Source: an uncultured Acidobacteriota bacterium (GTDB lineage Bacteria; Acidobacteriota; Vicinamibacteria; Vicinamibacterales; JAKQTR01). Taken from it: a stretch of 64,000 nucleotides of DNA. The stretch spans positions 110,544 through 174,543 of the forward strand of contig CAWICP010000019.1 of the NCBI GenBank assembly GCA_963834645.1. The letters are read 5' to 3'. Positions 1-64,000 of this stretch are shown here, piece by piece. Position numbers and translations under genes: made by a program. Below the pieces are notes generated by a model that was given only the letters and a program-made list of their open reading frames with translations, made no database searches and was not told the DNA's origin. How positions within the stretch are numbered: the first letter of the stretch is position 1; each line of letters begins with the position of its first letter.

Positions 1-2310
1 CTCCTCGCGCAGGCGGACGATGATCGGGTACTCGAAGCCGCGCTCGCGGAACTGGGCGGCCGTCGTGCCGGCGACGTTCGTGCGCAGGGTGCTGGCCACG
101 TCGCTCTGGCGCATGCCGAGCAGCGCCGCCTTCGGGCGATCCACGCGGACGGCGAGTTCGGGCCGGCCTTCTTCGCGGCCGATGCGCGCGCCCTTGATGC
201 CCGGCGTCTCGTCCATGACGGCCTTGGCGCGGATGGCCAGGTTGCGCGAGTCCTCGAGGTCGTGCCCCCGGATCTCGAGCGAGAGGCGCCCCTCGCCGCC
301 CTGGTTGAACATGCGGCTCATCTGGTTGTTGCCGCCGGAGGCGCGCGGGCGCAGGACCACGCCCGGCAGGCCCGTCAGTTTCACGCGGAGATCCTGCGCG
401 ACCTCCTCGTTCGAGCGCGTGCGCTCGGCGCGGGGCTTGAGGCGCAGGGTCAGCGACCCGCGGTGGCCCGAGCCGCCCATGAACCCGCCGCCGCCGCCGT
501 TGCTGATCAGGATGTCGAGCTCGGGCACCACCTCGCGCACCATCTGCTCGAGCCGGAGGATGGTGGCCTCGGTCCGCTCGATGCGCGTGCCGACCGGCAG
601 CTCGACGTCGACCTGGACCTCGCCTTCGTCGGTCTGCGGCATCAGCTCCGAGCCGACGAGCGGCATGAGGACGATGGCCAGGACGAAGAGCGCCGTGCCG
701 GTGAGCAGCACCGTCGGCCGGTGATGGAGCGCCTTGTGGAGGACGGTGCGATAGCCGTCGTCGATCCGCGTCAGCGCCGTCTCGCTCCAGCTGTACAGCC
801 GGCCCATCACGCCGCGGCGCTCCTCGGCGGGCGGCGGGAGGCGCAGCAGCTTGGAGCAGAGCACGGGGACCAGCGTCACCGCGACGAACAGCGACATGCC
901 CAGGGAGAACATCACGACGACCGCGAGCTGCTTGAACATGATGCTCGAGATCCCCGTGAGGAACAGCAGCGGCACGAACACCGACACGTGCGTGAGGATG
1001 GAGGCGACAATCGCCGACCACACCTCTTCCGAGCCGTCGATGGCCGCCTGCCGCCGGTCCTTTCCGAACTTCTCCATGTGGCGGAACGAGTTCTCGAGCA
1101 CGACGATCGACGCGTCGACGATCATGCCGACGCCCAGCGCCAGCCCGCCGAAGGTCATCGTGTTGAGCGTGAACCCGGCGAAGTAGAGCAGGGCGAAGGT
1201 GCCGATGATCGAGATGGGGATCGACGCGCAGATGATGAACGTCGACCGCACGTCCCGGAGGAACAGGAAGATGATCCCCACGACGAGGAAGGCGCCGAGA
1301 TAGGCGGCCTCCTTGACGCTGTCGATCGACCGCTCGATGAAGATCGAGCTGTCGTCGAGCACCATCAGCCTGACGTTCGGGACCTCCTGGTTGATGCGCG
1401 CGATTTCCGCCTTCACGGCTTCGGCGATCGCCACCGTGTTCTCGCCCGACTGCTTGGTGACGCGCATCCGGATCGCCGGCGTGCCGTTGATCCGCGTGAA
1501 CGACCGCAGGTCTTCGGTGGCGTCCTTCACCTCGGCGATGTCCCGGAGGTAGATCGGCACGTTGCCCCGCGACAGGATCACCAGATCGCGGATCTGCTCG
1601 AGGTTCTCGTACTGACCCTGGCTTCGCAGCAGGTACGTCGTGTCGCCTTCGTCGATCTCGCCGAGGGGCGTGTTCTCGTTCTCGCTCCTGAGGACGCTGA
1701 CCACGCGGTCGACCGAGAGATCGAGGGCCGCGATCTTCTCCTTGGACAGCTCGACGTGAATCTGCCGCCGGAGGCCGCCTTCCACGCTGACGGCCGCCAC
1801 GCCCGGCACCCGCTCCATGCGCGGCGACAGGATGTTCTGCGCCATCTCGCGGAGCTCGACCCGGTCCATGTTCTGGCTCTCGACGCCGACGCCCATGATC
1901 GGCATCGCGGAGGCGTCGAACTTGAACAGGATTGGCGCGTCGGCGTCCTCGGGCAGCCGCCCGCGCACCCGGTCCACGCGGCTGCGCACGTCGTCGGCGG
2001 CCTCGGCCAGGTCCGTGCCCCACGCGAAGTTCAGGCGGACCGTCGAGCTGCCCTCCGACGAGGTGGCGTTGATCTGCTCCAGGCCCGCCACCGCGCTCAC
2101 CGCCTGCTCGATCGGGCGGGTGACGAGCTCCTCCATCTCGAGCGGGCCGACGCCGCCGTAGCTCACGCGGACGGTGATGCTGGGGAAGGTCACGTCCGGC
2201 ATCAGGTCGACCGGCAGCCGGACGAGCGAAATCGCGCCGAGCAGCACGATGACCGCGCAGAGCATGTACATCGTGATCGGGCGTTCAATGGCCGTGCGTG
2301 GGATGCTCAT
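1..2310 (-). CDS. RND (HAE1/AcrB-like) efflux pump inner-membrane subunit, N-terminal ~770 codons; C-terminus lies beyond window start
   Basis: The reverse strand opens at ATG 2310 (MSIPRTAIERPITMYMLCAVIVLLGAISLVRLPVDLMPDVTFPSITV...) and stays open to position 1. AcrB-type blocks are read by eye (GGLALGVGMIVDASIVVLEN, large periplasmic loops). No stop-bounded minus ORF is listed in 1-2335, consistent with one intact frame. Listed + ORF 262..2523 is its antisense shadow. Confidence 0.9.
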   Translation of the reverse strand, partial: MSIPRTAIERPITMYMLCAVIVLLGAISLVRLPVDLMPDVTFPSITVRVSYGGVGPLEMEELVTRPIEQAVSAVAGLEQINATSSEGSSTVRLNFAWGTDLAEAADDVRSRVDRVRGRLPEDADAPILFKFDASAMPIMGVGVESQNMDRVELREMAQNILSPRMERVPGVAAVSVEGGLRRQIHVELSKEKIAALDLSVDRVVSVLRSENENTPLGEIDEGDTTYLLRSQGQYENLEQIRDLVILSRGNVPIYLRDIAEVKDATEDLRSFTRINGTPAIRMRVTKQSGENTVAIAEAVKAEIARINQEVPNVRLMVLDDSSIFIERSIDSVKEAAYLGAFLVVGIIFLFLRDVRSTFIICASIPISIIGTFALLYFAGFTLNTMTFGGLALGVGMIVDASIVVLENSFRHMEKFGKDRRQAAIDGSEEVWSAIVASILTHVSVFVPLLFLTGISSIMFKQLAVVVMFSLGMSLFVAVTLVPVLCSKLLRLPPPAEERRGVMGRLYSWSETALTRIDDGYRTVLHKALHHRPTVLLTGTALFVLAIVLMPLVGSELMPQTDEGEVQVDVELPVGTRIERTEATILRLEQMVREVVPELDILISNGGGGGFMGGSGHRGSLTLRLKPRAERTRSNEEVAQDLRVKLTGLPGVVLRPRASGGNNQMSRMFNQGGEGRLSLEIRGHDLEDSRNLAIRAKAVMDETPGIKGARIGREEGRPELAVRVDRPKAALLGMRQSDVASTLRTNVAGTTAAQFRERGFEYPIIVRLREE

Positions 2311-2346
2311 GTGTTCGCTCTCTGCTGTCTCAACGTCATGCCGGAG

Positions 2347-3626
2347 CTACGCGCCGCCGCCGGGCGCGCCTGCGCCGCCCCTGGCGCGCCGCCCTCGCGC
2401 CGCCGGAGCGCCGCCACGGGCGCCCCGCCCGGCCTGGCCGGCAATCACGATCGGATCGCCGTCCCTGAGCGACGCGGACCCGAGCGTGATCACCGTGCTC
2501 GCCGTCGGCCAGGCCTTCCGTGATTTCGACGGCTTCGCCGTCGACGATGCCCGACGTGATCGGCTTGAAGCGGGCGGTCTTCCCGTCGGCCACGAAGACG
2601 CCCCGCGTGCCTTCCACGTCGACGATCGCGTTGCGCGGCACCGTCAGCGCGCCCGCGCGCTGGGCGACGACGAACTGCACGCGCGCGTACATGCCCGGGC
2701 TTCAGCCGCGCGCCGGCGTTCGGCACCTCGACCTCCATCTGCGCCGTGCGCGTGGCCGGGATCCAGCACCGGCGCGAGCCGGGCGACGCGCCCCGCGAAG
2801 GTCTCGCCGGGATACGCGTCCACCTCGACGACGGCCGGCATGTCGATCACGATCCGCCGCAGGTCCTTCTCGACGAGGTTGGCCACCAGGCGCACGAAGT
2901 GGATGTCCACCACCGACAGGAACGACGAGTTGGTGCCCACGAACGCGCCGGGATCCAGGCTCCGGCTGCCGACGAACCCGTCGACGGGGGAGAGGATCCG
3001 CGTGTTCGAGAGATTGATCCGCAACTCCTCGAGCCGCGCCGTCGCCTGGGAGCCCTGGGCCCTCGCCAGGTCGACCTGGGCCACCGCCGCGTCGTATCTG
3101 CGCCTCGGCGTCGTCGAGCGTCTGCTGCGCGATGAGGCTGCGTCCGAAGAGGTTCCTCGAGCGCTCGAGGTTGCTCTGGGCGTTCTTCAGGTCGGCCTCG
3201 CGCTGGCGGACCGTGGCCCTCGACACCTCGAGCGAGGCCTCGGTCTGGCGCACCTGCTCCCGCAGTTCGCGGTCTTCGAGCGTCGCCAGCAACTGGCCCC
3301 GGCGGACCGGGTCGCCCAGGCGCACGTTGACGGATTCGATGCGCCCGCTGACCTTGGGGACCACGGCGACCGTCGCCGCGCCGATCAGGTTGCCGACCAC
3401 CATGACGCGCTCCGCGACGTCGAGGCGGCGTTGTCGTCGTGGTCTCCACGGTCATCGTCGGGCGGAACGCGCCGCCGCCGGGGCACCGCCGCCGCCGGCC
3501 GACCCCCCGGCTGCCCGTCGCCGCCTGCGCCGGGGCCGTGCCGCCGCCTGCACCGGAGCCCAGATACATCCAGAGGCCGACCGCGACCACGACTGCCACG
3601 ATTCCAAGAATGAGTGCTTTACGCAT
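2347..3626 (-). pseudogene. RND-pump periplasmic adaptor (membrane fusion protein, AcrA/HlyD family); at least 5 frame breaks as sequenced
   Basis: Fragments in three minus frames join into one MFP. These are MRKALILGIVAVVVAVGLWMY (ORF 2847..3626), RLDVAERVMVVGNLIGAATVAVVPKVSGRIESVNVRLGDPVRRGQLLATLEDRELREQ (2702..3403) and AQVDLARAQGSQATARLEELRINLSNTRILSPVDGFVGSRSLDPGAFV...VARLAPVLDP (2644..3084). They continue with MEVEVPNAGARLKPG (2490..2738), MYARVQFVVAQRAGALTVPRNAIVDVEG (2336..2692) and ITLGSASLRDGDPIVIAG ending at TAG 2347. Breaks are near 3415, 3108, 2758, 2694 and 2497. Confidence 0.8.
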
Positions 3627-3692
3627 ACGTCCTGCCGGTATCCCTCAACTCATGACGCGCGGAGGCGGTGGACATGTCCCGAGACGCCCCCG

Positions 3693-5353
3693 TCAGATGC
3701 CGCCGGCGGTCTTCTGGACACGCTCGAAGGCGACCAGCGCCTTCTGGTAGTCCAGGGCCGCCCGCAGTTCCGCGATTCTGCGCGTCGAGCAGGTCGCGCT
3801 GGGCCTGCACGACGAAGAAGTTGGTCGACATGCCGACCTCGAACTTGCTCTGCTCGTTCTCGAGGCGCTTCTCCGACAGCTCGCGGGCGGCGCGGGAGGC
3901 CTCGCATGCGCCTCAGCGTGCTCTCCACCTGCAGCGCCGCGTTGGTCACCTCGGTCGCCACCGTCAGTTCGAGCGCCCGAATCTGGGCCTGGGACTGCTG
4001 GTACTGCAGCTTCGCCCGGGCGTACGCCGCCTCCTGCGCGCTCTTGCCCAGCGGGTAGGAGAACGTCATGCCGACGGTCCAGTTGGGATAGTCGAACTGC
4101 CGCATCATGGCGAACGCCTCGGGCCAGCCGCCGGGGATCGTCCCGACGACGACGCCGCCCTCGCGGATGAACTGATTGCCGCCGAGGCCGCGGGTGCCGA
4201 GCGTGGCCGTGGCGTTCAGGGCGGGCATCATCTGGTTGCGGAGGTACTGGATGTTGACGTCGTTGCTCGCCAGGTTCTTGCGGGCCGTCACCAGGTCGGT
4301 CCGCTGGTCGAGCGCCGTCGTCACGGCCGCCTCGAGGATCGATCGTCGCGGGCTGGACCTGCACCATGTCGATCGGGTCGATGGTGGCTCTCCAGACCGG
4401 GTCGGTCGGTGTCGCTGACGATGAGGCGCTTGAGCACCAGCTCCGCCGTGCGCCGCGTGGCCTCGGCCTGCGGTCAGCGTCTGGCGCCGCGTGGCGGCCT
4501 CGGCCTGGGCCGAGATGATGTCCATCGGCGCGAGCGTGCCCACCTCGACGCGGACCCGGTTGTCCTCGACGAGCTTCTCGGCCAGCGCGAGCGACTGCTT
4601 CGCGGCCTCGATCGCCCGGATCGCGGCGAGCAGATCCCAGTAGGCGTTCTTGGTGGTCGCGGTGAGTTGTGATCCGGGTCAGCAGCGTGATGTCCGAGAT
4701 CTCGCGCGTGATGGTGCCGGTCCGCAGCTGGTTGCGCGTGGTGTCGATCTTGAAGTCCCGGAGCAGCGGCTGGGTGATCGTGGCCGTGAGCTGCGTCGTG
4801 TACTGCGGGTTCAGCGTCGCGAACGTGCTGGTCGTGTTCGTGCGCGCGTTGTTGAACGCCGCCGTGTAGGTCGTGCCGAACCAGGGCAGGGTCTGGGCGA
4901 TGTTGACGTTGGCGTTGGCCGTCTCGTTCGTCACCCGGCTGCCGCCGTTCAGCAGGCTGGTGGGCAGCGGCATGGTCGAGTTGGCGTTCAGCGTGCGAAT
5001 TCAGCGTCGGCCGGTACGCGCCGCGGGTCTGCGCGAGCGTCAGGTCCTGCAACTGCGGGTTGAGCCGCTCGACGGACAGCTCGATGTTGTTGTCGAGCGC
5101 CATCTTGACGGCCTGTTCCACCGTCAGCTGGATGACGGGCCGCGCCTCCGCGCGCTCCTCCAGCGTCTTCTGCTGCGCCGGGACGGGCTGCGCCTGGCCT
5201 TCCGTGAACTTCTCCCTGGCGTATTTCACCAGTTCGTCGACGCGAGCCTGCTCGCGGGCTGCGGCAGCCCCGGACTGCGCCTGGGCGAATGCGCCGGAGC
5301 GGGATCGCGAGCGCAAGCGCCGCGATGCCCACGATGAGTGCGACACGTGCCAA
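3693..5353 (-). pseudogene. TolC-family outer-membrane efflux channel; at least 8 frame breaks as sequenced
   Basis: The gene starts at TTG 5353 with signal peptide ARVALIVGIAALALAIPL. It continues as LTVEQAVKMALDNNIELSVERLNPQLQDLTLAQTRGAYRPTLNS (ORF 4474..5346) and LPWFGTTYTAAFNNARTNTTSTFATLNPQYTTQL...ISDITLLTRIT (3693..4973). Next come NAYWDLLAAIRAIEAAKQSLALAEKLVEDNRVRVEVGTLAPMDIISAQAE and LEAAVTTALDQRTDLVTARKNLASNDVNIQYLRNQ...LELTVATEVTNAALQVESTL (3650..4543). It ends with MSTNFFVVQAQRDLLDAQNR (3619..3831) and IAELRAALDYQKALVAFERV, stop 3693. Breaks are near 5298, 5005, 4665, 4470, 4410, 4340, 3900 and 3775. Confidence 0.8.
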
Positions 5354-5400
5354 TCCTCTTCACGGAACTCCTCCCTGGTGAGGGGGTTATCCTGTCTCGG

Positions 5401-5836
5401 CTACCTGGTGGGCTGTCGGCGGATCTGGCGGCGTTCCTGCTCCCAGCGCTCGTGCAGGGCGTTCATCTTCGCACGCTGTTCGACGGTCAGGATCTGGTGC
5501 ATCCGGTAGATCATCAGCGTGCGGGATCTTCGCCAGCTCCGCCCGCGAGTGCTCGACCTGGTCCACCATCTTCATGACGTCGCCCTCGGGCGCCACGCCC
5601 TCGGCGATGGTCTTCGACAGGCGGGCCTCGAGCCGGTCCAGCTCTTCCTTGCCGGTGGTGAGCGTCGGGCGCAGGCCCTGGTACACCTCCTCGAGCCGCG
5701 CGATCTGCTCGGGCGACAGGACCAGGTCGGCCTTGAACCTGTCGGACTGCCACCACTTGAAACCCTGGGCGCCCGCCGCGGCGGGGACGGCCAGGACGAG
5801 AACCAGACACCAGATGACGCCGCGCCGGATAGACAT
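5401..5836 (-). pseudogene. Periplasmic Spy/CpxP-like LTxxQ-motif protein; one frame break (~5520)
   Basis: ATG 5836 opens MSIRRGVIWCLVLVLAVPAAAGAQGFKWWQSDRFKADLVLSPEQIARLEEVYQGLRP...VEHSRAELAKI (ORF 5387..5929). The sequence continues in another frame as RTLMIYRMHQILTVEQRAKMNALHERWEQERRQIRRQPTR, stop TAG 5401. It has a signal peptide and two L(S/T)xxQ helices. Confidence 0.7.
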
Positions 5837-5891
5837 GGCGGTCTTACACCTCCGCTTCGCCTGGGAATTACGACCGGGCGGGGCGGAGTGT

Positions 5892-7094
5892 TTACCGGGG
5901 CGCCGGGGCGGGATCGGCGAAGGCGGCAAGCTTGAGAATCGTGGCGCCGACGAGGTTGTCCGGCGTCGACGCCCCGGCCGTCAGGCCGATCGAGAGCGGC
6001 CCCGTCCGCCGGGAGCCATCCGCGCGTGGCCACCTCGGTCCTGCTGACCGGCCGGCCAGTGCCGGATCTCCTCCGGCGACACGAGGCAGGCGTCGTCGGC
6101 GATGTGGTAGGTCGGGACCCGGTCCGCGCAGATCCGCGCCAGGTTCAGGGTGTTGCTGCTGTTGTAGCCGCCGACGACGACCATCAGGTCGATCGGGTGA
6201 GTCGCCGCAGCAGCGCTGACCACCGCGTCCTGCCGGTCCTGGGTGGCGCTGCAGATGGTGTCGAACGCGCGATAGTGCTCGGCGAGCGCCTCGGCGCCGT
6301 AGCGCTCGCCGCCAGCGCCTGCCGGAACATCTCGCCGATCTCGAGCGACTCGGTCATCAGCATCGTGGTCTGGTTGGCCAGGCCGATCCGCTCCAGGTCC
6401 CGATCCGGGTCGAACCCCGGCGAGGCCGCCTCCGCGAAGCGCCCGAGGAAGGCCGCGCGGTCGCCGCCGCCGCGGATGTAGCGCGCAGACGTCGGCGGCC
6501 TCCGCCCGGTCGAGGACGACGAGATAGGGGCCGCTGGGCGGCTTGAGGGCCTGGGACGCCGTCGCCCGGGTCTCTTCGTGGTGGATCTTGCCGTGGATGA
6601 CGGAGGTGAACCCGTCCTCCGCGTAGCGCCGGACGTTCTTCCAGACGTTGAGCACCGATCCGCACGTCGTGTCGACCAGCGTGCAGCCCTGCCGGTCGAA
6701 TGCCGCCAGCTGCGCGACGGTGACGCCGAAGGCCGGGAGGATCACGACGTCGTCGGGTCCGAGCGCCTCGGGCGACTCGCCGGGGTCGTCGAGGAACCGG
6801 ATGCCGCTCGCGCGCAGCTTGTCGTTGACGTGCGGGTTGTGGATGATCTCGCCCGTCAGGTAGACGCGCCTGTCCGGGAAACTTCCGGCGCGACTGGTAG
6901 GCGTAGTCCACCGCCCGGTCGACGCCGTAGCAGAAGCCGAATTCGCGCGCGAGATGCAGCGTGAGCCGGCCGGAGCGGAACGTGAAGTCGGTGGCCTTGA
7001 GCTCGTCGACCAGCGCGCTGCGATAGTCCTGCGCGAGTTCGCCGGCGACGGCCGCCTTCAGGTCGAGGCCTTTGCGGAAGATCACGGACGGCAT
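5892..7094 (-). pseudogene. ispH: 4-hydroxy-3-methylbut-2-enyl diphosphate reductase (IspH/LytB, long form); at least 5 frame breaks as sequenced
   Basis: ATG 7094 opens MPSVIFRKGLDLKAAVAGELAQDYRSALVDELKATDFTFRSGRLTLHLAREFGFCYGVDRAVDYAY. It continues as DRRVYLTGEIIHNPHVNDKLRASGIRFL...[61 protein letters not shown]. Later pieces are [18 protein letters not shown]...[51 protein letters not shown]...MVVVGGYNSSNTLNLARIC and PLSIGLTAGASTPDNLVGATILKL, stop TAA 5892. Breaks are near 6876, 6475, 6300, 6050 and 5995. Confidence 0.85.
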
Positions 7095-7102
7095 GCGCGG
7101 GC

Positions 7103-7672
7103 TCAGTGAACGCCTGAGCTGGCGTGCAGGGCGGCCGGGTCCACCCCGAGGCGGCGAATGGCCGCTTCCCACATCTCGGCGGGCTTGGTCTCGAAGACGA
7201 TCTCGGTCGCGACGTCGCTGATGAGCCACGACGACTCGGTGAGCTCGCCGTCGAGCTGCTTCGCGCCCCAGCCGGCATAGCCCATCAGGAGCCGGGCCTT
7301 CTCGACCGGCGGGCCCTCGATGAGCTTGCGCAGCAGCACGGCCGACGAGGACACGAAGACCCCCGGGCTGACCTCGAAGGCGTCGTCGCCGAGCGGCTCC
7401 TCGGGCAGCAGGAGCGCGCCGCGCTGCGGTTCGACCGGGCCGCCGGTCCAGATCTCCAGGCCGCTGTCGCCCTGGAGCGGCGGCGTGAACTCGATCACGC
7501 TGGCGGCGGTCTTGCCGGTGGGGCGGTTCAGAATCAGGCCCCAGGCGCCGTCGGCGCTGTATTCGCACAGCAGGATGACGGTGTGGCGGAAGTTGGGGTC
7601 CGCCAGCTGCGGCATCGACACCAGCATCGCGGGCGCCAGCGTCGGCCGTTGCGGGGTCTCGTCGTCGATCAC
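7103..7672 (-). CDS. YqgE/AlgH family protein (UPF0301)
   Basis: This is an intact 189-aa ORF. It contains MLVSMPQLADPNFRHTVILLCEYSADGAWGLILNRP...LLMGYAGWGAKQLDGELTESSWL, the characteristic YqgE/AlgH blocks. Confidence 0.85.
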   Translation of the reverse strand: MIDDETPQRPTLAPAMLVSMPQLADPNFRHTVILLCEYSADGAWGLILNRPTGKTAASVIEFTPPLQGDSGLEIWTGGPVEPQRGALLLPEEPLGDDAFEVSPGVFVSSSAVLLRKLIEGPPVEKARLLMGYAGWGAKQLDGELTESSWLISDVATEIVFETKPAEMWEAAIRRLGVDPAALHASSGVH

Positions 7673-7751
7673 ACCACGATCATACGACGGAACGGCGCCG
7701 GACGCGCAGGGCCCGCAGCCGCGTGCGATCGGCGCCGAATCCCGGGGCCGC

Positions 7752-9185
7752 TCAGACGTCGGTCGGCGAGAAGCCGTCCGACGACGGGTTCCGCAGGTAG
7801 GTGTCGATCGCGCGAGCCGCCTTGCGGCCGGCGCCCATCGCCGAGATCACGGTGGCGCCGCCGGTCACGATGTCGCCGCCGGCGAAGACGCCGGCCTTCT
7901 GCGTGGCGCCGGTCCCGTCGTCGGCGAGGATGTTGCCCCACTTGTTCACGGGCAGGTCGGGCGTGGTGTTGCGGATCAGCGGATTGGCGCCCTGGCCGAT
8001 CGCGAACACCACCGTGTCGACGTCGATGTCGAACTCGGAGCCCTTGACCGGCACCGGGCTGCGGCGGCCGGACGCGTCCGGTTCGCCCAGCTCCATGCGG
8101 ATGCAGCGGATGGCGCGGACCCGCGACCGCTCGTCGGCCAGGATGGCGGTCGGCGCCGCCAGCATCATGATCTCCACGCCCTCTTCCTCGGCGTGGTCGA
8201 TCTCCTCGGCGCGGGCGGGCATCTCTTTCCGCGTGCGGCGATAGATCAGGTAGGCGTTCTCGGCGCCGAGGCGCAGCGACGTGCGGACGGCGTCCATGGC
8301 GGTGTTGCCCCCGCCGATGACGGCGACGTTGCGGCCCCGGATGGTGGGCGTGTCCGTCACGGGGAACAGGTACGCCTTCATCAGGTTCGAGCGCGTGAGG
8401 TACTCGTTCGCCGAGTACACGCCAATCAGGTTGATGCCCGGAATCTTCGGGAACGTGGGGAGCCCGGCGCCCGTGCCGATGAAGACCGCCTCGAAGCCGA
8501 GCTCGGTGAAGAGCTCGTCGACGGTGAACGTCTGGCCGATCACGTGGTTGGTCTTGATCTCGACGCCGATGCGCTTGAGGCCGTCAATCTCGCGTTCGAC
8601 GATCGACTTGGGCAGCCGGAACTCGGGGATGCCGTAGACGAGCACGCCGCCGGGCTTGTGCAGCGCCTCGAAGATCGTCACCGCATGGCCCAGCTTCGCC
8701 AGGTCGGCGGCCACGGTCAGGCCGGCCGGGCCCGACCCGACGACCGCCACCTTGTGGCCGGTGGAGGGCGCGGGCGGCGTGTCGTCGGTGAACTTGACGA
8801 GGGCGGCGTAGTCGGCGACGAAGCGCTCGAGGCGGCCGATGGCCACCGGCTCGTTCTTGACGCCCAGCGTGCACTTCATCTCGCACTGCTCTTCCTGCGG
8901 GCACACGCGGCCGCAGACGGCCGGCAGCACGTTGCGATCCATCAGCGTCCGGAAGGCGCCCTCGAAGTCCCGCTCGGCCACCTGCTTGATGAAGTGCGGG
9001 ATGTCGATCTCGACCGGGCAGCCGGCGATGCAGGGCTCGTTCTTGCACTGGATGCAGCGCTGCGCCTCGAGCACCGCGAGGTCCACCGGGTAGCCGAGGG
9101 AGACTTCCTCGAAGTTGTGCGCCCGCTCGTGGGGGTCCTGGAGCGGCATCGGCGTCTTCGTCTTCTGGATGATCTTTTTCGCCAT
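7752..9185 (-). CDS. GltD-like NADPH oxidoreductase (NfnB/SudA-type large subunit; glutamate synthase small-chain homologue)
   Basis: This is an intact 477-aa ORF. It has an N-terminal Fe-S Cys cluster (CIQCKNEPCIAGCP...CGRVCPQEEQCE) and two Rossmann motifs (VAVVGSGPAGL, VAVIGGGNTAMD). It ends with GVFAGGDIVTGGATVISAMGAGRKAA. Confidence 0.85.
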   Translation of the reverse strand: MAKKIIQKTKTPMPLQDPHERAHNFEEVSLGYPVDLAVLEAQRCIQCKNEPCIAGCPVEIDIPHFIKQVAERDFEGAFRTLMDRNVLPAVCGRVCPQEEQCEMKCTLGVKNEPVAIGRLERFVADYAALVKFTDDTPPAPSTGHKVAVVGSGPAGLTVAADLAKLGHAVTIFEALHKPGGVLVYGIPEFRLPKSIVEREIDGLKRIGVEIKTNHVIGQTFTVDELFTELGFEAVFIGTGAGLPTFPKIPGINLIGVYSANEYLTRSNLMKAYLFPVTDTPTIRGRNVAVIGGGNTAMDAVRTSLRLGAENAYLIYRRTRKEMPARAEEIDHAEEEGVEIMMLAAPTAILADERSRVRAIRCIRMELGEPDASGRRSPVPVKGSEFDIDVDTVVFAIGQGANPLIRNTTPDLPVNKWGNILADDGTGATQKAGVFAGGDIVTGGATVISAMGAGRKAARAIDTYLRNPSSDGFSPTDV

Positions 9186-9222
9186 GGGTCTGGGGCTCGG
9201 CTCTGTGAGGCGGCGCGCGCGG

Positions 9223-10073
9223 TCAGCTGGACTGGCTGCGGCAGGCGGAGGCCTGATCGAACAGGCGAAGCGACTCGGCTTCCTGCTCCCGGTAGGCGCG
9301 CAGGCGCGCGTTGAGCTCCTCGAAGTCCACCTGGTGCCCGTCGAACTCGGGGCCGTCGACGCAGACGAACTTCTGCTCGCCGCCCACCGACACGCGGCAT
9401 CCGCCGCACATGCCCGTGCCGTCCACCATGACGGGGTTCAGGCTGACGGTGGTGGGGATGCCGAGCGGGCGCGTCACCTCGACGACGGCGCGCATCATCG
9501 GCAGCGGCCCGACCGCCACCACCTCGTCGAAGTGGCGGCCCTCGGCCAGCAGCGCCTTGAGGGCGTCGGTGACCAGGCCCTTCTGCGCCGTACGACCCGT
9601 CGTCGGTGGTCACGACGACGCTGGTCGACCACCGCGCGGAGCTCCTTCTCGAGAATGACGAGGTCCTTCGACCGCCCGCCGATAATCGCCACGACCTCGC
9701 CGTGGAGCGCCTTCACGCCGCACGCGATCGGGTAGACCACCGCCGTGCCGATGCCGCCGCCGATGCAGCAGACTTTCCGGCCCGGGTGAATCTCGGTCGG
9801 CCGGCCGAGCGGGCCGGCGAGGTCGAGAATCGCGTCGCCCTCGTTCATCGCGTTGAGCTGACGGGTGGACTTGCCGACGCCCTGGACGATGATCGAAATC
9901 GCGCCCCGCGCCTTGTCGACGTCGGCGATCGTGAGGGGGATGCGCTCGCCGTTCTCGTCAGTCCGGATGATCACGAACTGGCCGGGCTTGCGCTTGCGGG
10001 CGATGTGCGGCCCCTCGATCCAGAAACGGACCACGTCGGGCGCCAGCACTTCCTTGTTGAGAATTCGATGCAC
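9223..10073 (-). pseudogene. PyrK/SudB-like FAD/[2Fe-2S] ferredoxin-NADP reductase subunit (NfnA-type); two frame breaks (~9625, ~9590)
   Basis: The N-terminal piece is MHRILNKEVLAPDVVRFWIEGPHIARKRKPGQFVIIRTDENGERIPLTIAD...CCIGGGIGTAVVYPIA (ORF 9495..10073). It continues through SVVVTTDDGSYGA and then QKGLVTDALKALLAEGRHFDEVVAVGPLPMMRAVVE...MVDGTGMCGGCRVSVGGEQKFVCVDGPEF (ORF 9223..9522). The gene is adjacent to and co-directional with the GltD-like gene. Confidence 0.8.
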
Positions 10074-10243
10074 GGTTCAGGCTCCGCTGCTGCAGGCACG
10101 ACTGGACGAGGGAACTGCCGGGAATCTGGCGGTCCACTCCTGCAGGTAAAGTGTACAGCAAACCGGGTACCAGGGCGCCCTGGGTCCCCGCGACAGCGCC
10201 GGACGCGGCGCGTCAATCCTGCGATAGAATCGGCGCCACGAAC

Positions 10244-10971
10244 ATGTCGCGCATCATCAACTCGTTACGGTCGCTGGCGTCGTACGTGCTGCTCGTGCTG
10301 TACATCGCGCATCGTGGGACCGCCCGCCCTGGCCGTCGCGTTCGTGACCGGGCGGGCCGGCCACGTCCTCACGCTCGGCCGCTTCGGGGCCCGCTCGGTC
10401 CGCAGGCTGCTCGGCATCCGGCTGGACGTGTCGGGGCTGGAGCACGTGGATGGCGACCGGCCGACCCTCTACTGCATGAACCACCGCAGCAACGTGGACG
10501 TGGTGGCGTTCGAGGCGCTCTTTCCCCGCTGCCCGCGGCTTCGCGGGCTCTACAAGGCCGAGATGGGGAAGCTGCCCGTGCTGGGCCGCGCGATGCGGCT
10601 GGTCGGCTTCGTGCCGGTGGACCGCGGAAACCGGGCGAGCGCCATCGCGTCGGTGGACGCCGCCGCGGAGCGGCTGCGGGCCGGCGACTCGTTCCTGATC
10701 GCGCCGGAGGGCACGCGCGCGCGGACCGGCGACCTGCTGCCGTTCAAGAAGGGCGGGTTCGTGATGGCCATCAAGGCCCAGGCGCCCGTCGTCCCGGTGG
10801 CGCTCAGCGGCACGGAGGAGGTGATGCCGCGCGGGCGGTTCTGGGTCCGGCCGGGCGTCGTCCGGATCGACGTCGGCGCGCCGATTCCCACCGCCGGCCT
10901 CACGCTCGACGATCGGGACCAGCTTGATGGCGACGGTGCGCGGGCGCCTGCAGGCGATGCTGCAGGGTTGA
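10244..10971 (+). pseudogene. plsC: 1-acyl-sn-glycerol-3-phosphate acyltransferase (PlsC family); two frame breaks (~10310, ~10926)
   Basis: ATG 10244 opens MSRIINSLRSLASYVLLVLYIA. It continues as IVGPPALAVAFV...LYCMNHRSNVDVVAFEALFP...FVPVDRGNRASA...FLIAPEGTRARTGDLLPFKKGGF (HxxxxD and PEGTR acyltransferase motifs). The last piece is MATVRGRLQAMLQG, stop TGA 10971. Confidence 0.85.
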
Positions 10972-10974
10972 CGT

Positions 10975-11322
10975 CGCGAGCTGCCGGCGGCGTAGCGATT
11001 GCCGAAGTTGTCGTCGTCGGGGTCGTACTGGACGGCGGCCTGGCCGTCGGCCAGGAAGACGAGCGACTGGTGGCTGGGCACCTCGAAGCGGCGCCGGCAC
11101 GTGGGGCACGTCACGAGGTCGTCGGTGCGGATCATGTAGTTGCGCAGCTTGGGGAACTGGGCGCGGTCGCGGTCGTCGGCGCCGGGCGGCAGGCGGTCCT
11201 TCTTGATCCTCGTCACCCAGTGAATCTGGAACTCGTTGCGCCGCTTGCAGTGCGGGCACGTGTAGGTGGCGGGCCGCGTTGCCGTGGGTCTCGACGTAGA
11301 AGTCCCGCTCTTGTAGCGCCAT
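10975..11322 (-). pseudogene. Small zinc-ribbon protein (two CPxC pairs), function unknown; frame break ~11270 and no in-frame stop near the expected 3' end
   Basis: ATG 11322 opens MALQERDFYVETHGNAAR. It continues as PATYTCPHCKRRNEFQIHWVTRIKKDRLPPGADDRDRAQFPKLRNYMIRTDDLVTCPTCRRRFEVPSHQSLVFLADGQAAVQYDPDDDNFGNRYAAGSS. The frame then runs on antisense through plsC to 10257 with implausible sequence, so the 3' end is uncertain. Confidence 0.45.
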
Positions 11323-11386
11323 CCGCGTATCATAGCAGGCGGCGCGCGCGGCGGAATCGAGACGCGCGAGAGTGGCAGGTGGGCTG

Positions 11387-12298
11387 ATGATCCGGATCGG
11401 CATCGATCTTGGCGGCACCAAAATCGAAGGCATCGCGCTCGCGGCGAACGGCGAGGCCCTGGCGGGCCGGCGCGTCCCGACGCCGCGCGACGATTACGGC
11501 GGCACGGTGCGCGCGATCGCCGCGCTGGTCGGCGCGCTCGAGTCGGAGGCGGGCTCGCGCGGGACGGTGGGCATCGGCATGCCCGGCGCCATCTCGCCGG
11601 CGACGGGCCTGGTCAAGAACGCCAACTCCATGTGGCTCATCGGGCAGCCGCTGCAGCAGGACCTCGAGCGCGCCCTGGGCCGGCGCGTGCGGCTGGCCAA
11701 CGACGCCAACTGCTTCGCCCTGTCGGAGGCCTGCGACGGCGCGGGCGCCGGCGCGGAGGTGGTCTTCGGCGTCATCATCGGCACCGGGACCGGCGGCGGC
11801 GTCGTCGTGAGGCGCCAGGTGCTCACGGGGCCCAACGCCGTGGCGGGAGAATGGGGGCACAACCCGCTGCCGTGGCCGGAGCCGGAGGAGACGCCGGGGC
11901 AGGACTGCTACTGCGGCCGGCGGGGGTGCATCGAGACGTTTCTGTCGGGCCCGGGCCTCGCCCGCGATCACGAACGCGTGACCGGCGCGCGGATGAGCAG
12001 CGAGGCCATCGCCGCCCGCGCCGCCGGAGGCGACCCGCACGCCGAGGCGACGCTCCGCCGGTACGACGCGCGGATGGCGCGGGCGCTGGCGAGCATCATC
12101 AACGTGCTCGATCCCGACGTCATCGTGCTCGGCGGCGGGCTGTCCAATCTCGACCGCCTGTATACGGAAGTCCCCGCGCAGTGGGCGAGGTGGGTGTTCT
12201 CGGATCGCGTCGACACGCGGCTGGTCCGGCCTCGCCACGGCGATGCCAGCGGCGTGCGGGGCGCGGCGTGGCTCTGGCCGCTGCCAAATCCCATCTGA
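11387..12298 (+). CDS. mak: ROK-family sugar kinase, Mak-type manno(fructo)kinase
   Basis: The ORF is intact and collinear with my recollection of E. coli Mak. Matching blocks include MIRIGIDLGGTK, PTPRDDY, GIGMPGAISPATGLVKNANS, VRLANDANCFALSEA and AGEWGHNPLPW. Further blocks are CYCGRRGCIETFLSG, NVLDPDVIVLGGGLSN and HGDASGVRGAAWLWP. The ATG 11387 start is chosen by homology; the track start GTG 11372 is possible. Confidence 0.85.
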   Translation: MIRIGIDLGGTKIEGIALAANGEALAGRRVPTPRDDYGGTVRAIAALVGALESEAGSRGTVGIGMPGAISPATGLVKNANSMWLIGQPLQQDLERALGRRVRLANDANCFALSEACDGAGAGAEVVFGVIIGTGTGGGVVVRRQVLTGPNAVAGEWGHNPLPWPEPEETPGQDCYCGRRGCIETFLSGPGLARDHERVTGARMSSEAIAARAAGGDPHAEATLRRYDARMARALASIINVLDPDVIVLGGGLSNLDRLYTEVPAQWARWVFSDRVDTRLVRPRHGDASGVRGAAWLWPLPNPI

Positions 12299-12391
12299 TA
12301 TGCTTGCCGAAACTGTCACCGGCCGTCACCGTCCGCCCCCGGCTGACTCGGTCGACGTGACCACCACGCATCCACTCTCTCCGGGATTGCC

Positions 12392-14176
12392 ATGAATACG
12401 GATCTCGTCATCGGAATGGCCGGCTCGGGCGGCGACGGCATCGTGTCGGCGGGTGAATCGCTGCTGACCGCGGCCGCGCTGCTCGGCTATCACGGCGTGC
12501 TGACCAAGAGCTTCGGCCCCCAGATCCGCGGCGGCGAGTCCAGCTTCCGCCTGCGGCTGTGCACGGAGAAGGTCCTCAACCCGGGCGGGTCGCTCGACAT
12601 CGCCGTCGCCCTGAACTGGGAGGACTTCCTGAAGTTCGGGGCCGAACTGCCCGTCGGCGGCCAGACCACGGTCGTCTACGACAGCAACACCAACGTGGCG
12701 CCCGACAAGCTGCCCCTCGTGGGCGTGACGCCGGCCGAGGTGCTGAGCGTGCCGATCGAACAGATGGCCCGCGAAACCGGCGGAAGCGACCGCGCCAAGA
12801 ACACGGTCGTGCTCGGGCTGATGTCGGGGTGGATGGGCATCGGCCGCGACGAGGTGATCGCCGGCATCCGCAAGCGGCTGTCGAAGAAGGGCGCCGAGAT
12901 CGTCGAGCGGGCCGAGAAGGCGTTTCTCGCCGGCCTCGAGTACGCGCAGCAGCATCCGCTCAAGACCGATCGGATGATGGGGGAGCCGCCCGCAACCGGC
13001 GCGAAGTTCGTCGTCGACGGCAACGACCTCTGCGCGGCGGCGGCCATTGTCGCCGGCTGCGACTTCTTCGGCGGCTACCCGATCACGCCCTCGTCGGAAA
13101 TCATGCACTTCCTCGGCCGCGAAATCTGGAAGTACGGCGGGACGATGCTGCAGGCGGAGGACGAGATTGCCGGCATCGGCGCCGTGGTCGGCGCCTCGTT
13201 CGCCGGCAAGAAGGCGATGACCGCGACGTCCGGGCCGGGCATGTCGCTGAAGACGGAGATGCTCGGCCTGGCCAGCATCGCGGAGCTGCCGCTGGTGTGC
13301 GTGAACGTGCAGCGCGGAGGTCCGTCGACCGGGATCCCGACCAAGGGCGAGCAGTCCGATCTGTTCCAGGCGGTCTTCTCGGCGCACGGCGACGTCATCC
13401 GCCCGGTGCTGGCCGCCGTCAGCGCCGAGGACATGTTCCCGATCACCATCGAGGCGTTCAACCTGGCGGAGTACTACCAGACGCCGGTCATCATCCTGTC
13501 GGACCAGGAGGTCGGGCAGCGCAAGGAAACGGCCGAGCCCATCGACGCGGCCGCCATCAAGCTGGTCGAGCGGCAGAAGCCGACGGGGAAGGAACTCGAG
13601 CAGTACACGCGGTTCCGCTTCACCGAGACGGGCATCAGCCCCATCAGCCATCCCGGCATGAAGGGCGGCAACTACCTGGCCTCCGGCATCGAGCACAACG
13701 AGCAGGGCGCCCCGACCGCCAGCGGCGAGATGCACAGCCGCATGAACGACAAGCGGCTCAGGAAGTTCGATCCGCTGAAGCAGCGGCGGGACCTGTTCAT
13801 CGTGGAAGGCAGCGCCGACGCGCCGCTCGGCCTCATCAGCTGGGGCAGCGTGGCGGGCGTCGCGATCGAGGCCTTCCGGATGGCCGTCAAGCAGGGCCTC
13901 CAGGTGAAGCTGCTGGTCCCGCGGCTGCTGTATCCCGTCGCCGAAGCGGTCTACCAGGAGTTCTTCGCCTCCATCACGCGCGGCCTCGTCGTGGAGCAGA
14001 ACCACCAGAGCCAGTTGTACCGCCTGCTGCGCATGTTCGTCGACGTGCCGCGCGGCATCGAGACCCTCGCGAAGAGCGGATCGAATCCCATCACGCCCCA
14101 GGAAGTCGTCGACCGCCTGCGGCAGATTTCGCTCGCGCTGCAGCGCGACACGCACCAGCAGCCCTCCGAGGGCTAG
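12392..14176 (+). CDS. korA: 2-oxoglutarate/2-oxoacid:ferredoxin oxidoreductase, fused gamma-alpha subunit
   Basis: This is an intact 594-aa ORF. Recognised blocks are GSGGDGIVSAGESL...FGPQIRGGES (gamma part), then GNDLCAAAAIVAGCDFFGGYPITPSSEI and TSGPGMSLKTEMLGLASIAELPLVCVNVQRGGPSTGIPT. Confidence 0.9.
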   Translation: MNTDLVIGMAGSGGDGIVSAGESLLTAAALLGYHGVLTKSFGPQIRGGESSFRLRLCTEKVLNPGGSLDIAVALNWEDFLKFGAELPVGGQTTVVYDSNTNVAPDKLPLVGVTPAEVLSVPIEQMARETGGSDRAKNTVVLGLMSGWMGIGRDEVIAGIRKRLSKKGAEIVERAEKAFLAGLEYAQQHPLKTDRMMGEPPATGAKFVVDGNDLCAAAAIVAGCDFFGGYPITPSSEIMHFLGREIWKYGGTMLQAEDEIAGIGAVVGASFAGKKAMTATSGPGMSLKTEMLGLASIAELPLVCVNVQRGGPSTGIPTKGEQSDLFQAVFSAHGDVIRPVLAAVSAEDMFPITIEAFNLAEYYQTPVIILSDQEVGQRKETAEPIDAAAIKLVERQKPTGKELEQYTRFRFTETGISPISHPGMKGGNYLASGIEHNEQGAPTASGEMHSRMNDKRLRKFDPLKQRRDLFIVEGSADAPLGLISWGSVAGVAIEAFRMAVKQGLQVKLLVPRLLYPVAEAVYQEFFASITRGLVVEQNHQSQLYRLLRMFVDVPRGIETLAKSGSNPITPQEVVDRLRQISLALQRDTHQQPSEG

Positions 14177-14204
14177 GCCCCGGACGCAGGAGAGGACGCG
14201 GGAC

Positions 14205-15090
14205 ATGAGCACGCTGACGGCGAAACCCATCGAGGACTACACCTCGAAGGACTACAAGAGCGACCTGAAGCCCATCTGGTGCCCGGGCTGCGGCGACTTC
14301 GGGGTGGTGCAGGCCATCTATCGCGCGCTGGCCAACATCGGCCGCGCGCCGCACGAGATCGCGTTCATTTCGGGCATCGGCTGCTCGAGCCGCATTCCCG
14401 GCTACACGACGGCGTACGGGTTCAACACCGTCCACGGCCGGTCGCTCCCGATCGCCCAGGGCATCAAGCTGGCCAATCCGGACCTGCTGGTGCTCGTGCG
14501 CGGGCGGCGACGGCGACGGCTTCTCGATTGGCGGCGGCCACGTCGCCCACGCGATCCGCCGCAACATCGACATCACGTACATCGTGATGGACAACCAGAT
14601 TTACGGGCTCACCAAGGGGCAGCTGTCGCCGACCTCGCGCCGGGGGCTCGCGACCGCCTCGTCCGCGCTCGGTTCGATGGAGAGCCCGGTGAACCCGCTG
14701 CTCTACGTCCTCGGATACGGCGCGCAGTTCGTGGCCCAGGGGACGCCGGCCGACATGAGCGGCCTCGCGACGATCATCGAGGAGGGCATCCGGTTCCCCG
14801 GGTTCGCCTTCATCAACGTGCAGTCGCCGTGCGTCACCTACGGGCAGGAAGACCAGATGCTCAAGGCGCAGAAGGCGACCATGCAGACGCTCGAGTCGCT
14901 GGGGCACGATCCCGCCGACCGCCTGGCGGCCATGAACCTGGCGCAGGCGTACGGCGAGAAGCTCTACACGGGCGTGTTCTTCCGGCAGCCCGAGCCGGGC
15001 CCGACCTTCGAGCGCCTCGCGCGCGAGCGCCAGGAGGCGCAGCGGGCCACGGTCTCGAGCCGGGCCGACGTGCTGAACGTGTTCCGCTGA
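14205..15090 (+). pseudogene. korB: 2-oxoacid:ferredoxin oxidoreductase beta (TPP-binding) subunit; one frame break (~14500)
   Basis: The first piece is MSTLTAKPIEDYTSKDYKSDLKPIWCPGCGDFGVVQAIYRALA...GIGCSSRIPGY...LANPDLLVLV (ORF 14205..). It continues as AGGDGDGFSIGGGHVAHAIRRNIDITYIVMDNQIYGLTKGQ...FINVQSPCVTYG (ORF 14584..15090). Confidence 0.85.
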
Positions 15091-15104
15091 AGAAGCCGTA
15101 GTCG

Positions 15105-15512
15105 TCAGTCGGCCATGACGCGACGGAACCAGAGCGAGTAGTGGCGCACGGTGCGCGGAGCGTGCGCGCCGACTGACGCGACAACCAGCGCGCCGATGAG
15201 CAGCGGGACGCGCTGCTCCCACAGGAACGGAACGAGGCACAGCGCGCCGAGTTTCGCGTACACGAACAGCGCACAGACCTGGTGGGCCCAATGGGCGGAC
15301 GGATAGAGCTCGAGCGCGATGAGCGCCCCGCCGGATGCCATCGCCAGCCAGAGCAGCGGCCGGAGCGCCGCCTCCTCCGCGCCGAACACGTGGCCGCCGA
15401 GCAGCGTGCCGGTGGCGGCCAGGTGGATCGTGCGCGCACCGATGTTCCACCACCGGGAGTGGGGAAGGTGGCGTCGCGGGTCCGGGAAGAGCAGCGAGGA
15501 GAGTGTGGCCAT
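15105..15512 (-). CDS. Small integral membrane protein (about 4 TM helices), unknown function
   Basis: This is an intact 135-aa ORF. It has hydrophobic stretches (IHLAATGTLLGGHVF, LLWLAMASGGALIALELY, VCALFVYAKLGALCLVPFLW, LLIGALVVASVGA). I recognise no family motif. Confidence 0.55.
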   Translation of the reverse strand: MATLSSLLFPDPRRHLPHSRWWNIGARTIHLAATGTLLGGHVFGAEEAALRPLLWLAMASGGALIALELYPSAHWAHQVCALFVYAKLGALCLVPFLWEQRVPLLIGALVVASVGAHAPRTVRHYSLWFRRVMAD

Positions 15513-15544
15513 CGGATCCTGCGGGCATTATACCGGGGGCGTTC

Positions 15545-16018
15545 GTGCAGGACGTGGTGATCCGGCGGGCCGCGGGTGACGATACGCGGTGGGCGGCCGG
15601 CCTGATGGCCTCGTCCGATCCGTGGATGACCCTCGGCCGCGGCTTCGACGCCTGCCTCGCGGCCTGCACGTCCACGCTCGATGTGCTCGAGATTGCCGAG
15701 TCCGACGGCGAGCGGTGCGGGCTCGTCCTCGTACGGCCGGCCGGCGTGGCCGGCGCGCCCTACATCGTGTCGATCGCGGTCGCCCCGGCGTTTCGGAGCC
15801 GCGGCATCGGCGCCGCGCTGCTCGACCACGTCGAGCGCGCGTACGCCGGGCGGTCGCGGCACCTGTTCCTCTGCGTGTCCTCCTTCAACCCGCGCGCCCG
15901 GCGATTCTACGAACGGCGAGGGTTCGAGGCCGTCGGCACCCTCAAGGCGTTCCTCATCGACACCGCCGACGAGATCCTGATGCACAAGCGCCTCGCCTCC
16001 GGGGCCAGACCGGCCTGA
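15545..16018 (+). CDS. GNAT-family N-acetyltransferase
   Basis: GTG 15545 opens VQDVVIRRAAGDDTRWAAGLMASSDPW...YIVSIAVAPAFRSRGIGAALLDHVERAY...NPRARRFYERRGFEAVG, which contains the acetyl-CoA-binding motif A (R/QxxGxG/A). The start is chosen by the typical GNAT N-terminus; ATG 15605 is the alternative. Confidence 0.75.
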   Translation: MQDVVIRRAAGDDTRWAAGLMASSDPWMTLGRGFDACLAACTSTLDVLEIAESDGERCGLVLVRPAGVAGAPYIVSIAVAPAFRSRGIGAALLDHVERAYAGRSRHLFLCVSSFNPRARRFYERRGFEAVGTLKAFLIDTADEILMHKRLASGARPA

Positions 16019-16131
16019 TGGGCCGGACCCGGCAGGCGTCAGCCATTGCGGGGCGCTCCGGGGTACAATGCGAAGTTCCCGCCGCGGGCGGGGCGGCCGG
16101 CGGTCCCCGTCGGGCCGCCATCGAGGCATGC

Positions 16132-19100
16132 ATGTCCACTGACTTCCGCCGAGTCGCGATCGTGAACCGCGGCGAACCCGCGATGCGGTTCATTCATGCG
16201 GTCCGCGAATACAACCTGGAGCATCGGAGCGGCATCCGCGTCATCGCCCTGTTCACGGAGCCGGACCGGCACGCCCGGTTCGTGCGCGAGGCCGACGAGG
16301 CCGTCGACCTCGGGCCGTCGACCTACGTGGACGACGCCGACGGGCTGAGGCGCCCGGCGTACCTCGACTACCGGGTCCTCGAGCGGGGCCTGGCCGAGGC
16401 GCAGGCGGATGCGGTCTGGACGGGGTGGGGATTCGTGGCCGAGCGGCCCGAGTTCGCGGAGATGTGCGAGCGCCTGGGCGTGGTCATCATCGGTCCCGAC
16501 AGCGGGTCGATGCGGCGGCTGGGCGACAAGATCTGCGCGAAGCGCCTGGCCGAGCAGGCGGGGATTCCGGTGATTCCGTGGGGCGACGCGCCCGCCGACA
16601 CGCTCGATGCCGCGCTGGCGCAGGCCGAGGCGCTCGGCTACCCGGTGGCGCTCAAGGCGAGCGGGGGAGCCGGCGGCCGCGCGATCCGGCGCGTCACGTC
16701 TCCGGCGGACCTGGAGGCCGCGTATGGCCCGCTCCGGCGCGAGGCGGCGCGCGTCTCGAACGACCGCACGGTGTTCCTCGAGCGGTGGATGGCCGGGATG
16801 CGCCACATCGAGGTGCAGATCCAGGCGGACCGCCACGGGACGATCTGGGCCATCGGGACCAGAGACTGCTCGCTGCAGCGCCGGTTCCAGAAACTCGTGT
16901 CGGAGGCGCCGGCGACAGGCCTCACCGCGAACCTCGAGACGGCGCTCACCGACGCCGCCGTGCGGCTCGTGGCCGCCGCGCAGTACCGGGACCAGGTGAG
17001 CGTCGAGTTCCTCGTGGATCTCTCGGGACGGTTCTATTTCCTGGAGGCGAACACGCGTCTCCAGGTCGAGCACGTCGTCACGGAGCTCACCAGCGGCATC
17101 GATCTGGTGAAGCTCGAGATCGACGTGGCCCGGGGAGGCCGCCTCGCGGCCGTGCCGCCGCCCAGCTCCGGGCATGCCATCGAGGTCCGCCTGAACGCGG
17201 AAGACCCCTACAGCGGATTCGCGGCCTCTCCGGGCGTCGTGACGCTGTTCCGGACGCCGACCGGACCGGGGCTTCGTGTGGACACCGGGATCGCGGAGGG
17301 CAGCTCGATGCCCCCGGAATTCGGATCGATGTTCGCCAAGCTCGCGGCCCGCGGCCACAGCAGGGACGAGGCGCTGGGCCGCCTGAAGCGCGCGCTCGCG
17401 GACAGCGTCCTGGTCGTGTCCGGCGGGCCCGACCAACCGCACGTTCCTCCTGCAGGTGCTGGAGCGGGCGGAGGTGCATCGCGGCATCGTCGACACGGGC
17501 CTGCTCGACAGGCTGACGATCGGCGAGGCCTCGCTGTCGGACCGGCACGCGAAGATCGCGCTGCTCCAGGCCGCCATCGAAGTGTACGAGTCGGAGCATA
17601 CCGAGGAGGTGTCGGCCTTTTTCGCGTCGGCCGCGCGCCTCCGGCCGACCGCTCGCGCCGGCGTCGGACGGCCGGTGGAATTGAGCTATCGCGGACATCG
17701 CTACGAATTGCGCGTGTTCCGCACCGGAGAGGGACGATACCGGATCGCGGCCGGCGCCCAGCGCATCGATGTCGGCGTCGAACGCGACGGTCCGTGCGAG
17801 CGCTGGCTGTCCACCGATGGCCGCCGCTACCGTGTGCTGGCCGCGATGACCGGCTACACGCTGCTCATCGAGGTGGAGGGCATCCCGCACGCGATCTCCC
17901 GCGCCGACGAGGGGGTGGTGCGCGCCGGGTCTCCGGCGGTCGTCGTGTCGGTGCATGTCGAGCCGGGCGATCGGGTGGCGGCCGGCGAGCGGCTCGTGAT
18001 GGTCGAGGCCATGAAGATGGAGACCGCCATCCTCGCGCCCTTCGCCGGCGCGGTCCGCCAGGTGTTCGTGCTGCCGAACAGCCAGGTCAGCCCGGGCGCT
18101 CCGCTGGTCCACCTCGAAGCGGCCGCCGATGGGCCGGCGCGAAAGACCGGGCCCAGGATCGTCTTCGACGGCGCCAGGGCTGTCGCCGCGCGTGACGGAG
18201 GGCGGCCGGTCTCCAGGGGCCGCGCCCTGTTGAAAGGCGTCAAGGCCGGCCTGAAGGAGCTCAAGCGCGCCGCTCCCCAGCCCTCGCTGGACGTCCTGCC
18301 CGTGCTGCGATCGGTGGTCCTCGGGTTCGACCTGGACGCGCCGGAAGTGGATCGCGTGCTCCAGGAGTACGGGCGGCTGATCGAGTCGCTGCCGCCCGAC
18401 GACGCCGACCTGCTCAGCGCCGAAGACGACCTGCTCCGGGTGTTCGTGGACGTGCGGGCGGTGTTCGGCCGCCAGTCCGCGGAGGAGGACGAGGGCGGCC
18501 CGTCGCTCAGTTCGGAGCAGTACCTGTTCAGGTACCTCCGGACGCTCGAATCACAGGGCGCCGATCTGCCGGCGGCGTTCCTCGAGCAGCTCCGGTCGGC
18601 TCTGCAGCACTATCACGTGTCGACGCTCGAGCCGACGCCTGCCCTCCGCGACGCCCTGCTGGCGCTCTTCAAGGGACACCAGCGCAGCGATCTCCAGGTG
18701 CCCGTCGTGCAGGCCGTGCTCGAACGGCGTCTGGCGATGGCGCGCGCGCTGGCTCCGGGCAGCCCGGCGTTTCTCCGGATCATCGAGCGGCTGATCGCCG
18801 CCGTGCAGGGCCGGTTTCCGGATCTCGCCGACCTCGCGCGGGACGTGCATTACCGTTACGTCGAGCAGCCGGAGTTCGAGCGGATGCGCGGAGCGGTGCA
18901 GGTGCGCATGCTCGACCTGCTGGCCCGCCTGGCCTCCAGTCCGGAGGGCCCGGAGGCCGACGCGTGGCGCGCGGAGCTCGTGGCGTGCCCGCAGCCGCTT
19001 CGGACAGGCTTCGCGGCGAGCCTCGAGGGGATGCCCCGGGCGGTCCAGCGTCTGGCCCTCGAGGTGATGATTCGCCGCGATTACCGGTTCCGCCAGCTCG

Positions 19101-21787
19101 AGGACGTCCGTCACGCGGCCGGCGCGGAGTGGCCCATCGTGCTGGCGTCCTACCCGCATGACGGCCAGCTCATCGACGTGGTCGCGACCGGCGGCCAGTT
19201 CGAGGACGCGATGCGGGTGCTCGGCGGCGCTGAGGAATCAGGTGTCCTCGGTGCCAGGCGATCACGAGTGCGTGGCCGAGATCTACCTGTGGGGCGCAGC
19301 GACCGCCAGTCTCGAGCCGATCGCCTCCATGCTCGGGGACCAGCTGGAGCAAGTTGGCTTCGACCGCCCGCTGCGCCGCGTCGTGTTCGTGCTCGTGCCC
19401 GTGCCCGGCGAGGGAGCGGGCTCGGACCTCCAGTTCCTCACGTTCCGGCCGTTCGGCCCGGGGTTCCGTGAGGAGAAGGTGTTCCGCGGCCTCCATCCGA
19501 TGCAGGGCAAGCAACTCGAGTTCTCGCGCCTGCGCCACTTCTTTCTCGAGCGTCTGCCGGCGTCGGAAGACGTGTATCTCTTCAAAGGCGTGGCCCGCGA
19601 GAACCCGCGGGACGAGCGGCTCTTCGCGCTGGTCGAGGTGCGCGAGGCGACGCCGGTTCGCGACGGCGCGGGCCGGCTGACTGAGCGTGCCCTACTTCGA
19701 GCGGATGGCGCTCGAGGCGTTCACGGCCGTGCGCAGGGCCCAGCTGAAACGCCCGGGCGAGGAGCGGTGGCAGTGGAACCGGGTGACGCTGTTTGTCCGC
19801 CCTCCGCTCGATCTGAGCCGCAGCGAAATCGGGGACCTCGCGGCCAGGATGTCGACGCATGCCGCCGGCCTGGGCCTCGAGAAGATCGTCATCCGCGGCA
19901 CCATGCCGGACGAACGCGGCACGATGGCCGACGGCTCGGCCACCATCACGCTGACGGCCGGCAAGGCGCCGCTGCTGCGGTTCTCGGAGGCCTCCGGCGA
20001 GCCGCTTCGCACGCTGTCCGATTACGACCAGCGCGTGGTGCGCATGCGGCAGCGCGGGCTGACGTATCCGTACGAAATCGTGCGGATGATGACGCCCGAG
20101 CACGCCGGCCCCGCGTCCGCGATCCCGGCGGGCTCGTTCGTGGAACTCGACCTTGACGACAGCCGGCGCCCTCGTGCCCGTCGAGCGGCCGTACGGCCAG
20201 AACACCGCCAACATCGTGGTCGGCCTGCTCACCAACCGGACGGCGACCTGCCCCGAGGGCATGACGCGCGTCGCGCTGCTCGGCGATCCGAGCCGCGAAG
20301 TCGGGTCGCTCGCGGAGCCCGAGTGCCGGCGCATCCTCGGCGCCCTCGACCTGGCCGAGTCGATGGGCGTGCCGCTCGAGTGGTACGCCCTCTCGGCCGG
20401 CGCGAAGATCTCGATGGAGAGCGGCACGGAGAACATGGACTGGATCTCCCGCGTGCTCCGCCGCCTCATCGACTTCACGCAGGCCGGCGGCGAAGTGAAC
20501 ATCGTCGTGACGGGCATCAACGTCGGCGCCCAGCCCTACTGGAACGCCGAGGCGACGATGCTGATGCACACCCGCGGCGTGCTGATCATGACGCCGGAGG
20601 GCGCGATGGTGCTCACCGGCAAGATGGCCCTCGACTACTCGGGCTCGGTGTCGGCCGAGGACAACATCGGGATCGGCGGCTACGAGCACATCATGGGGCC
20701 GAACGGCCAGGCGCAGTACCGGGCGCGGGATCTGCGCGACGCGTGCCAGATCCTGCTGCGCCACTACGCGCATGCCTACCGGATGCCCGGCGAGCGGTTC
20801 CCGCGGCGCGCCGCGACCGTGGACCCGCCGGCGCGGGACATCCGCGGCTTCCCGCACGACAGCCTGGAGGACGGGTTCGCCACCGTCGGCGACGTGTTCT
20901 CGGACGCCGCGAACCCGGGCCGCAAGCGCCCCTTCGACATCCGCCGGGTCATGCTGTCGGTGTGCGACGAGGACCATCCGCCGCTCGAGCGGTGGGCCGG
21001 ATGGCGGGACGCCGAGATCGCCGTCACGTGGGACGCGCGCATCGGCGGGTACCCGGTCTGCATGATCGGGTTCGAGTCGCGGACGGTGCCGCGATTCGGC
21101 CTGGTGCCGGCCGACGGCCCCGAGCAGTGGACCTCGGGCACGCTGTTCCCGATGTCGTCGAAGAAGATCGCGCGCGCCATCAACGCCGCGACGCTCAACA
21201 GGCCGCTGGTCATCCTGGCGAACCTGTCGGGCTTCGACGGATCGCCGGAGTCGATGCGCCGGCGGCAGCTCGAATTCGGGGCGGAGATCGGGCGGGCGGT
21301 GGTGAATTTCAAGGGCCCGATCGTCTTCGTCGTCGTGTCGCGCTATCACGGGGGCGCCTTTGTCGTCTTCTCGAAGACGCTGAACGCGAACATGGAGGTG
21401 GCGGCGCTCGAGGGGAGCTTCGCCTCGGTGATCGGCGGCGCCCCGGCGGCGGCGGTCGTGTTCGCCCGCGAGGTCGACGGGCGGACGAAGAAAGACCCCC
21501 GCGTGAGGGAGCTGGAGGCCGCGGTGAAGGCGGCGGCGACCGACGGCGATCGCGTCAGCCGCAGGACCGCGCTCGCGGACGTGATCAAGACGGTGCGGTC
21601 GGAGAAGCTCGGCGAGGTGGCCGACCAGTTCGACCGCATTCACAGCGTGCACCGCGCGCTCGAGGTCGGGTCGCTCGATCGCATCATCAGCGCGGCGGAG
21701 CTGCGGCCGTACCTGATCGACGCCATCGAGCGCGGGATGGCACGCGAAATGGAGCGTTGGCAGGCATGCACACCCCCATCGCGGTAA
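16132..21787 (+). pseudogene. Single-chain multidomain biotin-dependent acyl-CoA carboxylase (BC - BT-like - BCCP - ~670-codon unknown region - CT), ~1,885 codons; four frame breaks (~17436, ~19228, ~19687, ~20165)
   Basis: The BC domain reads MSTDFRRVAIVNRGEPAMRFIHAVRE...ALKASGGAGGRAIRRV...YFLEANTRLQVEHVVTE. It is followed by TNRTFLLQVLERAEVHRGIVDTGLLDRL. The BCCP reads VVSVHVEPGDRVAAGERLVMVEAMKMETAILAPFAG. A long region follows (ORFs 17456..19471, 19158..20156, start of 19687..23484). The CT domain reads VPVERPYGQNTANIVVG...ALSAGAKISMESG and LVILANLSGFDGSPESMRRRQLEFGAEIGRAVVNFKGPIVFVVVSRYHGGAFVV (ORF 20153..21787). Confidence 0.85.
18008..18019 (+). other. Biotinylation motif A-M-K-M of the carboxylase BCCP domain (biotinyl-Lys codon 18014-18016)
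   Basis: The sequence gcc atg aag atg is in frame within ...GERLVMVEAMKMETAILAPF..., the canonical (E)AMKM context. Confidence 0.85.
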
Positions 21788-22582
21788 TCCTGGCCCGGGG
21801 ACTGGGCACGCGGATGCGGCGCGAGGATGCCGCCGCCGCCATCGGCGAGGACCAGGCGAAGGTGGCCGCGACCGGCGTCAAGGCGATGATTCCCATCGGC
21901 CGGCCGTTCCTGGACTACCTCCTGAGCGGCCTGGCGGACGCGGGGCTCAGCGAGGTGTGCCTCGTCGTCGGCCCCGAGCACGGCGCCGTGCGCGAGTACT
22001 ACGGCGGCGCGTCGGCGCCGACGCGGGTCCGCATCGAGTTCGCCGTCCAGGCGGAGCCGCTGGGCACCGCCGACGCCGTCGCGGCGGCTGCGGACGTGGT
22101 CGGCTCGCGGGAGTTCCTGGTCCTGAACTCCGACAACTACTACCCGGTCGAGGCCTACCGCGCACTCGCGGCCCTGGACGGACCGGGCCTGGTGGCCTTC
22201 GAGCGCGACGCGATGATCCGCGACGGCAACGTGCCCGCGGACCGCGTCCGGCAGTTCGCCGTCGTGCGGATCGCCGGCGACCAGTCGTTGCTCGACATCA
22301 TCGAGAAGCCCGACGAGGCGGCGCTGGCGGCGTGCGGGAACGAGGTCTACCTGAGCATGAATTGCTGGCGCTTCGACTCGTCGGTGCTGGAGGCGTGCCG
22401 CCGCGTGCCGCTCTCCGCGCGCGGCGAACGCGAACTGACCGACGCGGTCCGTCTCGCCCGGCACGAGGCCGGCACGCGGTTCCGCGTGATCCGCATGAAG
22501 GCCGGCGTCCTCGACCTCTCGAGCCGCGGCGACATCGCCGAGCGTGGCCGGCCGCCTGGCGGGCGTCGAGGTCCGATTGTGA
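21766..22582 (+). pseudogene. Sugar-1-phosphate nucleotidylyltransferase (NTP_transferase/GlmU-RmlA fold); one frame break (~22540)
   Basis: ATG 21766 lies 22 nt inside the carboxylase 3' end. It opens MHTPIAVILARGLGTRMRRED...GVKAMIPIGRPFLDYLLSGLADAGLSEVCLVVG...AVQAEPLGTADAV...LVLNSDNYY, with the G-x-G-T-R signature. After the break it reads SVAGRLAGVEVRL, stop TGA 22580-22582. Confidence 0.75.
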
Positions 22583-23917
22583 TGGTGCCGACCGTCGAGG
22601 GCATCGACGCCGCCGGCCTCCGCGCCGAGGCCGCCGCCTCGAAGCGCGCGCTGTTCGCCCGCGCGCGCGCCGCCCTCCGGGCGGGAGGCCCGCCGCCGGC
22701 GGCCTTCTTCGTGCCCGGCCGCATCGAGGTGCTCGGCAAGCACACCGACTATGCCGGCGGCCGCAGCCTGCTGTGCGCGGCGGAGCAGGGGTTCTGCCTC
22801 GTGGCCGCCGCCAGGAGCGACCGGCGGGTCACCGTGGTGAACGCGGACACCGGGCGACAGGGCGGACCTCGCGCTGGCGCCGGACCTGCAGCCCGTGCTC
22901 GGGCACTGGAGCAATTACCCGGCCACGGTCCTCAGGCGCGTGGCGCGGAACTTCCCCGACGCCCGGATCGGCGCCGACCTCGCGTTTGCCAGCGACCTGC
23001 CGCCGGCCTCCGGGATGTCCAGTTCGAGCGCCTTCATGGTGGCCGTCTTCCTGGCGATGGCGGCGCTCAACGAACTCGATCGCGCGCCCGCCTACCTCGA
23101 GGCCATCGGCGCGCCCACCGACCTGGCCGGGTATCTGGGCACCGTGGAGAACGGCCGGACCTTCGGGCCGCTTGCGGGCGACACGGGCGTCGGCACGTTC
23201 GGCGGCAGCGAGGACCACACGGCCATCCTCTGCTGCCGGGCGTCGACGCTGAGCCAGTACCGCTTCGCGCCGGTCCACTTCGAGCGCGACGTGCCGATGC
23301 CCGGCCGCCACGTCTTCGCGGTCGCGTTCAGCGGCGTGCTGGCGGAAAAGACCGGCGCGGCGCTGGCGACCTACAACCGCGCGTCCCGGGCGGTGTCGCG
23401 GGTGCTGCAGATCTGGAGGGACGCGAGCGGCAGGCCGGCGCCCACCCTGGAGGCGGCGGTGACCGGGTGCGACGGGGCCGTTGACCAGATTCGCGAGGCC
23501 ATCGCCGCGTCGGGCGACACGGAGTTCGGCGCGGACCTCTTGCGGACGCGCTTCGACCAGTTCGTGCTCGAGAGCCGGACCATCGTGCCGGGCGCCGGCG
23601 ACGCGCTGCGCGACGGCGACCTCACCCGTTTCGGTGCGCTGGTCGACCAGTCGCAGGAGGCCGCCGAGGCCTGGCTCGGCAACCAGGTGCCCGAGACGGT
23701 CTGTCTCGCGCGTGAGGCCCGCCGCCTCGGGGCCGCGGCGGCGTCGGCCTTCGGCGCGGGATTTGGCGGGAGCGTCTGGGCGATGGTCGCCGGGGACGCG
23801 TGCGGCGAGTTCCTCCGCGAGTGGCGCCTCGCCTACGAGCGCGCGCACCCCGAGGCCGCGGCCCGGGCCGTGTTCTTCGAAACCTCACCGGGGCCTGCCG
23901 CGCTCCGGCTCGGGTGA
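22582..23917 (+). pseudogene. GHMP-family anomeric sugar kinase, galactokinase-like; one frame break (~22870)
   Basis: ATG 22582 shares its A with the upstream TGA. The first piece is FFVPGRIEVLGKHTDYAGGRSLLCAAEQGFCLV (galactokinase signature region). It continues as DLPPASGMSSSSAFMVAVFLAMAAL (GHMP motif 2) and ASAFGAGFGGSVWAMV (motif 3), in ORF 22895..23917. Confidence 0.8.
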
Positions 23918-23926
23918 GCCTGGCGC

Positions 23927-26585
23927 TCAGGCGCCCGGTGCCGAGAAGCTGGCCTTCAGCGCCCGGTAGTCGGTCTTGCCGGTGCCGAGCACCGGGATCG
24001 TCTCCACGTCGATGACCTGTCGGACATAGTGCAGCGGGCTCAGCCCCGCCTCCTTGATGAGCGCGTTGACCGCCTGGCGTTCAGCCGGGCGCCTCGTGAA
24101 CAGCACGACGTCGGGATGCTCAGGGTCGCCGACGGCCTCGACCGCGATGAGCGGGCCATCGTCGGCGTCGCCGAAGTGCCGCTGCAGGACGGCCTCGATG
24201 GCCGGAAGCGACACCATCTCGCCGCCGAGCTTGATGAATCGCTTGAGGCGCCCCTTGAAGGTGAGGCGGCCGTCGGCGGCCGCCGCCACCAGGTCTCCCG
24301 TCCGGTACCACGACCGGTCTTCGAAGGTCACAAACGGCGAGTCCCCCGCGTAGTTGAGGTAGCCGCCGAAGATGCTCGGCCCGCGCACCAGCAGCATGCC
24401 GGTCTCGCCCGGCCGCCACGCGCCGGGTCAGCTCGAGATCCACGATGGCGCCTTCCACCGACGCCATCAGCTTGCCGATGGTGCCCGGGACGGGCTCGTC
24501 CATGGGGTTCACGGCGACGACAGGCGAGCACTCCGTGATGCCGTAGCCCTCGAGCACGATCAGCGGAGGCCAGCGCTCGCCGAGCGTCGCGAAGAGGCTG
24601 TCCGGGCACTTCTCGGCGCCAATCACCGCGAGCCGGAGCGTGGAGAGTTGCCGGTCCGACGCGACGCGCACGATCCCGCCGAGGAACGTGGGCGTGCCGA
24701 AGAGCACCGTCGCCTTGTACGTGTCGATGACCCTGGCCAGGAGCGCCGACTCGGTGGGATTCGGATGAAACACGGTGCGCAGCCCCAGACACCAGGAGAG
24801 CAGCACCGTCGTGGTGAGGCCGAAGGAATGGAACGGGGGCAGGAAGCCGACGGTGATGTCGCGCTCCTCCAGTTGCCCCATTTTCAGAATGTCGGCGATG
24901 TTGGTGAGCAGGTTGCGGTGCGTCAGCGGCACGGCTTTCGGCAGGCTCTCCGACCCGCTCGTGAACAGGACGACGGCCGTCTCCGGAGGTGTCGCCCGCT
25001 CCAGCGATGCCCAGCTGATGCGGCTGGTCAGGGCCGCCCGGATCTTCTCGGCCGGCCTCACCGACGCCAGCACGTCCTCGACGAACAGGAAGGTGTCCTC
25101 GATGGCCGACAGGTCGATGCCCGAGGAGCCCAGCTTCGCGACCAGTGCCCGGGCGGTGACGACGGTCGCGACGCCGAGCGTGTCGAGCGAGTGCCGCAGC
25201 GCGCGCGTTCCCGCGGTCCAGTTCACCATGACCGGCGTCTTGCCGGCGAAGAGCGCGGCGAGCAGGAACACGGTGGCGCCCACCGAGGCGGGCATCATGA
25301 TGCCGACATACGGGCCCGGCAGCCGTTCGAGCTTCGGCTTGAGCACGAGCACGGCGGTGACCAGGTCGCGATAGGTGCGCGTGCCGCTCGACTGGTCGGC
25401 GAAGATCGGTTGGCGGGGCCGGGCGGCGGCCTGCTTCAGGAACACGGCGGTCAGCGTGTCGCCCGGCGGCAGCGTCAGGGCCGTCCGGTTTCCCGACGCG
25501 GCGAACCACGAGGCCGGCGGCGCCTTCAGATCCGAGGCCGTGTGGGACACGCCCTGCCCGGCCGCCGCCAGGACCACGTCGGCGACGGTCGTCAGGCTCT
25601 CCGGCGTGTCCACCGAGAAGCCGAACTCCTGCTGCAGCCACGTCACCAGTTCGGCCGTGGCGAGGCTGTCGAACCCGAGGTCCTTCGAGAGCTGATCGTC
25701 GATGGAGACCTCGGCCCGCCCGGACTCGTCTCGAAGATGCGCGAGCACCAGGTCGCGCGTCGCCGGAGCGACGTGCGTCGCATCCGAGCGCGGGGCCTCC
25801 CGCACGGGCTCGGGCATCTCGCGCGTGCCGCCTTTCTCCCAGAACCCGTAGGGCACGTAGGTGTTCCGTGCGGCGTGCTCGTTGTAGAAGCGCTCGAGGT
25901 AGCGGTTGATCTCGGCGCGCGTGCCCGTTCTCGGGAAATCCGCCGGCTCGACCAGCTCGACCGACATCCGCCGCCTGGGCATGAAGAAGATGCCGTTCTG
26001 CAGGAGGTACTTGATGCCGCGAGCCAGTGCGCTGCCGATGGCGGGCATCTCGCCGTCGAACCCGAGGCTGAAACTGCTGCCCCACAGGCCGTTGTGCCGC
26101 ACGAGGACGATGCGGACGTCCGGGACCGCCTTCACGAGCGTCTCGACGCCGCTCGCGCTGCCGATGTCTTCGAGGTACTGCCGCTTGAGGCGGCCGGCGG
26201 GGTAGAGCAGGATGTTCTCGCCGGCCTTCAGGCCATCGGCGATCTCCTGCAGCGCGGCGCGCGTGCGGTCGCGGGCGCCCGCTCCGCTGCGCTCCAGGTT
26301 GGGCAGGATGCGCGACCCGTAGAGCAGGGCGATGTAGCCGAACACCGTCCGGTTGACCTGGTGCTCGTCGGCGAGCGGGCGCAACTGGAACGCCGGGTAG
26401 AGGTGCGCCACGATGAACGCCGGGTCGAGCAGCGACGAGTGGTTCGGCAGGAAGAGAATCCCGCGCCGCCCCTTGCGCTTGACGGCGTCGAGCCCGCGGA
26501 GATCGATCCGGTACCGCAGTCCGATGATCGGGCGGGCGACGTAGGCGACGAGGCGGGTGACCACCGACACCACCAGAGCCAGCAT
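23927..26585 (-). pseudogene. Tri-domain lipid enzyme: PlsC-type acyltransferase - acyl carrier (PP-binding) - AMP-dependent acyl synthetase (Aas-like); one frame break (~24410)
   Basis: ATG 26585 is preceded by GGAGG. The acyltransferase part reads ILFLPNHSSLLDPAFIV...LLYPAGRLKRQ. The carrier part reads DDQLSKDLGFDSLATAELVTWLQQEFG. The adenylating part reads AVVLFTSGSESLPKAVPLTHRNL...VLEGYGITECSPV. After the break it reads PGETGMLLVRGPSIFGGYL...WYRTGDL...GRLKRFIKLGGEMVS...IPVLGTGKTDY (ORF 23927..24397). Confidence 0.85.
25665..25667 (-). other. Predicted phosphopantetheine-attachment Ser codon of the internal carrier domain
   Basis: This is the Ser of the LGFDSLATAEL motif, in frame with the 24120..26801 ORF. 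Confidence 0.7.
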
Positions 26586-26809
26586 GCAGCCTCCACGGGG
26601 ATGGAGAGAACGTACTAGAGACGGCGAGACTGGCGCAAGCACGCGGCGAGTGCCGCTGCAGCGCCCACAGCGCGTCGCGTCGGCGCGCCCGAGCCGCGCG
26701 ACGTGCCCGGTCGCGCGACGATCCCGCTGGCCACGCCGAGTCGGCCGGCAGGATCGTCCGGCGAGTCCCGAGTCCCGTCTCTCCCTGTCTGCAGGTATCA
26801 TGATGGGTC

Positions 26810-27742
26810 ATGTCGGCACCCGCCATCATTCGTGCCGAGGGCCTCACGCGGGCCTTCGGCGAGGTCCGCGCCATCGACGGGCTCGATCTCGAAGTGCAGG
26901 CCGGCACCGTCTTCGGGTTCCTCGGCCCCAACGGCGCGGGGAAGACGACGACGATCCGGCTGCTGCTCGGACTGCTCGAGCCCACCAGCGGGCGGGCCGA
27001 CGTGCTCGGCTTCGACACGCGCGCCCGGGGCGGCGCGATCCGCGAACAGTCGGGGGCGCTGCTCGAGCATCACGGGCTGTACGAACGGCTGAGCGCCGAG
27101 GAGAACCTCGCCTTCTACGCGCGCGTCTGGCGCATGGATCGGGCCGCGCGGGCCGATCGCATCCGGGCGCTGCTCGAGCCCCTCGGTCTCTGGGATCGCC
27201 GCCGCGAGCCGGTCGGCCGCTGGAGCCGGGGGATGAAGCAGAAGCTGGCCGTGGCGCGCGCGCTGCTGCACAGGCCGGCGCTGCTGTTCCTCGACGAGCC
27301 CACGGCCGGGCTCGACCCCGTGGCGGCGGCGACGCTCCGGGACGACCTCGGCACGCTCGTTCGGCGCGAGGGCGTCACGGTGTTCCTGACCACGCACAAC
27401 CTGGTCGAGGCCGAACGTCTCTGCGAGCGCGTGGCGGTCGTCAAGCAGGGGCGGCTGCTCGCCGTCGGCCACCCGGATGAGCTGAAGGCCCGCAGCGCGA
27501 CCCGGGCGGAAATCACCGGGCGGCGCTTCGACGACGCCATGCTCTCGATGCTCCGTGAGCAGGAGGGCGTGCTGCGCGCCGAGCTGCACAACGGGCGCAT
27601 CGTGCTGGAGCTGGCCGAGTCGGCCGAGACCGCTCCGCTGGTGGCGCTCCTGGTCCAGCGCGGCGGGCTGGTGGAGGAGGTCCGGAAAGACAAAGCGTCG
27701 CTCGAAGACGTCTTCCTGACGCTGATGGAGGAAGAGCCGTGA
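26810..27742 (+). CDS. ABC transporter ATP-binding protein
   Basis: This is an intact 310-aa ORF. It has Walker A GPNGAGKTTT, signature SRGMKQKLAVA and Walker B LLFLDEPTAGLD. Confidence 0.9.
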   Translation: MSAPAIIRAEGLTRAFGEVRAIDGLDLEVQAGTVFGFLGPNGAGKTTTIRLLLGLLEPTSGRADVLGFDTRARGGAIREQSGALLEHHGLYERLSAEENLAFYARVWRMDRAARADRIRALLEPLGLWDRRREPVGRWSRGMKQKLAVARALLHRPALLFLDEPTAGLDPVAAATLRDDLGTLVRREGVTVFLTTHNLVEAERLCERVAVVKQGRLLAVGHPDELKARSATRAEITGRRFDDAMLSMLREQEGVLRAELHNGRIVLELAESAETAPLVALLVQRGGLVEEVRKDKASLEDVFLTLMEEEP

Positions 27743-28476
27743 TCGGGGATGTCCTCACCGTGGTCTGGAAGGAATGGCGGGAACTGCTGCAGGTCGGCGG
27801 GACCGTGCGGGGCGGGCGGCTGAGCCTCGTCATCCTCGTCGCGGTCTTCGGCGTCTTCCTGCCGCTCCAGTCGGGGGCCGAGTGGGTCCAGTCGCCCGTC
27901 ACCGTCTTCTACTGGGGGTGGGTGCCGCTGATGCTGGTCGGAAGCGCCGTGGCCGATTCGTTCGCCGGCGAGCGCGAGCGGCACACGCTCGAGACGCTGC
28001 TCGCCAGCCGCCTGCCGGATTCGGCCATCCTGCTGGGAAAGATGGCGGCGGCCATCTCCTACGGCTGGGGCCTGGTGCTGGTGATGCTGGCGCTGAGCCT
28101 GGTCACGGTGAACGTGGCCGCGCGCACGGGCCCGTGGCTCCTGTTCCCGTGGCGGTTCGCCGTCGGCGCGCCGCTGCTGGCCCTGCTGGGCGCCGGACTC
28201 GCGGCGACGGCTGGCGTGCTGGTGTCGCTTCGCGCGCCGACCGTGCGGCAGGCGGCCCAGACGTTGAACGTCGGCGTGCTGCTGCTCGTCTTCATCCCTG
28301 TACTCGGCATGCAGGCCCTGCCGGACGCCTGGCAGGCGCAGGCGGGGGCCTGGGCGCTGTCGGTGGGCGCGGACGGGCTGCTGTGGGCGTCCGCGCTGCT
28401 GCTGGCGCTGCTCGACCTGGCGCTGCTGGCGGCGGCCTTTGCGCGGTTCCGCCGATCGCGGCTGGTGCTGGATTGA
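27739..28476 (+). CDS. ABC-2 type transporter permease
   Basis: This is an intact 245-aa ORF. Its GTG start overlaps the ATPase stop (GTGA). It has six hydrophobic segments and the typical KEWRELL N-terminus. Confidence 0.8.
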
Positions 28477-28516
28477 TCGTGTTCGGCGCGTCGGTCGCGC
28501 CCTGTTTCCGGAGGTG

Positions 28517-29229
28517 ATGCTCATGGTTCGGACGTATCGCGTGGCGGCACTGGCGGTGGCGATGGCGCTGGCGGCTCTCCAGCCGCCGGCAGCGGCAGCG
28601 GCCCAGGCCGCGCAGCCGGTGACGATCGAGTCCTTCGCCGGCGCCTGGGAGGGCTCGGCGCAGACGCCCAACGGGGACGTGTCGCTGCGCGCGGCGTTCA
28701 AGGTGCAGGACGGGAAACTCGGCGGCACCATCGAGTCGTCGATGGGCCAGATCACCGTCGTGACATCGACGTTCGCCGACGGCAAGCTGACGCTGACGAT
28801 CGATCTCCAGGGCGGCGCCGGGACGCTGGGATGCCAGCTGGCGGGCAATCGGATCGAGGGGATCTGGGAGTACGGCAGCGACACCGGGCCGTTCCGGCTG
28901 GCGCGGCCCGGGACGGGGGACGGCGGAAGCGCCGGCGATCCCATCAGCGGGACCTGGGCCGGCGAGGTCGACATCGCCGGCCAGATCATGCCGTTCTCGA
29001 TGGACCTGCGGGTGACCGGGGCACGGTGGCGGGCGAGATGATCTCGGCGACGGGGAAGGTGCCGCTCACGAGCGGCAGCTGGAAGGACGGCGCCCTGCAG
29101 CTGGCGTTCCCGTACACCGGCGGCGAGCCCGTGGTGATGGGCGCCACGATCCAGGACGGGAAACTCGTGGGCGTGGTCGACTACAACCGCGGCGAGGCCA
29201 GCGGCACCTGGACCGCGGCGAAGAAGTAG
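28517..29229 (+). pseudogene. Secreted protein with two related beta-rich repeats, unknown function; one frame break in a G-run (~29020)
   Basis: GGAGG precedes ATG 28517. The signal peptide is MLMVRTYRVAALAVAMALAALQPPAAAAAQA. Repeat 1 reads FAGAWEGSAQTPNGDVSL...GKLTLTIDL...IEGIWEYG. Repeat 2 reads ISGTWAGEVDIAGQIMPF...GALQLAFPY...ASGTWTAAKK (ORF 28831..29229). Confidence 0.55.
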
Positions 29230-29237
29230 CGCGCAGC

Positions 29238-30357
29238 TCAGTCCGTCAGGTCGGGCCCCGGCCTCGGTGTGAGCGCGGCGTCGAGATCCACGATGGCGAC
29301 GACGCCGAATCCGGGGCGGTTTCCGATGGCGAACCTCGCGTCACGGATGATGACTCTCCTGCCGCCGTTCGGGAGCGGCAGCACCTCGTAGCTCGGGAAG
29401 CGCAGCCACCGGCGCACCCCCTGGACAAACGGCGCCGCGAGCGCCGCGTCGACAGCGGGGTCGTGCGCGCCCCTGTCGAACGACGGTCGGCTCGATTCCT
29501 GCCGCGGGGCCGACCGTCCAGGTGACAGGCACGAACAGGTATCGGCCCTCGGTCACGACGATGACCGATCGGCGGAGCGGTTCGGCCGGCACGGGCATCG
29601 CGGCGACCTGCTCGGCGGCCCATCCGCGCTCCAGGGCCAGTTCGCGCACCTGCCGCTCGGCAATCCGCGATCCGGCGTACATCGTGGCGATGTAGAGGCC
29701 AGCGAGGGCGAGGGCGCCCATCGCGATGCCCGGCCGGCCCGGCTCGCTGACGCGGGCCCGGGCCAGCGCCCAGATCGCGAGCCCGGTCATCCAGACCGCG
29801 CGCGCCCACTCCGGCACGACCGGCGCCAGCAGCATCAGGGCCGTGGTCCCGACGCCGAGCGCCGCCGCCGTCACGCGCCCGCGGGTGTGCGTCGTCCACG
29901 CCAGCATGGCGGCGCCGCCGAGGATCAGCCAGAGCCAGGGGTCGACGATGAACAGGGTGTCGCCGTAGAACCAGCGTTCCGAGAACGGCATCAGGAGCCG
30001 GACGCCGTAGTTGTTCAGCCAGTCGAGAAACGGGTGGGAGAGCACGCCGAGGGCGGCCAGACCCAGCAGGGCGAGCGGCTTCGCCCGCAGCCGCTCCGGG
30101 TGCCGGCGGGCCATGACGCGATCGACGACGATCATCACCGCCGTCAGCGCGAACGGAAGCAGGGCGATGGCGAGGATGCCGTGCGTCCAGCCTCGGCGCA
30201 GCGCGAAGGCGACATCGGCGCTGTGGAGGTAGCACGCGCCATCCACGTCCGGGAGGTTCGCGGCGATGATCAGGGTCGACGAAGCGAGCGGGGTCAGGCG
30301 TTTGAGGCCGCTTTCGGCGAGGCACGCGCCTGCCAGCGTGTGCGCGAGTGGTTCCAT
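29238..30357 (-). pseudogene. YdjM-like membrane-bound metal-dependent hydrolase; one frame break (~29483)
   Basis: ATG 30357 opens MEPLAHTLAGACLAESGLKRLTPLASSTLIIAANLPDVDG...RRGWTHGILAIALLPF...GVLSHPFLDWLNNYGVRLLMPF (ORF 29341..30570). It continues as FDRGAHDPAVDAALAAPFVQGVRRWLRFPSYEVL...FGVVAIVDLD, stop TGA 29238. Confidence 0.7.
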
Positions 30358-30415
30358 GCGTCGGAAGCCCATGATAGCATCCCGGGGATTGTCGCCGTTG
30401 TGGAGGGAGCTTCGC

Positions 30416-31700
30416 ATGTTGATGAGACTGGCGCTCGGCGTATCGGTGGCGGTGCTGGGTCTGGCCGCCGTGGCGGTCGCGCAGCAGGGTTCGCCCGCGA
30501 AAGATCCGGTGCGCGTGAAGTCGGACGCGATCCACGCGAAGGTCCTGACCCTCGACACGCACGTCGACATCCGGGGCGGCGGCGATTACGGCGTGCTGAC
30601 GCCGGGGCAGAAGTGCGACCTCGTGAAGATGCAGCAGGGCGGGGTGAAGGGCGTGTTTCTGGCCGCCTACGTCGGGCAGCGCCCGGCCTTCGACGCGGCG
30701 GCCTACAAGGCCGCCTACGATGCCGCCAGCAGGCAGTTCGACTTCCTGGACACGCTGACCGGGAAGGCGCGGCCGGAGATGTGCGCGTTCGCCGCGTCGC
30801 CGTCCGAGGTCGAGCGCGTGGCGAAGACGGGGAAGCGCGTGATCATGACCGGCCTCGAGAACGGCTACCCCGTGGGTGAGGACCTCGCCAACGTCAAGGC
30901 GTTCTATGATCGCGGCGCCCGTTACATCACGTTGACCCACAGCGGGCACAACCAGATCGGCGACTCGTCGAGCGACCGCAACCCGCCCCGCAACAACGGC
31001 CTGTCGCCCTTCGGGAAGCAGGTCGTCGCCGAGATGAACCGTCTCGGCATGATGGTGGACGTGTCCCACTCGGCGGCGACGACGTTCTGGGACGCCATCA
31101 AGCTGTCGAAAGCGCCCATCATCGCCTCGCACTCGGGCTGCAAGGCCGCTCCACGACGTCGACCGCAACCTCGACGACGAGCAGCTGAAGGCCCTGGCGA
31201 AGAACGGCGGCGTCGTCCAGATCGTGGCGCTGGCGTCGTACCTCAAGGCGGACTCGCCCGGGCGCGCGGAGGCCGTGCGCCAGCTGCGCGAAGAGCTCGG
31301 GATGCCTGCCGGCGGCCGGGGCCGGCAGGGCGGGCCGCCTTCGCAGCCGCTCACGCCGGAGCAGCAGGCCGACGCGCAGAAGCGCCGCGCGGCCTACATG
31401 GAGCGGATGCAGGCGATTGACGCGAAGTTCCCGTCAGCGTCGATCGCCGATTTCGTGAATCACATCGACCACGCCGTCAAGGTGGCGGGCATCGATCACG
31501 TCGGCATCGGCACGGACTTCGACGGCGGCGGCGGGTTCCCCGGTTTCAACGACCACTCGGAAGCGGCGAACGTGACGGAGGAACTGGTCCGGCGGGGCTA
31601 CTCCGAGCAGGACGTCGCGAAGATCTGGGGCGGCAACCTCATGCGAGTCTGGCGCGACGTGCAGAAGGTGGCCGAGCGGGAACAGACGGCCGCCCGGTAG
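30416..31700 (+). pseudogene. Membrane (renal-type) dipeptidase, peptidase family M19; one frame break (~31148)
   Basis: GGAGGG precedes ATG 30416, followed by a signal peptide. The first piece is LTLDTHVDI...GVKGVFLAAY...RYITLTHSGHNQIGDSS...GMMVDVSHSAATTFWDAIKLSKAPIIASHSGCKA. It continues as HDVDRNLDDEQLKALAKNGGVVQI...HVGIGTDFDGGGG...IWGGNLMRVW (ORF 31224..31700). Confidence 0.85.
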
Positions 31701-31730
31701 CGCGCCGCGCCGAGGCCCGGAGGGGCAGGA

Positions 31731-32736
31731 ATGGACCATCGACTGCTCGGGCGGACCGGGGTACGTGTTTCGCCGCTCTGTCTCGGCACGCTGAACTTCG
31801 GCGGCGGCACCGACGAACCCGACGCCGTCCGGATGGTGCACGCCGCGCTCGATGCGGGCATCAACGTCGTCGACACCGCCGACGTGTACCAGGCCGGCGA
31901 GTCGGAGCGCATCCTCGGCAAGGCGCTGGCCGGCCGCCGGGACAAGGTCGTGCTCGCCACCAAGGTTCATGGCCGGACCGGCCTCGGACCGAACGACCAG
32001 GGCAACTCCAGGCTCCACATCCTGCGCGCCTGCGAGGCGTCGCTCCGCCGCCTCGGCACCGACTACATCGACCTCTACCAGATCCACCGGCCCAGCCCCG
32101 GAGATTCCCGTCGACGAGACGCTCGGGGCGCTGACCGACCTCGTGCGCGCGGGCAAGGTCCGCTACATCGGCTGCTCGACGCACCCGGCCTGGATGGTGA
32201 TGGAGGCGCTGGCCGTCAGCGAGCGCCTGGGGCTGGCCCGCTACGTCAGCGAGCAGCCGCCCTACAACCTCCTCGATCGCCGGATCGAAAACGAGCTGGT
32301 GCCCCTCGCCCAGCGCTACGGGCTCGCCATCCTGCCGTGGGCGCCGCTCGCCCAGGGGGTGCTGGCCGGCCGGTACCCGGCGAAGGGCCCGCTGCCGCCC
32401 GACTCGCGCGCGATCCGGCAGCCCGGACAGGCGAACATCTACGCGGATCGCGTCACGCCCCGGGGCCTTGACGTGGGCCGGGCCTTCGCCGAGCTGGCCC
32501 GCTCCCACGGCCGGACGCCAGGTCAGCTGGCGCTGCTCTGGTGCAAGGACCAGCCTGGCGTCACCTCGCCGATTGTGGGCCCGAGGACGGAGGAACAGCT
32601 GGCCGAGCTCCTGCCGGTGCTCGACTGGTCCTTGTCGCCCGACGAGCGCTACGCCTGCGATGCGCTGGTGCCCCCGGGCGGCGTGGTGACCAACTTCCAC
32701 AACACCGCGCCCTGGATGAAGACGCCCGTCGCATGA
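31731..32736 (+). pseudogene. Aldo/keto reductase; one frame break (~32100)
   Basis: The first piece is [25 protein letters not shown]...[23 protein letters not shown]...[12 protein letters not shown]. It continues as [31 protein letters not shown]...[16 protein letters not shown]...[14 protein letters not shown] (ORF 31852..32736). Confidence 0.85.
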
Positions 32737-33281
32737 AACTGGCGTTCATCGGCACGCACGGCACCGGGAAGACCACGCTCTGCTACGACGTGACGGCCGG
32801 TCTCAAGCGCCAGGGCCTCAACGCGGACATGGTGAAGGAGGTCGCGCGGCTCTCGCCGCTGCCCATCAACCGCAAGACGTCGCTCGACGCGCAGACCTGG
32901 ATTCTCATGACGCAGGTCGCCGAGGAAATCCGGTCCGCCAGCGCCCACGACATCGTCGTCTGCGACCGGAGCGTCCTCGACAACTACGCCTACATGGTGC
33001 TGTCGTGCGGCCGGCAGAAGCCGATCGAACGATTCGTGGACCACTGGATGAAGTCGTACGACGTCCTGATCAAGGTGCCGATGATGGCCCCGGCCACCGA
33101 AGACGGCGTGCGCGACACCGACGAGTTCTTCGTGCGGTCGATCGATCAGCTCGTCGACACGCTCCTCGCCGAGAAGAAGATCGCCCACTGCCGGCTGGCC
33201 GCGGCCAGCCGCGACGGCTGGGTGGCGCAGGCGATGACGGCGGTGACCGGGCACCCGGCCATCGCCGGCCGGCTCATCTAA
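32733..33281 (+). CDS. P-loop NTPase of the AAA_28/NadR-kinase-like type
   Basis: ATG 32733 overlaps the AKR stop (ATGA). It opens [20 protein letters not shown] (Walker A). [13 protein letters not shown] is a Walker B-like block. The ORF is intact. Confidence 0.6.
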
Positions 33282-33342
33282 GCCCGGCGGCGGCTGGGGC
33301 CGGGACGCCCGGGGACCCGGCGCTCAGCCCGGCCGCCTCGGC

Positions 33343-34728
33343 TTACCGGCGACTGGTGGGACGCTGGGGCTGTTCCGCCACGGCGGGCCCGCCTCGCGGT
33401 CCCGGGGCCGCCGGCGCGTGGCGGTCGAGAATGCTCCTGAACCGCTCCGCCTTGCGCTGCTGGCCGGCCGGACGCTGGGACGGGCCTCCGCGGCCCGCGG
33501 GCTGGCCCGGCTGGCCGCCCGGGTGGTCGCGGCGCGGCCGCCGGGCCGCGCGGGCGGCCGCCAGGCGCTCCCGCACCGGAATCTCGAGGCGCTCGTCGGT
33601 CCTCTTCGCGTAGTCGAACTCCGGCAGCGTCACCCGCGGAAGGGCCTTGCCGATGGCGCGCTCGATCGCGCGCAGGTCCTGCTCCTCGTCCGGCGACACG
33701 AGCGTGAAGGCGTCGCCGGTCATCTCCGCCCGGGCCGTCCGTCCGACGCGATGGATGTAGGCATCGGGTTCCTGCGGCACGTCGAAGTTGATGACGTGCC
33801 CGAGCTCCTCGACGTCGATGCCGCGCGCGACGATGTCGGTGGCGACGAGGATCCGCGACTTGCCCGCCTTGAATCCCTGGAGCGCCGCCGTCCGCTGGCT
33901 CTGGCTGCGATTGCCGTGGATCTTCGCGGTCGAGATGCCCTGGCGTTCGAGGTAGTCCGCGAGCCGGTTGGCGCGGTGCTTCGTCCGCGTGAAGACGATG
34001 GCGTCGGCGACGATGTCGCGCTTCACCAGCTCGGCGAGCAGCGCCGACTTGAGTTCGCGGCCGACGGGGTAGACCGCCTGCGTGATCCCGATGGCGGGCG
34101 CGGACTTCCGCTCCAGGTTGATGGTGACCGGGTCGCGGAGCATCTCGCGCGCCAGCGTCGCGATCTCCTTCGGCATGGTCGCGCTGAAGAACAGCGTCTG
34201 GCGCTTCACGGGGAGCTGCCGGAGCACGCGGCGGATGTCCGGCAGGAAACCCATGTCGAGCATCCGGTCGGCCTCGTCGAGCACGAGGACTTCGAGGCCG
34301 GTGAAGCGCGCGTAGGGAAAGCGCAGGTGATCGAGCAGCCGGCCCGGCGTGGCGACAATGACGTCGACGCGGCTGCGGAAGGCGTGCTCCTGCGGCCCCA
34401 TGCCCACGCCGCCGTACACCGCGGCGCCGGTGACCGGCGTGTGCACGGCGAGTTCCTCGAGGTGCGCCACGATCTGGGCGGCCAGCTCGCGCGTCGGCGT
34501 CAGGATCAGCGCGCGCGTCGTGCCGCGCGGCTTGGCCATCACCCGGTGGAGGATGGGCAGCAGGAACGCGGCGGTCTTGCCGCTGCCCGTCATGGCGCAG
34601 GCCAGGAGGTCCTTGCCGGCGGCGGCCGGCGGGATCGCCTGCTCCTGAATCGGCGTCGGGCGCTGGAAGCCCAGTTCCTTGACGCCGCGAAGGAGGTCGG
34701 CATGGAGCGGGAATTTCGAAAAGGGCAT
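33343..34728 (-). CDS. DEAD-box ATP-dependent RNA helicase (RhlE-like) with Arg/Gly/Pro-rich tail
   Basis: This is an intact 461-aa ORF. It has the Q motif GFQRPTPIQ, AMTGSGKTAAF, PTRELA, DEAD (VLDEADRM), SAT and HRVGRTARA. Confidence 0.92.
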   Translation of the reverse strand: MPFSKFPLHADLLRGVKELGFQRPTPIQEQAIPPAAAGKDLLACAMTGSGKTAAFLLPILHRVMAKPRGTTRALILTPTRELAAQIVAHLEELAVHTPVTGAAVYGGVGMGPQEHAFRSRVDVIVATPGRLLDHLRFPYARFTGLEVLVLDEADRMLDMGFLPDIRRVLRQLPVKRQTLFFSATMPKEIATLAREMLRDPVTINLERKSAPAIGITQAVYPVGRELKSALLAELVKRDIVADAIVFTRTKHRANRLADYLERQGISTAKIHGNRSQSQRTAALQGFKAGKSRILVATDIVARGIDVEELGHVINFDVPQEPDAYIHRVGRTARAEMTGDAFTLVSPDEEQDLRAIERAIGKALPRVTLPEFDYAKRTDERLEIPVRERLAAARAARRPRRDHPGGQPGQPAGRGGPSQRPAGQQRKAERFRSILDRHAPAAPGPRGGPAVAEQPQRPTSRR

Positions 34729-34830
34729 GGTGACAGCATACCCGCTTGCGGCCCGGCCGCCTGTGCTATTCTGGGCCGCCCTCGCCCCCGAGACGGCAAT
34801 TTTTCACCTTCCCATCACGGAGTTGTGGAC

Positions 34831-36381
34831 ATGAGACATCGACACTTCGTCTGTCTCGGCCTGCTCCTGCTGGCACTCGCCGGGCTCGCGCCGGCCGGTG
34901 CGCAGGAGGTCAGCCTCACGGGCCAGGTCATCGAGCGGACGCTGCCGAACGGCCTCAAGGTGCTGATGGTCAAACGCCCCGAGGCGCCGCTGATCCGGTG
35001 CATCCTCGCCTACCGCGTCGGCGCGGTGAACGAGCCCCAGGGCATCACCGGCATCTCGCACTTCCACGAGCACATGATGTTCAAGGGCACGTATGCCATG
35101 GGCATCAAGCCGGGGACGCTCCAGAAGGACCTCGAGTACGACCGGCAGATCGACGCGCTCGCGGCGCAGATCGCGGCCGAAGACGCCAAGATCAAGGGCC
35201 GCGACGAGGCGAAGGTCGTCGAGTGGAAGCGGCAGATGAGCGATCTGCTCAACAAGCAGAAGGCCGAGACCATCGTCAGCGAGGAGATCTGGAGCGCGTA
35301 CCAGGAGGCGGGCGGCACCGGGCTGAACGCCTCCACCGGCTCGGAGATGACCCAGTACTACGTGACGCTGCCGAAGAACAAGATCGAGCTGTATCTCGCC
35401 CTCGAAGCGGATCGCATGGCGAACCCGGTGTTCCGCGAGTTCTACTCCGAGCGCGACGTCATCACCGAGGAGCGCCGGATGAGCGAGAACAGCCCGGGCT
35501 TCTTCTTCCAGGAGCAGCTGAACGCGACGTTCTACGCGGCGAGCCCGTACGCCAACCCGGTGGTCGGCTGGATGTCGGACATCAGCCGCGTCACGAAGCA
35601 GGAGATGATCGACTACCGCGAGAAGTACTACCGGCCCGACAACGCGACGCTCGTGCTGGCCGGCGACATCGACGAGAAGGTGCTGATGCCGCTGGTCACG
35701 AAGTACTTCGGGGCGATCAAGTCCCGCGGGCCGTCTCCGCGGGTCCGCACGGAGGAACCGTACTCGGAGTACTACAGGAAGACCAACGGCCCGAGCTTCA
35801 AGACGCCGTACATCGAGAAGCGGGTGATCGGCCGGGCGGCGACCGCGCCCGCCGTGACGATCATGTTCCACACGCCGCCGGTGTGGCACGACGACTCGGC
35901 GGCGCTCTACATGCTCGGCCGCGTGATGAGCGCGCGGACCGGCAAGATGTACCTGGACCTGGTGAACAGCAAGGTGCCGCACGCCACCTCGGTGAACGCG
36001 ATGGCCCAGGCCCAGATGTACGAAGGCGCGTTCCGCGTGTCGGCGACGGCCCGCGAGACGCCCGCCGAGTCGACCGTCGTGCCGCTCGAGACCCTCGAGC
36101 AGGAGCTCTGGATGTACATCGACGACGCGAAGGCGGCGCCCGCCGACCCGCAGGTGCTGCAGCGCATCAAGAACTCCGTCGAGGCCGCCTATCTCCAGAG
36201 CCTGGCGGGCACCGGCATCGCCGGCACGCTGGCCCGCATGGAGGTCGCCTACCGGTGGCAGCACATCGAGGACGAGTACAAGGCGCGGATGGCCGTCACG
36301 CCCGCCGACATGATGCGCGTGGCGAAGCAGTACCTGAACCGTGACAACAGCGTCACGGGCGTGATGCACCGCGAGCGATAG
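34831..36381 (+). CDS. M16-family zinc peptidase (active subunit, HxxEH)
   Basis: ATG 34831 is followed by a signal peptide (VCLGLLLLALAGLAPAGAQE) and the inverted zinc motif GISHFHEHMMFKG. ITEERRMSENSP is downstream. The ORF is intact (~516 aa, inside listed ORF 33418..36381). Confidence 0.88.
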   Translation: MRHRHFVCLGLLLLALAGLAPAGAQEVSLTGQVIERTLPNGLKVLMVKRPEAPLIRCILAYRVGAVNEPQGITGISHFHEHMMFKGTYAMGIKPGTLQKDLEYDRQIDALAAQIAAEDAKIKGRDEAKVVEWKRQMSDLLNKQKAETIVSEEIWSAYQEAGGTGLNASTGSEMTQYYVTLPKNKIELYLALEADRMANPVFREFYSERDVITEERRMSENSPGFFFQEQLNATFYAASPYANPVVGWMSDISRVTKQEMIDYREKYYRPDNATLVLAGDIDEKVLMPLVTKYFGAIKSRGPSPRVRTEEPYSEYYRKTNGPSFKTPYIEKRVIGRAATAPAVTIMFHTPPVWHDDSAALYMLGRVMSARTGKMYLDLVNSKVPHATSVNAMAQAQMYEGAFRVSATARETPAESTVVPLETLEQELWMYIDDAKAAPADPQVLQRIKNSVEAAYLQSLAGTGIAGTLARMEVAYRWQHIEDEYKARMAVTPADMMRVAKQYLNRDNSVTGVMHRER

Positions 36382-36404
36382 GACCCCGCACCGAGGAAAG
36401 GACC

Positions 36405-38047
36405 ATGACCATGCTGAAACGACTTTCGGCGATCATGCTGGTCGGCGCGCTGGGGTGCCTCGTCGCCTCCCACACGCTGCTGGCACAGACCGGTTCGACC
36501 CGGCCTGCTTCTCAGGCGGGAGCGGCGGCCAAGGGGCCGCGCCCCGATCAGTTCAAGTTCCCGCCGCTCGACTTCACGCCTCCGAAGGCGGCGGAGTTCC
36601 GCACCGTGCTCTCCAACGGCCTCGTCGTCTACATCGCCGAGGACCACGAAATCCCGTGGTTCGAGGCCACGCTGCTCTCGCCGGTGATCTCGGCCGGCGG
36701 CGGGGGCGGGATGGGCCGGGGCCGCGGTGCCGAGGCGATCGCATCGCCGCAGGCCGGCGGCGGCGCGGGCGGCGCGGGCCGCGCCTTCCTCGAGCCCCTC
36801 GACAAGCTGGGCGTCGAGGGCCTCACGGGATCGATCGCCCGCAGCGGCGGGACGACGACCATGACCGGCGACGAGATCAACGAGCGGATGGACTTCCTGG
36901 CCGGCAGCGTGAGCGCCACGGCGCTCTCCCTGCACGTCCGCCACGTCGACGAGGGCCTGAAGATCTGGCTCGACCTGCTGACCAACCCGGCGTTCCCCGA
37001 GGACCGCCTGCAGCGCGAGAAGCAGGGGATGCTGCCCGGGATCCGCAACCGGAACCGGAACATCAGCACGGTGGCCAGCCGGACGTTCCAGCGGCTCGTC
37101 TACGGCGACGCGTCGCCGATCGTCGCGCAGCCGACTGAAGCGACCATCAACGGCATTGACCCGGGCCGACCTGGTGGCCTGGCACAAGAAGTACTGGGGC
37201 GCGAACAACGCCATCCTCGTCGTCACCGGCGACTTCAAGAAGGCCGAGATGCTCCAGAAGCTGGAGGCCACCTTCGGCAAGTGGCGGAACGCCGACAAGG
37301 CGGCGCCGGCGTGGCCGAAGCGCGGAGCAGACGACGAAGCCCGGCGTCTACATGGTGCAGCCGCAGGGGGCCACGCCGAACCAGGGCATCATCCAGATCG
37401 GCCACATCGGGCTGACCCGCGACGATCCCGACTATCCGGCCGTCGACCTGATGAACTACACGCTGGGCGGCGGGTCGTTCTCGTCGCGCATCACCAAGAT
37501 CGTGCGGACCGACAACGGCCTGGCCTATACGGCGAACTCGTCGGTCCCGTCGGAGATCCACTATCCCGGGACGATTCAGGCCTTCTGCCAGACCAAGAAC
37601 GAGACCGTCGTGTTCGCGGCCCAGTTGATGCTCAACGAGATCGAGCGGATGCGGGCGGGCGAGATCAGCGAAGCGGACCTGAAGTTCGCGAAAGCCGCGA
37701 GGCTCAGCGCGTTCCCGGCGATGTTCTCGAACGTCGCCGGCAACCTCCGCAACTTCGCGTCGCTCGAACTCGAGGGGCGGCCCCGCGACTTCTACGAAAC
37801 CTACGAGGCCCGCTACGGACAGGTGACGCTGGCGGACGTCAAGCGCGTGGCGCAGAAGTACCTGCGCCCGGACAAGCTGATCATCATGGTGGCCGGCAAC
37901 ATCGAGGAGTGCAAGGCCGGGGCGGGCAAGCTGCTGCCGAACCAGGCGACCATCGACGCGATGGCGGCCAAGTTCGGCGGGCGGACCATCGACGGCCTGG
38001 CCAAGAAGTACGGCGACGGCACGGTGCACATCGTCACGCTGAAGTAG
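36405..38047 (+). pseudogene. M16-family peptidase-like protein lacking HxxEH (non-catalytic partner); two frame breaks (~37157, ~37322)
   Basis: The N-terminal piece is MTMLKRLSAIMLVGALGCLVAS...TVLSNGLVVYIAEDHEIPW...GVEGLTGSIARSGGTTTMTGDEINERMDFLAG. It continues as TRADLVAWHKKYWGANNAILVVTGDF. The last piece is KPGVYMVQPQGATPNQGIIQIGH...MNYTLGGGSFSSRITKIVRTDNGLAYTANS (ORF 37352..38047). A Gly-rich insert reads SAGGGGGMGRGRGAEAIASPQAGGGAGGAG. Confidence 0.8.
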
Positions 38048-38058
38048 CCGAACGAAGA

Positions 38059-38088
38059 GGGCGGCCGGTCCGCGTGGACCGGCCGCCC
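38059..38088. terminator. Perfect 13-bp GC hairpin between convergent genes
   Basis: The arms are gggcggccggtcc (38059-38071) and ggaccggccgccc (38076-38088), with loop gcgt. The hairpin sits 12 nt after the M16 partner stop and 22 nt before the symporter stop. There is no U-tract. Confidence 0.55.
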
Positions 38089-38109
38089 TGGGTCACTCTC
38101 CAGCCGCCG

Positions 38110-39947
38110 TCAGGCGCTGGCGTCCGCGTCCGCTTCGGCCTTGCTTCCCGACCAGAGCCGCTGCACCACGTAGATCAACGCCGACCCGCTGACGACGAAT
38201 GTCGCGAGCAGGAACGTGGCGGTGGACGTCCGGCCGTAGAGGAAATTCCCGACGGTGAAGAGGGCCGACCAGATCATGGTGCAGCCGGCCACCCAGCCGA
38301 GCAGCGCCAGCGGGATGTTGTCGCCTGCGGCGCGAGGGCCGCCCCAGCCGTCGACGAGGCCGGCGTCTTCTGGACCTTCTTCCATCCAGGCCCGAACGGG
38401 CGGACCTTCGTGTAGAAATCGATCAGGACCTGGCGGTCGGTCGTCGGGCCCACGAACGCGGTGGTGACCCAGCACACCGTCGTGAACGCGATGGTCATCA
38501 GCAGGGCGACGTGGGTGCTGAAGTGGATCCCGTTCTTCGCGAGGATGAGCAAGACCAGGGAAATCGCGAACGAGCTGACCATCGCGGCGACTTCGCACCA
38601 GGCGTTGACGCGCCACCAGAACCACCGAACCAGGTAGAGCAGCCCCGTGCCCGCGCCAATCTGCAGGATGACGTCGAAGGCGTCCTTCGCCGAGTCGAGG
38701 ACGAACACGAGCGCCGAGGACAGGACGAACAGGAGGACCGTGGCGAGGCGGCCGACCATCACGTAGTGCTTCTCGCTGGCGTCCTTCTTCATGAACTGCC
38801 GGTAGAAGTCGTGGACCAGGTAGGACGCGCCCCAGTTCAGGTGCGTGAGAATGGTCGACGAGTTCGCGGCGATCAGCCCGCCCACCATGAGGCCGATGAA
38901 CCCCACCGGCATGAACTTCAGCATGGCCGGGAACGCGATGTCGTGGCCGATGAGGGTCGGGTCGAGGTTCGGGAACGCGGCCTGGATGTCGGAGAGGTTC
39001 GGGTAGACGATGATCGAGGCCAGCGCGGTGATGATCCACGGCCAGGGCCGCAGCACGTAGTGCGCCACGTTGAAGAACAGGACGGCCCCCAGCGCGTCCC
39101 GCTCCGACTTCGACGCGAGCATCCGCTGGGCGATGTAGCTGCCGCCGCCAGGCTCGGCCCCGGGGTACCAGACCGCCCACCACTGCACCGCGATGGGCAT
39201 GACGAACACCGCCACCGCGATGTCCCAGTTGTTGGTGAAGTCGGGCAGGATGTTCAGGTAGTTGATCCCGTTCGGGCCCGGCGTCGCCGACAGCTTGGTG
39301 ACCAGCCCGCTCAGGCCGCCCACCTGGGGCAGCGTCACCGCGAAGTACGCGGCGGCGATCACCGCCGTCATCTTGATGAAGAACTGGATCATGTCGATGA
39401 CGAGGACGCCCCACAAACCCGAATGGGTGGCGAACACGACGTTCAGCGCACCCACGAACGCCAGCGTCTGCCACCGCTCGAACCCGAACAGCACGCCGGC
39501 GATCTTGCACGCGGCCAGGTTGACCGTGGCCATGATCATGCAGTTGAAGAGCAGGCCCAGGTACACCGCCCGGAAGCCGCGGACCACGCCGGCGGCCTTG
39601 CCGGAGTAACGAATCTCGTAGAACTCGAGATCCGTCATCACTCCCGACCGGCGCCACAAGCGCGCATAGAAGAAGACCGTCGAGACGCCGGTCAGGACGA
39701 ACGCCCACCACACCCAGTTGCCGGCCACGCCGTTGCGCCGGACGATGTCGGTGACAAGATTGGGCGTGTCGCTGCTGAACGTGGTCGCGACCATGGACAG
39801 ACCGGCCAGCCACCACGGAACGGCCCGGCCGGAGACGAAGAACTCCGACGTGCTCTGGCCGGCCCGCTTGCCGAAAAACAGCGCCGGCACGAAGCAGATA
39901 AGCAGGGATACCGCAACGATAACCCAGTCAATGAGTTGGAGTTGCAT
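38110..39947 (-). pseudogene. Sodium:solute symporter family (SSF) transporter; one frame break (~38370)
   Basis: ATG 39947 opens MQLQLIDWVIVAVSLLICFVPALFFGKRAGQSTSEFFVSGRAVPWWLAGLSMVATTFSSDTP... (ORF 38274..39947, many TM helices). The C-terminus continues in the frame of ORF 38110..39816 as EDAGLVDGWGG...LALLGWVAGCTMIWSALFTVGNFLYG...SKAEADADASA. Confidence 0.85.
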
Positions 39948-40115
39948 GTGTGTCAGTCTCCGTGCGGATGACGCCCGTCAGGATGCCGCCAACGCCGCAC
40001 ACGATAACACAGACTCCGGCGAATTCGGACGACCCGATCTGTCACGCGCCCGGGGGAGACTGACGTAGACTGTTGGCACGGCCGGCGCGGCCGGATCCGA
40101 CGCCTCGGAGGCTGC

Positions 40116-40556
40116 ATGTCGCGTATCGACGTTCTCCGTCCCTTCATCGAGAAGAACCTGGCGGCGATGCTCGAGGTCGAGCGGGTGACGCCGGACGGCG
40201 ACGGCGAATACACGTTTCCGCACGGCAGCGCCGAGGTCACGGTGCGCCTGCTCGACGCGCCCCTGCCGCTGCTGCAGTTCTCGGCGGTGCTCGTGACGGG
40301 CATCAGGAAGAAGGCCCGGGTGCTCGAGGCGCTCAACGACCTGAACGCGGCGGAGCTGGGGATGCGGATCTTCCGCTTCGAGAACCTCGTGATTGCGGCC
40401 TGGGAAGTGCCCGCCGACACGCTCGATGCCCGCCAGTTCACCGACGCGTGCCATCGCTTCGGCGAGGCCGCCGATCGGCTCGACACGATGCTGGCCCGCA
40501 AGCTGGGCGGCAAGACCGCCCGCGCCGACGCGGATGACGAGGCGGTGGATGCGTAG
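40116..40556 (+). CDS. YbjN-like (type III secretion chaperone-like fold) small cytoplasmic protein
   Basis: This is an intact 146-aa ORF. It reads FIEKNLAAMLEVERVTPDGDGEYTFPHGSAEVTVRLLDAPLPLLQFSAVLV...NDLNAAELGMRIFRFENLVIAAWEVPADTLD, the pattern I associate with YbjN-family proteins. This is a moderate-confidence family call. Confidence 0.55.
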   Translation: MSRIDVLRPFIEKNLAAMLEVERVTPDGDGEYTFPHGSAEVTVRLLDAPLPLLQFSAVLVTGIRKKARVLEALNDLNAAELGMRIFRFENLVIAAWEVPADTLDARQFTDACHRFGEAADRLDTMLARKLGGKTARADADDEAVDA

Positions 40557-41475
40557 GAGCGGACCTGCGCACCCGGCCCTCCGACTGCTCTCGCGTTTCA
40601 GCCGCGAGATCGCCGATTTGACCGGCCGGGTGCTGCGCGCGACGGTGGCGGTGTCCGGGGCGACCTCCGACGGAGGCAGCAGCGGATCCGGCTTCTTCCT
40701 CGACACCCGCGGGCACATCGTCACCAACCATCACGTGATCTCGGACGTGCAGCCGCCGATCACGATTACGCTGCACGGCGGCGCCAAGGCCCTGGCGGGC
40801 GTGGTCGGCGTGGACCGGATCGCCGACATCGCCGTGCTCACGCTCGACGGCAAGTGGCCGCACGCCCTGAAGCTGCGGAGGTCGCGCGTCCGGACGGGGG
40901 AGCTGTGCCTGGCCGTCGGCAACCCGCTCGGGCGCTATCCCGAGTCGGTGACGATCGGCGTCGTGAGCGGGCTGGCCCGGACCGCGAGCGCCGGGCCCGG
41001 CCGGCCGCACTACGACCTGCTCCAGACAGACTGCGACATTCACGAGGGCAACTCGGGCGGACCGCTGGTGGACGTCGCGGGGCGCGTCATCGGGATCACC
41101 ACGCTGCTCGACTCCGAGTCGCCGTACATCGGGCTGGCCATTCCCGCGGACACCGTGAGGGCCGTCGTGCCCCAGTTGCTCGGCGCCGGGAGGGTGGAGC
41201 GGGCGACGCTGGGCGTGTCGGTCGCGAAGCGCAGCCTCGTGGTGGCGGGCCGCGAGGTGGCCGGCCTGGAGGTCGTCCGCCTGCTGCGTCAGCGCGGCCA
41301 GTCGTTGAAGGCCGGCGACGTCATCGTGAGCCTGGCCGGGCAGCCCGTGCCGGACCCGCCGTCGTTGTTCGCGCTGCTCGGCGGCGATCGGATCGGCCGA
41401 GCCACGCCGGCGGCGGTCCTCAGGAACGGGCGGCGCCTGTCGCTGACGGTCACGCCCTGGCGCCTGGAGCCCTGA
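40549..41475 (+). CDS. Trypsin-like serine protease with C-terminal PDZ-like region (HtrA/S1C-like), no obvious signal peptide
   Basis: ATG 40549 overlaps the upstream gene by 8 nt. The catalytic triad contexts are GHIVTNHHVI, DIAVLTLD and HEGNSGGPLVD. The C-terminal segment LEVVRLLRQRGQSLKAGDVIVSLAG is PDZ-like. Confidence 0.8.
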   Translation: MRRSGPAHPALRLLSRFSREIADLTGRVLRATVAVSGATSDGGSSGSGFFLDTRGHIVTNHHVISDVQPPITITLHGGAKALAGVVGVDRIADIAVLTLDGKWPHALKLRRSRVRTGELCLAVGNPLGRYPESVTIGVVSGLARTASAGPGRPHYDLLQTDCDIHEGNSGGPLVDVAGRVIGITTLLDSESPYIGLAIPADTVRAVVPQLLGAGRVERATLGVSVAKRSLVVAGREVAGLEVVRLLRQRGQSLKAGDVIVSLAGQPVPDPPSLFALLGGDRIGRATPAAVLRNGRRLSLTVTPWRLEP

Positions 41476-41490
41476 GGCCCCGGCGCCGCC

Positions 41491-42786
41491 TCAGCGTGGG
41501 GCTGGGAGGTCCTGTCGGGCGGCTTCCGCGGGCGTGATCCAGAACCACGCGAGCGCCGCGAGGACCGAGAGGCCGGCGGCAAGATGCAGCGCCGGCTCCC
41601 ACCCGAACATCTCTCCGATCATCGGCGTGAGCATGGGCGACACGACTCCGCCGATGTTGCAGCCGGTGTTCATGATGGCGCCGCCCGTGCCGCTGCGGTC
41701 GCCGGCCAGCCCCGCGACGGTGGTCCAGAACGGGCTCTCGACGCTCAGGACGAGGGCCGTGGCGACGGCCAGCGCCAGCGCGGCCATCCAGGCCTCCGTC
41801 GTGTGGGCGCCGATGGAGATGAACACGCCGGCGCCGCCCATGCCCACGATGGGAATCAGGCGCCGTCCCCACACCGGCCCGAGCCTGCCTTGCACGAGGC
41901 GATCGGAGATGACTCCGCCAAGAGGAATCGAGACGGCGGAAAGCACCCACGGCAGGCTGCTGATGAACGCGCCTTCGACCAGGCTGAAGTGCCGGACCTG
42001 GACGAGATACAGATAGAACCAGAAGATGAAGATGTACCCGACATAGCCCTGGAGCGTATAGCTCAGGGTCAGCAGGGCGAAGCCCGGCGCCTTCAGCAGG
42101 CGCACGACCACGCGGCCGTGGGTTTCGCGCCCGGTGACGCCCGCGGCGGCACGAGGCGATGACGTCGTGGCTGCTGGAGCGGGATCGCGGACGAGGAGCC
42201 AGATCACGGCGATCGACCAGCGCCGGGATCGCGGAGGCCACCATCGCGGCGCGCCAGCCCCACGGCACCATCACGGCGGTGATGAACGGCGGAGCGATCG
42301 CCGACCCGAGCCCCACCGAGCCGATGACGAACCCGTTGGCCCGCCCCATCGAGACCGGCGCGGTCCACCGCGACACCCCTTCGAGCGCGGCCGGGTAGGT
42401 GGGGAGGCCAGCACGCCCATCACGAAGCGGAGCGCCACGAGCATGCCGACCACGCCCATCATCGAACCGGCGGCGGCTCCCGCAGGCACGGCCGCCTGAA
42501 GGACCGTGACCGCGACCCAGCCCCACGCCAGCACCGACAGCGTGCGCTTCGCGCCCCACGTGTCGGCCATGAGGCCCCCGGGGAGCATCAGCAGCGTGTA
42601 GCCGGCGAGGAACGCGCTGAAGACACGGCCCATCTGGGTTTGCGTGAGGCCGTACTCCTGCATGACCAGGGCGCCGGCGACCGAGATGTTCACGCGGCAG
42701 AGGTAGGCCGCGGTGGCTGTGGCCGCGAGCAGCAGCACCAGGCCCCAGTGCGTGCGGGTGAGCGGCACGCCGGGCACGTGCGTCAC
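41491..42786 (-). pseudogene. MFS transporter, anion:cation symporter (ACS, hexuronate/aldonate-type) family; two frame breaks (~42402, ~42215)
   Basis: GTG 42786 overlaps the GH29 stop (GTGA). The first piece is LCRVNISVAGALVMQEYGLTQTQMGRVFSAFLAGYTLLMLPGGLMADTWGAKR. It continues as YPAALEGVSRWTAPVSMGRANGF. The last piece is IAVIWLLVRDP...YVGYIFIFWFYLYLVQVRHFSL...VISDRLVQGRLGPVWGRR (ORF 41491..42207). Confidence 0.8.
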
Positions 42787-44339
42787 TCGAGCGCCGGGGC
42801 GCCGTGCAGCGGGGCGGCCATCAGATGCAGGCTGAGGGCGGAGACGGCGGGCGTGCCGCGCGTCTGCACGATGGTCAGCCGGAGGCGTGCGTCATGGTGC
42901 GCCGCGTCGATCCGCACCTCCGGGAAGCGCAGCAGGCGTTTGTAGCCGATGGTCGTGCCCTGCGCGAATTCGCGGCACTCGCCGGCCGCGCAGACCTCGA
43001 GCGTGAAGGCCTCGACGCGCTGGCCCTGCCGGATGTCCTCCTGCAGGAGGGCGACGTCGAACCGGCGGCCGGCGGCGATGGGCACCTCGTAGCGGACCGG
43101 CCCACCCTCGACCGACACTCGCTGCGGCGGCCGGGCCTCGGCCGCGGGGGAGGCGAACGTGCGGTCGAGCGCCGCGCGCATGCCCATGAGGCTCGTCACG
43201 TCGGCATCGGCGATGCGCCCGCGCGTGTCCGGCGGCACGTTGAGCAGCAGCAGCCCGTTGCGCCCGACCGAGCTGAAGTAGATGTCGACCAGCTTCTCCG
43301 GTGTCTTGACCTGGCCGTCCTGCTTCGCATGGTAGAACCAGCCGGGCCTGATCGAGACGTCGGTCTCCGCCGGGTACCACGCGAGCACGGAGGCCGTCCG
43401 GATCGCCTCGCGGCTGCCGAGGTCCTTCGCGGTCAGGTCGCCCGGCACGAAGGCGTCATCGAGCGGATGGGGAGACTCCCGGCGCGGCGCCGCGCCCTCG
43501 CGCAGCGTGAGCGGCACGACGCTCCATTCGGTCTCGCGGCCGTAGCCCGACTCGGTGCCCACCCAGCGCACGTCGGGCGCCATCCCGAAGATGACCGCGC
43601 CGGGCTGGAGTTCCCGCACCACGCGGTAGTACGACGGCCAGTCGTAGACCTGGCGCTTGCCGTTCGGCCCCTCGCCCATCGCGCCGTCGAACCAGACCTC
43701 GGCGATCTCGCCGTATCCGGTGAGCAGTTCGCGGAGCTGCGCCCGGAACAGCTCGTTGTAGCGCGGCGAATCGCCGTAGCTCGGCTCGTGGCGGTCCCAC
43801 GGCGAGACGTAGACCCCGAAGGCCAGGCCCGCTTCCCGGCACGCCCGGGCCACTTCGGCCACCACGTCGCCGTTCCCGTTTCTCCAGGGGCTGCTCTTCA
43901 CGCTATGGGTCGTCGTGGCGGTCGGCCACAGGCAGAACCCGTCGTGGTGCTTGGCGGTCAGGATGAGCAGTTTCATCCCGGCGGCCTTGAAGACCTGCAC
44001 CCACTGGCGCGCGTCGAAGTCGGTTGGATTGAACAGGGCGGGCGATTCCTTGCCGTCGCCCCACTCGCGGTCGGTGAACGTGTTCATGCCGAAGTGCGCG
44101 AAGGCGATGAACTCGCGCGCCTGCCAGGCGAGCTGGTTCGGCGAGGGCGCGACGCGGGACGCTTTGGCGACGATGCGATCGAGCGGCTCGCCCGGAGTGA
44201 TGGTGACGAACCGGACCGACGCTGGCGGCTCTTGCGCCTGTGGCGGTGCGCCGCGCGGGGCGAGGGACGCCGACGGCGGAGACGAGCGCGCGGCAGCGGC
44301 GGCCGCGAGAAGGAGGGCGAGATGCGTGAATGGGTTCAT
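42783..44339 (-). CDS. GH29 alpha-L-fucosidase with C-terminal beta-sandwich (discoidin-like) domain
   Basis: The ORF is intact. ATG 44339 (MNPFTHLALLLAAAAAA signal peptide) overlaps the upstream stop (ATGA). GH29 blocks include FIAFAHFGMNTFTDREWG, AGMKLLILTAKHHDGFCLWPT, YVSPWDRHE, EVWFDGA and GNGLLLLNVPPDTRGRI. Confidence 0.88.
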   Translation of the reverse strand: MNPFTHLALLLAAAAAARSSPPSASLAPRGAPPQAQEPPASVRFVTITPGEPLDRIVAKASRVAPSPNQLAWQAREFIAFAHFGMNTFTDREWGDGKESPALFNPTDFDARQWVQVFKAAGMKLLILTAKHHDGFCLWPTATTTHSVKSSPWRNGNGDVVAEVARACREAGLAFGVYVSPWDRHEPSYGDSPRYNELFRAQLRELLTGYGEIAEVWFDGAMGEGPNGKRQVYDWPSYYRVVRELQPGAVIFGMAPDVRWVGTESGYGRETEWSVVPLTLREGAAPRRESPHPLDDAFVPGDLTAKDLGSREAIRTASVLAWYPAETDVSIRPGWFYHAKQDGQVKTPEKLVDIYFSSVGRNGLLLLNVPPDTRGRIADADVTSLMGMRAALDRTFASPAAEARPPQRVSVEGGPVRYEVPIAAGRRFDVALLQEDIRQGQRVEAFTLEVCAAGECREFAQGTTIGYKRLLRFPEVRIDAAHHDARLRLTIVQTRGTPAVSALSLHLMAAPLHGAPALE

Positions 44340-45572
44340 GCGTATTGTCCTGCCACCCAGCCCGAAGACCAGGCCCACTGGAAATTGTATCCGCCCAGCC
44401 ACCCGGTCACGTCCACGACTTCTCCGACGAAGTACAGGCCCGGTACCTCGCGGGCCTCCATCGTCTGCGAAGACAGCGCGTGTGTGTCGACGCCTCCGAG
44501 CGTGACCTCGGCTTTCGAGAACCCGAGCGTGCCCGACGGCATCAGCGTCCAGGCGTTGAGCGCGCGCGCCATCTTCTCGCGGGCCGGCAAGGGATACTCG
44601 TCAATCCGGCCCGTCCAGCCGTGCAGGCCGCACCATCCGTGCGCGAGGCGGCGGGGGAGCGCCTCGGACAACAGGTTCGGGAGGACGGCCCGGCTGCCGG
44701 CGCGCTCCGCGAGCCAGGCGCGGGCGTCGTGTCCCGGCAGCAGATCGAGTTCCACCGGCGCACGCGAGCCTGGGGCGTAGGACTGAAACTGCCAATAGCT
44801 CGAAATCTGGAGGATGGCCGGGCCGGACAGCCCTCGATGCGTCACCAGCGCGCGCTCGGCGAATCGCGGCGCCCGGCGGCCCGTCCCGCAGCGAACGACC
44901 GACTCGAACGCGACGCCGGCGAGGGGCGTCAGGGCGGCCATCTCCTCCGGGGCGAGCGCGAGCGGGACCAGGGCGGGCCGGGGCGCCACGACGGGGATGC
45001 CGAACTGTTCGGCCACCGCGTAGCCGAACGGCGTGGCGCCGAGCAGCGGAACGGCCAGTCCGCCGGTGGCGATGACAACGGATGCGCACCGCCATGTGCC
45101 CTGGTCGGTGACCACGTCGAAGCGCGCGCCGTGCGGCGAGGGCGGCGACGTGCCGGCGGCGCCGGTCGGGGCGATACGATCGACGGCGCACGGGTGTACG
45201 AGCCGCACGCCGGCTGCGTCGCAGTCTCGCCGCAGCAGCCCGAGAATGTCGTGTGAAGACCGGTCGCAAAACAGTTGCCCGTGCTGCTTCCTCGTGGTAG
45301 GGAACGCCATGGCGCTCGACAAGCGCGATGAAGCGGTCGGGCGGGTACCGGGCCAGCGCCGAGCGGCAGAACCCGGGGTTCTGCGAGAGATAGTGTTCCG
45401 CCCCGGCGTGCCGGTTGGTGAAGTTGCAGCGCCCGCCCCCCGACACGCGAATGCGCTCGCCGATCGTGCGCCAGTGATCGACGAGCACGACGCGCCGGCC
45501 GCGGCGGCCGGCTTCGGCGGCCGCCATCATGCCGGCCGCTCCGGCGCCGATGACGACGACGTCCACGTCCAT
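44336..45572 (-). pseudogene. BaiN/HI0933-like FAD-dependent flavoprotein; one frame break (~45290)
   Basis: ATG 45572 opens MDVDVVVIGAGAAGMMAAAEAGRRGRRVVLVDH...RVSGGGRCNFTN...GVPYHEE. It continues as KQHGQLFCDRSSHDILGLLRRDC...VVIATGGLAVPLLGATPFGY...THRGLSGPAILQISSYW...EVTLGGVDT...GLYFVGEVVDVTGWLGGYNFQWAWSSG (ORF 44336..45322). Confidence 0.8.
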
Positions 45573-45780
45573 GGCGAAACGCCGCCGATGGTAGCACGCG
45601 GGCGCGCTTGTCAGCCCGGGCGCCATCGCGTATTCTCGGAGATGAGCGGTCGTGCGGGCCGCCCTGCGCAGGTCACGAACCCGTACCTACTGGAGCCCCC
45701 ATCCATGGAACAGGTGACGGCGGAACGCCGCGCGTTCGGACGACCCCAACGACATCTACGCGAACCCTCCCGATCCCGAC

Positions 45781-46596
45781 GTGCTCGAACTCGAGCCGGT
45801 GCACCCGGGCATCAGAGACGAGGCGTACGTGGCCCGGCGCCGCGACCTGTTCGCCCTGTGCCGGGAGCACCGGTTGGGCAGCCTCGGGCCGCCCGTCATC
45901 GACTACACCCCCGAGGAGCAGCGCATCTGGCGCGAGGTGTCCCCGAAGCTGGACGAGCTCCACCAGCGCCACGCGAGCCGGATCTACCTCCAGGCCAAGC
46001 GGGACCTCGGGATCAGCGCGGCCGAGATCCCGCAACTGCGAACCCTGAGCGGCCAGCTGCAGCGGATGAGCGGCATGCACCTCATCCCGGCGGAAGGGCC
46101 GATCGCGTACCGGATCTTCTACGCGTACATCGCCGAGCGCGGATTCCCGTGCACCCAGTTCATCCGGCACGGCTCGAAGCCGGAGTTCACCCCCGAGCCG
46201 GACATGATTCACGATTGCCTGGGGCACGTACCGCCGCTCGTGAATCACGACTATGCCGGACTGCTGACGACCATCGGCCGGGCCGCCGTGCGGGCGGCAT
46301 CGGGCGACCACGTGCTCGCGCTGAAGCGCCTCAGCTGGTTCTCCATCGAGTTCGGCCTCATCGAGGAGGCCGGCGAGACGCGCATCTTCGGCGCGGGCAT
46401 CCTCTCGTCGACAGGCGAGATGCCGTTCTCGTTGTCGACCGACGTCGAGCGCCGGCCCTTCGTCACCGGCGAGGTCATCGAGACCGATTACGACTGGACG
46501 AAGATGCAGGAACGGCTGTTTGTCATCCCGTCGTTCGGGTTCCTCCGGCGCGAGGTCTCGGATCTCGTGGCCCGGCTGGGCATCGATGTGACGTAG
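45781..46596 (+). CDS. phhA: Phenylalanine-4-hydroxylase (bacterial aromatic amino-acid hydroxylase); true start may lie upstream
   Basis: The 271-aa ORF starts at GTG 45781. Recognised blocks are YTPEEQRIWREV, IPAEGPIAYRIFYAYIAERGFPCTQFIRHGSKPEFTPEPDMIHDCLGHVPPL and WFSIEFGLIEE...IFGAGILSSTGE. The frame is open back to 45718. ATG 45706 in another frame could be the start if one more indel is present. Confidence 0.85.
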   Translation: MLELEPVHPGIRDEAYVARRRDLFALCREHRLGSLGPPVIDYTPEEQRIWREVSPKLDELHQRHASRIYLQAKRDLGISAAEIPQLRTLSGQLQRMSGMHLIPAEGPIAYRIFYAYIAERGFPCTQFIRHGSKPEFTPEPDMIHDCLGHVPPLVNHDYAGLLTTIGRAAVRAASGDHVLALKRLSWFSIEFGLIEEAGETRIFGAGILSSTGEMPFSLSTDVERRPFVTGEVIETDYDWTKMQERLFVIPSFGFLRREVSDLVARLGIDVT

Positions 46597-46710
46597 GCGG
46601 GCGGCCGGCCCAATCGCGCGCGGCCCGCGTTTCGGATACACTGAAGTTCTGCCGGGCCTGCATGCCGGGCCACCGTGCGCCCGGCGCCAACGCTTTCCAA
46701 GGTGTTCCTG

Positions 46711-49581
46711 ATGACTGTCTCCCGACCCGTGAGAACCCTGCTCGCCGCCTTCGTGCTGCTGGCGGCCGCCTCGATCGCGGCCGCGCAAACCGCTGTCCAG
46801 ACCCCCGCCCGCAAGCAGGCGCCGCTGGCGGTCGCGCCGTTGCCGTCGGCGACCGAGCGCGTGCCGGTCGATCCCCGCATCATCATCGGCCGGCTGGAGA
46901 ACGGGCTGCGCTACTACATCCGGCGCAACCCCCGGCCCGCGAAGCGCGCCGAACTGCGCCTGGTCGTCAACGCCGGGTCGGTCCTCGAAGACGACGACCA
47001 GCTCGGCCTGGCGCACGTGGTCGAGCACATGGCGTTCAACGGCACGAAGCACTTCGCCGGCCAGGAAATCACGGGCTTCATGGAGTCCATCGGCATGCAG
47101 TTCGGGCCGAGCCTGAACGCGTTCACGACGTTCGACGACACGACCTTTCTGCTGACCGTGCCCACCGATCGCAAGGAGATTCTCGAGAAAGCGTTCCTCA
47201 TCATGGAGGACTGGGCGCACAATCTCACGTTCGACGGGCGGGAGATCGACAAGGAACGGGGCGTCATCGTCGAGGAGTGGCGCCAGGGGCGCGGGGCGGC
47301 GGCCAGACTCCAGGACCAGCTGTTTCCCGATCGTGCTGAAGGGATCGCGCTACGCGGCGCGCAGCCCGATCGGCACGAAGGAGTCGCTCGACACCTTCTC
47401 GCACGACCGGCTCAAGCAGTTCTACCGGGACTGGTACCGCACGGACCTGATGGCCGTGGTCGCCGTCGGCGATTTCGATCCGCCCGTCATCGAGCGCATG
47501 ATCAAGGAGCGGTTCGGGTCCATCCCGGCGCCGGTTGGACCCAAGCCGAGGCCGGCCTACCCGGTGCCCGACCACCCCGGCACCCGCTACGCGATCGCGA
47601 CCGACCCGGAGCTGCCGGCCGCGTCGCTGACGATCTTCAAGAAGCTGCCGATCCGCGAGCAGGCGACGGTCCTCTCCTACCGCGAGCGCATCATCGACCA
47701 CCTGTACGCGGCGATGTTCAACGCGCGGCTCAACGAGCTGAGCCAGCGCGCGGACGCGCCGTTCATCGGCGCCGGCGTGGATCGGGGCATCTTCGTGCGG
47801 ACGGCGGAAGTGGCGATGCTCTCGGCGATGACCCAGCCCGACCGGATAGGTCGAGCACTCGAAGCGCTCGTGACCGAGGCGGCGCGGGTCGAACGCCACG
47901 GGTTCACCGCCACGGAGTTCGAGCGCGAGAAGCGGAACCTGCTGCGCGGCTACGATCAGGCGCTCGCCGAGAACGACAAGGACGAGTCGGCCCCGCTCGC
48001 GGCGGAGTACATCCGGAACTTCCTGACCGACGAATCGCTCCCGGGGATCGCGTGGGAGCACGAGATGCACCTGAAGTACCTCCCGGGCATCACGCTCAAG
48101 GAGGTCAACGCGCTGGCGACGGTGTGGAACGGCGACAACAGCCGCGTCGTGGCGATCTCGGCCCCCAGCCGGCCCGGCCTGGCCATCCCGACGGAAGCCG
48201 ATCTGGCGCGCATCGTCGGATCGGTGTCGCCGGCCGCGGTGACCGCCTACGTGGACACCGTTCCTGACGCCGTGCTCATGGCGAAGCCTCCCGCGCCCGG
48301 CGCGATCACCTCGGAGAAGACCATTCCCGAGGCCGGCATCACCGAGTGGACGCTGTCAAACGGCGCCCGCGTCGTGCTGCATCCGACCACGTTCAAGCAG
48401 GACGAGGTGTATATCCGCGCCATCAGCCCGGGCGGCGCCTCGCTGGTGCCCGATGCGGACTACGTGGCGGCCGCCACCGCCGCCCAGGTCGTCTCGTCGG
48501 GGGGCCTGGCCGGCTTCGATGCCGTCACCCTCGACAAGGTGCTGGCCGGGAAGGTGGCCACCGTGCTGCCGTTCTTCGAGGAGTCGTTCGAAGGGCTGGC
48601 CGGCGGAGGGTCGGCTCGCGATCTCGAGACGCTGCTGCAGCTGATGCACCTCCGGTTCACGCAACCCCGGGCCGACGCCACCGCGTTCGGCGTCATGGTG
48701 GACCAGGCGAAGTCGCTGGCCGCGAATCGCCGCTCCGATCCCGACACCATCTTCGAAGACACCGTGTCGGCCATCGTCTGGCAGAACCACTTCAGGAAGC
48801 GGCCGCTGTCGGCCGAGGTCGTCTCGGAGATGAACCTCGAGAAGTCGTACGCGTTCTACAAGGACCGGTTCGCCGACGCCGGCGACTTCGTGTTCGTGTT
48901 CGCGGGCAGCTTCGATCCCGCCGCCATCCGGCCCCTCGTCACCCGCTACCTCGCCTCGCTGCCGTCCACCGGACGGAAGGAGAGCTGGAAAGACACCGGC
49001 ATCAGGACGGCGCGCGGCGTCGTCGAGAAGCTCGTCGAGAAGGGGATCGAGCCGCAGAGCCGGGTGCGCGTGGTCTTCTCCGGCCCCTTCAGGTGGGACC
49101 CCACCCAGCGGACGCTGCTCCGCGTGCTGGGCCTGATTCTCGAGGGGCAGCTCGGCGCCGTGCTGCGCGAGGACCAGTCGGGGACCTACGGCGTGAAGGT
49201 GACCACCGCCAGCGACAAGATCCCGACGCCGTCCTACGCCCTGTCGATCGACTTCAGCTGCGCGCCCGAGCGGACCGAGGACCTGGTGAAGCGCCTGTTC
49301 CTGGAGTTGTCGCGCGTGCGGATGGAGGCGCTCTCGGAGCCGTACGTCCGGGGCGTGCGCGAGGCGCTGGCGCGGGAGTTCGAGACCGACTCCCACGAGA
49401 ACCGCTGGGCGGTGGCCCGGATCACCGAAGCCTACGAGAACGGCGACGACGTCAGGGACGTGCTCAAGGCCCCGGCTCTTCAACACGACGCTGTCGGCGG
49501 CCATGATCCAGGATGCCGCGCGGCTGTACCTGGACACCCGGAACTTCGTGCGGGTGACGCTGATGCCGGAGAAGAAATAGC
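46711..49581 (+). pseudogene. Large secreted M16-family zinc protease (PqqL-like, ~955 codons); two frame breaks (~47328, ~49478)
   Basis: ATG 46711 is followed by a signal peptide (LLAAFVLLAAASIAAAQT) and the zinc motif GLAHVVEHMAFNGT. After the first break it reads IVLKGSRYAARSPIGTKESLD...LMAVVAVGDF. A second M16 half reads VVLHPTTFKQDEVYIRA.... After the last break it reads FNTTLSAAMIQDAARLYLDTRNFVRVTLMPEKK, stop TAG 49579-49581. Confidence 0.85.
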
Positions 49582-49588
49582 CGGTGCG

Positions 49589-49608
49589 TCGAGGCTGAAG
49601 CCTCGACC
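49589..49608. terminator. 8-bp perfect hairpin just after the M16 protease stop
   Basis: The hairpin is gtcgaggc tgaa gcctcgac. It lies between convergent genes. Confidence 0.5.
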
Positions 49609-49624
49609 TCCATTCAGATGGAGC

Positions 49625-49646
49625 CCGGGGGCTTCAGCCCCCGGGG
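49625..49646. terminator. 9-bp perfect GC hairpin just after the dehydrogenase stop
   Basis: The hairpin is cccgggggc ttca gcccccggg. It sits 3 nt from the stop of the minus-strand gene at 49649. Confidence 0.5.
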
Positions 49647-49648
49647 AG

Positions 49649-50572
49649 TCAGTTCACCTTGAAGGTCGTGTCGCCCTTCTCGAAGAAGTTGACAATCTGT
49701 CTCGCGGCGGCCAGGCCGGCGTTGATGTTGGCCTCGGCCGTCTGCGCGCCCATCTTCTTGGCCGTGAAGCAGTAGCGTCCCTGGTACTTCGCGGCGAACT
49801 CGGCCGCGCATGCCGGAGCCACGTCGGCGCCGTACATGAAGTCCGGCCGCTCCTCCATCACCTGGAGCAGGCCTGCCTCGTCAATCACCTCGGCCCGGGC
49901 GGTGTTGATGAGGGTGCCGCCTTTCTTGAACTTCGAGAGCAGGGCGGCATTGACGGACTGCACCGTGTCCTTGGTCTTGGGCAGGTGCAGCGACACGTAG
50001 TCGCACGTGGAGTAGAGCTCGTCGGCCGTCCCGACGGGCGTCACGCCTTCGGCCTTCATCTTCTCGGCAGGCACATACGGATCGAACGCCAGCGCGTCCA
50101 TCCCGAAGCCCCTCGCGATCATCGCGACGTACTTGCCGACGTTGCCGTACGCGTGGATGCCGATCTTCTTGCCGCGCAGTTCGGTGCCGTCCTTGCCGCT
50201 GAACCCCCGGCGGGCCAGGGTGATCATCAGGCCGAAGACGAGTTCCGCGACGGCGTTCGAATTCTGGCCGGGCGTGTTCATGGCGACCACGCCGCGGGCG
50301 GCCGCGGTCTTGAGGTCGATGTTGTCGTACCCGGCGCCGGCGCGGACGACGATCTTCAGGTTCGTCGCCGCCTGCAGCACCTCGGCGTCCACGATGTCGC
50401 TGCGGATGATCAGGGCGTCGGCGGCCGCGACCGCCTTCAGGTAGTCGGCTTTGTCCTTGTAGCTCTCGAGCAGCGTCAGGGCGTAGCCGGCTTCACGGAA
50501 GATCTCGGCGATGCCGGCGACGGCGACCTTGGCGAAGGGCTTCTCGGTCGCGACCAGCACGTGCTTGGACAT
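49649..50572 (-). CDS. D-isomer-specific 2-hydroxyacid dehydrogenase (short SerA-like)
   Basis: This is an intact 307-aa ORF. It has RAGAGYDNIDL, the NAD motif IGIHAYGNVGKYVA, and LINTARAEVID with a catalytic His/Glu/Arg context. Confidence 0.85.
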   Translation of the reverse strand: MSKHVLVATEKPFAKVAVAGIAEIFREAGYALTLLESYKDKADYLKAVAAADALIIRSDIVDAEVLQAATNLKIVVRAGAGYDNIDLKTAAARGVVAMNTPGQNSNAVAELVFGLMITLARRGFSGKDGTELRGKKIGIHAYGNVGKYVAMIARGFGMDALAFDPYVPAEKMKAEGVTPVGTADELYSTCDYVSLHLPKTKDTVQSVNAALLSKFKKGGTLINTARAEVIDEAGLLQVMEERPDFMYGADVAPACAAEFAAKYQGRYCFTAKKMGAQTAEANINAGLAAARQIVNFFEKGDTTFKVN

Positions 50573-50647
50573 GGAACCTCCTGGGATGGATCCCTCGAGG
50601 GGCAGGGGGCGGGCAGAGAGACTATAGCGCCACAGGCGGCGCAGCCG

Positions 50648-50986
50648 CTAGTCGGGGAAGGCGAAGATCCGGTCCATGAGCCTCCACTTCGCGCCCGGGG
50701 GACCGCCGGGGACAGCCTGCTGGTAGCGCCACATCAGCGCCTCCCACGCCTGGACCCGATCGCTTGCGGCGTCGGCCGCCGCCTTCGCCTCGAAGCTGAA
50801 GCGGTCGTCGACCTCCATGACCATCAGCAGGCGGTTCTCGAGGCGGTAGATCTCCATCGAGAGGATGCCGGACGAGGCGATGCTCTCGAGGATCTCGGGC
50901 CAGACCTTGCGGTGGTACGCCTCGTACTCCTCGATGAGGCGGACATCGTCCTTGAGATCGAGCGCGAGGCAGTAGCGTCTAGCCAT
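50648..50986 (-). CDS. RhaM-family (DUF718) deoxy-L-sugar mutarotase
   Basis: ATG 50986 opens MARRYCLALDLKDDVRLIEEYEAYHRKVWPEILESIASSGILSMEIYRLENRLLMVMEVDD...WEALMWRYQ. It is collinear with my recollection of E. coli RhaM/YiiL. It overlaps the permease 3' end by 8 nt. Confidence 0.8.
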   Translation of the reverse strand: MARRYCLALDLKDDVRLIEEYEAYHRKVWPEILESIASSGILSMEIYRLENRLLMVMEVDDRFSFEAKAAADAASDRVQAWEALMWRYQQAVPGGPPGAKWRLMDRIFAFPD

Positions 50987-52262
50987 GCGTGTCCGCTCCG
51001 GTGCCCTTCCAGCCATAGAGCGCGACCACCAGGAAGCAGGCAAGCGGCGCGTAGTAGGCCAGTTGAATGCTGCCGGTGGCGTCCGAGATGCGCCCCATGA
51101 CGAGCGGGATGATCGCGCCGCCGACAATCGCCATGACGAGCAGCGAAGACCCGAGCTTCGCGAGTTCCCCGGTGTGCTTGATCCCGAGATCGAAAATCGT
51201 CGGGAACATGATCGACATGAAGAAGGGCACCAGCATCAGCGCCGAGACGGCCGTCATGCCGGACGTGTTGATGGCGATGCCGAGCAGGGCCACGCTCGCC
51301 AGAGCGTATGCGGTGAGCAGGCGGACGGGGCGCACGAAGCGCATGGCGAAGGTGCCGGCGAATCGGCCCACCATGAAGCCGACCATGGCGATGCTGCCCC
51401 AGAGAAACGCCGCGCGCCGGTCGGTGAGGCCGGCGGTCTGCTGCGAGAACCTGACGAAGAAGCTGCCGACGCCGATCTGGGCGCCGACGTAGAAGAACTG
51501 CGCCACCACGGCCAGCACCAGGTTGGGGTGGTGCAGCACCCGCCGCGTGAAGGCCATGCCGTGCTCGCCCTCGCCCTCGGCGGGCACCTCCGGGATGCGA
51601 TACCGGAAGAAGAGCAGCATCACGGCGATGATGACGCCGGCGAGCACCAGGTACGGCAGGACCACGCTCCCGGCTTCGCGCTGCAGGTACGCCTGCCGGG
51701 CCGCCTCGGTGAAGCCGGCGAACTCGGCGTCGGTATACGTGATGCCCGAGAGGATGAGGCTGCCCCCGATGAGCGGTGTCACGACGGCGCCGACGCCGTT
51801 GAACGACTGCGACAGGTTGAGGCGCGAGGTGGAATGGGCCGGGTCGCCGAGGCCCGAGATATAGGGGTTCGCCACCGTCTCGAGAAACGCCGCGCCGAAG
51901 CCGAAGATGAACAGGGCGGTGAGGAACGTCCCGTACGTCCGGCTGTAGGCCGCCGGCACGAACAGCAGCGCGCCGAGGGCGAACAGCGCGAGGCCGCTCA
52001 GAATCGTGAACCGGTAGCCCCTCCGCTGGATCAGGAGGCCGGCGGGGATCGCGGCCAGGAAGTACGCGATGTAGATGGCGACGTCGATGAAGGCCGACTC
52101 CATGTCGCTCAGGAGCAGCGCCTTCTTCAGGTGCGGGATCAGGATCCCGTTGATGTTGTGCACGAACGCCCAGAAGAAGAAGAGCGTCGTCACGAGGAGG
52201 AACGGCACCACCAGGTGCCGATCCTGCCTGCGGTAACCCGTGTAGCGGTAGAACCAGTTCAT
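50979..52262 (-). CDS. FucP/glucose-galactose porter family MFS permease (L-fucose:H+ symporter-like)
   Basis: ATG 52262 opens an intact ORF. It matches E. coli FucP block by block. Matches include PFLLVTTLFFFWAFVHNINGILIPHLKKA, YFLAAIPAGLLIQRRGY, ALGALLFVPAA, FLETVANPYISGLG and RLNLSQSFNGVGAVV. Further matches are AQFFYVGAQIG, MSIMFPTIFDLGIK and LVMAIVGGAIIPLVMG. Confidence 0.88.
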   Translation of the reverse strand: MNWFYRYTGYRRQDRHLVVPFLLVTTLFFFWAFVHNINGILIPHLKKALLLSDMESAFIDVAIYIAYFLAAIPAGLLIQRRGYRFTILSGLALFALGALLFVPAAYSRTYGTFLTALFIFGFGAAFLETVANPYISGLGDPAHSTSRLNLSQSFNGVGAVVTPLIGGSLILSGITYTDAEFAGFTEAARQAYLQREAGSVVLPYLVLAGVIIAVMLLFFRYRIPEVPAEGEGEHGMAFTRRVLHHPNLVLAVVAQFFYVGAQIGVGSFFVRFSQQTAGLTDRRAAFLWGSIAMVGFMVGRFAGTFAMRFVRPVRLLTAYALASVALLGIAINTSGMTAVSALMLVPFFMSIMFPTIFDLGIKHTGELAKLGSSLLVMAIVGGAIIPLVMGRISDATGSIQLAYYAPLACFLVVALYGWKGTGADTHG

Positions 52263-52273
52263 GGGCGCGATCG

Positions 52274-53423
52274 TCAGAAGATGGCGTAGTGCCGCCGGAT
52301 CCGGACCTGGATGGCGTCGGGCACGAATCCGTCGGCGACGAGGATGAGATAGCCGCCGCCGCCGGCCCCGCTGAGCTTCCAGCCGCGTGCGACGCCGCGG
52401 TAGGCGTCGATCTGATCGTAGATGGCCTGACTGGCCATGTTCGGGAACATCGCGACCTGCGCGTCGAACGACGCGGTGAACGCCCGGCCGACACGCGGGA
52501 AGGTCCATGGCCCGGATGGCCGCCCAGCAGTCGTCGGCGGCGGCCGCCAGCGCGCGCGCGCCATCGGCGGTCACGCGCGTCTCGCCGAGCACGCTGAACT
52601 CGGCCGCCCTCGGGCCGAGCGGCACCAGGTGCAGGCGCCGCTCGAGCCACGCCAGCACCTCCTCGTCGTCGACCGTCTCGATCGCGTACGGCCAGTAGGC
52701 GCCGTTGTACTCGAGCCGGTTGAGCCCGGGATAGACGATGCCGATCGCGTCCTGGGAGCCGGCCACTTCCTTGGTGCCGGGCGGGTTCTCGTAGCTGAAC
52801 AGGATCTTGGCCACCTGCTCCTTGTTGCCCTGGGGCAGGGCGGTCCGCCAGAGCTCGATGGCCTTGTTCCGCGTGCTCGACGCCATGCCGCTGCGGTTGT
52901 TGAACTCGTGCGTCGGCTCGATGGAAATCGTCAGGACGGCGCCGGGATGATGGCAGGACACGAACGGCTGGTCGAGCCAGCCCCCCGCGAGATCGATCCG
53001 GAACGGGATCGTGCACGCGTCGCGAAGGGCCGTCGTGCTTCGCGCCGGCAGGCCGCCGTGCGGCAGCCGGCGGAGGACGAGGTACTCGATGCCCATCTCG
53101 CGGCACAGCTGCGCTTTGCTCTCGTGCGCGCCGTCCTCGTTGACGACGAACACGTCGGGCCTGACCTCGCGCAGTTCGTCGACGAAGTCGAGCAGGCCCA
53201 TCCCGCGGCTGATGCGGCACTCCTTCACGCACCGCAGCGAGTCGATGAGGTACTTCCGCTCGTCCTGCGGGTTGACGGGGTAGCGGCCCTTGAGGCGGAA
53301 CACGCACTCGTCGTTGCCGACCGAGACGTGCAGGTCTCCGTGCGTCGCGGCCTCGGTGAGAAAGGCCACGTGCCCGCTGTGCAGGAGGTCGAACGTGCCG
53401 CTGACGAAGGCCTTGCGCGGCAT
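52274..53423 (-). pseudogene. Fusion: HIGH-motif (cytidylyltransferase-like) nucleotidyltransferase + fucokinase-like GHMP kinase; one frame break (~52500)
   Basis: ATG 53423 opens the N-terminal domain MPRKAFVSGTFDLLHSGHVAFLTEAATHGDLHVSVGNDE...VFVVNEDG (TagD/RfaE-domain-II type). The kinase part reads IPFRIDLAGGWLDQPFVS...NNRSGMASSTRNKAIELW. After the break it reads FPRVGRAFTASFDAQVAMFPNM...GWKLSGAGGGGYLILVADG, stop TGA 52274 (ORF 52274..52564). Confidence 0.75.
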
Positions 53424-53430
53424 GCGGCGG

Positions 53431-54399
53431 CTACCGGGACGCGGCCCTGGCCGCCTTCACCTGCGACGCGATCCAGGGATAGGTGAGCGCCAGGCCCGCC
53501 TCGAGGTCCACCTTCGACGTCCAGCCGAGCGAGTAGATGCGCGCGTTGCTGAAGTTGCGCGAGTGCACGCCCACGGGGCCGTCCACGTGCCGGATGTTGA
53601 TCGTCTTGCCGGCCACCCGGGCGGTCGTGAGCGCCAGTTCGTCCACCGTCACGTACTGCGGGCAGCCGATGTTCGCCGCCCCGTGCAGATCCGAGTGGGT
53701 GAGCGCGAAGATGCCGTCGACCATGTCGCTGACGTAGGTGTAGGAGCGGACGGCCGAGCCGTCGCCCCAGACGTCGATCGTGCCGCCGTCCTCGATCTCG
53801 GCAATCTTGCGGCACATGGCCGCCGGCGCCTTCTCGCGGCCGCCGGTCCAGGTGCCCTCCGGCCCGTAGCAGTTCTGGAACCGCGCGATCCGCACCTGCA
53901 TGCCGTAGCGCCGTTCGTACGCCTCCGCGATGCGCTCCGAGTAGAGCTTCTCCCATCCGTACTCGTTGTCCGGGTTCGCCGGCACGGCTTCGGCTTCCGT
54001 CATCTCGGGCTCGCCCGGCTGCATGTCGCGGTAGACGCAGACCGACGACGAGAAGAAGTAGCGCGGCACGCCGAGCCGGGCGGCCTGGTCGGTCATGTAG
54101 ATGTTGATGAGCGCGCTGTTGTGCATGATCTCGGTTTCGGCCGAGTGGATGAACCCCATCCCGCCCATGTCGGCCGCCAGCTGGTAGACCTCGTCGAACG
54201 GACCGCCGCCGACGGTGAGCGCCTCCCGGCAGTTGGCCTCCACGCGCAGGTCGAGTTGCTTGAACTCGTCCGCCCCGTCGGGCGACCACTCGTGCCGCTT
54301 GATGTCGACGCCGCGCACCCAGTAGCCGAGCCCGCGCAGCTTCTTCACGAGATGCATGCCGATGAATCCGCCCGCCCCGCACACCAACGCTCGCTTCAC
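53431..54399 (-). CDS. GDP-mannose 3,5-epimerase-like extended SDR (plant GME homologue)
   Basis: GTG 54399 is preceded by GGAGGA and opens an intact ORF. It starts VKRALVCGAGGFIGMHL. It contains LAADMGGMGFI, YGWEKL, RFQNCYGPEGTWTGGREKAPAAMCRK, VWGDGSAVRSYTYV and GPVGVHSRNFSN. These blocks match my recollection of Arabidopsis GME almost residue for residue. Confidence 0.85.
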   Translation of the reverse strand: MKRALVCGAGGFIGMHLVKKLRGLGYWVRGVDIKRHEWSPDGADEFKQLDLRVEANCREALTVGGGPFDEVYQLAADMGGMGFIHSAETEIMHNSALINIYMTDQAARLGVPRYFFSSSVCVYRDMQPGEPEMTEAEAVPANPDNEYGWEKLYSERIAEAYERRYGMQVRIARFQNCYGPEGTWTGGREKAPAAMCRKIAEIEDGGTIDVWGDGSAVRSYTYVSDMVDGIFALTHSDLHGAANIGCPQYVTVDELALTTARVAGKTINIRHVDGPVGVHSRNFSNARIYSLGWTSKVDLEAGLALTYPWIASQVKAARAASR

Positions 54400-54436
54400 G
54401 GCCGTCCTCCGGAATGAAAGGTCGCAGTTCGCGGGA

Positions 54437-55052
54437 TCACGTCGCCCGCACGCGGTCTTCGACGCCACTTTGCGGGGACCCGCTGCCGGCGGGTTCGCCC
54501 GCGGTGCCGTGGGCCTCGAGGAGGCGCTCGTGGCCCAGCTTCAGCCGGCCCTGTTCGACCTCGTCGACGCCGGCCGCGCTGATGGCCAGCATGCCCGACT
54601 CGAGACGCTCGAGCCAGCCCTTCGCCCGCAGGTACCAGATGTGAAATTCCACCAGTTCGAGGGGCGTGCGCATCAGCCGGGCGACTTCGTACTCGCCGAT
54701 GCCGGGCAGCGCCATGCTCCGGCGCCGCTGGACGTAGAACAGGGAGAGCATCCGCTCCCGCATGTCCCGGTCCTGGTCGAACGCGGTTCCGTCGCCCGAC
54801 TCGGAGACCAGCTTCCACTTGCGGTTCCAGTACTCCTGGTACGTCCGCGTCGTAGCCGGCCCGGGACTCCGGGTCGGTCAGCACCCGGTGTGCCTCCACC
54901 AGGCGGCGGAACTTCTCGTCGTCGGGCGAGTCCTGGTGATCGGGATGGTATTTCTTGGCCAGGTGCCGGAACACGCGCTGAATCGTCTCTTCGTCGGCGT
55001 TCGAGCTGACCTGAAGCAGCTCGTAGTAGTCGACGAAACTGGTGAGATCCAA
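54437..55052 (-). pseudogene. J-domain (DnaJ-like) protein with C-terminal winged-helix-like region; one frame break (~54848)
   Basis: The TTG 55052 start is tentative (GGAGAGG 7 nt upstream). The J domain reads DYYELLQVSSNADEETIQRVFRHLAKKYHPDHQDSPDDEKFRRLVEAHRVLTDPESRAGYD, with the HPD motif. It continues as YQEYWNRKWKL...EYEVARLMRTPLELVEFHIWYLRAKGWLERLESGMLAISAAG (ORF 54437..54763). Confidence 0.7.
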
Positions 55053-55245
55053 GGGCCATCCTCTCCGAGGCACGGCGGCGGGGCCGCAGCGCCTCCAATT
55101 CATCCAAGTATTCGTCGGCGCGCGGGGATGTCAAGGAGTTTCCTGCCGCCGCGGGTGTAGACTGGGCCAGCACGAACGGCTGCTGCGCCCATGAACGCCC
55201 TCTTTTCTCGGTCACGTTTCCGCCGGCACGAGCCGCAGGCTCGAA

Positions 55246-55600
55246 TTGGTGCACGTCGAGAGCGGAGCCGTGCTCGCGTCCCGCGTGGCGGTCGGAGAGG
55301 CGGCGCGGTTCGGGAGGACGCGGCGTCGCGCCCGGGCAGGCGGATGGTGGAGACATCGTGGTCGTGTCTCCCGGCCGGTGGATCCACACGCGTCTTCGCG
55401 AAGTCGCCGATCGACGTGGCGTTTCTTGGCGCCGATGGGACCATCCTCAGGACCCGGCGTGCCCTGAAGCCGGGAAGGGCCGCTGCCGTGCGCGGGTCGC
55501 AGGCGGTCATCGAAGGCAGGGCGGGGTTCATCACGCGTGCGGGGCTCGCCGTCGGCGACCGTGTCGCGCTTCGCGAGGCACAGGCGCCGAGGCCGGCCAG
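55246..55600 (+). pseudogene. DUF192-family protein; at least two frame breaks (~55310, ~55395); 3' end undefined (no in-frame stop before 56471)
   Basis: The first piece is LVHVESGAVLASRVAVGEAARFG. It continues as RGVAPGQADGGDIVVVSPGRWIHT and then RVFAKSPIDVAFLGADGTILRTRRALKPGR...AVIEGRAGFITRAGLAVGDRVAL. This follows the DUF192 pattern (IHT...FPIDVVFLD...LElpaG). It may be fused to the next reading frame. Confidence 0.5.
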
Positions 55601-55719
55601 GGACGTGGCGCCGTGGCGTTCGGCGCTCGACGAGGACGGAGACTCGCCGCCGCGCGGCGCGCCCGACGCCTTCTGGGACACCGACGCCGAGGTCGATCCG
55701 TGGGACGTCGGCTCCCTCG

Positions 55720-56973
55720 ATGCGCCTCGGCATCGCGGCCCCACCTGTCCAGGTCCGCAGCGAGAAGCGGAGCCGCGGCGGTTCCGGCGCCAGAGGCCCA
55801 GGCGCACAGGCGCCCGGCTCCGCCCCGCGGCGTCTCGCTCGCGCAACTGGTCGCCCGCCAGACGCCGATCGAGTGGTTCGAAGCGGTCGCGATCACGGAA
55901 GGGATCTGCGCGGCGCTGCTCGCAGGACGCACCGGCAGGCGGGCAGGGGAGTTCCCGAGGCCGAGGAGATCGCGATCACTCCCGAGGGGGAGATCGACCT
56001 GCTCGCCGAAGGGCCGCGGGATGCGCCGTCGCCGCGGCTCGCCCGGCTGCTGCACGCGCTGAGCGAAGGCGCGCAGGGCCTGCCCGTGCAGCTCAGGCTC
56101 CTGGTGTTGCAGGAACTGTCGCCCTCGCCGGCGTGCGCGACGACGCTGGAGTTCTCGACGAAGCTCGCGCTCTACGAGCGCCCCGGCCGCGCCAACCTGA
56201 TACGCGGGGTGTACCGAGCGGTTCCAGCGGTTGCCGCCTCGGGATGCGGAAAGCCGTCCTGCGAGTCAGCCCGCGCACGCGCCGGCGCCGCAGCCGGAGG
56301 CGTGGTGGCGCAGGCGGGTCGTTCGGGGAGCCGCCGCCGCGGCGCTGGCCGTGCTGCTGGTCGCCACCGCGACGGTCTGGCTGTGGAACGCGGCGTCGCC
56401 CCCGCCGCCGGGGACCGTCGACCGTCGCGGTCCGGTGGCGCGTGCGGTGTCCGCGGCGGGAGCGTCAGTGACGGAAGCGGCCGCGGGCAGCGCGCGAACC
56501 GTTTCGCGCTGGCTCGGCCTCGAAGCCACCGACAGGCCGACGTGCCGTACCCGCCGTTGACGTCATCGAGGCACCGGCCGCGGTGGCCACCGCTCCGGCG
56601 CGGCGGCGTGCCGCGCGCAGGCCGGTGCCGGCCGCGCCCGCTCCCGGCGTGAGCAGGGAAGCGGATCCGCCTCCTGAATCGTGGGACACCACGGTGTATT
56701 CGAACGTCGACCCGGAAGTCGTGCCGCCGGCGCTCGTGCGATCGCGCCTTCCGTCCAGACCCGCCGAAGGGCATGCGCTCTGACGCGCTCCCGGAAGTGG
56801 AAATCGTCGTGTCGTCGAGCGGCGAGGTCGAGTCCGTGAAACTCGTGACCGAGCAGGCCGGCGTCGGGCCGTCGATGATGCTGAGCGCCATCAAGGCCTG
56901 GCGCTTCCGGCCCGCGACGCGCGATGGAGAGCCGGTGCGCTACAGGCTGCGCATGCGCTTGACGAACCAGTGA
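55720..56973 (+). pseudogene. Single-pass membrane protein with C-terminal TonB-like domain; at least 5 frame breaks; start uncertain
   Basis: The first recognisable piece is VSLAQLVARQTPIEWFEAVAITEGICAALLAG. It continues as EEIAITPEGEIDLLAEGPRDAPSPRLARLLHALSEGAQGLPVQLRLLVLQELSP. The TM helix is VVRGAAAAALAVLLVATATVWLW. It then reads WDTTVYSNVDPEVVPPALVRSRLPSRP. The last piece is LPEVEIVVSSSGEVESVKLVTEQAGVGPSMMLSAIKAWRFRPATRDGEPVRYRL, stop TGA 56971-56973. Breaks are near 55832, 55952, 56220, 56540 and 56772. Confidence 0.45.
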
Positions 56974-57011
56974 CCGCCGGCCGGTTCCCGAATCCGATCC
57001 GGCCGGTCGGT
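56973..57011 (+). terminator. GC hairpin (12 bp, one bulge) right after the TonB-like gene
   Basis: The hairpin is accgccggccgg (14-nt loop) ccggccggtcggt. It begins at the last base of the stop codon. There is no U-tract. Confidence 0.4.
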
Positions 57012-57025
57012 AACTCAACGAACGA

Positions 57026-57056
57026 TTGATCTTGCGGCGACGTGCTCTGCTATAAT
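57026..57056 (+). promoter_or_regulatory. Sigma-70-type promoter candidate with extended -10 (TGcTATAAT)
   Basis: TTGATC lies at 57026-57031 and TG at 57048-57049, with a perfect TATAAT at 57051-57056. The spacer is 19 nt, which is long, but the extended -10 compensates. This is the only AT-rich patch in the 160-nt gap upstream of the 57135/57513 genes. Confidence 0.4.
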
Positions 57057-57134
57057 CCGGCTGCCTCGCGGCCCGGCCCTGATGGCGCGGGATGCGAGAG
57101 GCGTTAGTCATGCACCCAACGTGAGGAGGGGAAT

Positions 57135-57498
57135 GTGACGAGTCCTACGTGCTTGTGGAGGCGCCTGCTGGCGCGAGTCCTGGTACTCGCCCTTGCCCTC
57201 GGCGCCGCTCCCTGCGGACTGCCTGGCCGGCGGCACCCCGCCTGCTGGCGAGTCCACACCCACGCTCGCTGCCTCCATCCAGAAGGCGGTCGCGATCGAG
57301 ACGGCGAAGATGAGTCAGGCACGAGCCGCTTCGTCGGTGGCGAGTCAGGACCCCGCGCAGCCGAAGGCCGACCTGGGGTCGAAGAGCTTCTTCAAGTCGC
57401 GGGCCGGCCTCATCGCGCTGGTGCTCGTGGGTGTGGGGACGGGAGTCGCCCTCTATTCCACCAGCAACGACCGAATCAGCTCACCGGGCAGGAAGTAG
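57135..57498 (+). pseudogene. Small exported/membrane-anchored protein, unknown function; one frame break (~57220)
   Basis: GAGGAGGGG precedes GTG 57135. The signal-like N-terminus is TSPTCLWRRLLARVLVLALALGAAPC. It continues in ORF 57193..57498 as LAGGTPPAGESTPTLAASIQKAVAIETAKMSQ...FFKSRAGLIALVLVGVGTGVALY (C-terminal TM helix). Confidence 0.45.
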
Positions 57499-57512
57499 GA
57501 GGACGCTGAACC

Positions 57513-60275
57513 ATGAGACGACTAACAGTGTTCGTGGCGCTGCTCCTCCTCGTTGGAGGCGCGGCCGCCAATGCCCAGTCTCTGACGGGCACCGTCGCCG
57601 GCAAGGTCACTGACGAGCAGGGCGGCGTGCTGCCCGGCGTGACCGTGACGCTGACCGGGCGGACCGGCGCGCAGGTGACGGTCACCGACGAGAAGGGTGA
57701 GTATCGCTTCGTCGGCCTCAATCCAGGGCCGTACGAGGTGAAGGTGGAACTGGCCGGCTTCACGCCGCGCACGGAGCGCAATCTCGACGTCGGCATCGGC
57801 CGGACGCTGACTGTGCCGTTCACGCTGAGGGTCGGCGGCGTTGCCGAGACGGTCGAGGTCGTGGCGAACGCCTCGACGATCGACACCGCGTCGACAGCGT
57901 CCGAGAACTCGCTCTCGCAGGAGTTGCTGTCGAACATTCCCATCAACATGGGCAACTTCAACGCCGCCGCCAACCTGATGAACTACGCGCCGGGCATCAA
58001 CGGGACTCGGCGTTCGGTGGCGACGCCGACTACGGCAACGCGCTGCTCATCGACGGCGTGGACACGCGCGATCCCGAGGCGGGGTCGGCGTGGGTGTTCT
58101 ACAACTTCAACATCATCGAGGAAGTCCAGGTCGGCGGCGTGGGCGCGCCGGCCGAGTACGGCGGGTTCAGCGGGCGCCGTCGTGAACACGATCACGAAGT
58201 CGGGCGGCAACCGCTACTCCGGCCTCTTCGACTTCCGGCACACGAACGACAGCCTGGCCGGCGACAACATCAAGGAGGAGTACCTGGCATCTGAACCCGG
58301 CGCTCGGCTCTCCGAACGTCATCACGAAGTTGAACGACTTCACCGTCCAGATGGGCGGGCCGTTCAGCAAGGACAAGGCGTTCTGGTGGTTCAGCGTGCA
58401 GCGCTACGCCTTCGATCAGGATCCCGCCGGTCCTAGCAAGCTCCGCACCGAGGTCAGCCCTCGCTACAACGGCAAGATCACGTGGAACATCACGCCGAGC
58501 GATCAGTTCACCGGGTCGTTCCAGTACGACAATTACAACGTGACCGGCCGCTTCGGGCTCGTCTCGCAGAGCGCCGCGGACGAAACGCAGACGCTCAACC
58601 AGGACTCGCCGGAAGCCGTCTGGAACTTCCAGTACCGGAAGCTGTTCGGTTCGAACGCGTTCCTGGAGGCGAAGTACACCGGCTACTGGGGCTACTACTA
58701 TCTCGATCCCGGTCAGGTCCGACTCCTACAGGTACGACGGTGAGACCGGCGCGGAATCCGGCGGCGCGGGCTATTTCTACTACTGCCGATCGCGACCGGA
58801 ACCAGGTGAACGTCTCGTTCTCGACGTTCGCGAGCGCCTTCGGGCAGCACAGCTTCAAGTTCGGGATGGAGATCGAGCGCAGCGGCGTGCGCAGCCAGTT
58901 CGGCTACACGAACGGCGTGTATTTCTACGACTACGGCGGCCCGTACCTGGCGTACGGGTACTCCTACGACGTCCGCGGGAACGAACAAGCGCGAGTCGTA
59001 CTACGCGCAGGACCAGTGGAGGATCGGCCGGCTGACGGCCAACCTCGGCCTCCGGCTGGATCACATCGCCGGCTACAGCCCCGAGATGAACAAGACCGTC
59101 TACGCGCCCGACCTCGCCTGGGGCCCGCGCCTCGGCGCGACCTTCGATCTCACGGGGAGCTGGCACCAGCGTGCTCCGCGGCTCGTGGGGACGGTACTTC
59201 GAGGGGCCGGCGTTCAACCCCTACAACCAGGCCGTCGGCGGCTGGACGCCGTTCCAGTCGTTACGAGGTGCTCTCAAACGGGTCGCTCGAACTGTTCGAC
59301 GAGACGATGATCGGCGGGAACTGGACCGTCGATTCGAACATCAAGCACTTCAGCCTCGACGAGGCCACCGTCGGGTTCGAACAGCAGTTGAGGCGGGACC
59401 TCCGGTTTGCCGTGACGGGAATCTGGAGGACGTGGGACAACTTCGTGGGGGCGGTCATCAGAGGCTCCACGTGGACGCCGTTCACGAGAAACCTCCCGGA
59501 TCCGAGCAACCCCGACCGCGACGAAGCCGTACACGCTGTATCGGTGGGCCAACCGGACGGACTCGCCCGACACGGTGGTCACCAACTACGCCGGCTTCCA
59601 GTACAAGGACCCGAGCGGCAACGTGCTCGGGACAACCGACCCGTCGCGTAAGTACAAGGGCGTGATGTTCGTGCTGACGAAGTCGCCTGTCGGACCGCTG
59701 GCACGGCCAGTTCTCGTACGTGTGCTCGAAGTCCGAGGGCAACGTCGGCAACGGCGGACGGTCCGGATTCGGAGGGGCCGGGTTCCGCAATCCGAACAGC
59801 GTGCTCGTGAACTCATACGGCGTCATGGAGTATGACCGCCCGCACGAGTTCAAGCTGATGGGCGGTTACACGATGCCGAAGATCGAGGTCGGGCTGAGCA
59901 CGCCTACTATCGGGCCATCAGCGGCTACACCTACACGCCCGTTGCGAACGTCAGCGGTTCGTCGAGCGTGCTGAACTGGACGGGTTCGATTGAACATCAA
60001 TCTCGAGCCCAGGGGCAGCCAGCGGATGGACATGCAGCACATCGTCGACCTCAGGATCGAGAAGGAGTTCAGGGTCGACGTTCATCGATTCGGCGTCTTC
60101 TTCGACATCGCGAATCTCTTCAACAACGACCTGATCACGGGCGTTCAGACGCGCGTGCCCGACCCGGACCATCACGGATCCCAGCACGGGCGAGGGATTC
60201 CCGGTGAAGTACAAGTCGCCGACGGCCGTGCTCGCGCCGATTCAGATGACCTTCGGCGCGCGCTGGACCTTCTAG
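57513..60275 (+). pseudogene. CarboxypepD_reg-domain TonB-dependent-receptor-like outer-membrane beta-barrel (~920 codons); at least 13 frame breaks as sequenced
   Basis: The N-terminus has a signal peptide followed by SLTGTVAGKVTDEQGGVLPGVTVTLTGRTGAQVTVTDEKGEYRFVGLNPGPYEVKVELAGF. Plug/barrel blocks are spread over all three frames. They include GNALLIDGVDTRDPEAGSAW, EYGGFSG.VVNTITKSGGNRYSG, FTVQMGGPFSKDKAFWWFS and HSFKFGMEIE. Further blocks are YAQDQWRIGRLTANLGLRLD and VLRGSWGRYFEGP, with terminal TFGARWTF, stop TAG 60273-60275. Breaks are near 58005, 58175, 58290, 58715, 58785, 58985, 59160, 59265, 59520, 59700, 59905, 59990 and 60155. Confidence 0.8.
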
Positions 60276-60316
60276 CGTAAGACGACCGTGGCGGCTCGCG
60301 CCGCCGCAGCATGACA

Positions 60317-60360
60317 ACGCCCTGGAGGCCATCACGGCCTCCAGGGCGTTCTTCTTTTCG
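60317..60360 (+). terminator. Rho-independent terminator (15-bp perfect stem + T-rich tail)
   Basis: The hairpin is aacgccctggaggcc atcac ggcctccagggcgtt followed by cttcttttc. It lies 42 nt after the receptor stop, between convergent genes. Confidence 0.75.
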
Positions 60361-60382
60361 CGTGAACTGCCGCGGCAGCAGG

Positions 60383-62725
60383 TCAGCGGGCCGCGCCTCG
60401 TGTGCGGCCCTCGAGCGCGCGGCCCAGAGCCGCCTCGCGCGCCGCCTCGGCCGGGCGACCCTGCCGGTTGCAGATGTCGGCGAGGACGTAGTGGCCCAGG
60501 GGGGCCACCTTGGGGTCCGGTGAGAGGCTGAGCCCCTTGCGCGCCAACTCGGCGGCCTCGCCCAGATTGCCGCCGCGCTCGAGATAGGCCCTGGCGAGGA
60601 AGATGTGCCCCTCCGCGAAGGCGGGGTTTCCATCGATCGACTGCTTCAGCGCGTCAATCCTGAGGTCGCGCTGGCCGGTCCGTTCGTACAAGAGCGACAG
60701 ATTGAACGCCGCCTTGTAGCTGTCGGGGTGCCGCTTCAGCTCCTCGAGATACTCGCGCTCGGCAGTCGGCAGGTCCCCGCGCTCCTCCGCGATGAGCGCC
60801 AGGTTGTACCGTGCCAGTATGACGTCTTCCTTGACGGCAATCGCCTCGCGGATGAGCTTCTCGGCCGACGCGAGATCGCCGCGCCGATACGCGATCACGC
60901 CGAGCGCGTTCGTGGCCGACGCCACCTTGGGGTCGAGCTCCAGCGCCTGCTTGAACACCTGCTCGGCCCGGTCGATGTCGCCCCGCTCCAGGAACACCTC
61001 GCCCACCTGGTAGCGCACGTAGGCGTCTCGAGGATCGAGCTGCAGGTACCGTTCGTACCCCGCCATCGCCGCCGCATCGTCGCCGAGCCGCCTGAAGGCG
61101 TGCGCCATGTTGATGACCGCGATGTCGTAGTCGGGCTTCAGCTCGAGGGTCTTCCGGAAGTGGTCGATCGACTCGCGGTACCGGCCTTCCTTGAAATAGA
61201 GATTGCCGAGCGAGAACCAGGCGTCGATGACCTTGGGATCGGCCGTGACGACCCGAGTCAGCATGCCCACGGCCTGATCGAATCCGCCTTCCTCGCGCCC
61301 GAGGTCGCGGGCGGCGCCCATCAGGTTGAACAGGTCGATCTTGTCTTTCGGATCCGCGCGGTCGCTCCTGGGGTCGTTCGCGGTGGCGACAAACGATCCG
61401 ACGTACCCCAGCGCCGCGAGCCGCTGACGCACCTCCGGGTCGACGTCCTCAACGGGCGCCGCCGTCGGGGCCTTCTCGAAGGCCGACTCGATCTCGCGCA
61501 ACCGCGCCACCATGCCGTCGCCGACGGCCCGACGCGCCTCGTAGATGTTCGTCGTCTCCCTGGGGTCGCTCTCGATGTCGAACAGTTCCGGGCGCGGGGC
61601 ATCGATGAGCTTGTAGCGGCCCGCGCGGAGCGCCCTGAGGTCGCTCCACCCGAAATGGTGCAGCGGATACATGGACTCGGCGTAGCCCTCGAGGCCCAGT
61701 TCGAGGGCGGCGCCGGTCATCAGCGGCACCAGGCTCTTGCCGGAAAGGCCCGCCGGCACGGAGACGCCGGCAAGCTCCAGCATCGTCGGCGCCAGATCGA
61801 CGATGCGAACCGGATCGGCCACCACGCGCGGGCCGGTCTTTCCGAATGGCGCGCGGACGATGAAGGGGACGTGGGTGACGCTCTCGTAGATGAAGAACCC
61901 GTGCGACTCCTCGCCGTGGTCGCCGATGCTCTCCCCGTGGTCGCCCAGCACGGCCACCACCGTCTTGTCGAGCAGGCCGCGCTCTTCCAGGAAGCTGATG
62001 ACGCGGCCGACCTGCGCGTCGGTGAAGGCGACCTCGCCCCGGTACGGGTGGCCCTTGTACTCGGATTTCTGCGGCTCGGGCGGATCGTAGGGCGTGTGCG
62101 GGTCGTACAGGTGGATCCAGGCGAAGAACCGGGAGTCCTTCACCGAGTCGATCCACGGGAGGGCCTTGTCGACGACTTCGTTGCCCGGCCGCTGGATGTC
62201 GCCGAGCGAACGCCCGCGGCGCTCCGAGATGTCGAAGTCGTCGACGTACTCGTCGAATCCCTGGTCGATGCCCCACTTCGCGTCGAGCACGAAGGCGGCG
62301 ATGAACCCGCCGGTGGCGAAGCCTTTCGCCTTGAGCATCTCGGCGAGCGTCGTCTGCTCCGGCGACAGGAAGAACCCGCCGTTGTCGCGCACGCCGTGCT
62401 CGGGAGGGAAGCGGCCCGTGAACATGCTCGAGTGCGCCGGCAAGGTGAGCGGCGCGCTCGACATCGCCTGCGCGAAGCGCGTGCCCTCGCCGGCGAGCCG
62501 ATCGATGGCGGGCGTCTTGACCAGCGTCGACCCGTAGGCGCCGATGTGGTCGGCCCGCGTCGTGTCGAGCGTGATGACGACGATGTTCAGCGCGTCGCGG
62601 CTGACGCCGGAGGGGAGGGCCCCCAGGTCGACCTGGCCCGCCATCTGGGTGCGGCCGGCCGACAGATACCACGCCGCGCCCGCCGCCGCGGCGACGACCA
62701 GCGCTCCGGCCCCGGCCAGGGCCAT
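60383..62725 (-). CDS. Sulfatase-fold (alkaline-phosphatase superfamily) domain fused to C-terminal TPR repeats; membrane-anchored
   Basis: This is an intact 780-aa ORF with an N-terminal TM helix. Sulfatase-fold blocks are NIVVITLDTTRADHIGAYG, IHLYDPHTPY and VLGDHGESIGDHGE. The nucleophile motif position reads T-L-P-A-H (62432-62446) instead of C/S-x-P-x-R. It has about 8 TPR units (e.g. AWFSLGNLYFKEGRYRESIDHFRKTLELKPD). Confidence 0.85.
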   Translation of the reverse strand: MALAGAGALVVAAAAGAAWYLSAGRTQMAGQVDLGALPSGVSRDALNIVVITLDTTRADHIGAYGSTLVKTPAIDRLAGEGTRFAQAMSSAPLTLPAHSSMFTGRFPPEHGVRDNGGFFLSPEQTTLAEMLKAKGFATGGFIAAFVLDAKWGIDQGFDEYVDDFDISERRGRSLGDIQRPGNEVVDKALPWIDSVKDSRFFAWIHLYDPHTPYDPPEPQKSEYKGHPYRGEVAFTDAQVGRVISFLEERGLLDKTVVAVLGDHGESIGDHGEESHGFFIYESVTHVPFIVRAPFGKTGPRVVADPVRIVDLAPTMLELAGVSVPAGLSGKSLVPLMTGAALELGLEGYAESMYPLHHFGWSDLRALRAGRYKLIDAPRPELFDIESDPRETTNIYEARRAVGDGMVARLREIESAFEKAPTAAPVEDVDPEVRQRLAALGYVGSFVATANDPRSDRADPKDKIDLFNLMGAARDLGREEGGFDQAVGMLTRVVTADPKVIDAWFSLGNLYFKEGRYRESIDHFRKTLELKPDYDIAVINMAHAFRRLGDDAAAMAGYERYLQLDPRDAYVRYQVGEVFLERGDIDRAEQVFKQALELDPKVASATNALGVIAYRRGDLASAEKLIREAIAVKEDVILARYNLALIAEERGDLPTAEREYLEELKRHPDSYKAAFNLSLLYERTGQRDLRIDALKQSIDGNPAFAEGHIFLARAYLERGGNLGEAAELARKGLSLSPDPKVAPLGHYVLADICNRQGRPAEAAREAALGRALEGRTRGAAR

Positions 62726-62876
62726 CCACGTCCTGCGATGCTTCGTATGTTCGTCACGATACCTCTATAGGACCGGCGTCATAACCTGCGTACGGCGGCT
62801 GATCTCGGCCGCGGAACGGGTTCTGACACCGCCTCTAAGAGTGTATCGCGCACGCTGGTCACCGCGGAAGTTTCTG

Positions 62877-63374
62877 TCAGATGATCGGCCGGCCGCCGCC
62901 GCCCTTGCGGAAGAGCATCTCGCGCCGGCCGGTCTTGAGCAGGAAGGCCTCGGCGACGCGCATGCCGTCGAACATCTTGATGATGTCGCGGTTCTGCAGC
63001 GGGCCCTGGCGCTCCAGCGTCGATTCGCGCGCGCGTTCCCGCAGGTGAGAGTCGTCGATGACGATGTACTTCGCGCAGCCGAGGCCCGAGCGGCCGCCGG
63101 TGCCGAAGAACCCGAACAGCGCGCCATCGGTTCGCATCAGCCGGACCAGCACCGCCGCCAGCGCCCGAGCGGACGGCCGGTCGAGGAAGTCGTACAGGTC
63201 CCAGACCAGCACGCCGTCCACGCTCTCCGGTTCCAGCCTGAATCGATCCGACAGAAACGCCGGAAAGGCGTCGCGTTCGCCCTGGCGGACGTGCCGCTCG
63301 AGATCGGCGAACAGATCTTCGACGACGACCTTGCAGTTCAGCCGATCGCCGAAATACGTGATGTTCGGCCCCAC
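62877..63374 (-). CDS. Possible class-I methyltransferase-like protein; N-terminus unresolved
   Basis: The listed 165-aa ORF starts at GTG 63374. The frame stays open upstream (...KFLSHLETRPAPVLLDLGCVVGPNITYFG...), giving a VLDLGCG-like motif I straddling the listed start. There is no ATG in frame up to ~63600, so the start is either non-ATG or displaced by an indel. Confidence 0.4.
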   Translation of the reverse strand: MGPNITYFGDRLNCKVVVEDLFADLERHVRQGERDAFPAFLSDRFRLEPESVDGVLVWDLYDFLDRPSARALAAVLVRLMRTDGALFGFFGTGGRSGLGCAKYIVIDDSHLRERARESTLERQGPLQNRDIIKMFDGMRVAEAFLLKTGRREMLFRKGGGGRPII

Positions 63375-63636
63375 GACGCAGCCGAGATCGAGCAGGACGG
63401 GGGCCGGCCTGGTTTCGAGGTGAGAGAGGAACTTCGGCAGCGCCTTGGAGGCGACGACAGGGCAGGGATCTCCTTCAGCGGTCGGGCCGGGATCGGGCCG
63501 CCCCTCCTCCGTCTGCCGGAGGGGCGCCAGACGTGAGAGCCAGCCGCGCAGACCTCCGCACCGATTCGCCGTCCGGCAAGCAAATCCCTCCCTCCGGCGC
63601 GCGCCGCCGGCAGGTTCGAGGCGCGGTTCCGGCGCG

Positions 63637-64000
63637 CTACGCGCCCGCTACGCGCGGGCCGCCCGGAACCGGAGCGCCTGCCGGGAGGGGCGCGAGCTTC
63701 GCGTCGGGCTTGGCGGCCTGGGCGGGCGCCGCGGCGACGGCCGGCTTCTTCTGCATGTCCACGCTGCCGCGAAGATGCGCGCCCTCCGCAATGCCGACGC
63801 GCGGCGCCGTGACGTCGCCGTCCACGGATCCGCTCTCGCGAAGCTCCACCTTCTCGCTGGCCGTGATGTTGCCGACGACTTCGCCGAGCACGATGACGAT
63901 CTTCGCGAACACCTCGGCCTTGAGCTTGCCGTGCGAGCCCACCGTCAGCACGTGCTCGCGAAGCTCGACTTTGCCTTCCACGGTCCCTTCGACCACGAGG
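63637..64000 (-). CDS. Bactofilin (DUF583) cytoskeletal protein, C-terminal part; N-terminus beyond window end
   Basis: VEGTVEGKVELREHVLTVGSHGKLKAEVFAKIVIVLGEVVGNITASEKVELRESGSVDGDVTAPRVGIAEGAHLRGSV is the repetitive beta-helix pattern of bactofilins. It is followed by a Pro/Ala-rich tail. The frame is open to position 64000. Confidence 0.8.
   Translation of the reverse strand, partial: LVVEGTVEGKVELREHVLTVGSHGKLKAEVFAKIVIVLGEVVGNITASEKVELRESGSVDGDVTAPRVGIAEGAHLRGSVDMQKKPAVAAAPAQAAKPDAKLAPLPAGAPVPGGPRVAGA

Follow-up and report, generated by a model that had tools for sequence, protein, structure and literature searches.

A probable eukaryote-type single-chain acyl-CoA carboxylase gene in a Vicinamibacterales acidobacterium

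The closest described bacterial system is SACE_4237 of Saccharopolyspora erythraea, an essential 'homodimeric multidomain ACC' that complements E. coli accB(ts), requires dimerization for activity and carboxylates acetyl- and propionyl-CoA, not palmitoyl-CoA (Livieri et al. 2019; PMC6491548). For multidomain ACC the authors list solely actinobacterial families, and in their supplementary Fig. S3 the BC domain of the SACE_4237 type groups with that of eukaryotic ACC (PMC6491548). LCC lacks a central domain, differs in domain order, assembles as a homohexamer and prefers long-chain substrates (PMC6491548).

We analyzed a 64-kb stretch of DNA, referred to in full as the window, in which positions 16132-21787 very probably constitute one gene for a 206-kDa single-chain eukaryote-type acyl-CoA carboxylase, intact in vivo, of a Vicinamibacterales soil acidobacterium (Table 1). 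Like SACE_4237, to which it is likened by published description, the product is a bacterial single chain of ~200 kDa with BC-BCCP-central-CT order, a central region predicted to be homologous to yeast AC1-AC5 and a CT on the eukaryotic ACC side. Unlike SACE_4237, the host belongs to the Acidobacteriota (Vicinamibacterales) and is not actinobacterial. A preliminary description had presented the long single-chain bacterial class as new; this novelty falls away because the architecture was characterized in 2019 with SACE_4237 (PMC6491548), and the window protein belongs to the bacterial enzyme family first characterized then.

Table 1. Coordinates of the carboxylase gene, its domains, its frame breaks and its neighbors in the window
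Feature	Position	Strand	Basis or remark
GNAT acetyltransferase gene, probable GTG start	15545..16018	+	upstream; neighbor kept in closest relatives
Single-chain carboxylase CDS	16132..21787	+	1,883 aa once four spurious bases are removed; stop 21785-21787
BC ATP-grasp domain, residues 1-459	16132..17509	+	Pfam Biotin_carb_N, CPSase_L_D2, Biotin_carb_C
Spurious one-base insertion 1 (GGCGG[G]CCCGACC)	17427..17430	+	frame 1 to 2; intact P0002 and L007 uninterrupted here
BT (BC-CT interaction) domain, residues ~460-590	17510..17902	+	MCC alpha alignment; boundaries approximate
BCCP / biotinyl domain, residues ~591-662	17903..18118	+	Pfam Biotin_lipoyl 5.5e-13
Central domain (CD), residues 663-1343, 681 aa	18119..20163	+	Pfam ACC_central, phmmer, AF2 and Foldseek
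Spurious one-base insertion 2	19222..19226	+	frame 2 to 0; P0005, P0016-18 and L007 uninterrupted here
Spurious one-base insertion 3	19684..19689	+	frame 0 to 1; P0081 (91% identical) and L007 uninterrupted here
Spurious one-base insertion 4	20161..20164	+	frame 1 to 2; P0081 and L007 uninterrupted here
CT, N and C lobes, residues 1344-1883	20165..21784	+	Pfam Carboxyl_trans 1e-30
Nucleotidyltransferase	21766 to about 22582	+	downstream; overlaps carboxylase stop by 22 nt; frameshifted in assembly
GHMP-family kinase	about 22579-23917	+	downstream; frameshifted in assembly

Joining the four frame breaks yields a 5,652-nt ORF for 1,883 aa (206 kDa) with zero internal stops. Coding signal runs along the + strand from the ATG to the stop, both in a GC3 frame plot and in tblastn searches with relatives, and a Shine-Dalgarno-like GAGG motif lies upstream of the ATG at 16123-16126. 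The GC3 plot, tblastn and the corrected ORF together bear out the initial proposal that, after four joins, a single frame links ATG 16132 with the stop at 21787. Its single-chain reading is upheld by locus L007 of a short-read Vicinamibacterales MAG, whose uninterrupted 1,884-aa ORF (MFO7692639.1) covers all four breaks and is 90% identical to the window protein over 1,884 columns, the sole gap being one residue. Moreover, ~60 of 80 related loci carry a single ORF of 1,800-1,900 aa. Given this identity to an intact ORF and Pfam E-values down to 3e-51, the signal is far above chance. That the gene is native, as had been argued, is supported by a GC content matching that of the flanks and by 20.9 kb of synteny common to the window and the Vicinamibacterales MAG. 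Canonical multi-subunit AccA/AccB/AccC/AccD was considered and rejected on account of the single ORF in orthologues, and no NCBIfam carboxylase subunit model reached its cut-off for the window protein.

All four frame switches are +1, with one extra base each. Judged by sequence comparison, the breaks arose when an error-prone assembly inserted single bases; they were corrected here by proxy, with the intact orthologue as guide. Alignment of the window to L007 over 20.9 kb reveals 13 one-base insertions in coding DNA, 4 in the carboxylase gene (0.71 per kb) versus 9 elsewhere (~0.6 per kb). The other genes broken in this way are KorB, the nucleotidyltransferase, the GHMP kinase and an Aas-like gene; a peptidase M19 gene beyond the compared stretch is also split. 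Such breaks characterize the contig as a whole and are not peculiar to the carboxylase gene. Among the related loci, 11 of 47 MFD 'contig_N' loci, taken to be long-read assemblies, have internal breaks, versus only 1 of 33 others.

The carboxylase dN/dS is 0.15 overall and 0.08-0.24 across the inter-break segments, indicating purifying selection on every one of them. Because the neighbors carry matching insertions at about equal density and dN/dS is this low, the breaks are attributed to assembly and not to a pseudogene or split gene. A true pseudogene, killed by four real frameshift mutations, is very improbable, even though the public assembly carries the breaks and the frame-2 fragment was deposited as a 665-aa protein (P0001): the insertions that strike unrelated neighbors are identical in kind, GC3 is maintained at 0.85 or above in shifted frames, and the orthologue with 90% identity is intact. 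The identical direction at all four sites could also be explained by programmed ribosomal frameshifting, a reading of vanishingly small probability given that equal +1 insertions affect many unrelated genes on both strands, that the sites lack a common slippery motif and that the extra bases are absent from orthologues.

It is highly improbable that the locus comprises two genes, one of ~1,070-1,110 aa for BC-BT-BCCP-CD(N) and one of ~770-800 aa for CD(C)-CT. Database calls for many long-contig relatives do take the form of ~1,000-1,111 aa plus ~750-800 aa, and an 800-aa CD(C)-CT ORF is found repeatedly, in three independent short-read assemblies. Inspection of L001, L002 and L003 reveals, however, that what look like boundaries are frameshifts or compensating frameshift pairs inside continuous homologous sequence. 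The 800-aa form (L004-L006) derives from a deletion, retains a decayed remnant of BC and differs from the arrangement in the window. Frame 0 of the window is open from 19071 to 20156, all through the putative boundary zone, and the region is a single ORF in L007 and ~60 further loci.

The single chain has the Pfam order BC_N, CPSase_L_D2, BC_C, Biotin_lipoyl, ACC_central, Carboxyl_trans. Residues 5-662 align unbroken to residues 8-651 of MCC alpha (3u9s_A) at 350 bits in phmmer, spanning BC-BT-BCCP, and together these results confirm the proposed order BC-BT-BCCP-central-CT on one chain. This order and the biotinyl-Lys motif are shared with eukaryotic cytosolic ACC (yeast Acc1p, 5CSL/5CSK/5I6E; human ACC1, 6G2D/8XKZ), although at 1,883 aa versus 2,200-2,400 aa the window protein is ~350-500 residues shorter. 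The BCCP contains the expected EAMKME, with the biotinyl-Lys628 codon AAG at 18014-18016. Within the BC domain we find the KASGGAGGR glycine loop, RDCSLQRRFQK, EANTRLQVEH and GHAIEVRLNAEDP. The segment TNRTFLLQVLERAEVH, previously listed as separate, is instead the C-terminal tail of BC and straddles the first break, as Biotin_carb_C covers residues 351-459.

In the PDB, the BC domain best matches bacterial MCC alpha and AccC (~300 bits), a similarity ranking and not a tree, and eukaryotic ACC BC is absent from its best 60 PDB matches. In contrast to eukaryotic ACC, the window BC thus scores better against bacterial BCs, and since it ranks nearest bacterial MCC alpha and AccC the carboxylase is not uniformly eukaryote-like. 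The N-terminal 662 residues resemble the alpha subunits of bacterial MCC, PCC and ACC (P. aeruginosa MCC alpha 3U9S, mycobacterial AccA3, E. coli AccC). Unlike in those systems, the alpha-like module is joined via the CD to a eukaryote-type CT, with no separate beta partner. The LCC type (M. avium / Pseudomonas), another single-chain biotin-dependent acyl-CoA carboxylase of bacteria, is much smaller at ~120 kDa; it was rejected as an assignment because of the 206-kDa mass of the window protein and the 681-aa CD between its BCCP and CT.

The center of the protein, ~670 codons initially left unassigned, can be assigned to the ACC central domain by an HMM search (PF08326) and Foldseek. ACC_central reaches 40.4 bits (E 1.6e-10) at residues 1077-1171, above its cut-off of 23.2 bits, and a phmmer search of the PDB with the CD returns exclusively eukaryotic ACC central domains. 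The model of the CD N half (pLDDT 79) has eukaryotic ACC central domains as all of its best 19 PDB matches in Foldseek. For the C half plus CT, represented by the model of a 91%-identical relative, the matches are the yeast and human ACC holoenzymes (E 1e-41), with ~1,000 columns aligned to the holoenzymes versus ~690 to CT-only entries, such that CD-CT entries outrank CT-only ones. ACC_central covers ~95 of the 681 CD residues; the remainder is assigned by structure prediction at moderate TM-scores of 0.46-0.60. On these models, the 681-residue center represents a highly diverged form of the ACC central domain, with homology to AC1-AC5 / CDN-CDL-CDC1-CDC2 of eukaryotic ACC and ~15% identity to it in fold alignments.

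The CT carries the motifs LSAGAKISME, ANLSGFDGSPESM and SRYHGGAFVV, and two motifs quoted earlier, LVILANLSGFDGSPESM and again SRYHGGAFVV, were located in the C-lobe. Its eukaryote-like character was also correctly anticipated: phmmer matches the yeast ACC CT at 6e-22 versus bacterial PCC beta at 2e-8, as a similarity ranking only. The best 50 Foldseek matches of the CD(C)-CT model are all eukaryotic ACC, and AccA/AccD-type matches are absent from the phmmer (PDB) and Foldseek results for the CT. Eukaryotic ACC CD and CT folds match those of the window protein best, and no other structural match is significant.

From homology and conserved catalytic motifs, and with SACE_4237 as the functional model, we infer an acetyl-/propionyl-CoA carboxylase. 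The ATP-grasp BC would use MgATP and bicarbonate to carboxylate the biotin on BCCP Lys628, upon which the carboxybiotin-bearing BCCP would swing over to the C-terminal CT for transfer of the carboxyl to the alpha-carbon of a short acyl-CoA. Most likely, acetyl-CoA would thereby be converted to malonyl-CoA; propionyl-CoA might also serve as a substrate. BC and CT would be positioned by a non-catalytic scaffold made up of the BT domain and the 681-residue CD. As with SACE_4237 and eukaryotic ACC, activity is expected of a homodimer.

The sampled loci fall into a Terriglobia clade of PKS-ACC-PPTase operons and a PKS-free Vicinamibacterales clade that includes the window. The first of these bears on whether the enzyme has another physiological substrate (propionyl-, butyryl- or other acyl-CoA) or is a dedicated extender-unit supplier for a specialized lipid or polyketide pathway, in place of a housekeeping ACC. 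SACE_4237 is promiscuous, accepting both acetyl- and propionyl-CoA, the Terriglobia sister clade sits in such operons at ~58 of 80 loci, and in the window's clade the gene keeps throughout a neighborhood with a nucleotidyltransferase and a GHMP kinase and borders an acyltransferase-ACP-acyl-ligase gene. We nonetheless consider such a role unlikely: zero PKS genes lie within the 64-kb window, CT similarity points to ACC CTs, and a PKS-linked role would itself most simply need malonyl-CoA, and hence acetyl-CoA carboxylation.

Relatives of the putative acetyl-CoA carboxylase occur in >500 species-level genomes, mainly of Acidobacteriota, and extend the family beyond the 'actinobacterial' label of PMC6491548. 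With more doubt than conviction, we suggest that eukaryote-type single-chain ACC might be a large ancient bacterial family and not an 'actinobacterial' invention, comprising a large unreported Acidobacteriota radiation and members in Myxococcota, Oligoflexia and Dormibacterota, and serving as the sole housekeeping ACC in the PKS-free clade. In that case, the actinobacterial origin proposed for eukaryotic ACC would have to be reconsidered with the sequences of this wider family. Partial relatives labeled actinobacterial are only ~35-50% identical to the window protein.

The G+C content of ~70% is uniform across the window and gives rise to long ORFs in every frame, such that ORF lists by themselves are little informative. 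Inspection of a third-position GC (GC3) plot reveals a clean plus-strand coding signal at 16132-21787, within which the frame changes four times, each time by +1. The same four junctions were recovered by tblastn with database relatives, which run uninterrupted across each of them, and removal of one base per junction yields a 5,652-nt ORF encoding 1,883 residues with no internal stops. Together these results bear out the coding reading first made from the sequence alone, and the biotinyl-lysine codon likewise lies at 18014-18016, where it had been placed.

The four frame breaks in the carboxylase gene are not real, as indicated by a syntenic locus, the neighboring genes, selection and the assemblies themselves. 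L007 (JAWOGY010000086.1), from a short-read Vicinamibacterales MAG, is syntenic with window 9303-30186 at ~90% nucleotide identity, and its uninterrupted 1,884-aa ORF is 90% identical to the reconstructed protein over the full length, with one single-residue gap. The DNA alignment places 13 single-base insertions within coding sequence of the window, where four fall in the carboxylase gene (0.71 per kb) and nine elsewhere (~0.6 per kb), breaking neighboring genes that are intact in L007. Across window 9300-31700, errors relative to this short-read relative are nearly all insertions, at sites outside long homopolymers. Measured against L007, dN/dS comes to 0.15 for the whole gene, with values of 0.08-0.24 in the individual segments between breaks. 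A pseudogene and programmed frameshifting were each rejected given the neighbor-gene insertions, the dN/dS and the intact L007 orthologue; both are very unlikely, as is a true gene split. Of 80 related loci drawn from species-representative genomes, 47 are in 'MFD ... contig_N' assemblies, which we take to be Microflora Danica MAGs built from Nanopore reads; the ORF is internally broken in 11 of these versus 1 of the 33 others. The frame-2 fragment of the window is itself publicly deposited as a 665-aa protein (P0001), so the errors belong to the public assembly and were not added later. With ~0.6 spurious insertions per kb, frameshifted or pseudogene-like features in this contig are to be discounted as suspect. 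Further single-base insertion sites lie at window positions 9585, 9620, 28520 and 29484.

A true split would make the locus two genes, with an alpha/beta-like division into BC...CD and CD-CT proteins, and many database calls for relatives do measure ~1,000-1,111 aa (BC...CD) or ~750-800 aa (CD-CT). Three-frame inspection of the related loci L001, L002 and L003, however, resolves the boundaries as frameshifts, or a compensating frameshift pair, within continuous homology. Frame 0 of the window is open through the entire putative boundary zone, and about 60 of 80 loci have a single ORF of 1,800-1,900 aa. The two-gene reading was rejected on the basis of these boundary frameshifts and the one ORF at most loci. 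One genuine exception exists, where an 800-aa ORF spanning the C half of CD and CT follows a decayed BC remnant; L004-L006, which come from three independent short-read assemblies, carry it in identical form. There the remnant is also internally deleted, residues ~495-1090 (BT, BCCP and the N half of CD) are missing, and the ORF has kept its place between a KR-DH gene and a PPTase. This form is a deletion derivative, unlike the state of the window; its ORF may be a relic, or may encode a CT-only protein that serves a different function, e.g. a decarboxylase.

Pfam matches to the single chain follow the order Biotin_carb_N, CPSase_L_D2, Biotin_carb_C, Biotin_lipoyl, ACC_central, Carboxyl_trans, and the chain carries the catalytic motifs of BC, the EAMKM motif for biotinylation and the motifs of the CT lobes. 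Pseudomonas aeruginosa MCC alpha aligns continuously with residues 5-662, which comprise BC, BT and BCCP; the TNRTFLLQVLE... segment singled out in the preliminary description is the C-terminal tail of BC. That description had left the center unassigned. The central region spans 681 residues (663-1343), and sequence comparison with the PDB returns eukaryotic ACC central domains only, with weak but collinear matches. An AlphaFold2 model of the CD N half (window 18116-19225; pLDDT 79) is mostly helical with a small beta-sheet at the end, where the top 19 Foldseek matches are eukaryotic ACC central-domain structures (probability 0.72-1.00, E 8e-5 to 3e-2) and unrelated proteins start only at E > 0.3. 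The CD C half and CT were modeled via P0081, a 91%-identical relative. This model aligns with the ACC holoenzymes of yeast and human at E ~1e-41 over ~1,000 columns versus ~1e-28 and ~690 columns for CT-only entries, where the longer holoenzyme matches indicate that the CD C half aligns as well. With ACC_central above its cut-off and both models matching eukaryotic ACC, the region no longer counts as unassigned and is predicted to be a diverged ACC central domain and no novel module.

Coordinates of the features discussed (window nucleotides unless stated otherwise)
Feature	Position	Strand	Remark
ROK-family kinase	11387-12280		upstream of carboxylase
2-oxoacid:ferredoxin oxidoreductase alpha/beta pair (KorAB-like)	12392-15101		upstream of carboxylase
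KorB, broken by insertion	~14495		intact in L007
Frame change 1	near 17430	+	frame 1 to 2, GC3 plot
Frame change 2	near 19200	+	frame 2 to 0, GC3 plot
Frame change 3	near 19680	+	frame 0 to 1, GC3 plot
Frame change 4	near 20150	+	frame 1 to 2, GC3 plot
Nucleotidyltransferase + GHMP-kinase pair	21766-23917		sugar-1-phosphate activation type
Nucleotidyltransferase, broken by insertion	22540		intact in L007
GHMP kinase, broken by insertion	22855		intact in L007
Aas-like gene, ~900 aa	~23927-26640	-	acyltransferase / ACP / AMP-dependent ligase; convergent
Aas-like gene, broken by insertion	24413	-	intact in L007
Peptidase M19 gene, split likewise	about 31050-31420		further along the window
Biotin_carb_N, CPSase_L_D2, Biotin_carb_C	residues 1-459		Pfam
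Biotin_lipoyl	residues 600-661		Pfam
ACC_central	residues 1077-1171		Pfam, 40.4 bits vs 23.2-bit cut-off
Carboxyl_trans	residues 1374-1871		Pfam
800-aa-ORF locus	L004 8975-12403
800-aa-ORF locus	L005 5540-8969
800-aa-ORF locus	L006 1830-5258
PKS-ACC-PPTase	L003 1-13292
PKS-ACC-PPTase	L024-L086 (most loci), ~1-6800 and ~12450-13200

The eukaryote-like CT proposed at the outset holds by fold and by sequence, with yeast CT at 6e-22 versus 2e-8 for PCC beta. The BC domain matches bacterial MCC alpha and AccC at ~300 bits, and eukaryotic ACC BC is absent from its top 60 matches. By similarity, the protein thus resembles a bacterial alpha-type module fused to a eukaryote-type CD-CT module. Closeness to eukaryotes was dropped as a discriminator, where yeast CT scores of 78 bits for the window CT and 73 bits for the CT of a MAG labeled Actinomycetota are indistinguishable and neither is evidently nearer.

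The gene is an acidobacterial member of a known, biochemically characterized enzyme class. Livieri et al. (2019) characterized the class as proteins of ~200 kDa that are homologous to eukaryotic ACC from end to end, central region included; they listed orthologues in actinobacterial families only and suggested calling them 'actinobacterial homodimeric ACCs' (PMC6491548). Their enzyme SACE_4237, from Saccharopolyspora erythraea, complements E. coli accB(ts) and shows activity only in the form of a ~400 kDa dimer; it accepts acetyl- and propionyl-CoA but not palmitoyl-CoA (PMC6491548). Judged by the published description of SACE_4237, the window protein agrees with it in every architectural feature tested. 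In contrast, it is too large for the single-chain long-chain acyl-CoA carboxylase type (LCC), has a CD and differs in domain order, and is no LCC. The preliminary description would have given up novelty for an already characterized family, and with the class characterized in 2019 (PMC6491548) that claim lapses. NCBI labels the intact L007 orthologue (MFO7692639.1) only 'carboxyl transferase domain-containing protein', and NCBIfam offers no full-length model, with domain-level matches only, all under cut-offs. In the proposed mechanism, BC would carboxylate biotin held on Lys628, BCCP would take the carboxybiotin over to CT, and CT would carboxylate a short acyl-CoA, where BT and CD would act as scaffolds. 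Because SACE_4237 has the same architecture, we infer by analogy that the window protein may likewise form a dimer and prefer acetyl- or propionyl-CoA.

As an ordinary member of a described class, the gene has little direct significance; the remaining interest lies in phylogenetic spread past Actinobacteria and in PKS coupling in Terriglobia. Two central-domain motifs, scanned against species-representative genomes, confirmed at least 506 relatives, and the best 80 are nearly all Acidobacteriota (Terriglobia, Vicinamibacteria); some are labeled Myxococcota/'delta proteobacterium', Dormibacterota or Actinomycetota. A CD-CT profile matches the representatives of 2,980 clusters built at 50% identity, 1,012 of them at E <= 1e-30, and most of the best 150, which include Oligoflexia, measure 1,750-1,910 aa. 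The searchable literature on eukaryote-type ACC covers Actinobacteria only and holds no report of an acidobacterial or other non-actinobacterial eukaryote-like ACC, versus >500 species-level genomes here, mostly Acidobacteriota among the best 80 listed. This breadth is relevant to the question of where eukaryotic ACC and its central domain came from. Among the best bacterial-type full-length matches, P0228 (1,995 aa) is filed as the green alga Mesostigma viride (EukProt EP00899) and could reflect bacterial contamination of that assembly or horizontal transfer.

A neighbor-joining tree of 61 full-length sequences (MAFFT, fast settings) contains two clades, a large PKS-linked Terriglobia clade and a PKS-free clade that includes the window, where the window protein is 50-54% identical to the PKS-linked clade over the full length. 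At about 58 of 80 loci, from Terriglobia and related MAGs, the ACC gene lies directly downstream of a giant PUFA-synthase-like KS-AT-KS-KR-DH PKS (> 2,800 aa) and directly upstream of a 4'-phosphopantetheinyl transferase (PPTase). No description of this arrangement was found in the literature. It resembles an operon dedicated to supplying malonyl-CoA, which suggests provision for an uncharacterized acidobacterial lipid or polyketide pathway. A PKS-linked role for the window gene was rejected, as the 64-kb window holds no PKS domains or genes.

In the PKS-free clade, the genes that follow ACC encode a nucleotidyltransferase and a GHMP kinase, a pair linked to ACC throughout (L007-L019, downstream; 55-83% identity) and overlapping its stop codon in the closest relatives, where a GNAT gene and korAB precede ACC. 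The KorAB-like pair and the ROK-family kinase are syntenic in Vicinamibacterales relatives. Adjoining the carboxylase, a lipid-remodeling gene of the 2-acylglycerophosphoethanolamine acyltransferase / acyl-ACP synthetase type (Aas-like) is kept in L007, L008, L009 and L012. Compared with L007, the window has an insertion of 86 intergenic nucleotides (16026-16111) just 5' of the carboxylase start, and these include a -10-like TACAAT hexamer; in L007, only 21 nt separate the GNAT stop from the ACC start.

What the first reader, a model, noticed from the sequence alone, without database searches (positions are those of the whole stretch)
52274..53423. Unusual fusion architecture: cytidylyltransferase-like (HxGH) domain joined to a fucokinase-like GHMP kinase
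Seen in the sequence: residues 1 to ~130 carry GTFDLLHSGHVAFL, the TagD/RfaE-domain-II HIGH nucleotidyltransferase signature. The remainder carries RIDLAGGWLDQP, SGMASST and KLSGAGGGGYLILV, which are GHMP motifs 1-3. Motif 1 is of the fucokinase type (GGWxD).

Established knowledge: the known bifunctional sugar activators use other domain pairs. Fkp combines an NTP_transferase-fold pyrophosphorylase with a GHMP fucokinase. HldE/RfaE combines a PfkB kinase with a HIGH adenylyltransferase.

Inference: this protein mixes the two solutions (HIGH transferase plus GHMP kinase). It would be a third, convergent design for a one-polypeptide sugar-1-P/NDP-sugar factory.
Basis: partly seen in the sequence, partly recalled or inferred. 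Interest (0 to 1): 0.65.

Follow-up and report, generated by a model that had tools for sequence, protein, structure and literature searches.

The report
Compact fucose kinase–nucleotidyltransferase fusion gene
This is a real and very widespread, but barely studied, two-domain enzyme gene that most likely turns scavenged L-fucose into an activated nucleotide-sugar; in this window it is broken by a single extra base that is probably a sequencing error, and the same design was already proposed in 2026 for an Akkermansia protein.

Summary
HxGH and GHMP motifs 1-2 lie in the frame of the ATG at 53423. Motif 3 lies in another frame. One extra base (window 52492) causes this. Removing it restores a 382-aa protein collinear with hundreds of intact homologues. 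The window has similar 1-nt insertions in unrelated genes, and the downstream part still shows purifying selection, so a sequence error is the likeliest cause.

The domain junction is intact. The N-domain is a HIGH-type nucleotidyltransferase nearest to ADP-heptose-forming HldC. The C-domain is a shortened GHMP kinase that keeps the fucose-binding Arg/Trp/Asp of Fkp and the catalytic GxQD.

The architecture is not rare: more than 7,000 proteins and at least 513 species genomes across several phyla. It commonly sits beside FucP, GH29 fucosidase and RhaM mutarotase, sometimes fused to RhaM, and here beside a GDP-mannose 3,5-epimerase homologue.

Lakey et al. 2026 proposed the same design for Akkermansia Amuc_1591 from genetics alone. 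No enzymology exists, and the nucleotide used is unknown.

Verdict: an ordinary member of a known but under-characterised family. Interest is moderate.

The parts
52274..53423 (-). Fusion gene (HIGH-type nucleotidyltransferase + trimmed GHMP fucokinase-like kinase). It encodes 382 aa once the extra base at 52492 is removed. As written it is frameshifted.
   Evidence: Homologues of 382 aa reach 95% identity.
52492..52492 (-). Single extra base (G on the minus strand, C on the plus strand) that shifts the frame at codon ~310.
   Evidence: It is the only gap in the alignment to the intact orthologue L003. Deleting it restores the consensus PAFGRAFTASF.
53019..53423 (-). N-terminal nucleotidyltransferase domain (aa 1-135).
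   Evidence: Pfam PF01467 covers aa 7-97 at E 1.9e-8, above its cut-off. TIGR02199 rfaE_dom_II scores 4e-14. Foldseek on the orthologue model finds HldC 5xf2 (32-34% identity), Fom1 CyTase and TagD.
53370..53381 (-). HxGH motif (H15-S-G-H18).
   Evidence: Invariant in 40 family members.
53031..53042 (-). R-S-T-T (aa 128-131), the counterpart of the RTxGISTT motif of the cytidylyltransferase family.
   Evidence: R128, T130 and T131 are invariant and S129 is conserved in >=90%. The assignment to the family motif rests on my own knowledge of the TagD/CCT motif.
52277..53012 (-). C-terminal GHMP kinase domain (aa 138-382), split between two frames in the window.
   Evidence: PDB profile hits to the Fkp fucokinase domain 9iip (E 5e-14), HddA 3k85 and WcbL 4usk. 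Foldseek finds 4usk, 9iip and 3k85.
52965..53000 (-). GHMP motif 1, RIDLAGGWLDQP (aa 142-153). R142, W149 and D151 align with Fkp R592, W599 and D601.
   Evidence: HMMER alignment to 5yys/9iip. The roles of the Fkp residues come from PMC11982464. All three residues are invariant in the family.
52869..52895 (-). GHMP motif 2 / phosphate loop, RSGMASSTR (aa 177-185).
   Evidence: R177, S178, G179, M180, S183, T184 and R185 are invariant. The loop has low pLDDT in the model, as flexible loops often do.
52749..52760 (-). G-S-Q-D (aa 222-225), predicted catalytic-base segment.
   Evidence: It aligns to GGKQD of HddA and GGRQD of WcbL. Equivalence to Fkp G759/Q761/D762 is inferred from the description in PMC11982464. 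The segment is invariant.
52349..52378 (-). GHMP motif 3, KLSGAGGGGY (aa 349-358), in the shifted frame.
   Evidence: It aligns to Fkp KLPGAGGGGY. Amuc_1591 G326, a suppressor site, maps to G354.
53431..54468 (-). Upstream gene, ending just upstream of the fusion's start codon: a GDP-mannose 3,5-epimerase-like SDR.
   Evidence: E 3e-75, full length, to Arabidopsis GME 2c59. Pfam Epimerase. GME-like genes lie near the fusion in 7 loci.
50979..52262 (-). Downstream gene, 11 nt after the fusion's stop: L-fucose:H+ symporter (FucP).
   Evidence: TIGR00885 fucP scores 331 bits against a cut-off of 280. FucP is next to the fusion in 22-23 of ~80 loci.
50648..50986 (-). RhaM-family mutarotase.
   Evidence: PF05336 at E 8e-30. 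It neighbours the fusion in 11-12 loci, and about 595-aa proteins fuse it to the N-terminus of the fusion.
49649..50572 (-). D-2-hydroxyacid / phosphoglycerate dehydrogenase-like gene at the end of the same-strand run. Its link to the module is weak.
   Evidence: It is conserved only in L003 and one other locus.
42783..44600 (-). GH29 alpha-L-fucosidase, about 6 kb downstream.
   Evidence: PF01120 at E 4e-41. GH29 genes are near the fusion in 14 loci.

Best explanation
The gene encodes a compact (382 aa) bifunctional enzyme for L-fucose salvage. L-fucose is released by GH29 fucosidases, imported by FucP, and its anomers are interconverted by the RhaM-type mutarotase. The C-terminal trimmed GHMP domain phosphorylates beta-L-fucose at O1 with ATP. 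D225 would be the general base, R142 and the S178-T184 loop would hold the phosphates, and W149 and D151 would hold the sugar. The N-terminal HIGH-type domain then joins an NMP from an NTP to beta-L-fucose-1-phosphate, giving NDP-L-fucose and pyrophosphate. This is the job the 949-aa Fkp does with a different transferase fold.

What is shown: domain identities, motif conservation, the intact junction, the gene neighbourhood and the phyletic spread. What is inferred: both activities, the sugar, and the nucleotide. The nucleotide could be GDP, as the adjacent GME-like gene and known biology suggest, or ADP, as the nearest relatives HldC/RfaE-II use.

The frameshift at 52492 is most likely a sequence or assembly error, so the organism probably has an intact gene.
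For: Architecture: Pfam and NCBIfam hits for both halves. PDB sequence and fold matches are HldC/TagD-type for aa 1-135 and Fkp/WcbL/HddA-type for aa 138-382.

Active sites: HxGH and R-STT are conserved, as are R142/W149/D151 (= Fkp R592/W599/D601) and GSQD and motif 3. W149 is shared with fucokinase but not with the heptokinases.

Context: the window has GME, fusion, FucP, RhaM with short or overlapping gaps, and GH29 nearby. Across ~80 loci, FucP is a neighbour in 23, GH29 in 14, RhaM in 11, GME in 7, FucA-like aldolase in 6 and FGGY kinase in 5. RhaM-NT-kinase triple fusions exist.

Genetics in a homologue: all 12 D-arabinose-resistant Akkermansia mutants hit Amuc_1591, and L-fucose or mucin rescues growth (PMC13313206). 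Amuc_1591 is homologous across the junction, and its G326 maps to motif 3 G354.

Frameshift as an error: there is a single 1-nt insertion against the intact orthologue. Five further 1-nt insertions lie in the 9.4 kb collinear with L003; two of them break the M16 peptidase gene. A split M19 peptidase gene lies elsewhere in the window. Downstream of the shift, differences from L003 are 9 synonymous to 3 non-synonymous codons, and 11 of 13 differences are at third positions in the corrected frame.
Against: No member of the family has been assayed, and the Akkermansia evidence is genetic only. The one suppressor I could map falls in the kinase P-loop, and no allele is known to target the transferase domain, so its activity is untested.

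The GHMP domain is atypical. Pfam GHMP_kinases_C is below its cut-off (18 against 21 bits), GHMP_kinases_N gives no hit, and only 36 aa separate motifs 1 and 2, against about 120 in Fkp.

The model is of moderate quality (pLDDT 78.7), with low confidence at the linker and the motif 2 loop.

To my knowledge no HIGH/cytidylyltransferase-family enzyme is known to use GTP, while the only known fucose donor is GDP-fucose, so one element of the scheme must be new.

Many loci, for example Pontibacter and Pedobacter, have no fucose genes nearby.

A real, recent loss-of-function frameshift cannot be excluded from one sequence. Such frameshifts were selected in Akkermansia.
Confidence: 0.68

Rival explanations
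1. The frameshift is real. In this organism the gene is a recently inactivated pseudogene, or it yields only a truncated product of the transferase domain plus a partial kinase lacking motif 3.
For: The base is present in the sequence given. Loss-of-function alleles of the homologue Amuc_1591, including a frameshift, are readily selected when the enzyme makes a toxic product.
Against: The window carries several other 1-nt insertions in unrelated conserved genes: M16 peptidase twice and M19 peptidase. That pattern fits sequence error. Downstream codons still show a purifying-selection pattern in the corrected frame. The site has no slippery sequence, and the closest relatives lack the base.
Confidence: 0.12
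2. The enzyme works on a heptose or another sugar rather than fucose, for example an HddA/WcbL-like 1-kinase joined to an HldC-like adenylyltransferase that makes an ADP-sugar.
For: The best structural and sequence relatives of the N-domain are the ADP-heptose enzymes HldC and RfaE-II. WcbL and HddA are among the top matches for the C-domain. Sister sub-families carry GGFFDQ and G(A/T)xDA in place of GGWLDQ and GSQD, so sugar specificity does vary within the superfamily.
Against: The window clade has the fucokinase Trp (GGW.D), whereas the heptokinases have GGG(S/T)D. The Fkp fucose-binding residues are conserved. The conserved neighbours are FucP, GH29, RhaM, FucA-like aldolase and FGGY kinase; no GmhA- or GmhB-type gene is among the 14 commonest neighbour clusters. 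In Akkermansia, L-fucose competes with the toxic analogue D-arabinose.
Confidence: 0.07
3. Only the kinase half acts on fucose. The HIGH-type domain either is a regulatory nucleotide-binding module or transfers a nucleotide to a different acceptor, and NDP-fucose is made elsewhere or not at all.
For: No data exist on transferase activity. The one mappable published suppressor falls in kinase motif 3. Stand-alone 240-aa kinase domains and kinase-less NT-NT proteins both exist, so the domains can work apart. Fkp itself has an extra, non-catalytic nucleotide site.
Against: HxGH, R-STT and about 35 other N-domain positions are invariant across phyla, which is typical of a catalytic site. The fusion, including NT-NT-kinase and RhaM-NT-kinase forms, recurs widely. 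The nearest relative, HldC, is itself a sugar-1-phosphate nucleotidyltransferase.
Confidence: 0.13

Closest known systems
Akkermansia muciniphila Amuc_1591 (putative 'fucose-nucleotidyltransferase', Lakey et al. 2026, PMC13313206)
   Same: Same domain order: a HIGH-type transferase, then a fucokinase-like GHMP domain. The junction is the same, and it shares HxGH, STT, GGWLD, a WQD/SQD segment and a glycine-rich motif 3. Identity is 34% over aa 3-183 (E 8e-31) and hhalign probability is 99.7%.
   Different: Only about 27% identical overall, and the C-terminal half does not align by BLAST. It is 363 aa against 382 aa. According to the paper it sits in an operon with murJ rather than beside FucP, RhaM and GME. 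Its function rests on suppressor genetics and modelling only, with no enzymology.
Fkp, L-fucokinase/GDP-L-fucose pyrophosphorylase of Bacteroides fragilis (PDB 5yys, 9iip, 9iit)
   Same: A one-polypeptide fucose activator with the transferase at the N-terminus and a GHMP kinase at the C-terminus. Kinase motif 1 and motif 3 align, and the fucose-binding Arg/Trp/Asp are kept.
   Different: The Fkp transferase has the NTP_transferase/beta-helix fold and uses GTP; this one has the HIGH Rossmann-type fold. Fkp is 949 aa, and its kinase has about 120 aa between motifs 1 and 2 where this protein has 36. The NCBIfam Fkp equivalog score is 45.6 against a cut-off of 721.
[quoted passage not shown]
   Same: The N-domain's best sequence and structure matches (TIGR02199 E 4e-14; 5xf2 at 32-34% identity). 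It is a HIGH-type enzyme that acts on a sugar-1-phosphate, and in HldE it is also fused to the kinase of the same pathway.
   Different: The HldE kinase is PfkB-type and N-terminal. TIGR02199 scores 52.5 against a cut-off of 181.5. The genomic context is fucose, not heptose or LPS core.
HddA / WcbL GHMP heptose-7-phosphate 1-kinases (3k85, 4usk)
   Same: GHMP anomeric sugar kinases. The GxQD catalytic segment and motif 3 align, and they are top fold matches.
   Different: They have GGG(S/T)D rather than GGW.D in motif 1, a full-size N-lobe, no fused transferase, and a different substrate class.
TagD / CCT / ECT cytidylyltransferases and the Fom1 CyTase domain
   Same: The same Pfam family (PF01467) and the same fold and HxGH/STT chemistry. 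ECT-like tandem NT-NT arrangements also occur in relatives (P0185, P0129).
   Different: Those enzymes act on small phospho-alcohols or phosphonates with CTP and are not linked to sugar kinases.

Membership tests
Cytidylyltransferase-like HIGH nucleotidyltransferases (Pfam PF01467) | Pfam model score above the gathering cut-off | tested here: met
   35 bits against 21, covering aa 7-97. TIGR00125 cyt_tran_rel scores 45 against 27.7.
Cytidylyltransferase-like HIGH nucleotidyltransferases (Pfam PF01467) | HxGH motif near the N-terminus | tested here: met
   H15-S-G-H18, invariant in the family.
Cytidylyltransferase-like HIGH nucleotidyltransferases (Pfam PF01467) | C-terminal RTxGISTT-type motif | tested here: met
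   R128-S-T-T131, with R128, T130 and T131 invariant and S129 conserved in >=90%. The preceding loop is longer than in TagD (sequence inspection; the motif definition is from my own knowledge).
Cytidylyltransferase-like HIGH nucleotidyltransferases (Pfam PF01467) | Rossmann-type fold matching solved members | tested here: met
   On the model of orthologue P0001 (91% identical): HldC TMt 0.70, TagD TMt 0.82-0.86, rmsd 2.1-2.5 A.
Cytidylyltransferase-like HIGH nucleotidyltransferases (Pfam PF01467) | Nucleotidyl transfer activity and nucleotide specificity | not testable with these tools
   Needs enzyme assays.
GHMP kinase superfamily | Motifs 1, 2 and 3 | tested here: met
   RIDLAGGWLDQP, RSGMASST and KLSGAGGGGY are all present. 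In the window, motif 3 is out of frame because of the extra base at 52492.
GHMP kinase superfamily | Pfam GHMP_kinases_N / GHMP_kinases_C above cut-off | tested here: not met
   GHMP_kinases_C scores 18 bits against 21, and GHMP_kinases_N gives no hit. Some homologues do carry a precomputed PF08544 hit.
GHMP kinase superfamily | GHMP two-lobe fold | tested here: met
   Foldseek finds WcbL, the Fkp C-terminal domain, HddA, mevalonate kinase and GalK at E 1e-8 to 1e-5. The N-lobe is shortened.
Fucokinase (Fkp C-terminal domain type) | Fucose-binding Arg, Trp and Asp of motif 1 (Fkp R592, W599, D601) | tested here: met
   R142, W149 and D151 align with them and are invariant. Residue roles are from PMC11982464.
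Fucokinase (Fkp C-terminal domain type) | General-base Asp in the GxQD segment (Fkp Q761, D762) | tested here: inconclusive
   GSQD 222-225 aligns to GxQD of HddA and WcbL. HMMER gave no direct alignment to Fkp in this stretch, so the equivalence is inferred from spacing.
Fucokinase (Fkp C-terminal domain type) | NCBIfam Fkp equivalog (NF009948) score above cut-off | tested here: not met
   45.6 bits against 721; only the C-terminal ~70 residues match.
Fucokinase (Fkp C-terminal domain type) | L-fucose 1-kinase activity | not testable with these tools
   The only indirect support is D-arabinose toxicity and L-fucose rescue in Akkermansia.
HldE / RfaE domain II | TIGR02199 score above cut-off | tested here: not met
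   52.5 bits against 181.5.
HldE / RfaE domain II | Partnered with a PfkB heptokinase and heptose-pathway genes | tested here: not met
   The partner is a GHMP domain. The conserved neighbours are fucose genes.
Amuc_1591-type NT-GHMP fusion family | Same domain order with homology running across the junction | tested here: met
   BLASTP gives 34% identity over aa 3-183, E 8e-31. hhalign gives probability 99.7%.
Amuc_1591-type NT-GHMP fusion family | Homology of the C-terminal half | tested here: inconclusive
   BLAST and hhalign stop at motif 2. A MAFFT alignment with bridging sequences aligns the QD segment and motif 3, with 27% identity overall.
Amuc_1591-type NT-GHMP fusion family | D-arabinose sensitivity that depends on the gene | not testable with these tools
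   Needs genetics in the source organism or in a heterologous host.

The most novel reading that the evidence does not exclude
The HIGH-type domain has a nucleotide specificity never seen for its family or for fucose. Either it is the first guanylyl-transferring member of the cytidylyltransferase-like family and makes GDP-L-fucose or GDP-L-galactose, or it makes a non-canonical ADP- or CDP-L-fucose. With the GME homologue next door, the operon could run a Leloir-like assimilation route: L-galactose or L-fucose, then the sugar-1-phosphate, then GDP-L-sugar, then GDP-mannose. That route is not a known bacterial pathway.
Probability: 0.2. Interest if true: 0.7.

Novelty: new member of a known kind. 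Interest (0 to 1): 0.4.

Why it matters
If the predicted chemistry holds, this family is a 380-aa alternative to the 949-aa Fkp for one-pot synthesis of activated fucose and its analogues. It would also be the main fucose-salvage enzyme in many soil and water Bacteroidota, Acidobacteriota, Verrucomicrobiota, Ignavibacteriota and others, where it is currently annotated only as 'adenylyltransferase/cytidyltransferase family protein'.

The open question with real content is which nucleotide the HIGH-type domain uses. GTP would be a new specificity for that enzyme family. ATP or CTP would mean a new nucleotide sugar.

For this window specifically, the practical lesson is that the sequence contains frequent single-base insertions. 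Long read-through ORFs and apparent pseudogenes here should therefore not be taken at face value.

Tried and rejected
1. Programmed frameshift: rejected. The site (CCC GCG TGT CGG) has no slippery sequence, and the closest homologues lack the extra base.

2. Two separate genes hidden by an indel at the domain junction: rejected. The indel lies about 175 codons downstream of the junction, and the junction is collinear in the homologues aligned.

I used orthologue P0001 instead (91% identical).

5. Residue-level alignment of the motif 2-GSQD stretch to Fkp: phmmer found nothing, and only HddA and WcbL align there.

6. Literature searches for ADP-, CDP- or UDP-L-fucose, for GHMP + cytidylyltransferase + fucose, and for further Amuc_1591 papers: nothing beyond PMC13313206.

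7. My first reading of the M16 peptidase frames in L003 used spurious high-GC ORFs. The frameshifts in the window's M16 gene were instead read directly from the window's own three-frame translation together with the indel positions.

8. P0185 as a possible split-gene (RhaM-NT) form: it turned out to be a tandem NT-NT protein in a glycan-synthesis cluster with no kinase, so it is not evidence for a split module.
Full report
**1. Observation**

The minus-strand frame that opens at the ATG at 53423 carries the following motifs:
- GTFDLLHSGHVAFL (HxGH at aa 15-18);
- RIDLAGGWLDQP (aa 142-153);
- SGMASST (aa 178-184).

That frame becomes nonsense after about residue 310 (...AIRAMDLPACRPGVHRVV...). 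It never meets the stop at 52274-52276 and runs into the next gene, giving a spurious 814-aa ORF 50979..53423.

The third GHMP motif, KLSGAGGGGYLILV, together with the natural C-terminus ...IRRHYAIF*, lies in another frame (ORF 52274..52564). The reported interval is 1150 nt, which is not a multiple of three.

**2. The frameshift**

A genome-collection scan found a 95%-identical intact orthologue in a Vicinamibacterales (Acidobacteriota) MAG: L003:450-1598, 1149 nt.
- The nucleotide alignment has 83 mismatches and one gap. The gap is an extra G on the minus strand at window 52492.
- Removing that base gives ...AIRAMDLPAFGRAFTASF..., which is the consensus of the family. The product is 382 aa and collinear with the homologues.

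Three observations make a sequence error the likeliest cause:
- Over the 9.4 kb collinear with L003, the window has five more single-base insertions. Two of them (47330 and 49482) each change the frame of the M16 peptidase gene. Elsewhere, a Peptidase_M19 gene is split between two frames at about 31.1 kb, with profile positions 32-207 in one frame and 205-318 in the other.
- Downstream of 52492, differences from L003 in the corrected frame are 9 synonymous to 3 non-synonymous codons, and 11 of 13 substitutions are at third positions. The upstream part shows the same pattern, 53 to 13.
- There is no slippery motif at the site.

A real, very recent inactivation cannot be excluded from one sequence. 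I give it about 0.12.

**3. The junction and the domains**

The shift lies about 175 codons downstream of the domain boundary (aa ~135-138), so it does not hide two genes. The 13 homologues aligned are collinear through the junction, and hundreds of homologues share the 380-385-aa length.

N-domain:
- Pfam CTP_transf_like is above its cut-off.
- The best NCBIfam hit is RfaE domain II (E 4e-14, below its equivalog cut-off).
- The AlphaFold model of orthologue P0001 has pLDDT 78.7. Its best match is HldC, the stand-alone heptose-1-phosphate adenylyltransferase (32-34% identity). Next come the Fom1 CyTase domain, 3glv and TagD.
- HxGH is invariant in 40 members, and R128-S-T-T131 is invariant apart from S129, which is conserved in >=90%.

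C-domain:
- PDB profile searches hit the Fkp fucokinase domain (E 5e-14), HddA and WcbL. Foldseek agrees.
- HMMER aligns P140-FRIDLAGGWLDQP to Fkp P590-VRIDMAGGWTDTP. This makes R142, W149 and D151 the counterparts of R592, W599 and D601.
- The Fkp crystal-structure paper reports that W599 and D601 bind fucose, with W599A and D601A losing more than 3000-fold in kcat/Km, and that R592 lies near the anomeric O1 and stabilises the leaving group (PMC11982464).
- The heptokinases have GGG(S/T)D at this position, so the Trp is a fucokinase trait.
- GSQD (aa 222-225) aligns with the GxQD catalytic segment of HddA and WcbL. Its equivalence to Fkp Q761/D762 is inferred.

The domain is unusually small. 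Only 36 residues separate motifs 1 and 2, against about 120 in Fkp. Pfam GHMP_kinases_C falls just below its cut-off, and GHMP_kinases_N does not hit.

**4. Surroundings**

The gene sits in a same-strand run:
- a GDP-mannose 3,5-epimerase homologue at 53431..54468 (E 3e-75 to Arabidopsis GME), ending just upstream of the fusion's start codon;
- the fusion gene;
- FucP at 50979..52262 (TIGR00885 above its cut-off), starting 11 nt after the fusion's stop;
- a RhaM-family mutarotase at 50648..50986;
- a 2-hydroxyacid dehydrogenase at 49649..50572.

A GH29 alpha-L-fucosidase lies at 42783..44600.

**5. Relatives elsewhere**

The protein database returned 7,290 hits, with hundreds of full-length proteins of 380-385 aa. 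They are named only 'cytidyltransferase-like' or 'adenylyltransferase/cytidyltransferase family protein'.

Among the 80 loci kept, the source organisms include:
- Bacteroidota (Chitinophagaceae, Saprospiraceae, Bacteroidales, Sphingobacteriales);
- Ignavibacteriota;
- Verrucomicrobiota;
- Acidobacteriota;
- Planctomycetota;
- Chloroflexota;
- a Clostridia MAG.

The 50%-identity library holds 214 clusters at E<=1e-30.

Clustering of all ORFs within 4 kb of the gene in about 80 loci gave these neighbour counts:

| Neighbour | Loci |
|---|---|
| FucP | 23 |
| GH29 fucosidase | 14 |
| RhaM | 11 |
| GME-like | 7 |
| class II aldolase (FucA-like) | 6 |
| FGGY kinase | 5 |

Architectural variants also exist:
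- RhaM-NT-kinase, about 595 aa;
- NT-NT-kinase;
- stand-alone 240-aa kinases.

Some genomes have the gene alone in housekeeping surroundings.

**6. Literature**

Searches for the architecture found one relevant paper: Lakey et al., Gut Microbes 2026 (PMC13313206).
- All twelve D-arabinose-resistant suppressors of two Akkermansia muciniphila strains carried mutations in Amuc_1591. The alleles were V176G, G326E and a frameshift.
- L-fucose or mucin rescued growth.
- From a ColabFold model, the authors described an N-terminal adenylyl/cytidylyltransferase domain and a C-terminal fucokinase-like domain. They proposed a 'fucose-nucleotidyltransferase'.
- The nucleotide is unknown and there is no enzymology.

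I took the Amuc_1591 sequence from their Table S5.
- It is 34% identical to the window protein over aa 3-183, which spans the transferase domain, the junction and kinase motifs 1-2 (E 8e-31).
- hhalign gives a probability of 99.7%.
- It is about 27% identical overall, with the QD segment and motif 3 aligned.
- G326 maps to G354 in motif 3. At least one of the two substitution suppressors therefore hits the kinase phosphate loop, and no known allele tests the transferase domain.

No paper mentions ADP- or CDP-fucose. NCBIfam and Pfam have no dedicated model for this family.

**7. Mechanism**

Best-supported scheme, confidence 0.68:
- Fucose is released by GH29 enzymes and imported by FucP.
- The RhaM-type mutarotase interconverts its anomers.
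- The GHMP domain phosphorylates it at O1.
- The HIGH-type domain converts it to NDP-L-fucose.

This is functionally an Fkp analogue built from a different transferase fold. D-arabinose, which is fucose without C6, would be a toxic alternative substrate, as the Akkermansia genetics suggest.

The nucleotide is open. The nearest relatives use ATP. The adjacent GME homologue and the known biology of fucosylation point to GDP.

The rivals, with my estimates, are a real pseudogene (0.12), a heptose or other sugar substrate (0.07), and a kinase-only enzyme with a non-catalytic or differently targeted N-domain (0.13).

**8. Verdict**

The fusion is genuine and plausibly bifunctional. It is common rather than unusual, and the idea has already been published for a homologue.
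- I class it as a new member of a known but barely characterised kind.
- Interest is 0.4. The value lies in the untested transferase chemistry and in a family-wide annotation gap, not in this particular locus.

Noticed in passing
window 47330 and 49482 (M16 peptidase gene, ~46700-49650, +): Two single-base insertions relative to L003 each shift the frame of the M16 peptidase gene. The text ...QDQLFP|IVLKGSRYAARSPIG... and the C-terminus ...KAPAL|FNTTLSAAMIQDAARLYLDTRNFVRVTLMPEKK* continue in other frames. As a result the listed ORF 47333..51100 runs on for about 500 spurious residues.
   Followed up: partly
window ~31050-31420 (+): The Peptidase_M19 (membrane dipeptidase) gene is split between two overlapping frames. 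ORF 30233-31420 covers Pfam positions 32-207, and ORF 31053-31700 covers positions 205-318. This is another frameshift in an unrelated conserved gene.
   Followed up: partly
window 45287, 45736, 52272; 46664: There are further 1-nt insertions (45287, 45736, 52272) and one 1-nt deletion (46664) relative to the collinear Vicinamibacterales contig L003. The excess of insertions over deletions suggests a systematic sequencing or assembly error.
   Followed up: no
window 53431-54468 (-): A full-length homologue of plant GDP-mannose 3,5-epimerase (E 3e-75) ends just upstream of the fusion's start codon. GME-like genes lie near the fusion in 7 loci, including Acidobacteriota, Planctomycetota and Bacteroidetes-labelled MAGs. 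This may indicate that the pathway handles GDP-L-sugars.
   Followed up: partly
P0129, P0159, P0147, P0164, P0185 (L088:5001-5843): Relatives show other arrangements: NT-NT-kinase, stand-alone 240-aa trimmed kinases, and a kinase-less tandem NT-NT protein. The last sits in a glycan-synthesis cluster with a B12/radical-SAM enzyme and glycosyltransferases.
   Followed up: partly
P0151, P0169, P0212 (alignment): Sister sub-families of the fusion carry GGFFDQ or G-FFDQ and G(A/T)xDA where the window clade and Amuc_1591 have GGWLD and S/W-QD. They may activate a sugar other than fucose.
   Followed up: no
window 52895-53000 (-), aa 142-177: Only 36 residues separate GHMP motifs 1 and 2, against about 120 in Fkp. 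The N-lobe of the kinase is strongly reduced yet conserved across phyla. How it still closes the active site is unexplained.
   Followed up: no
window 60383-62764 (-) and 42783-44600 (-): A sulfatase fused to a long TPR region and a GH29 fucosidase lie in the same 20 kb. This would fit foraging on sulfated fucose-containing glycans.
   Followed up: no
PMC13313206, supplementary Table S5: The JAX-AM001 Amuc_1591 sequence printed in Table S5 differs from the BAA-835 sequence at residue 329 (G to E, in GGGYG[G/E]Y). The text names the suppressor G326E. Both positions lie in GHMP motif 3.
   Followed up: no
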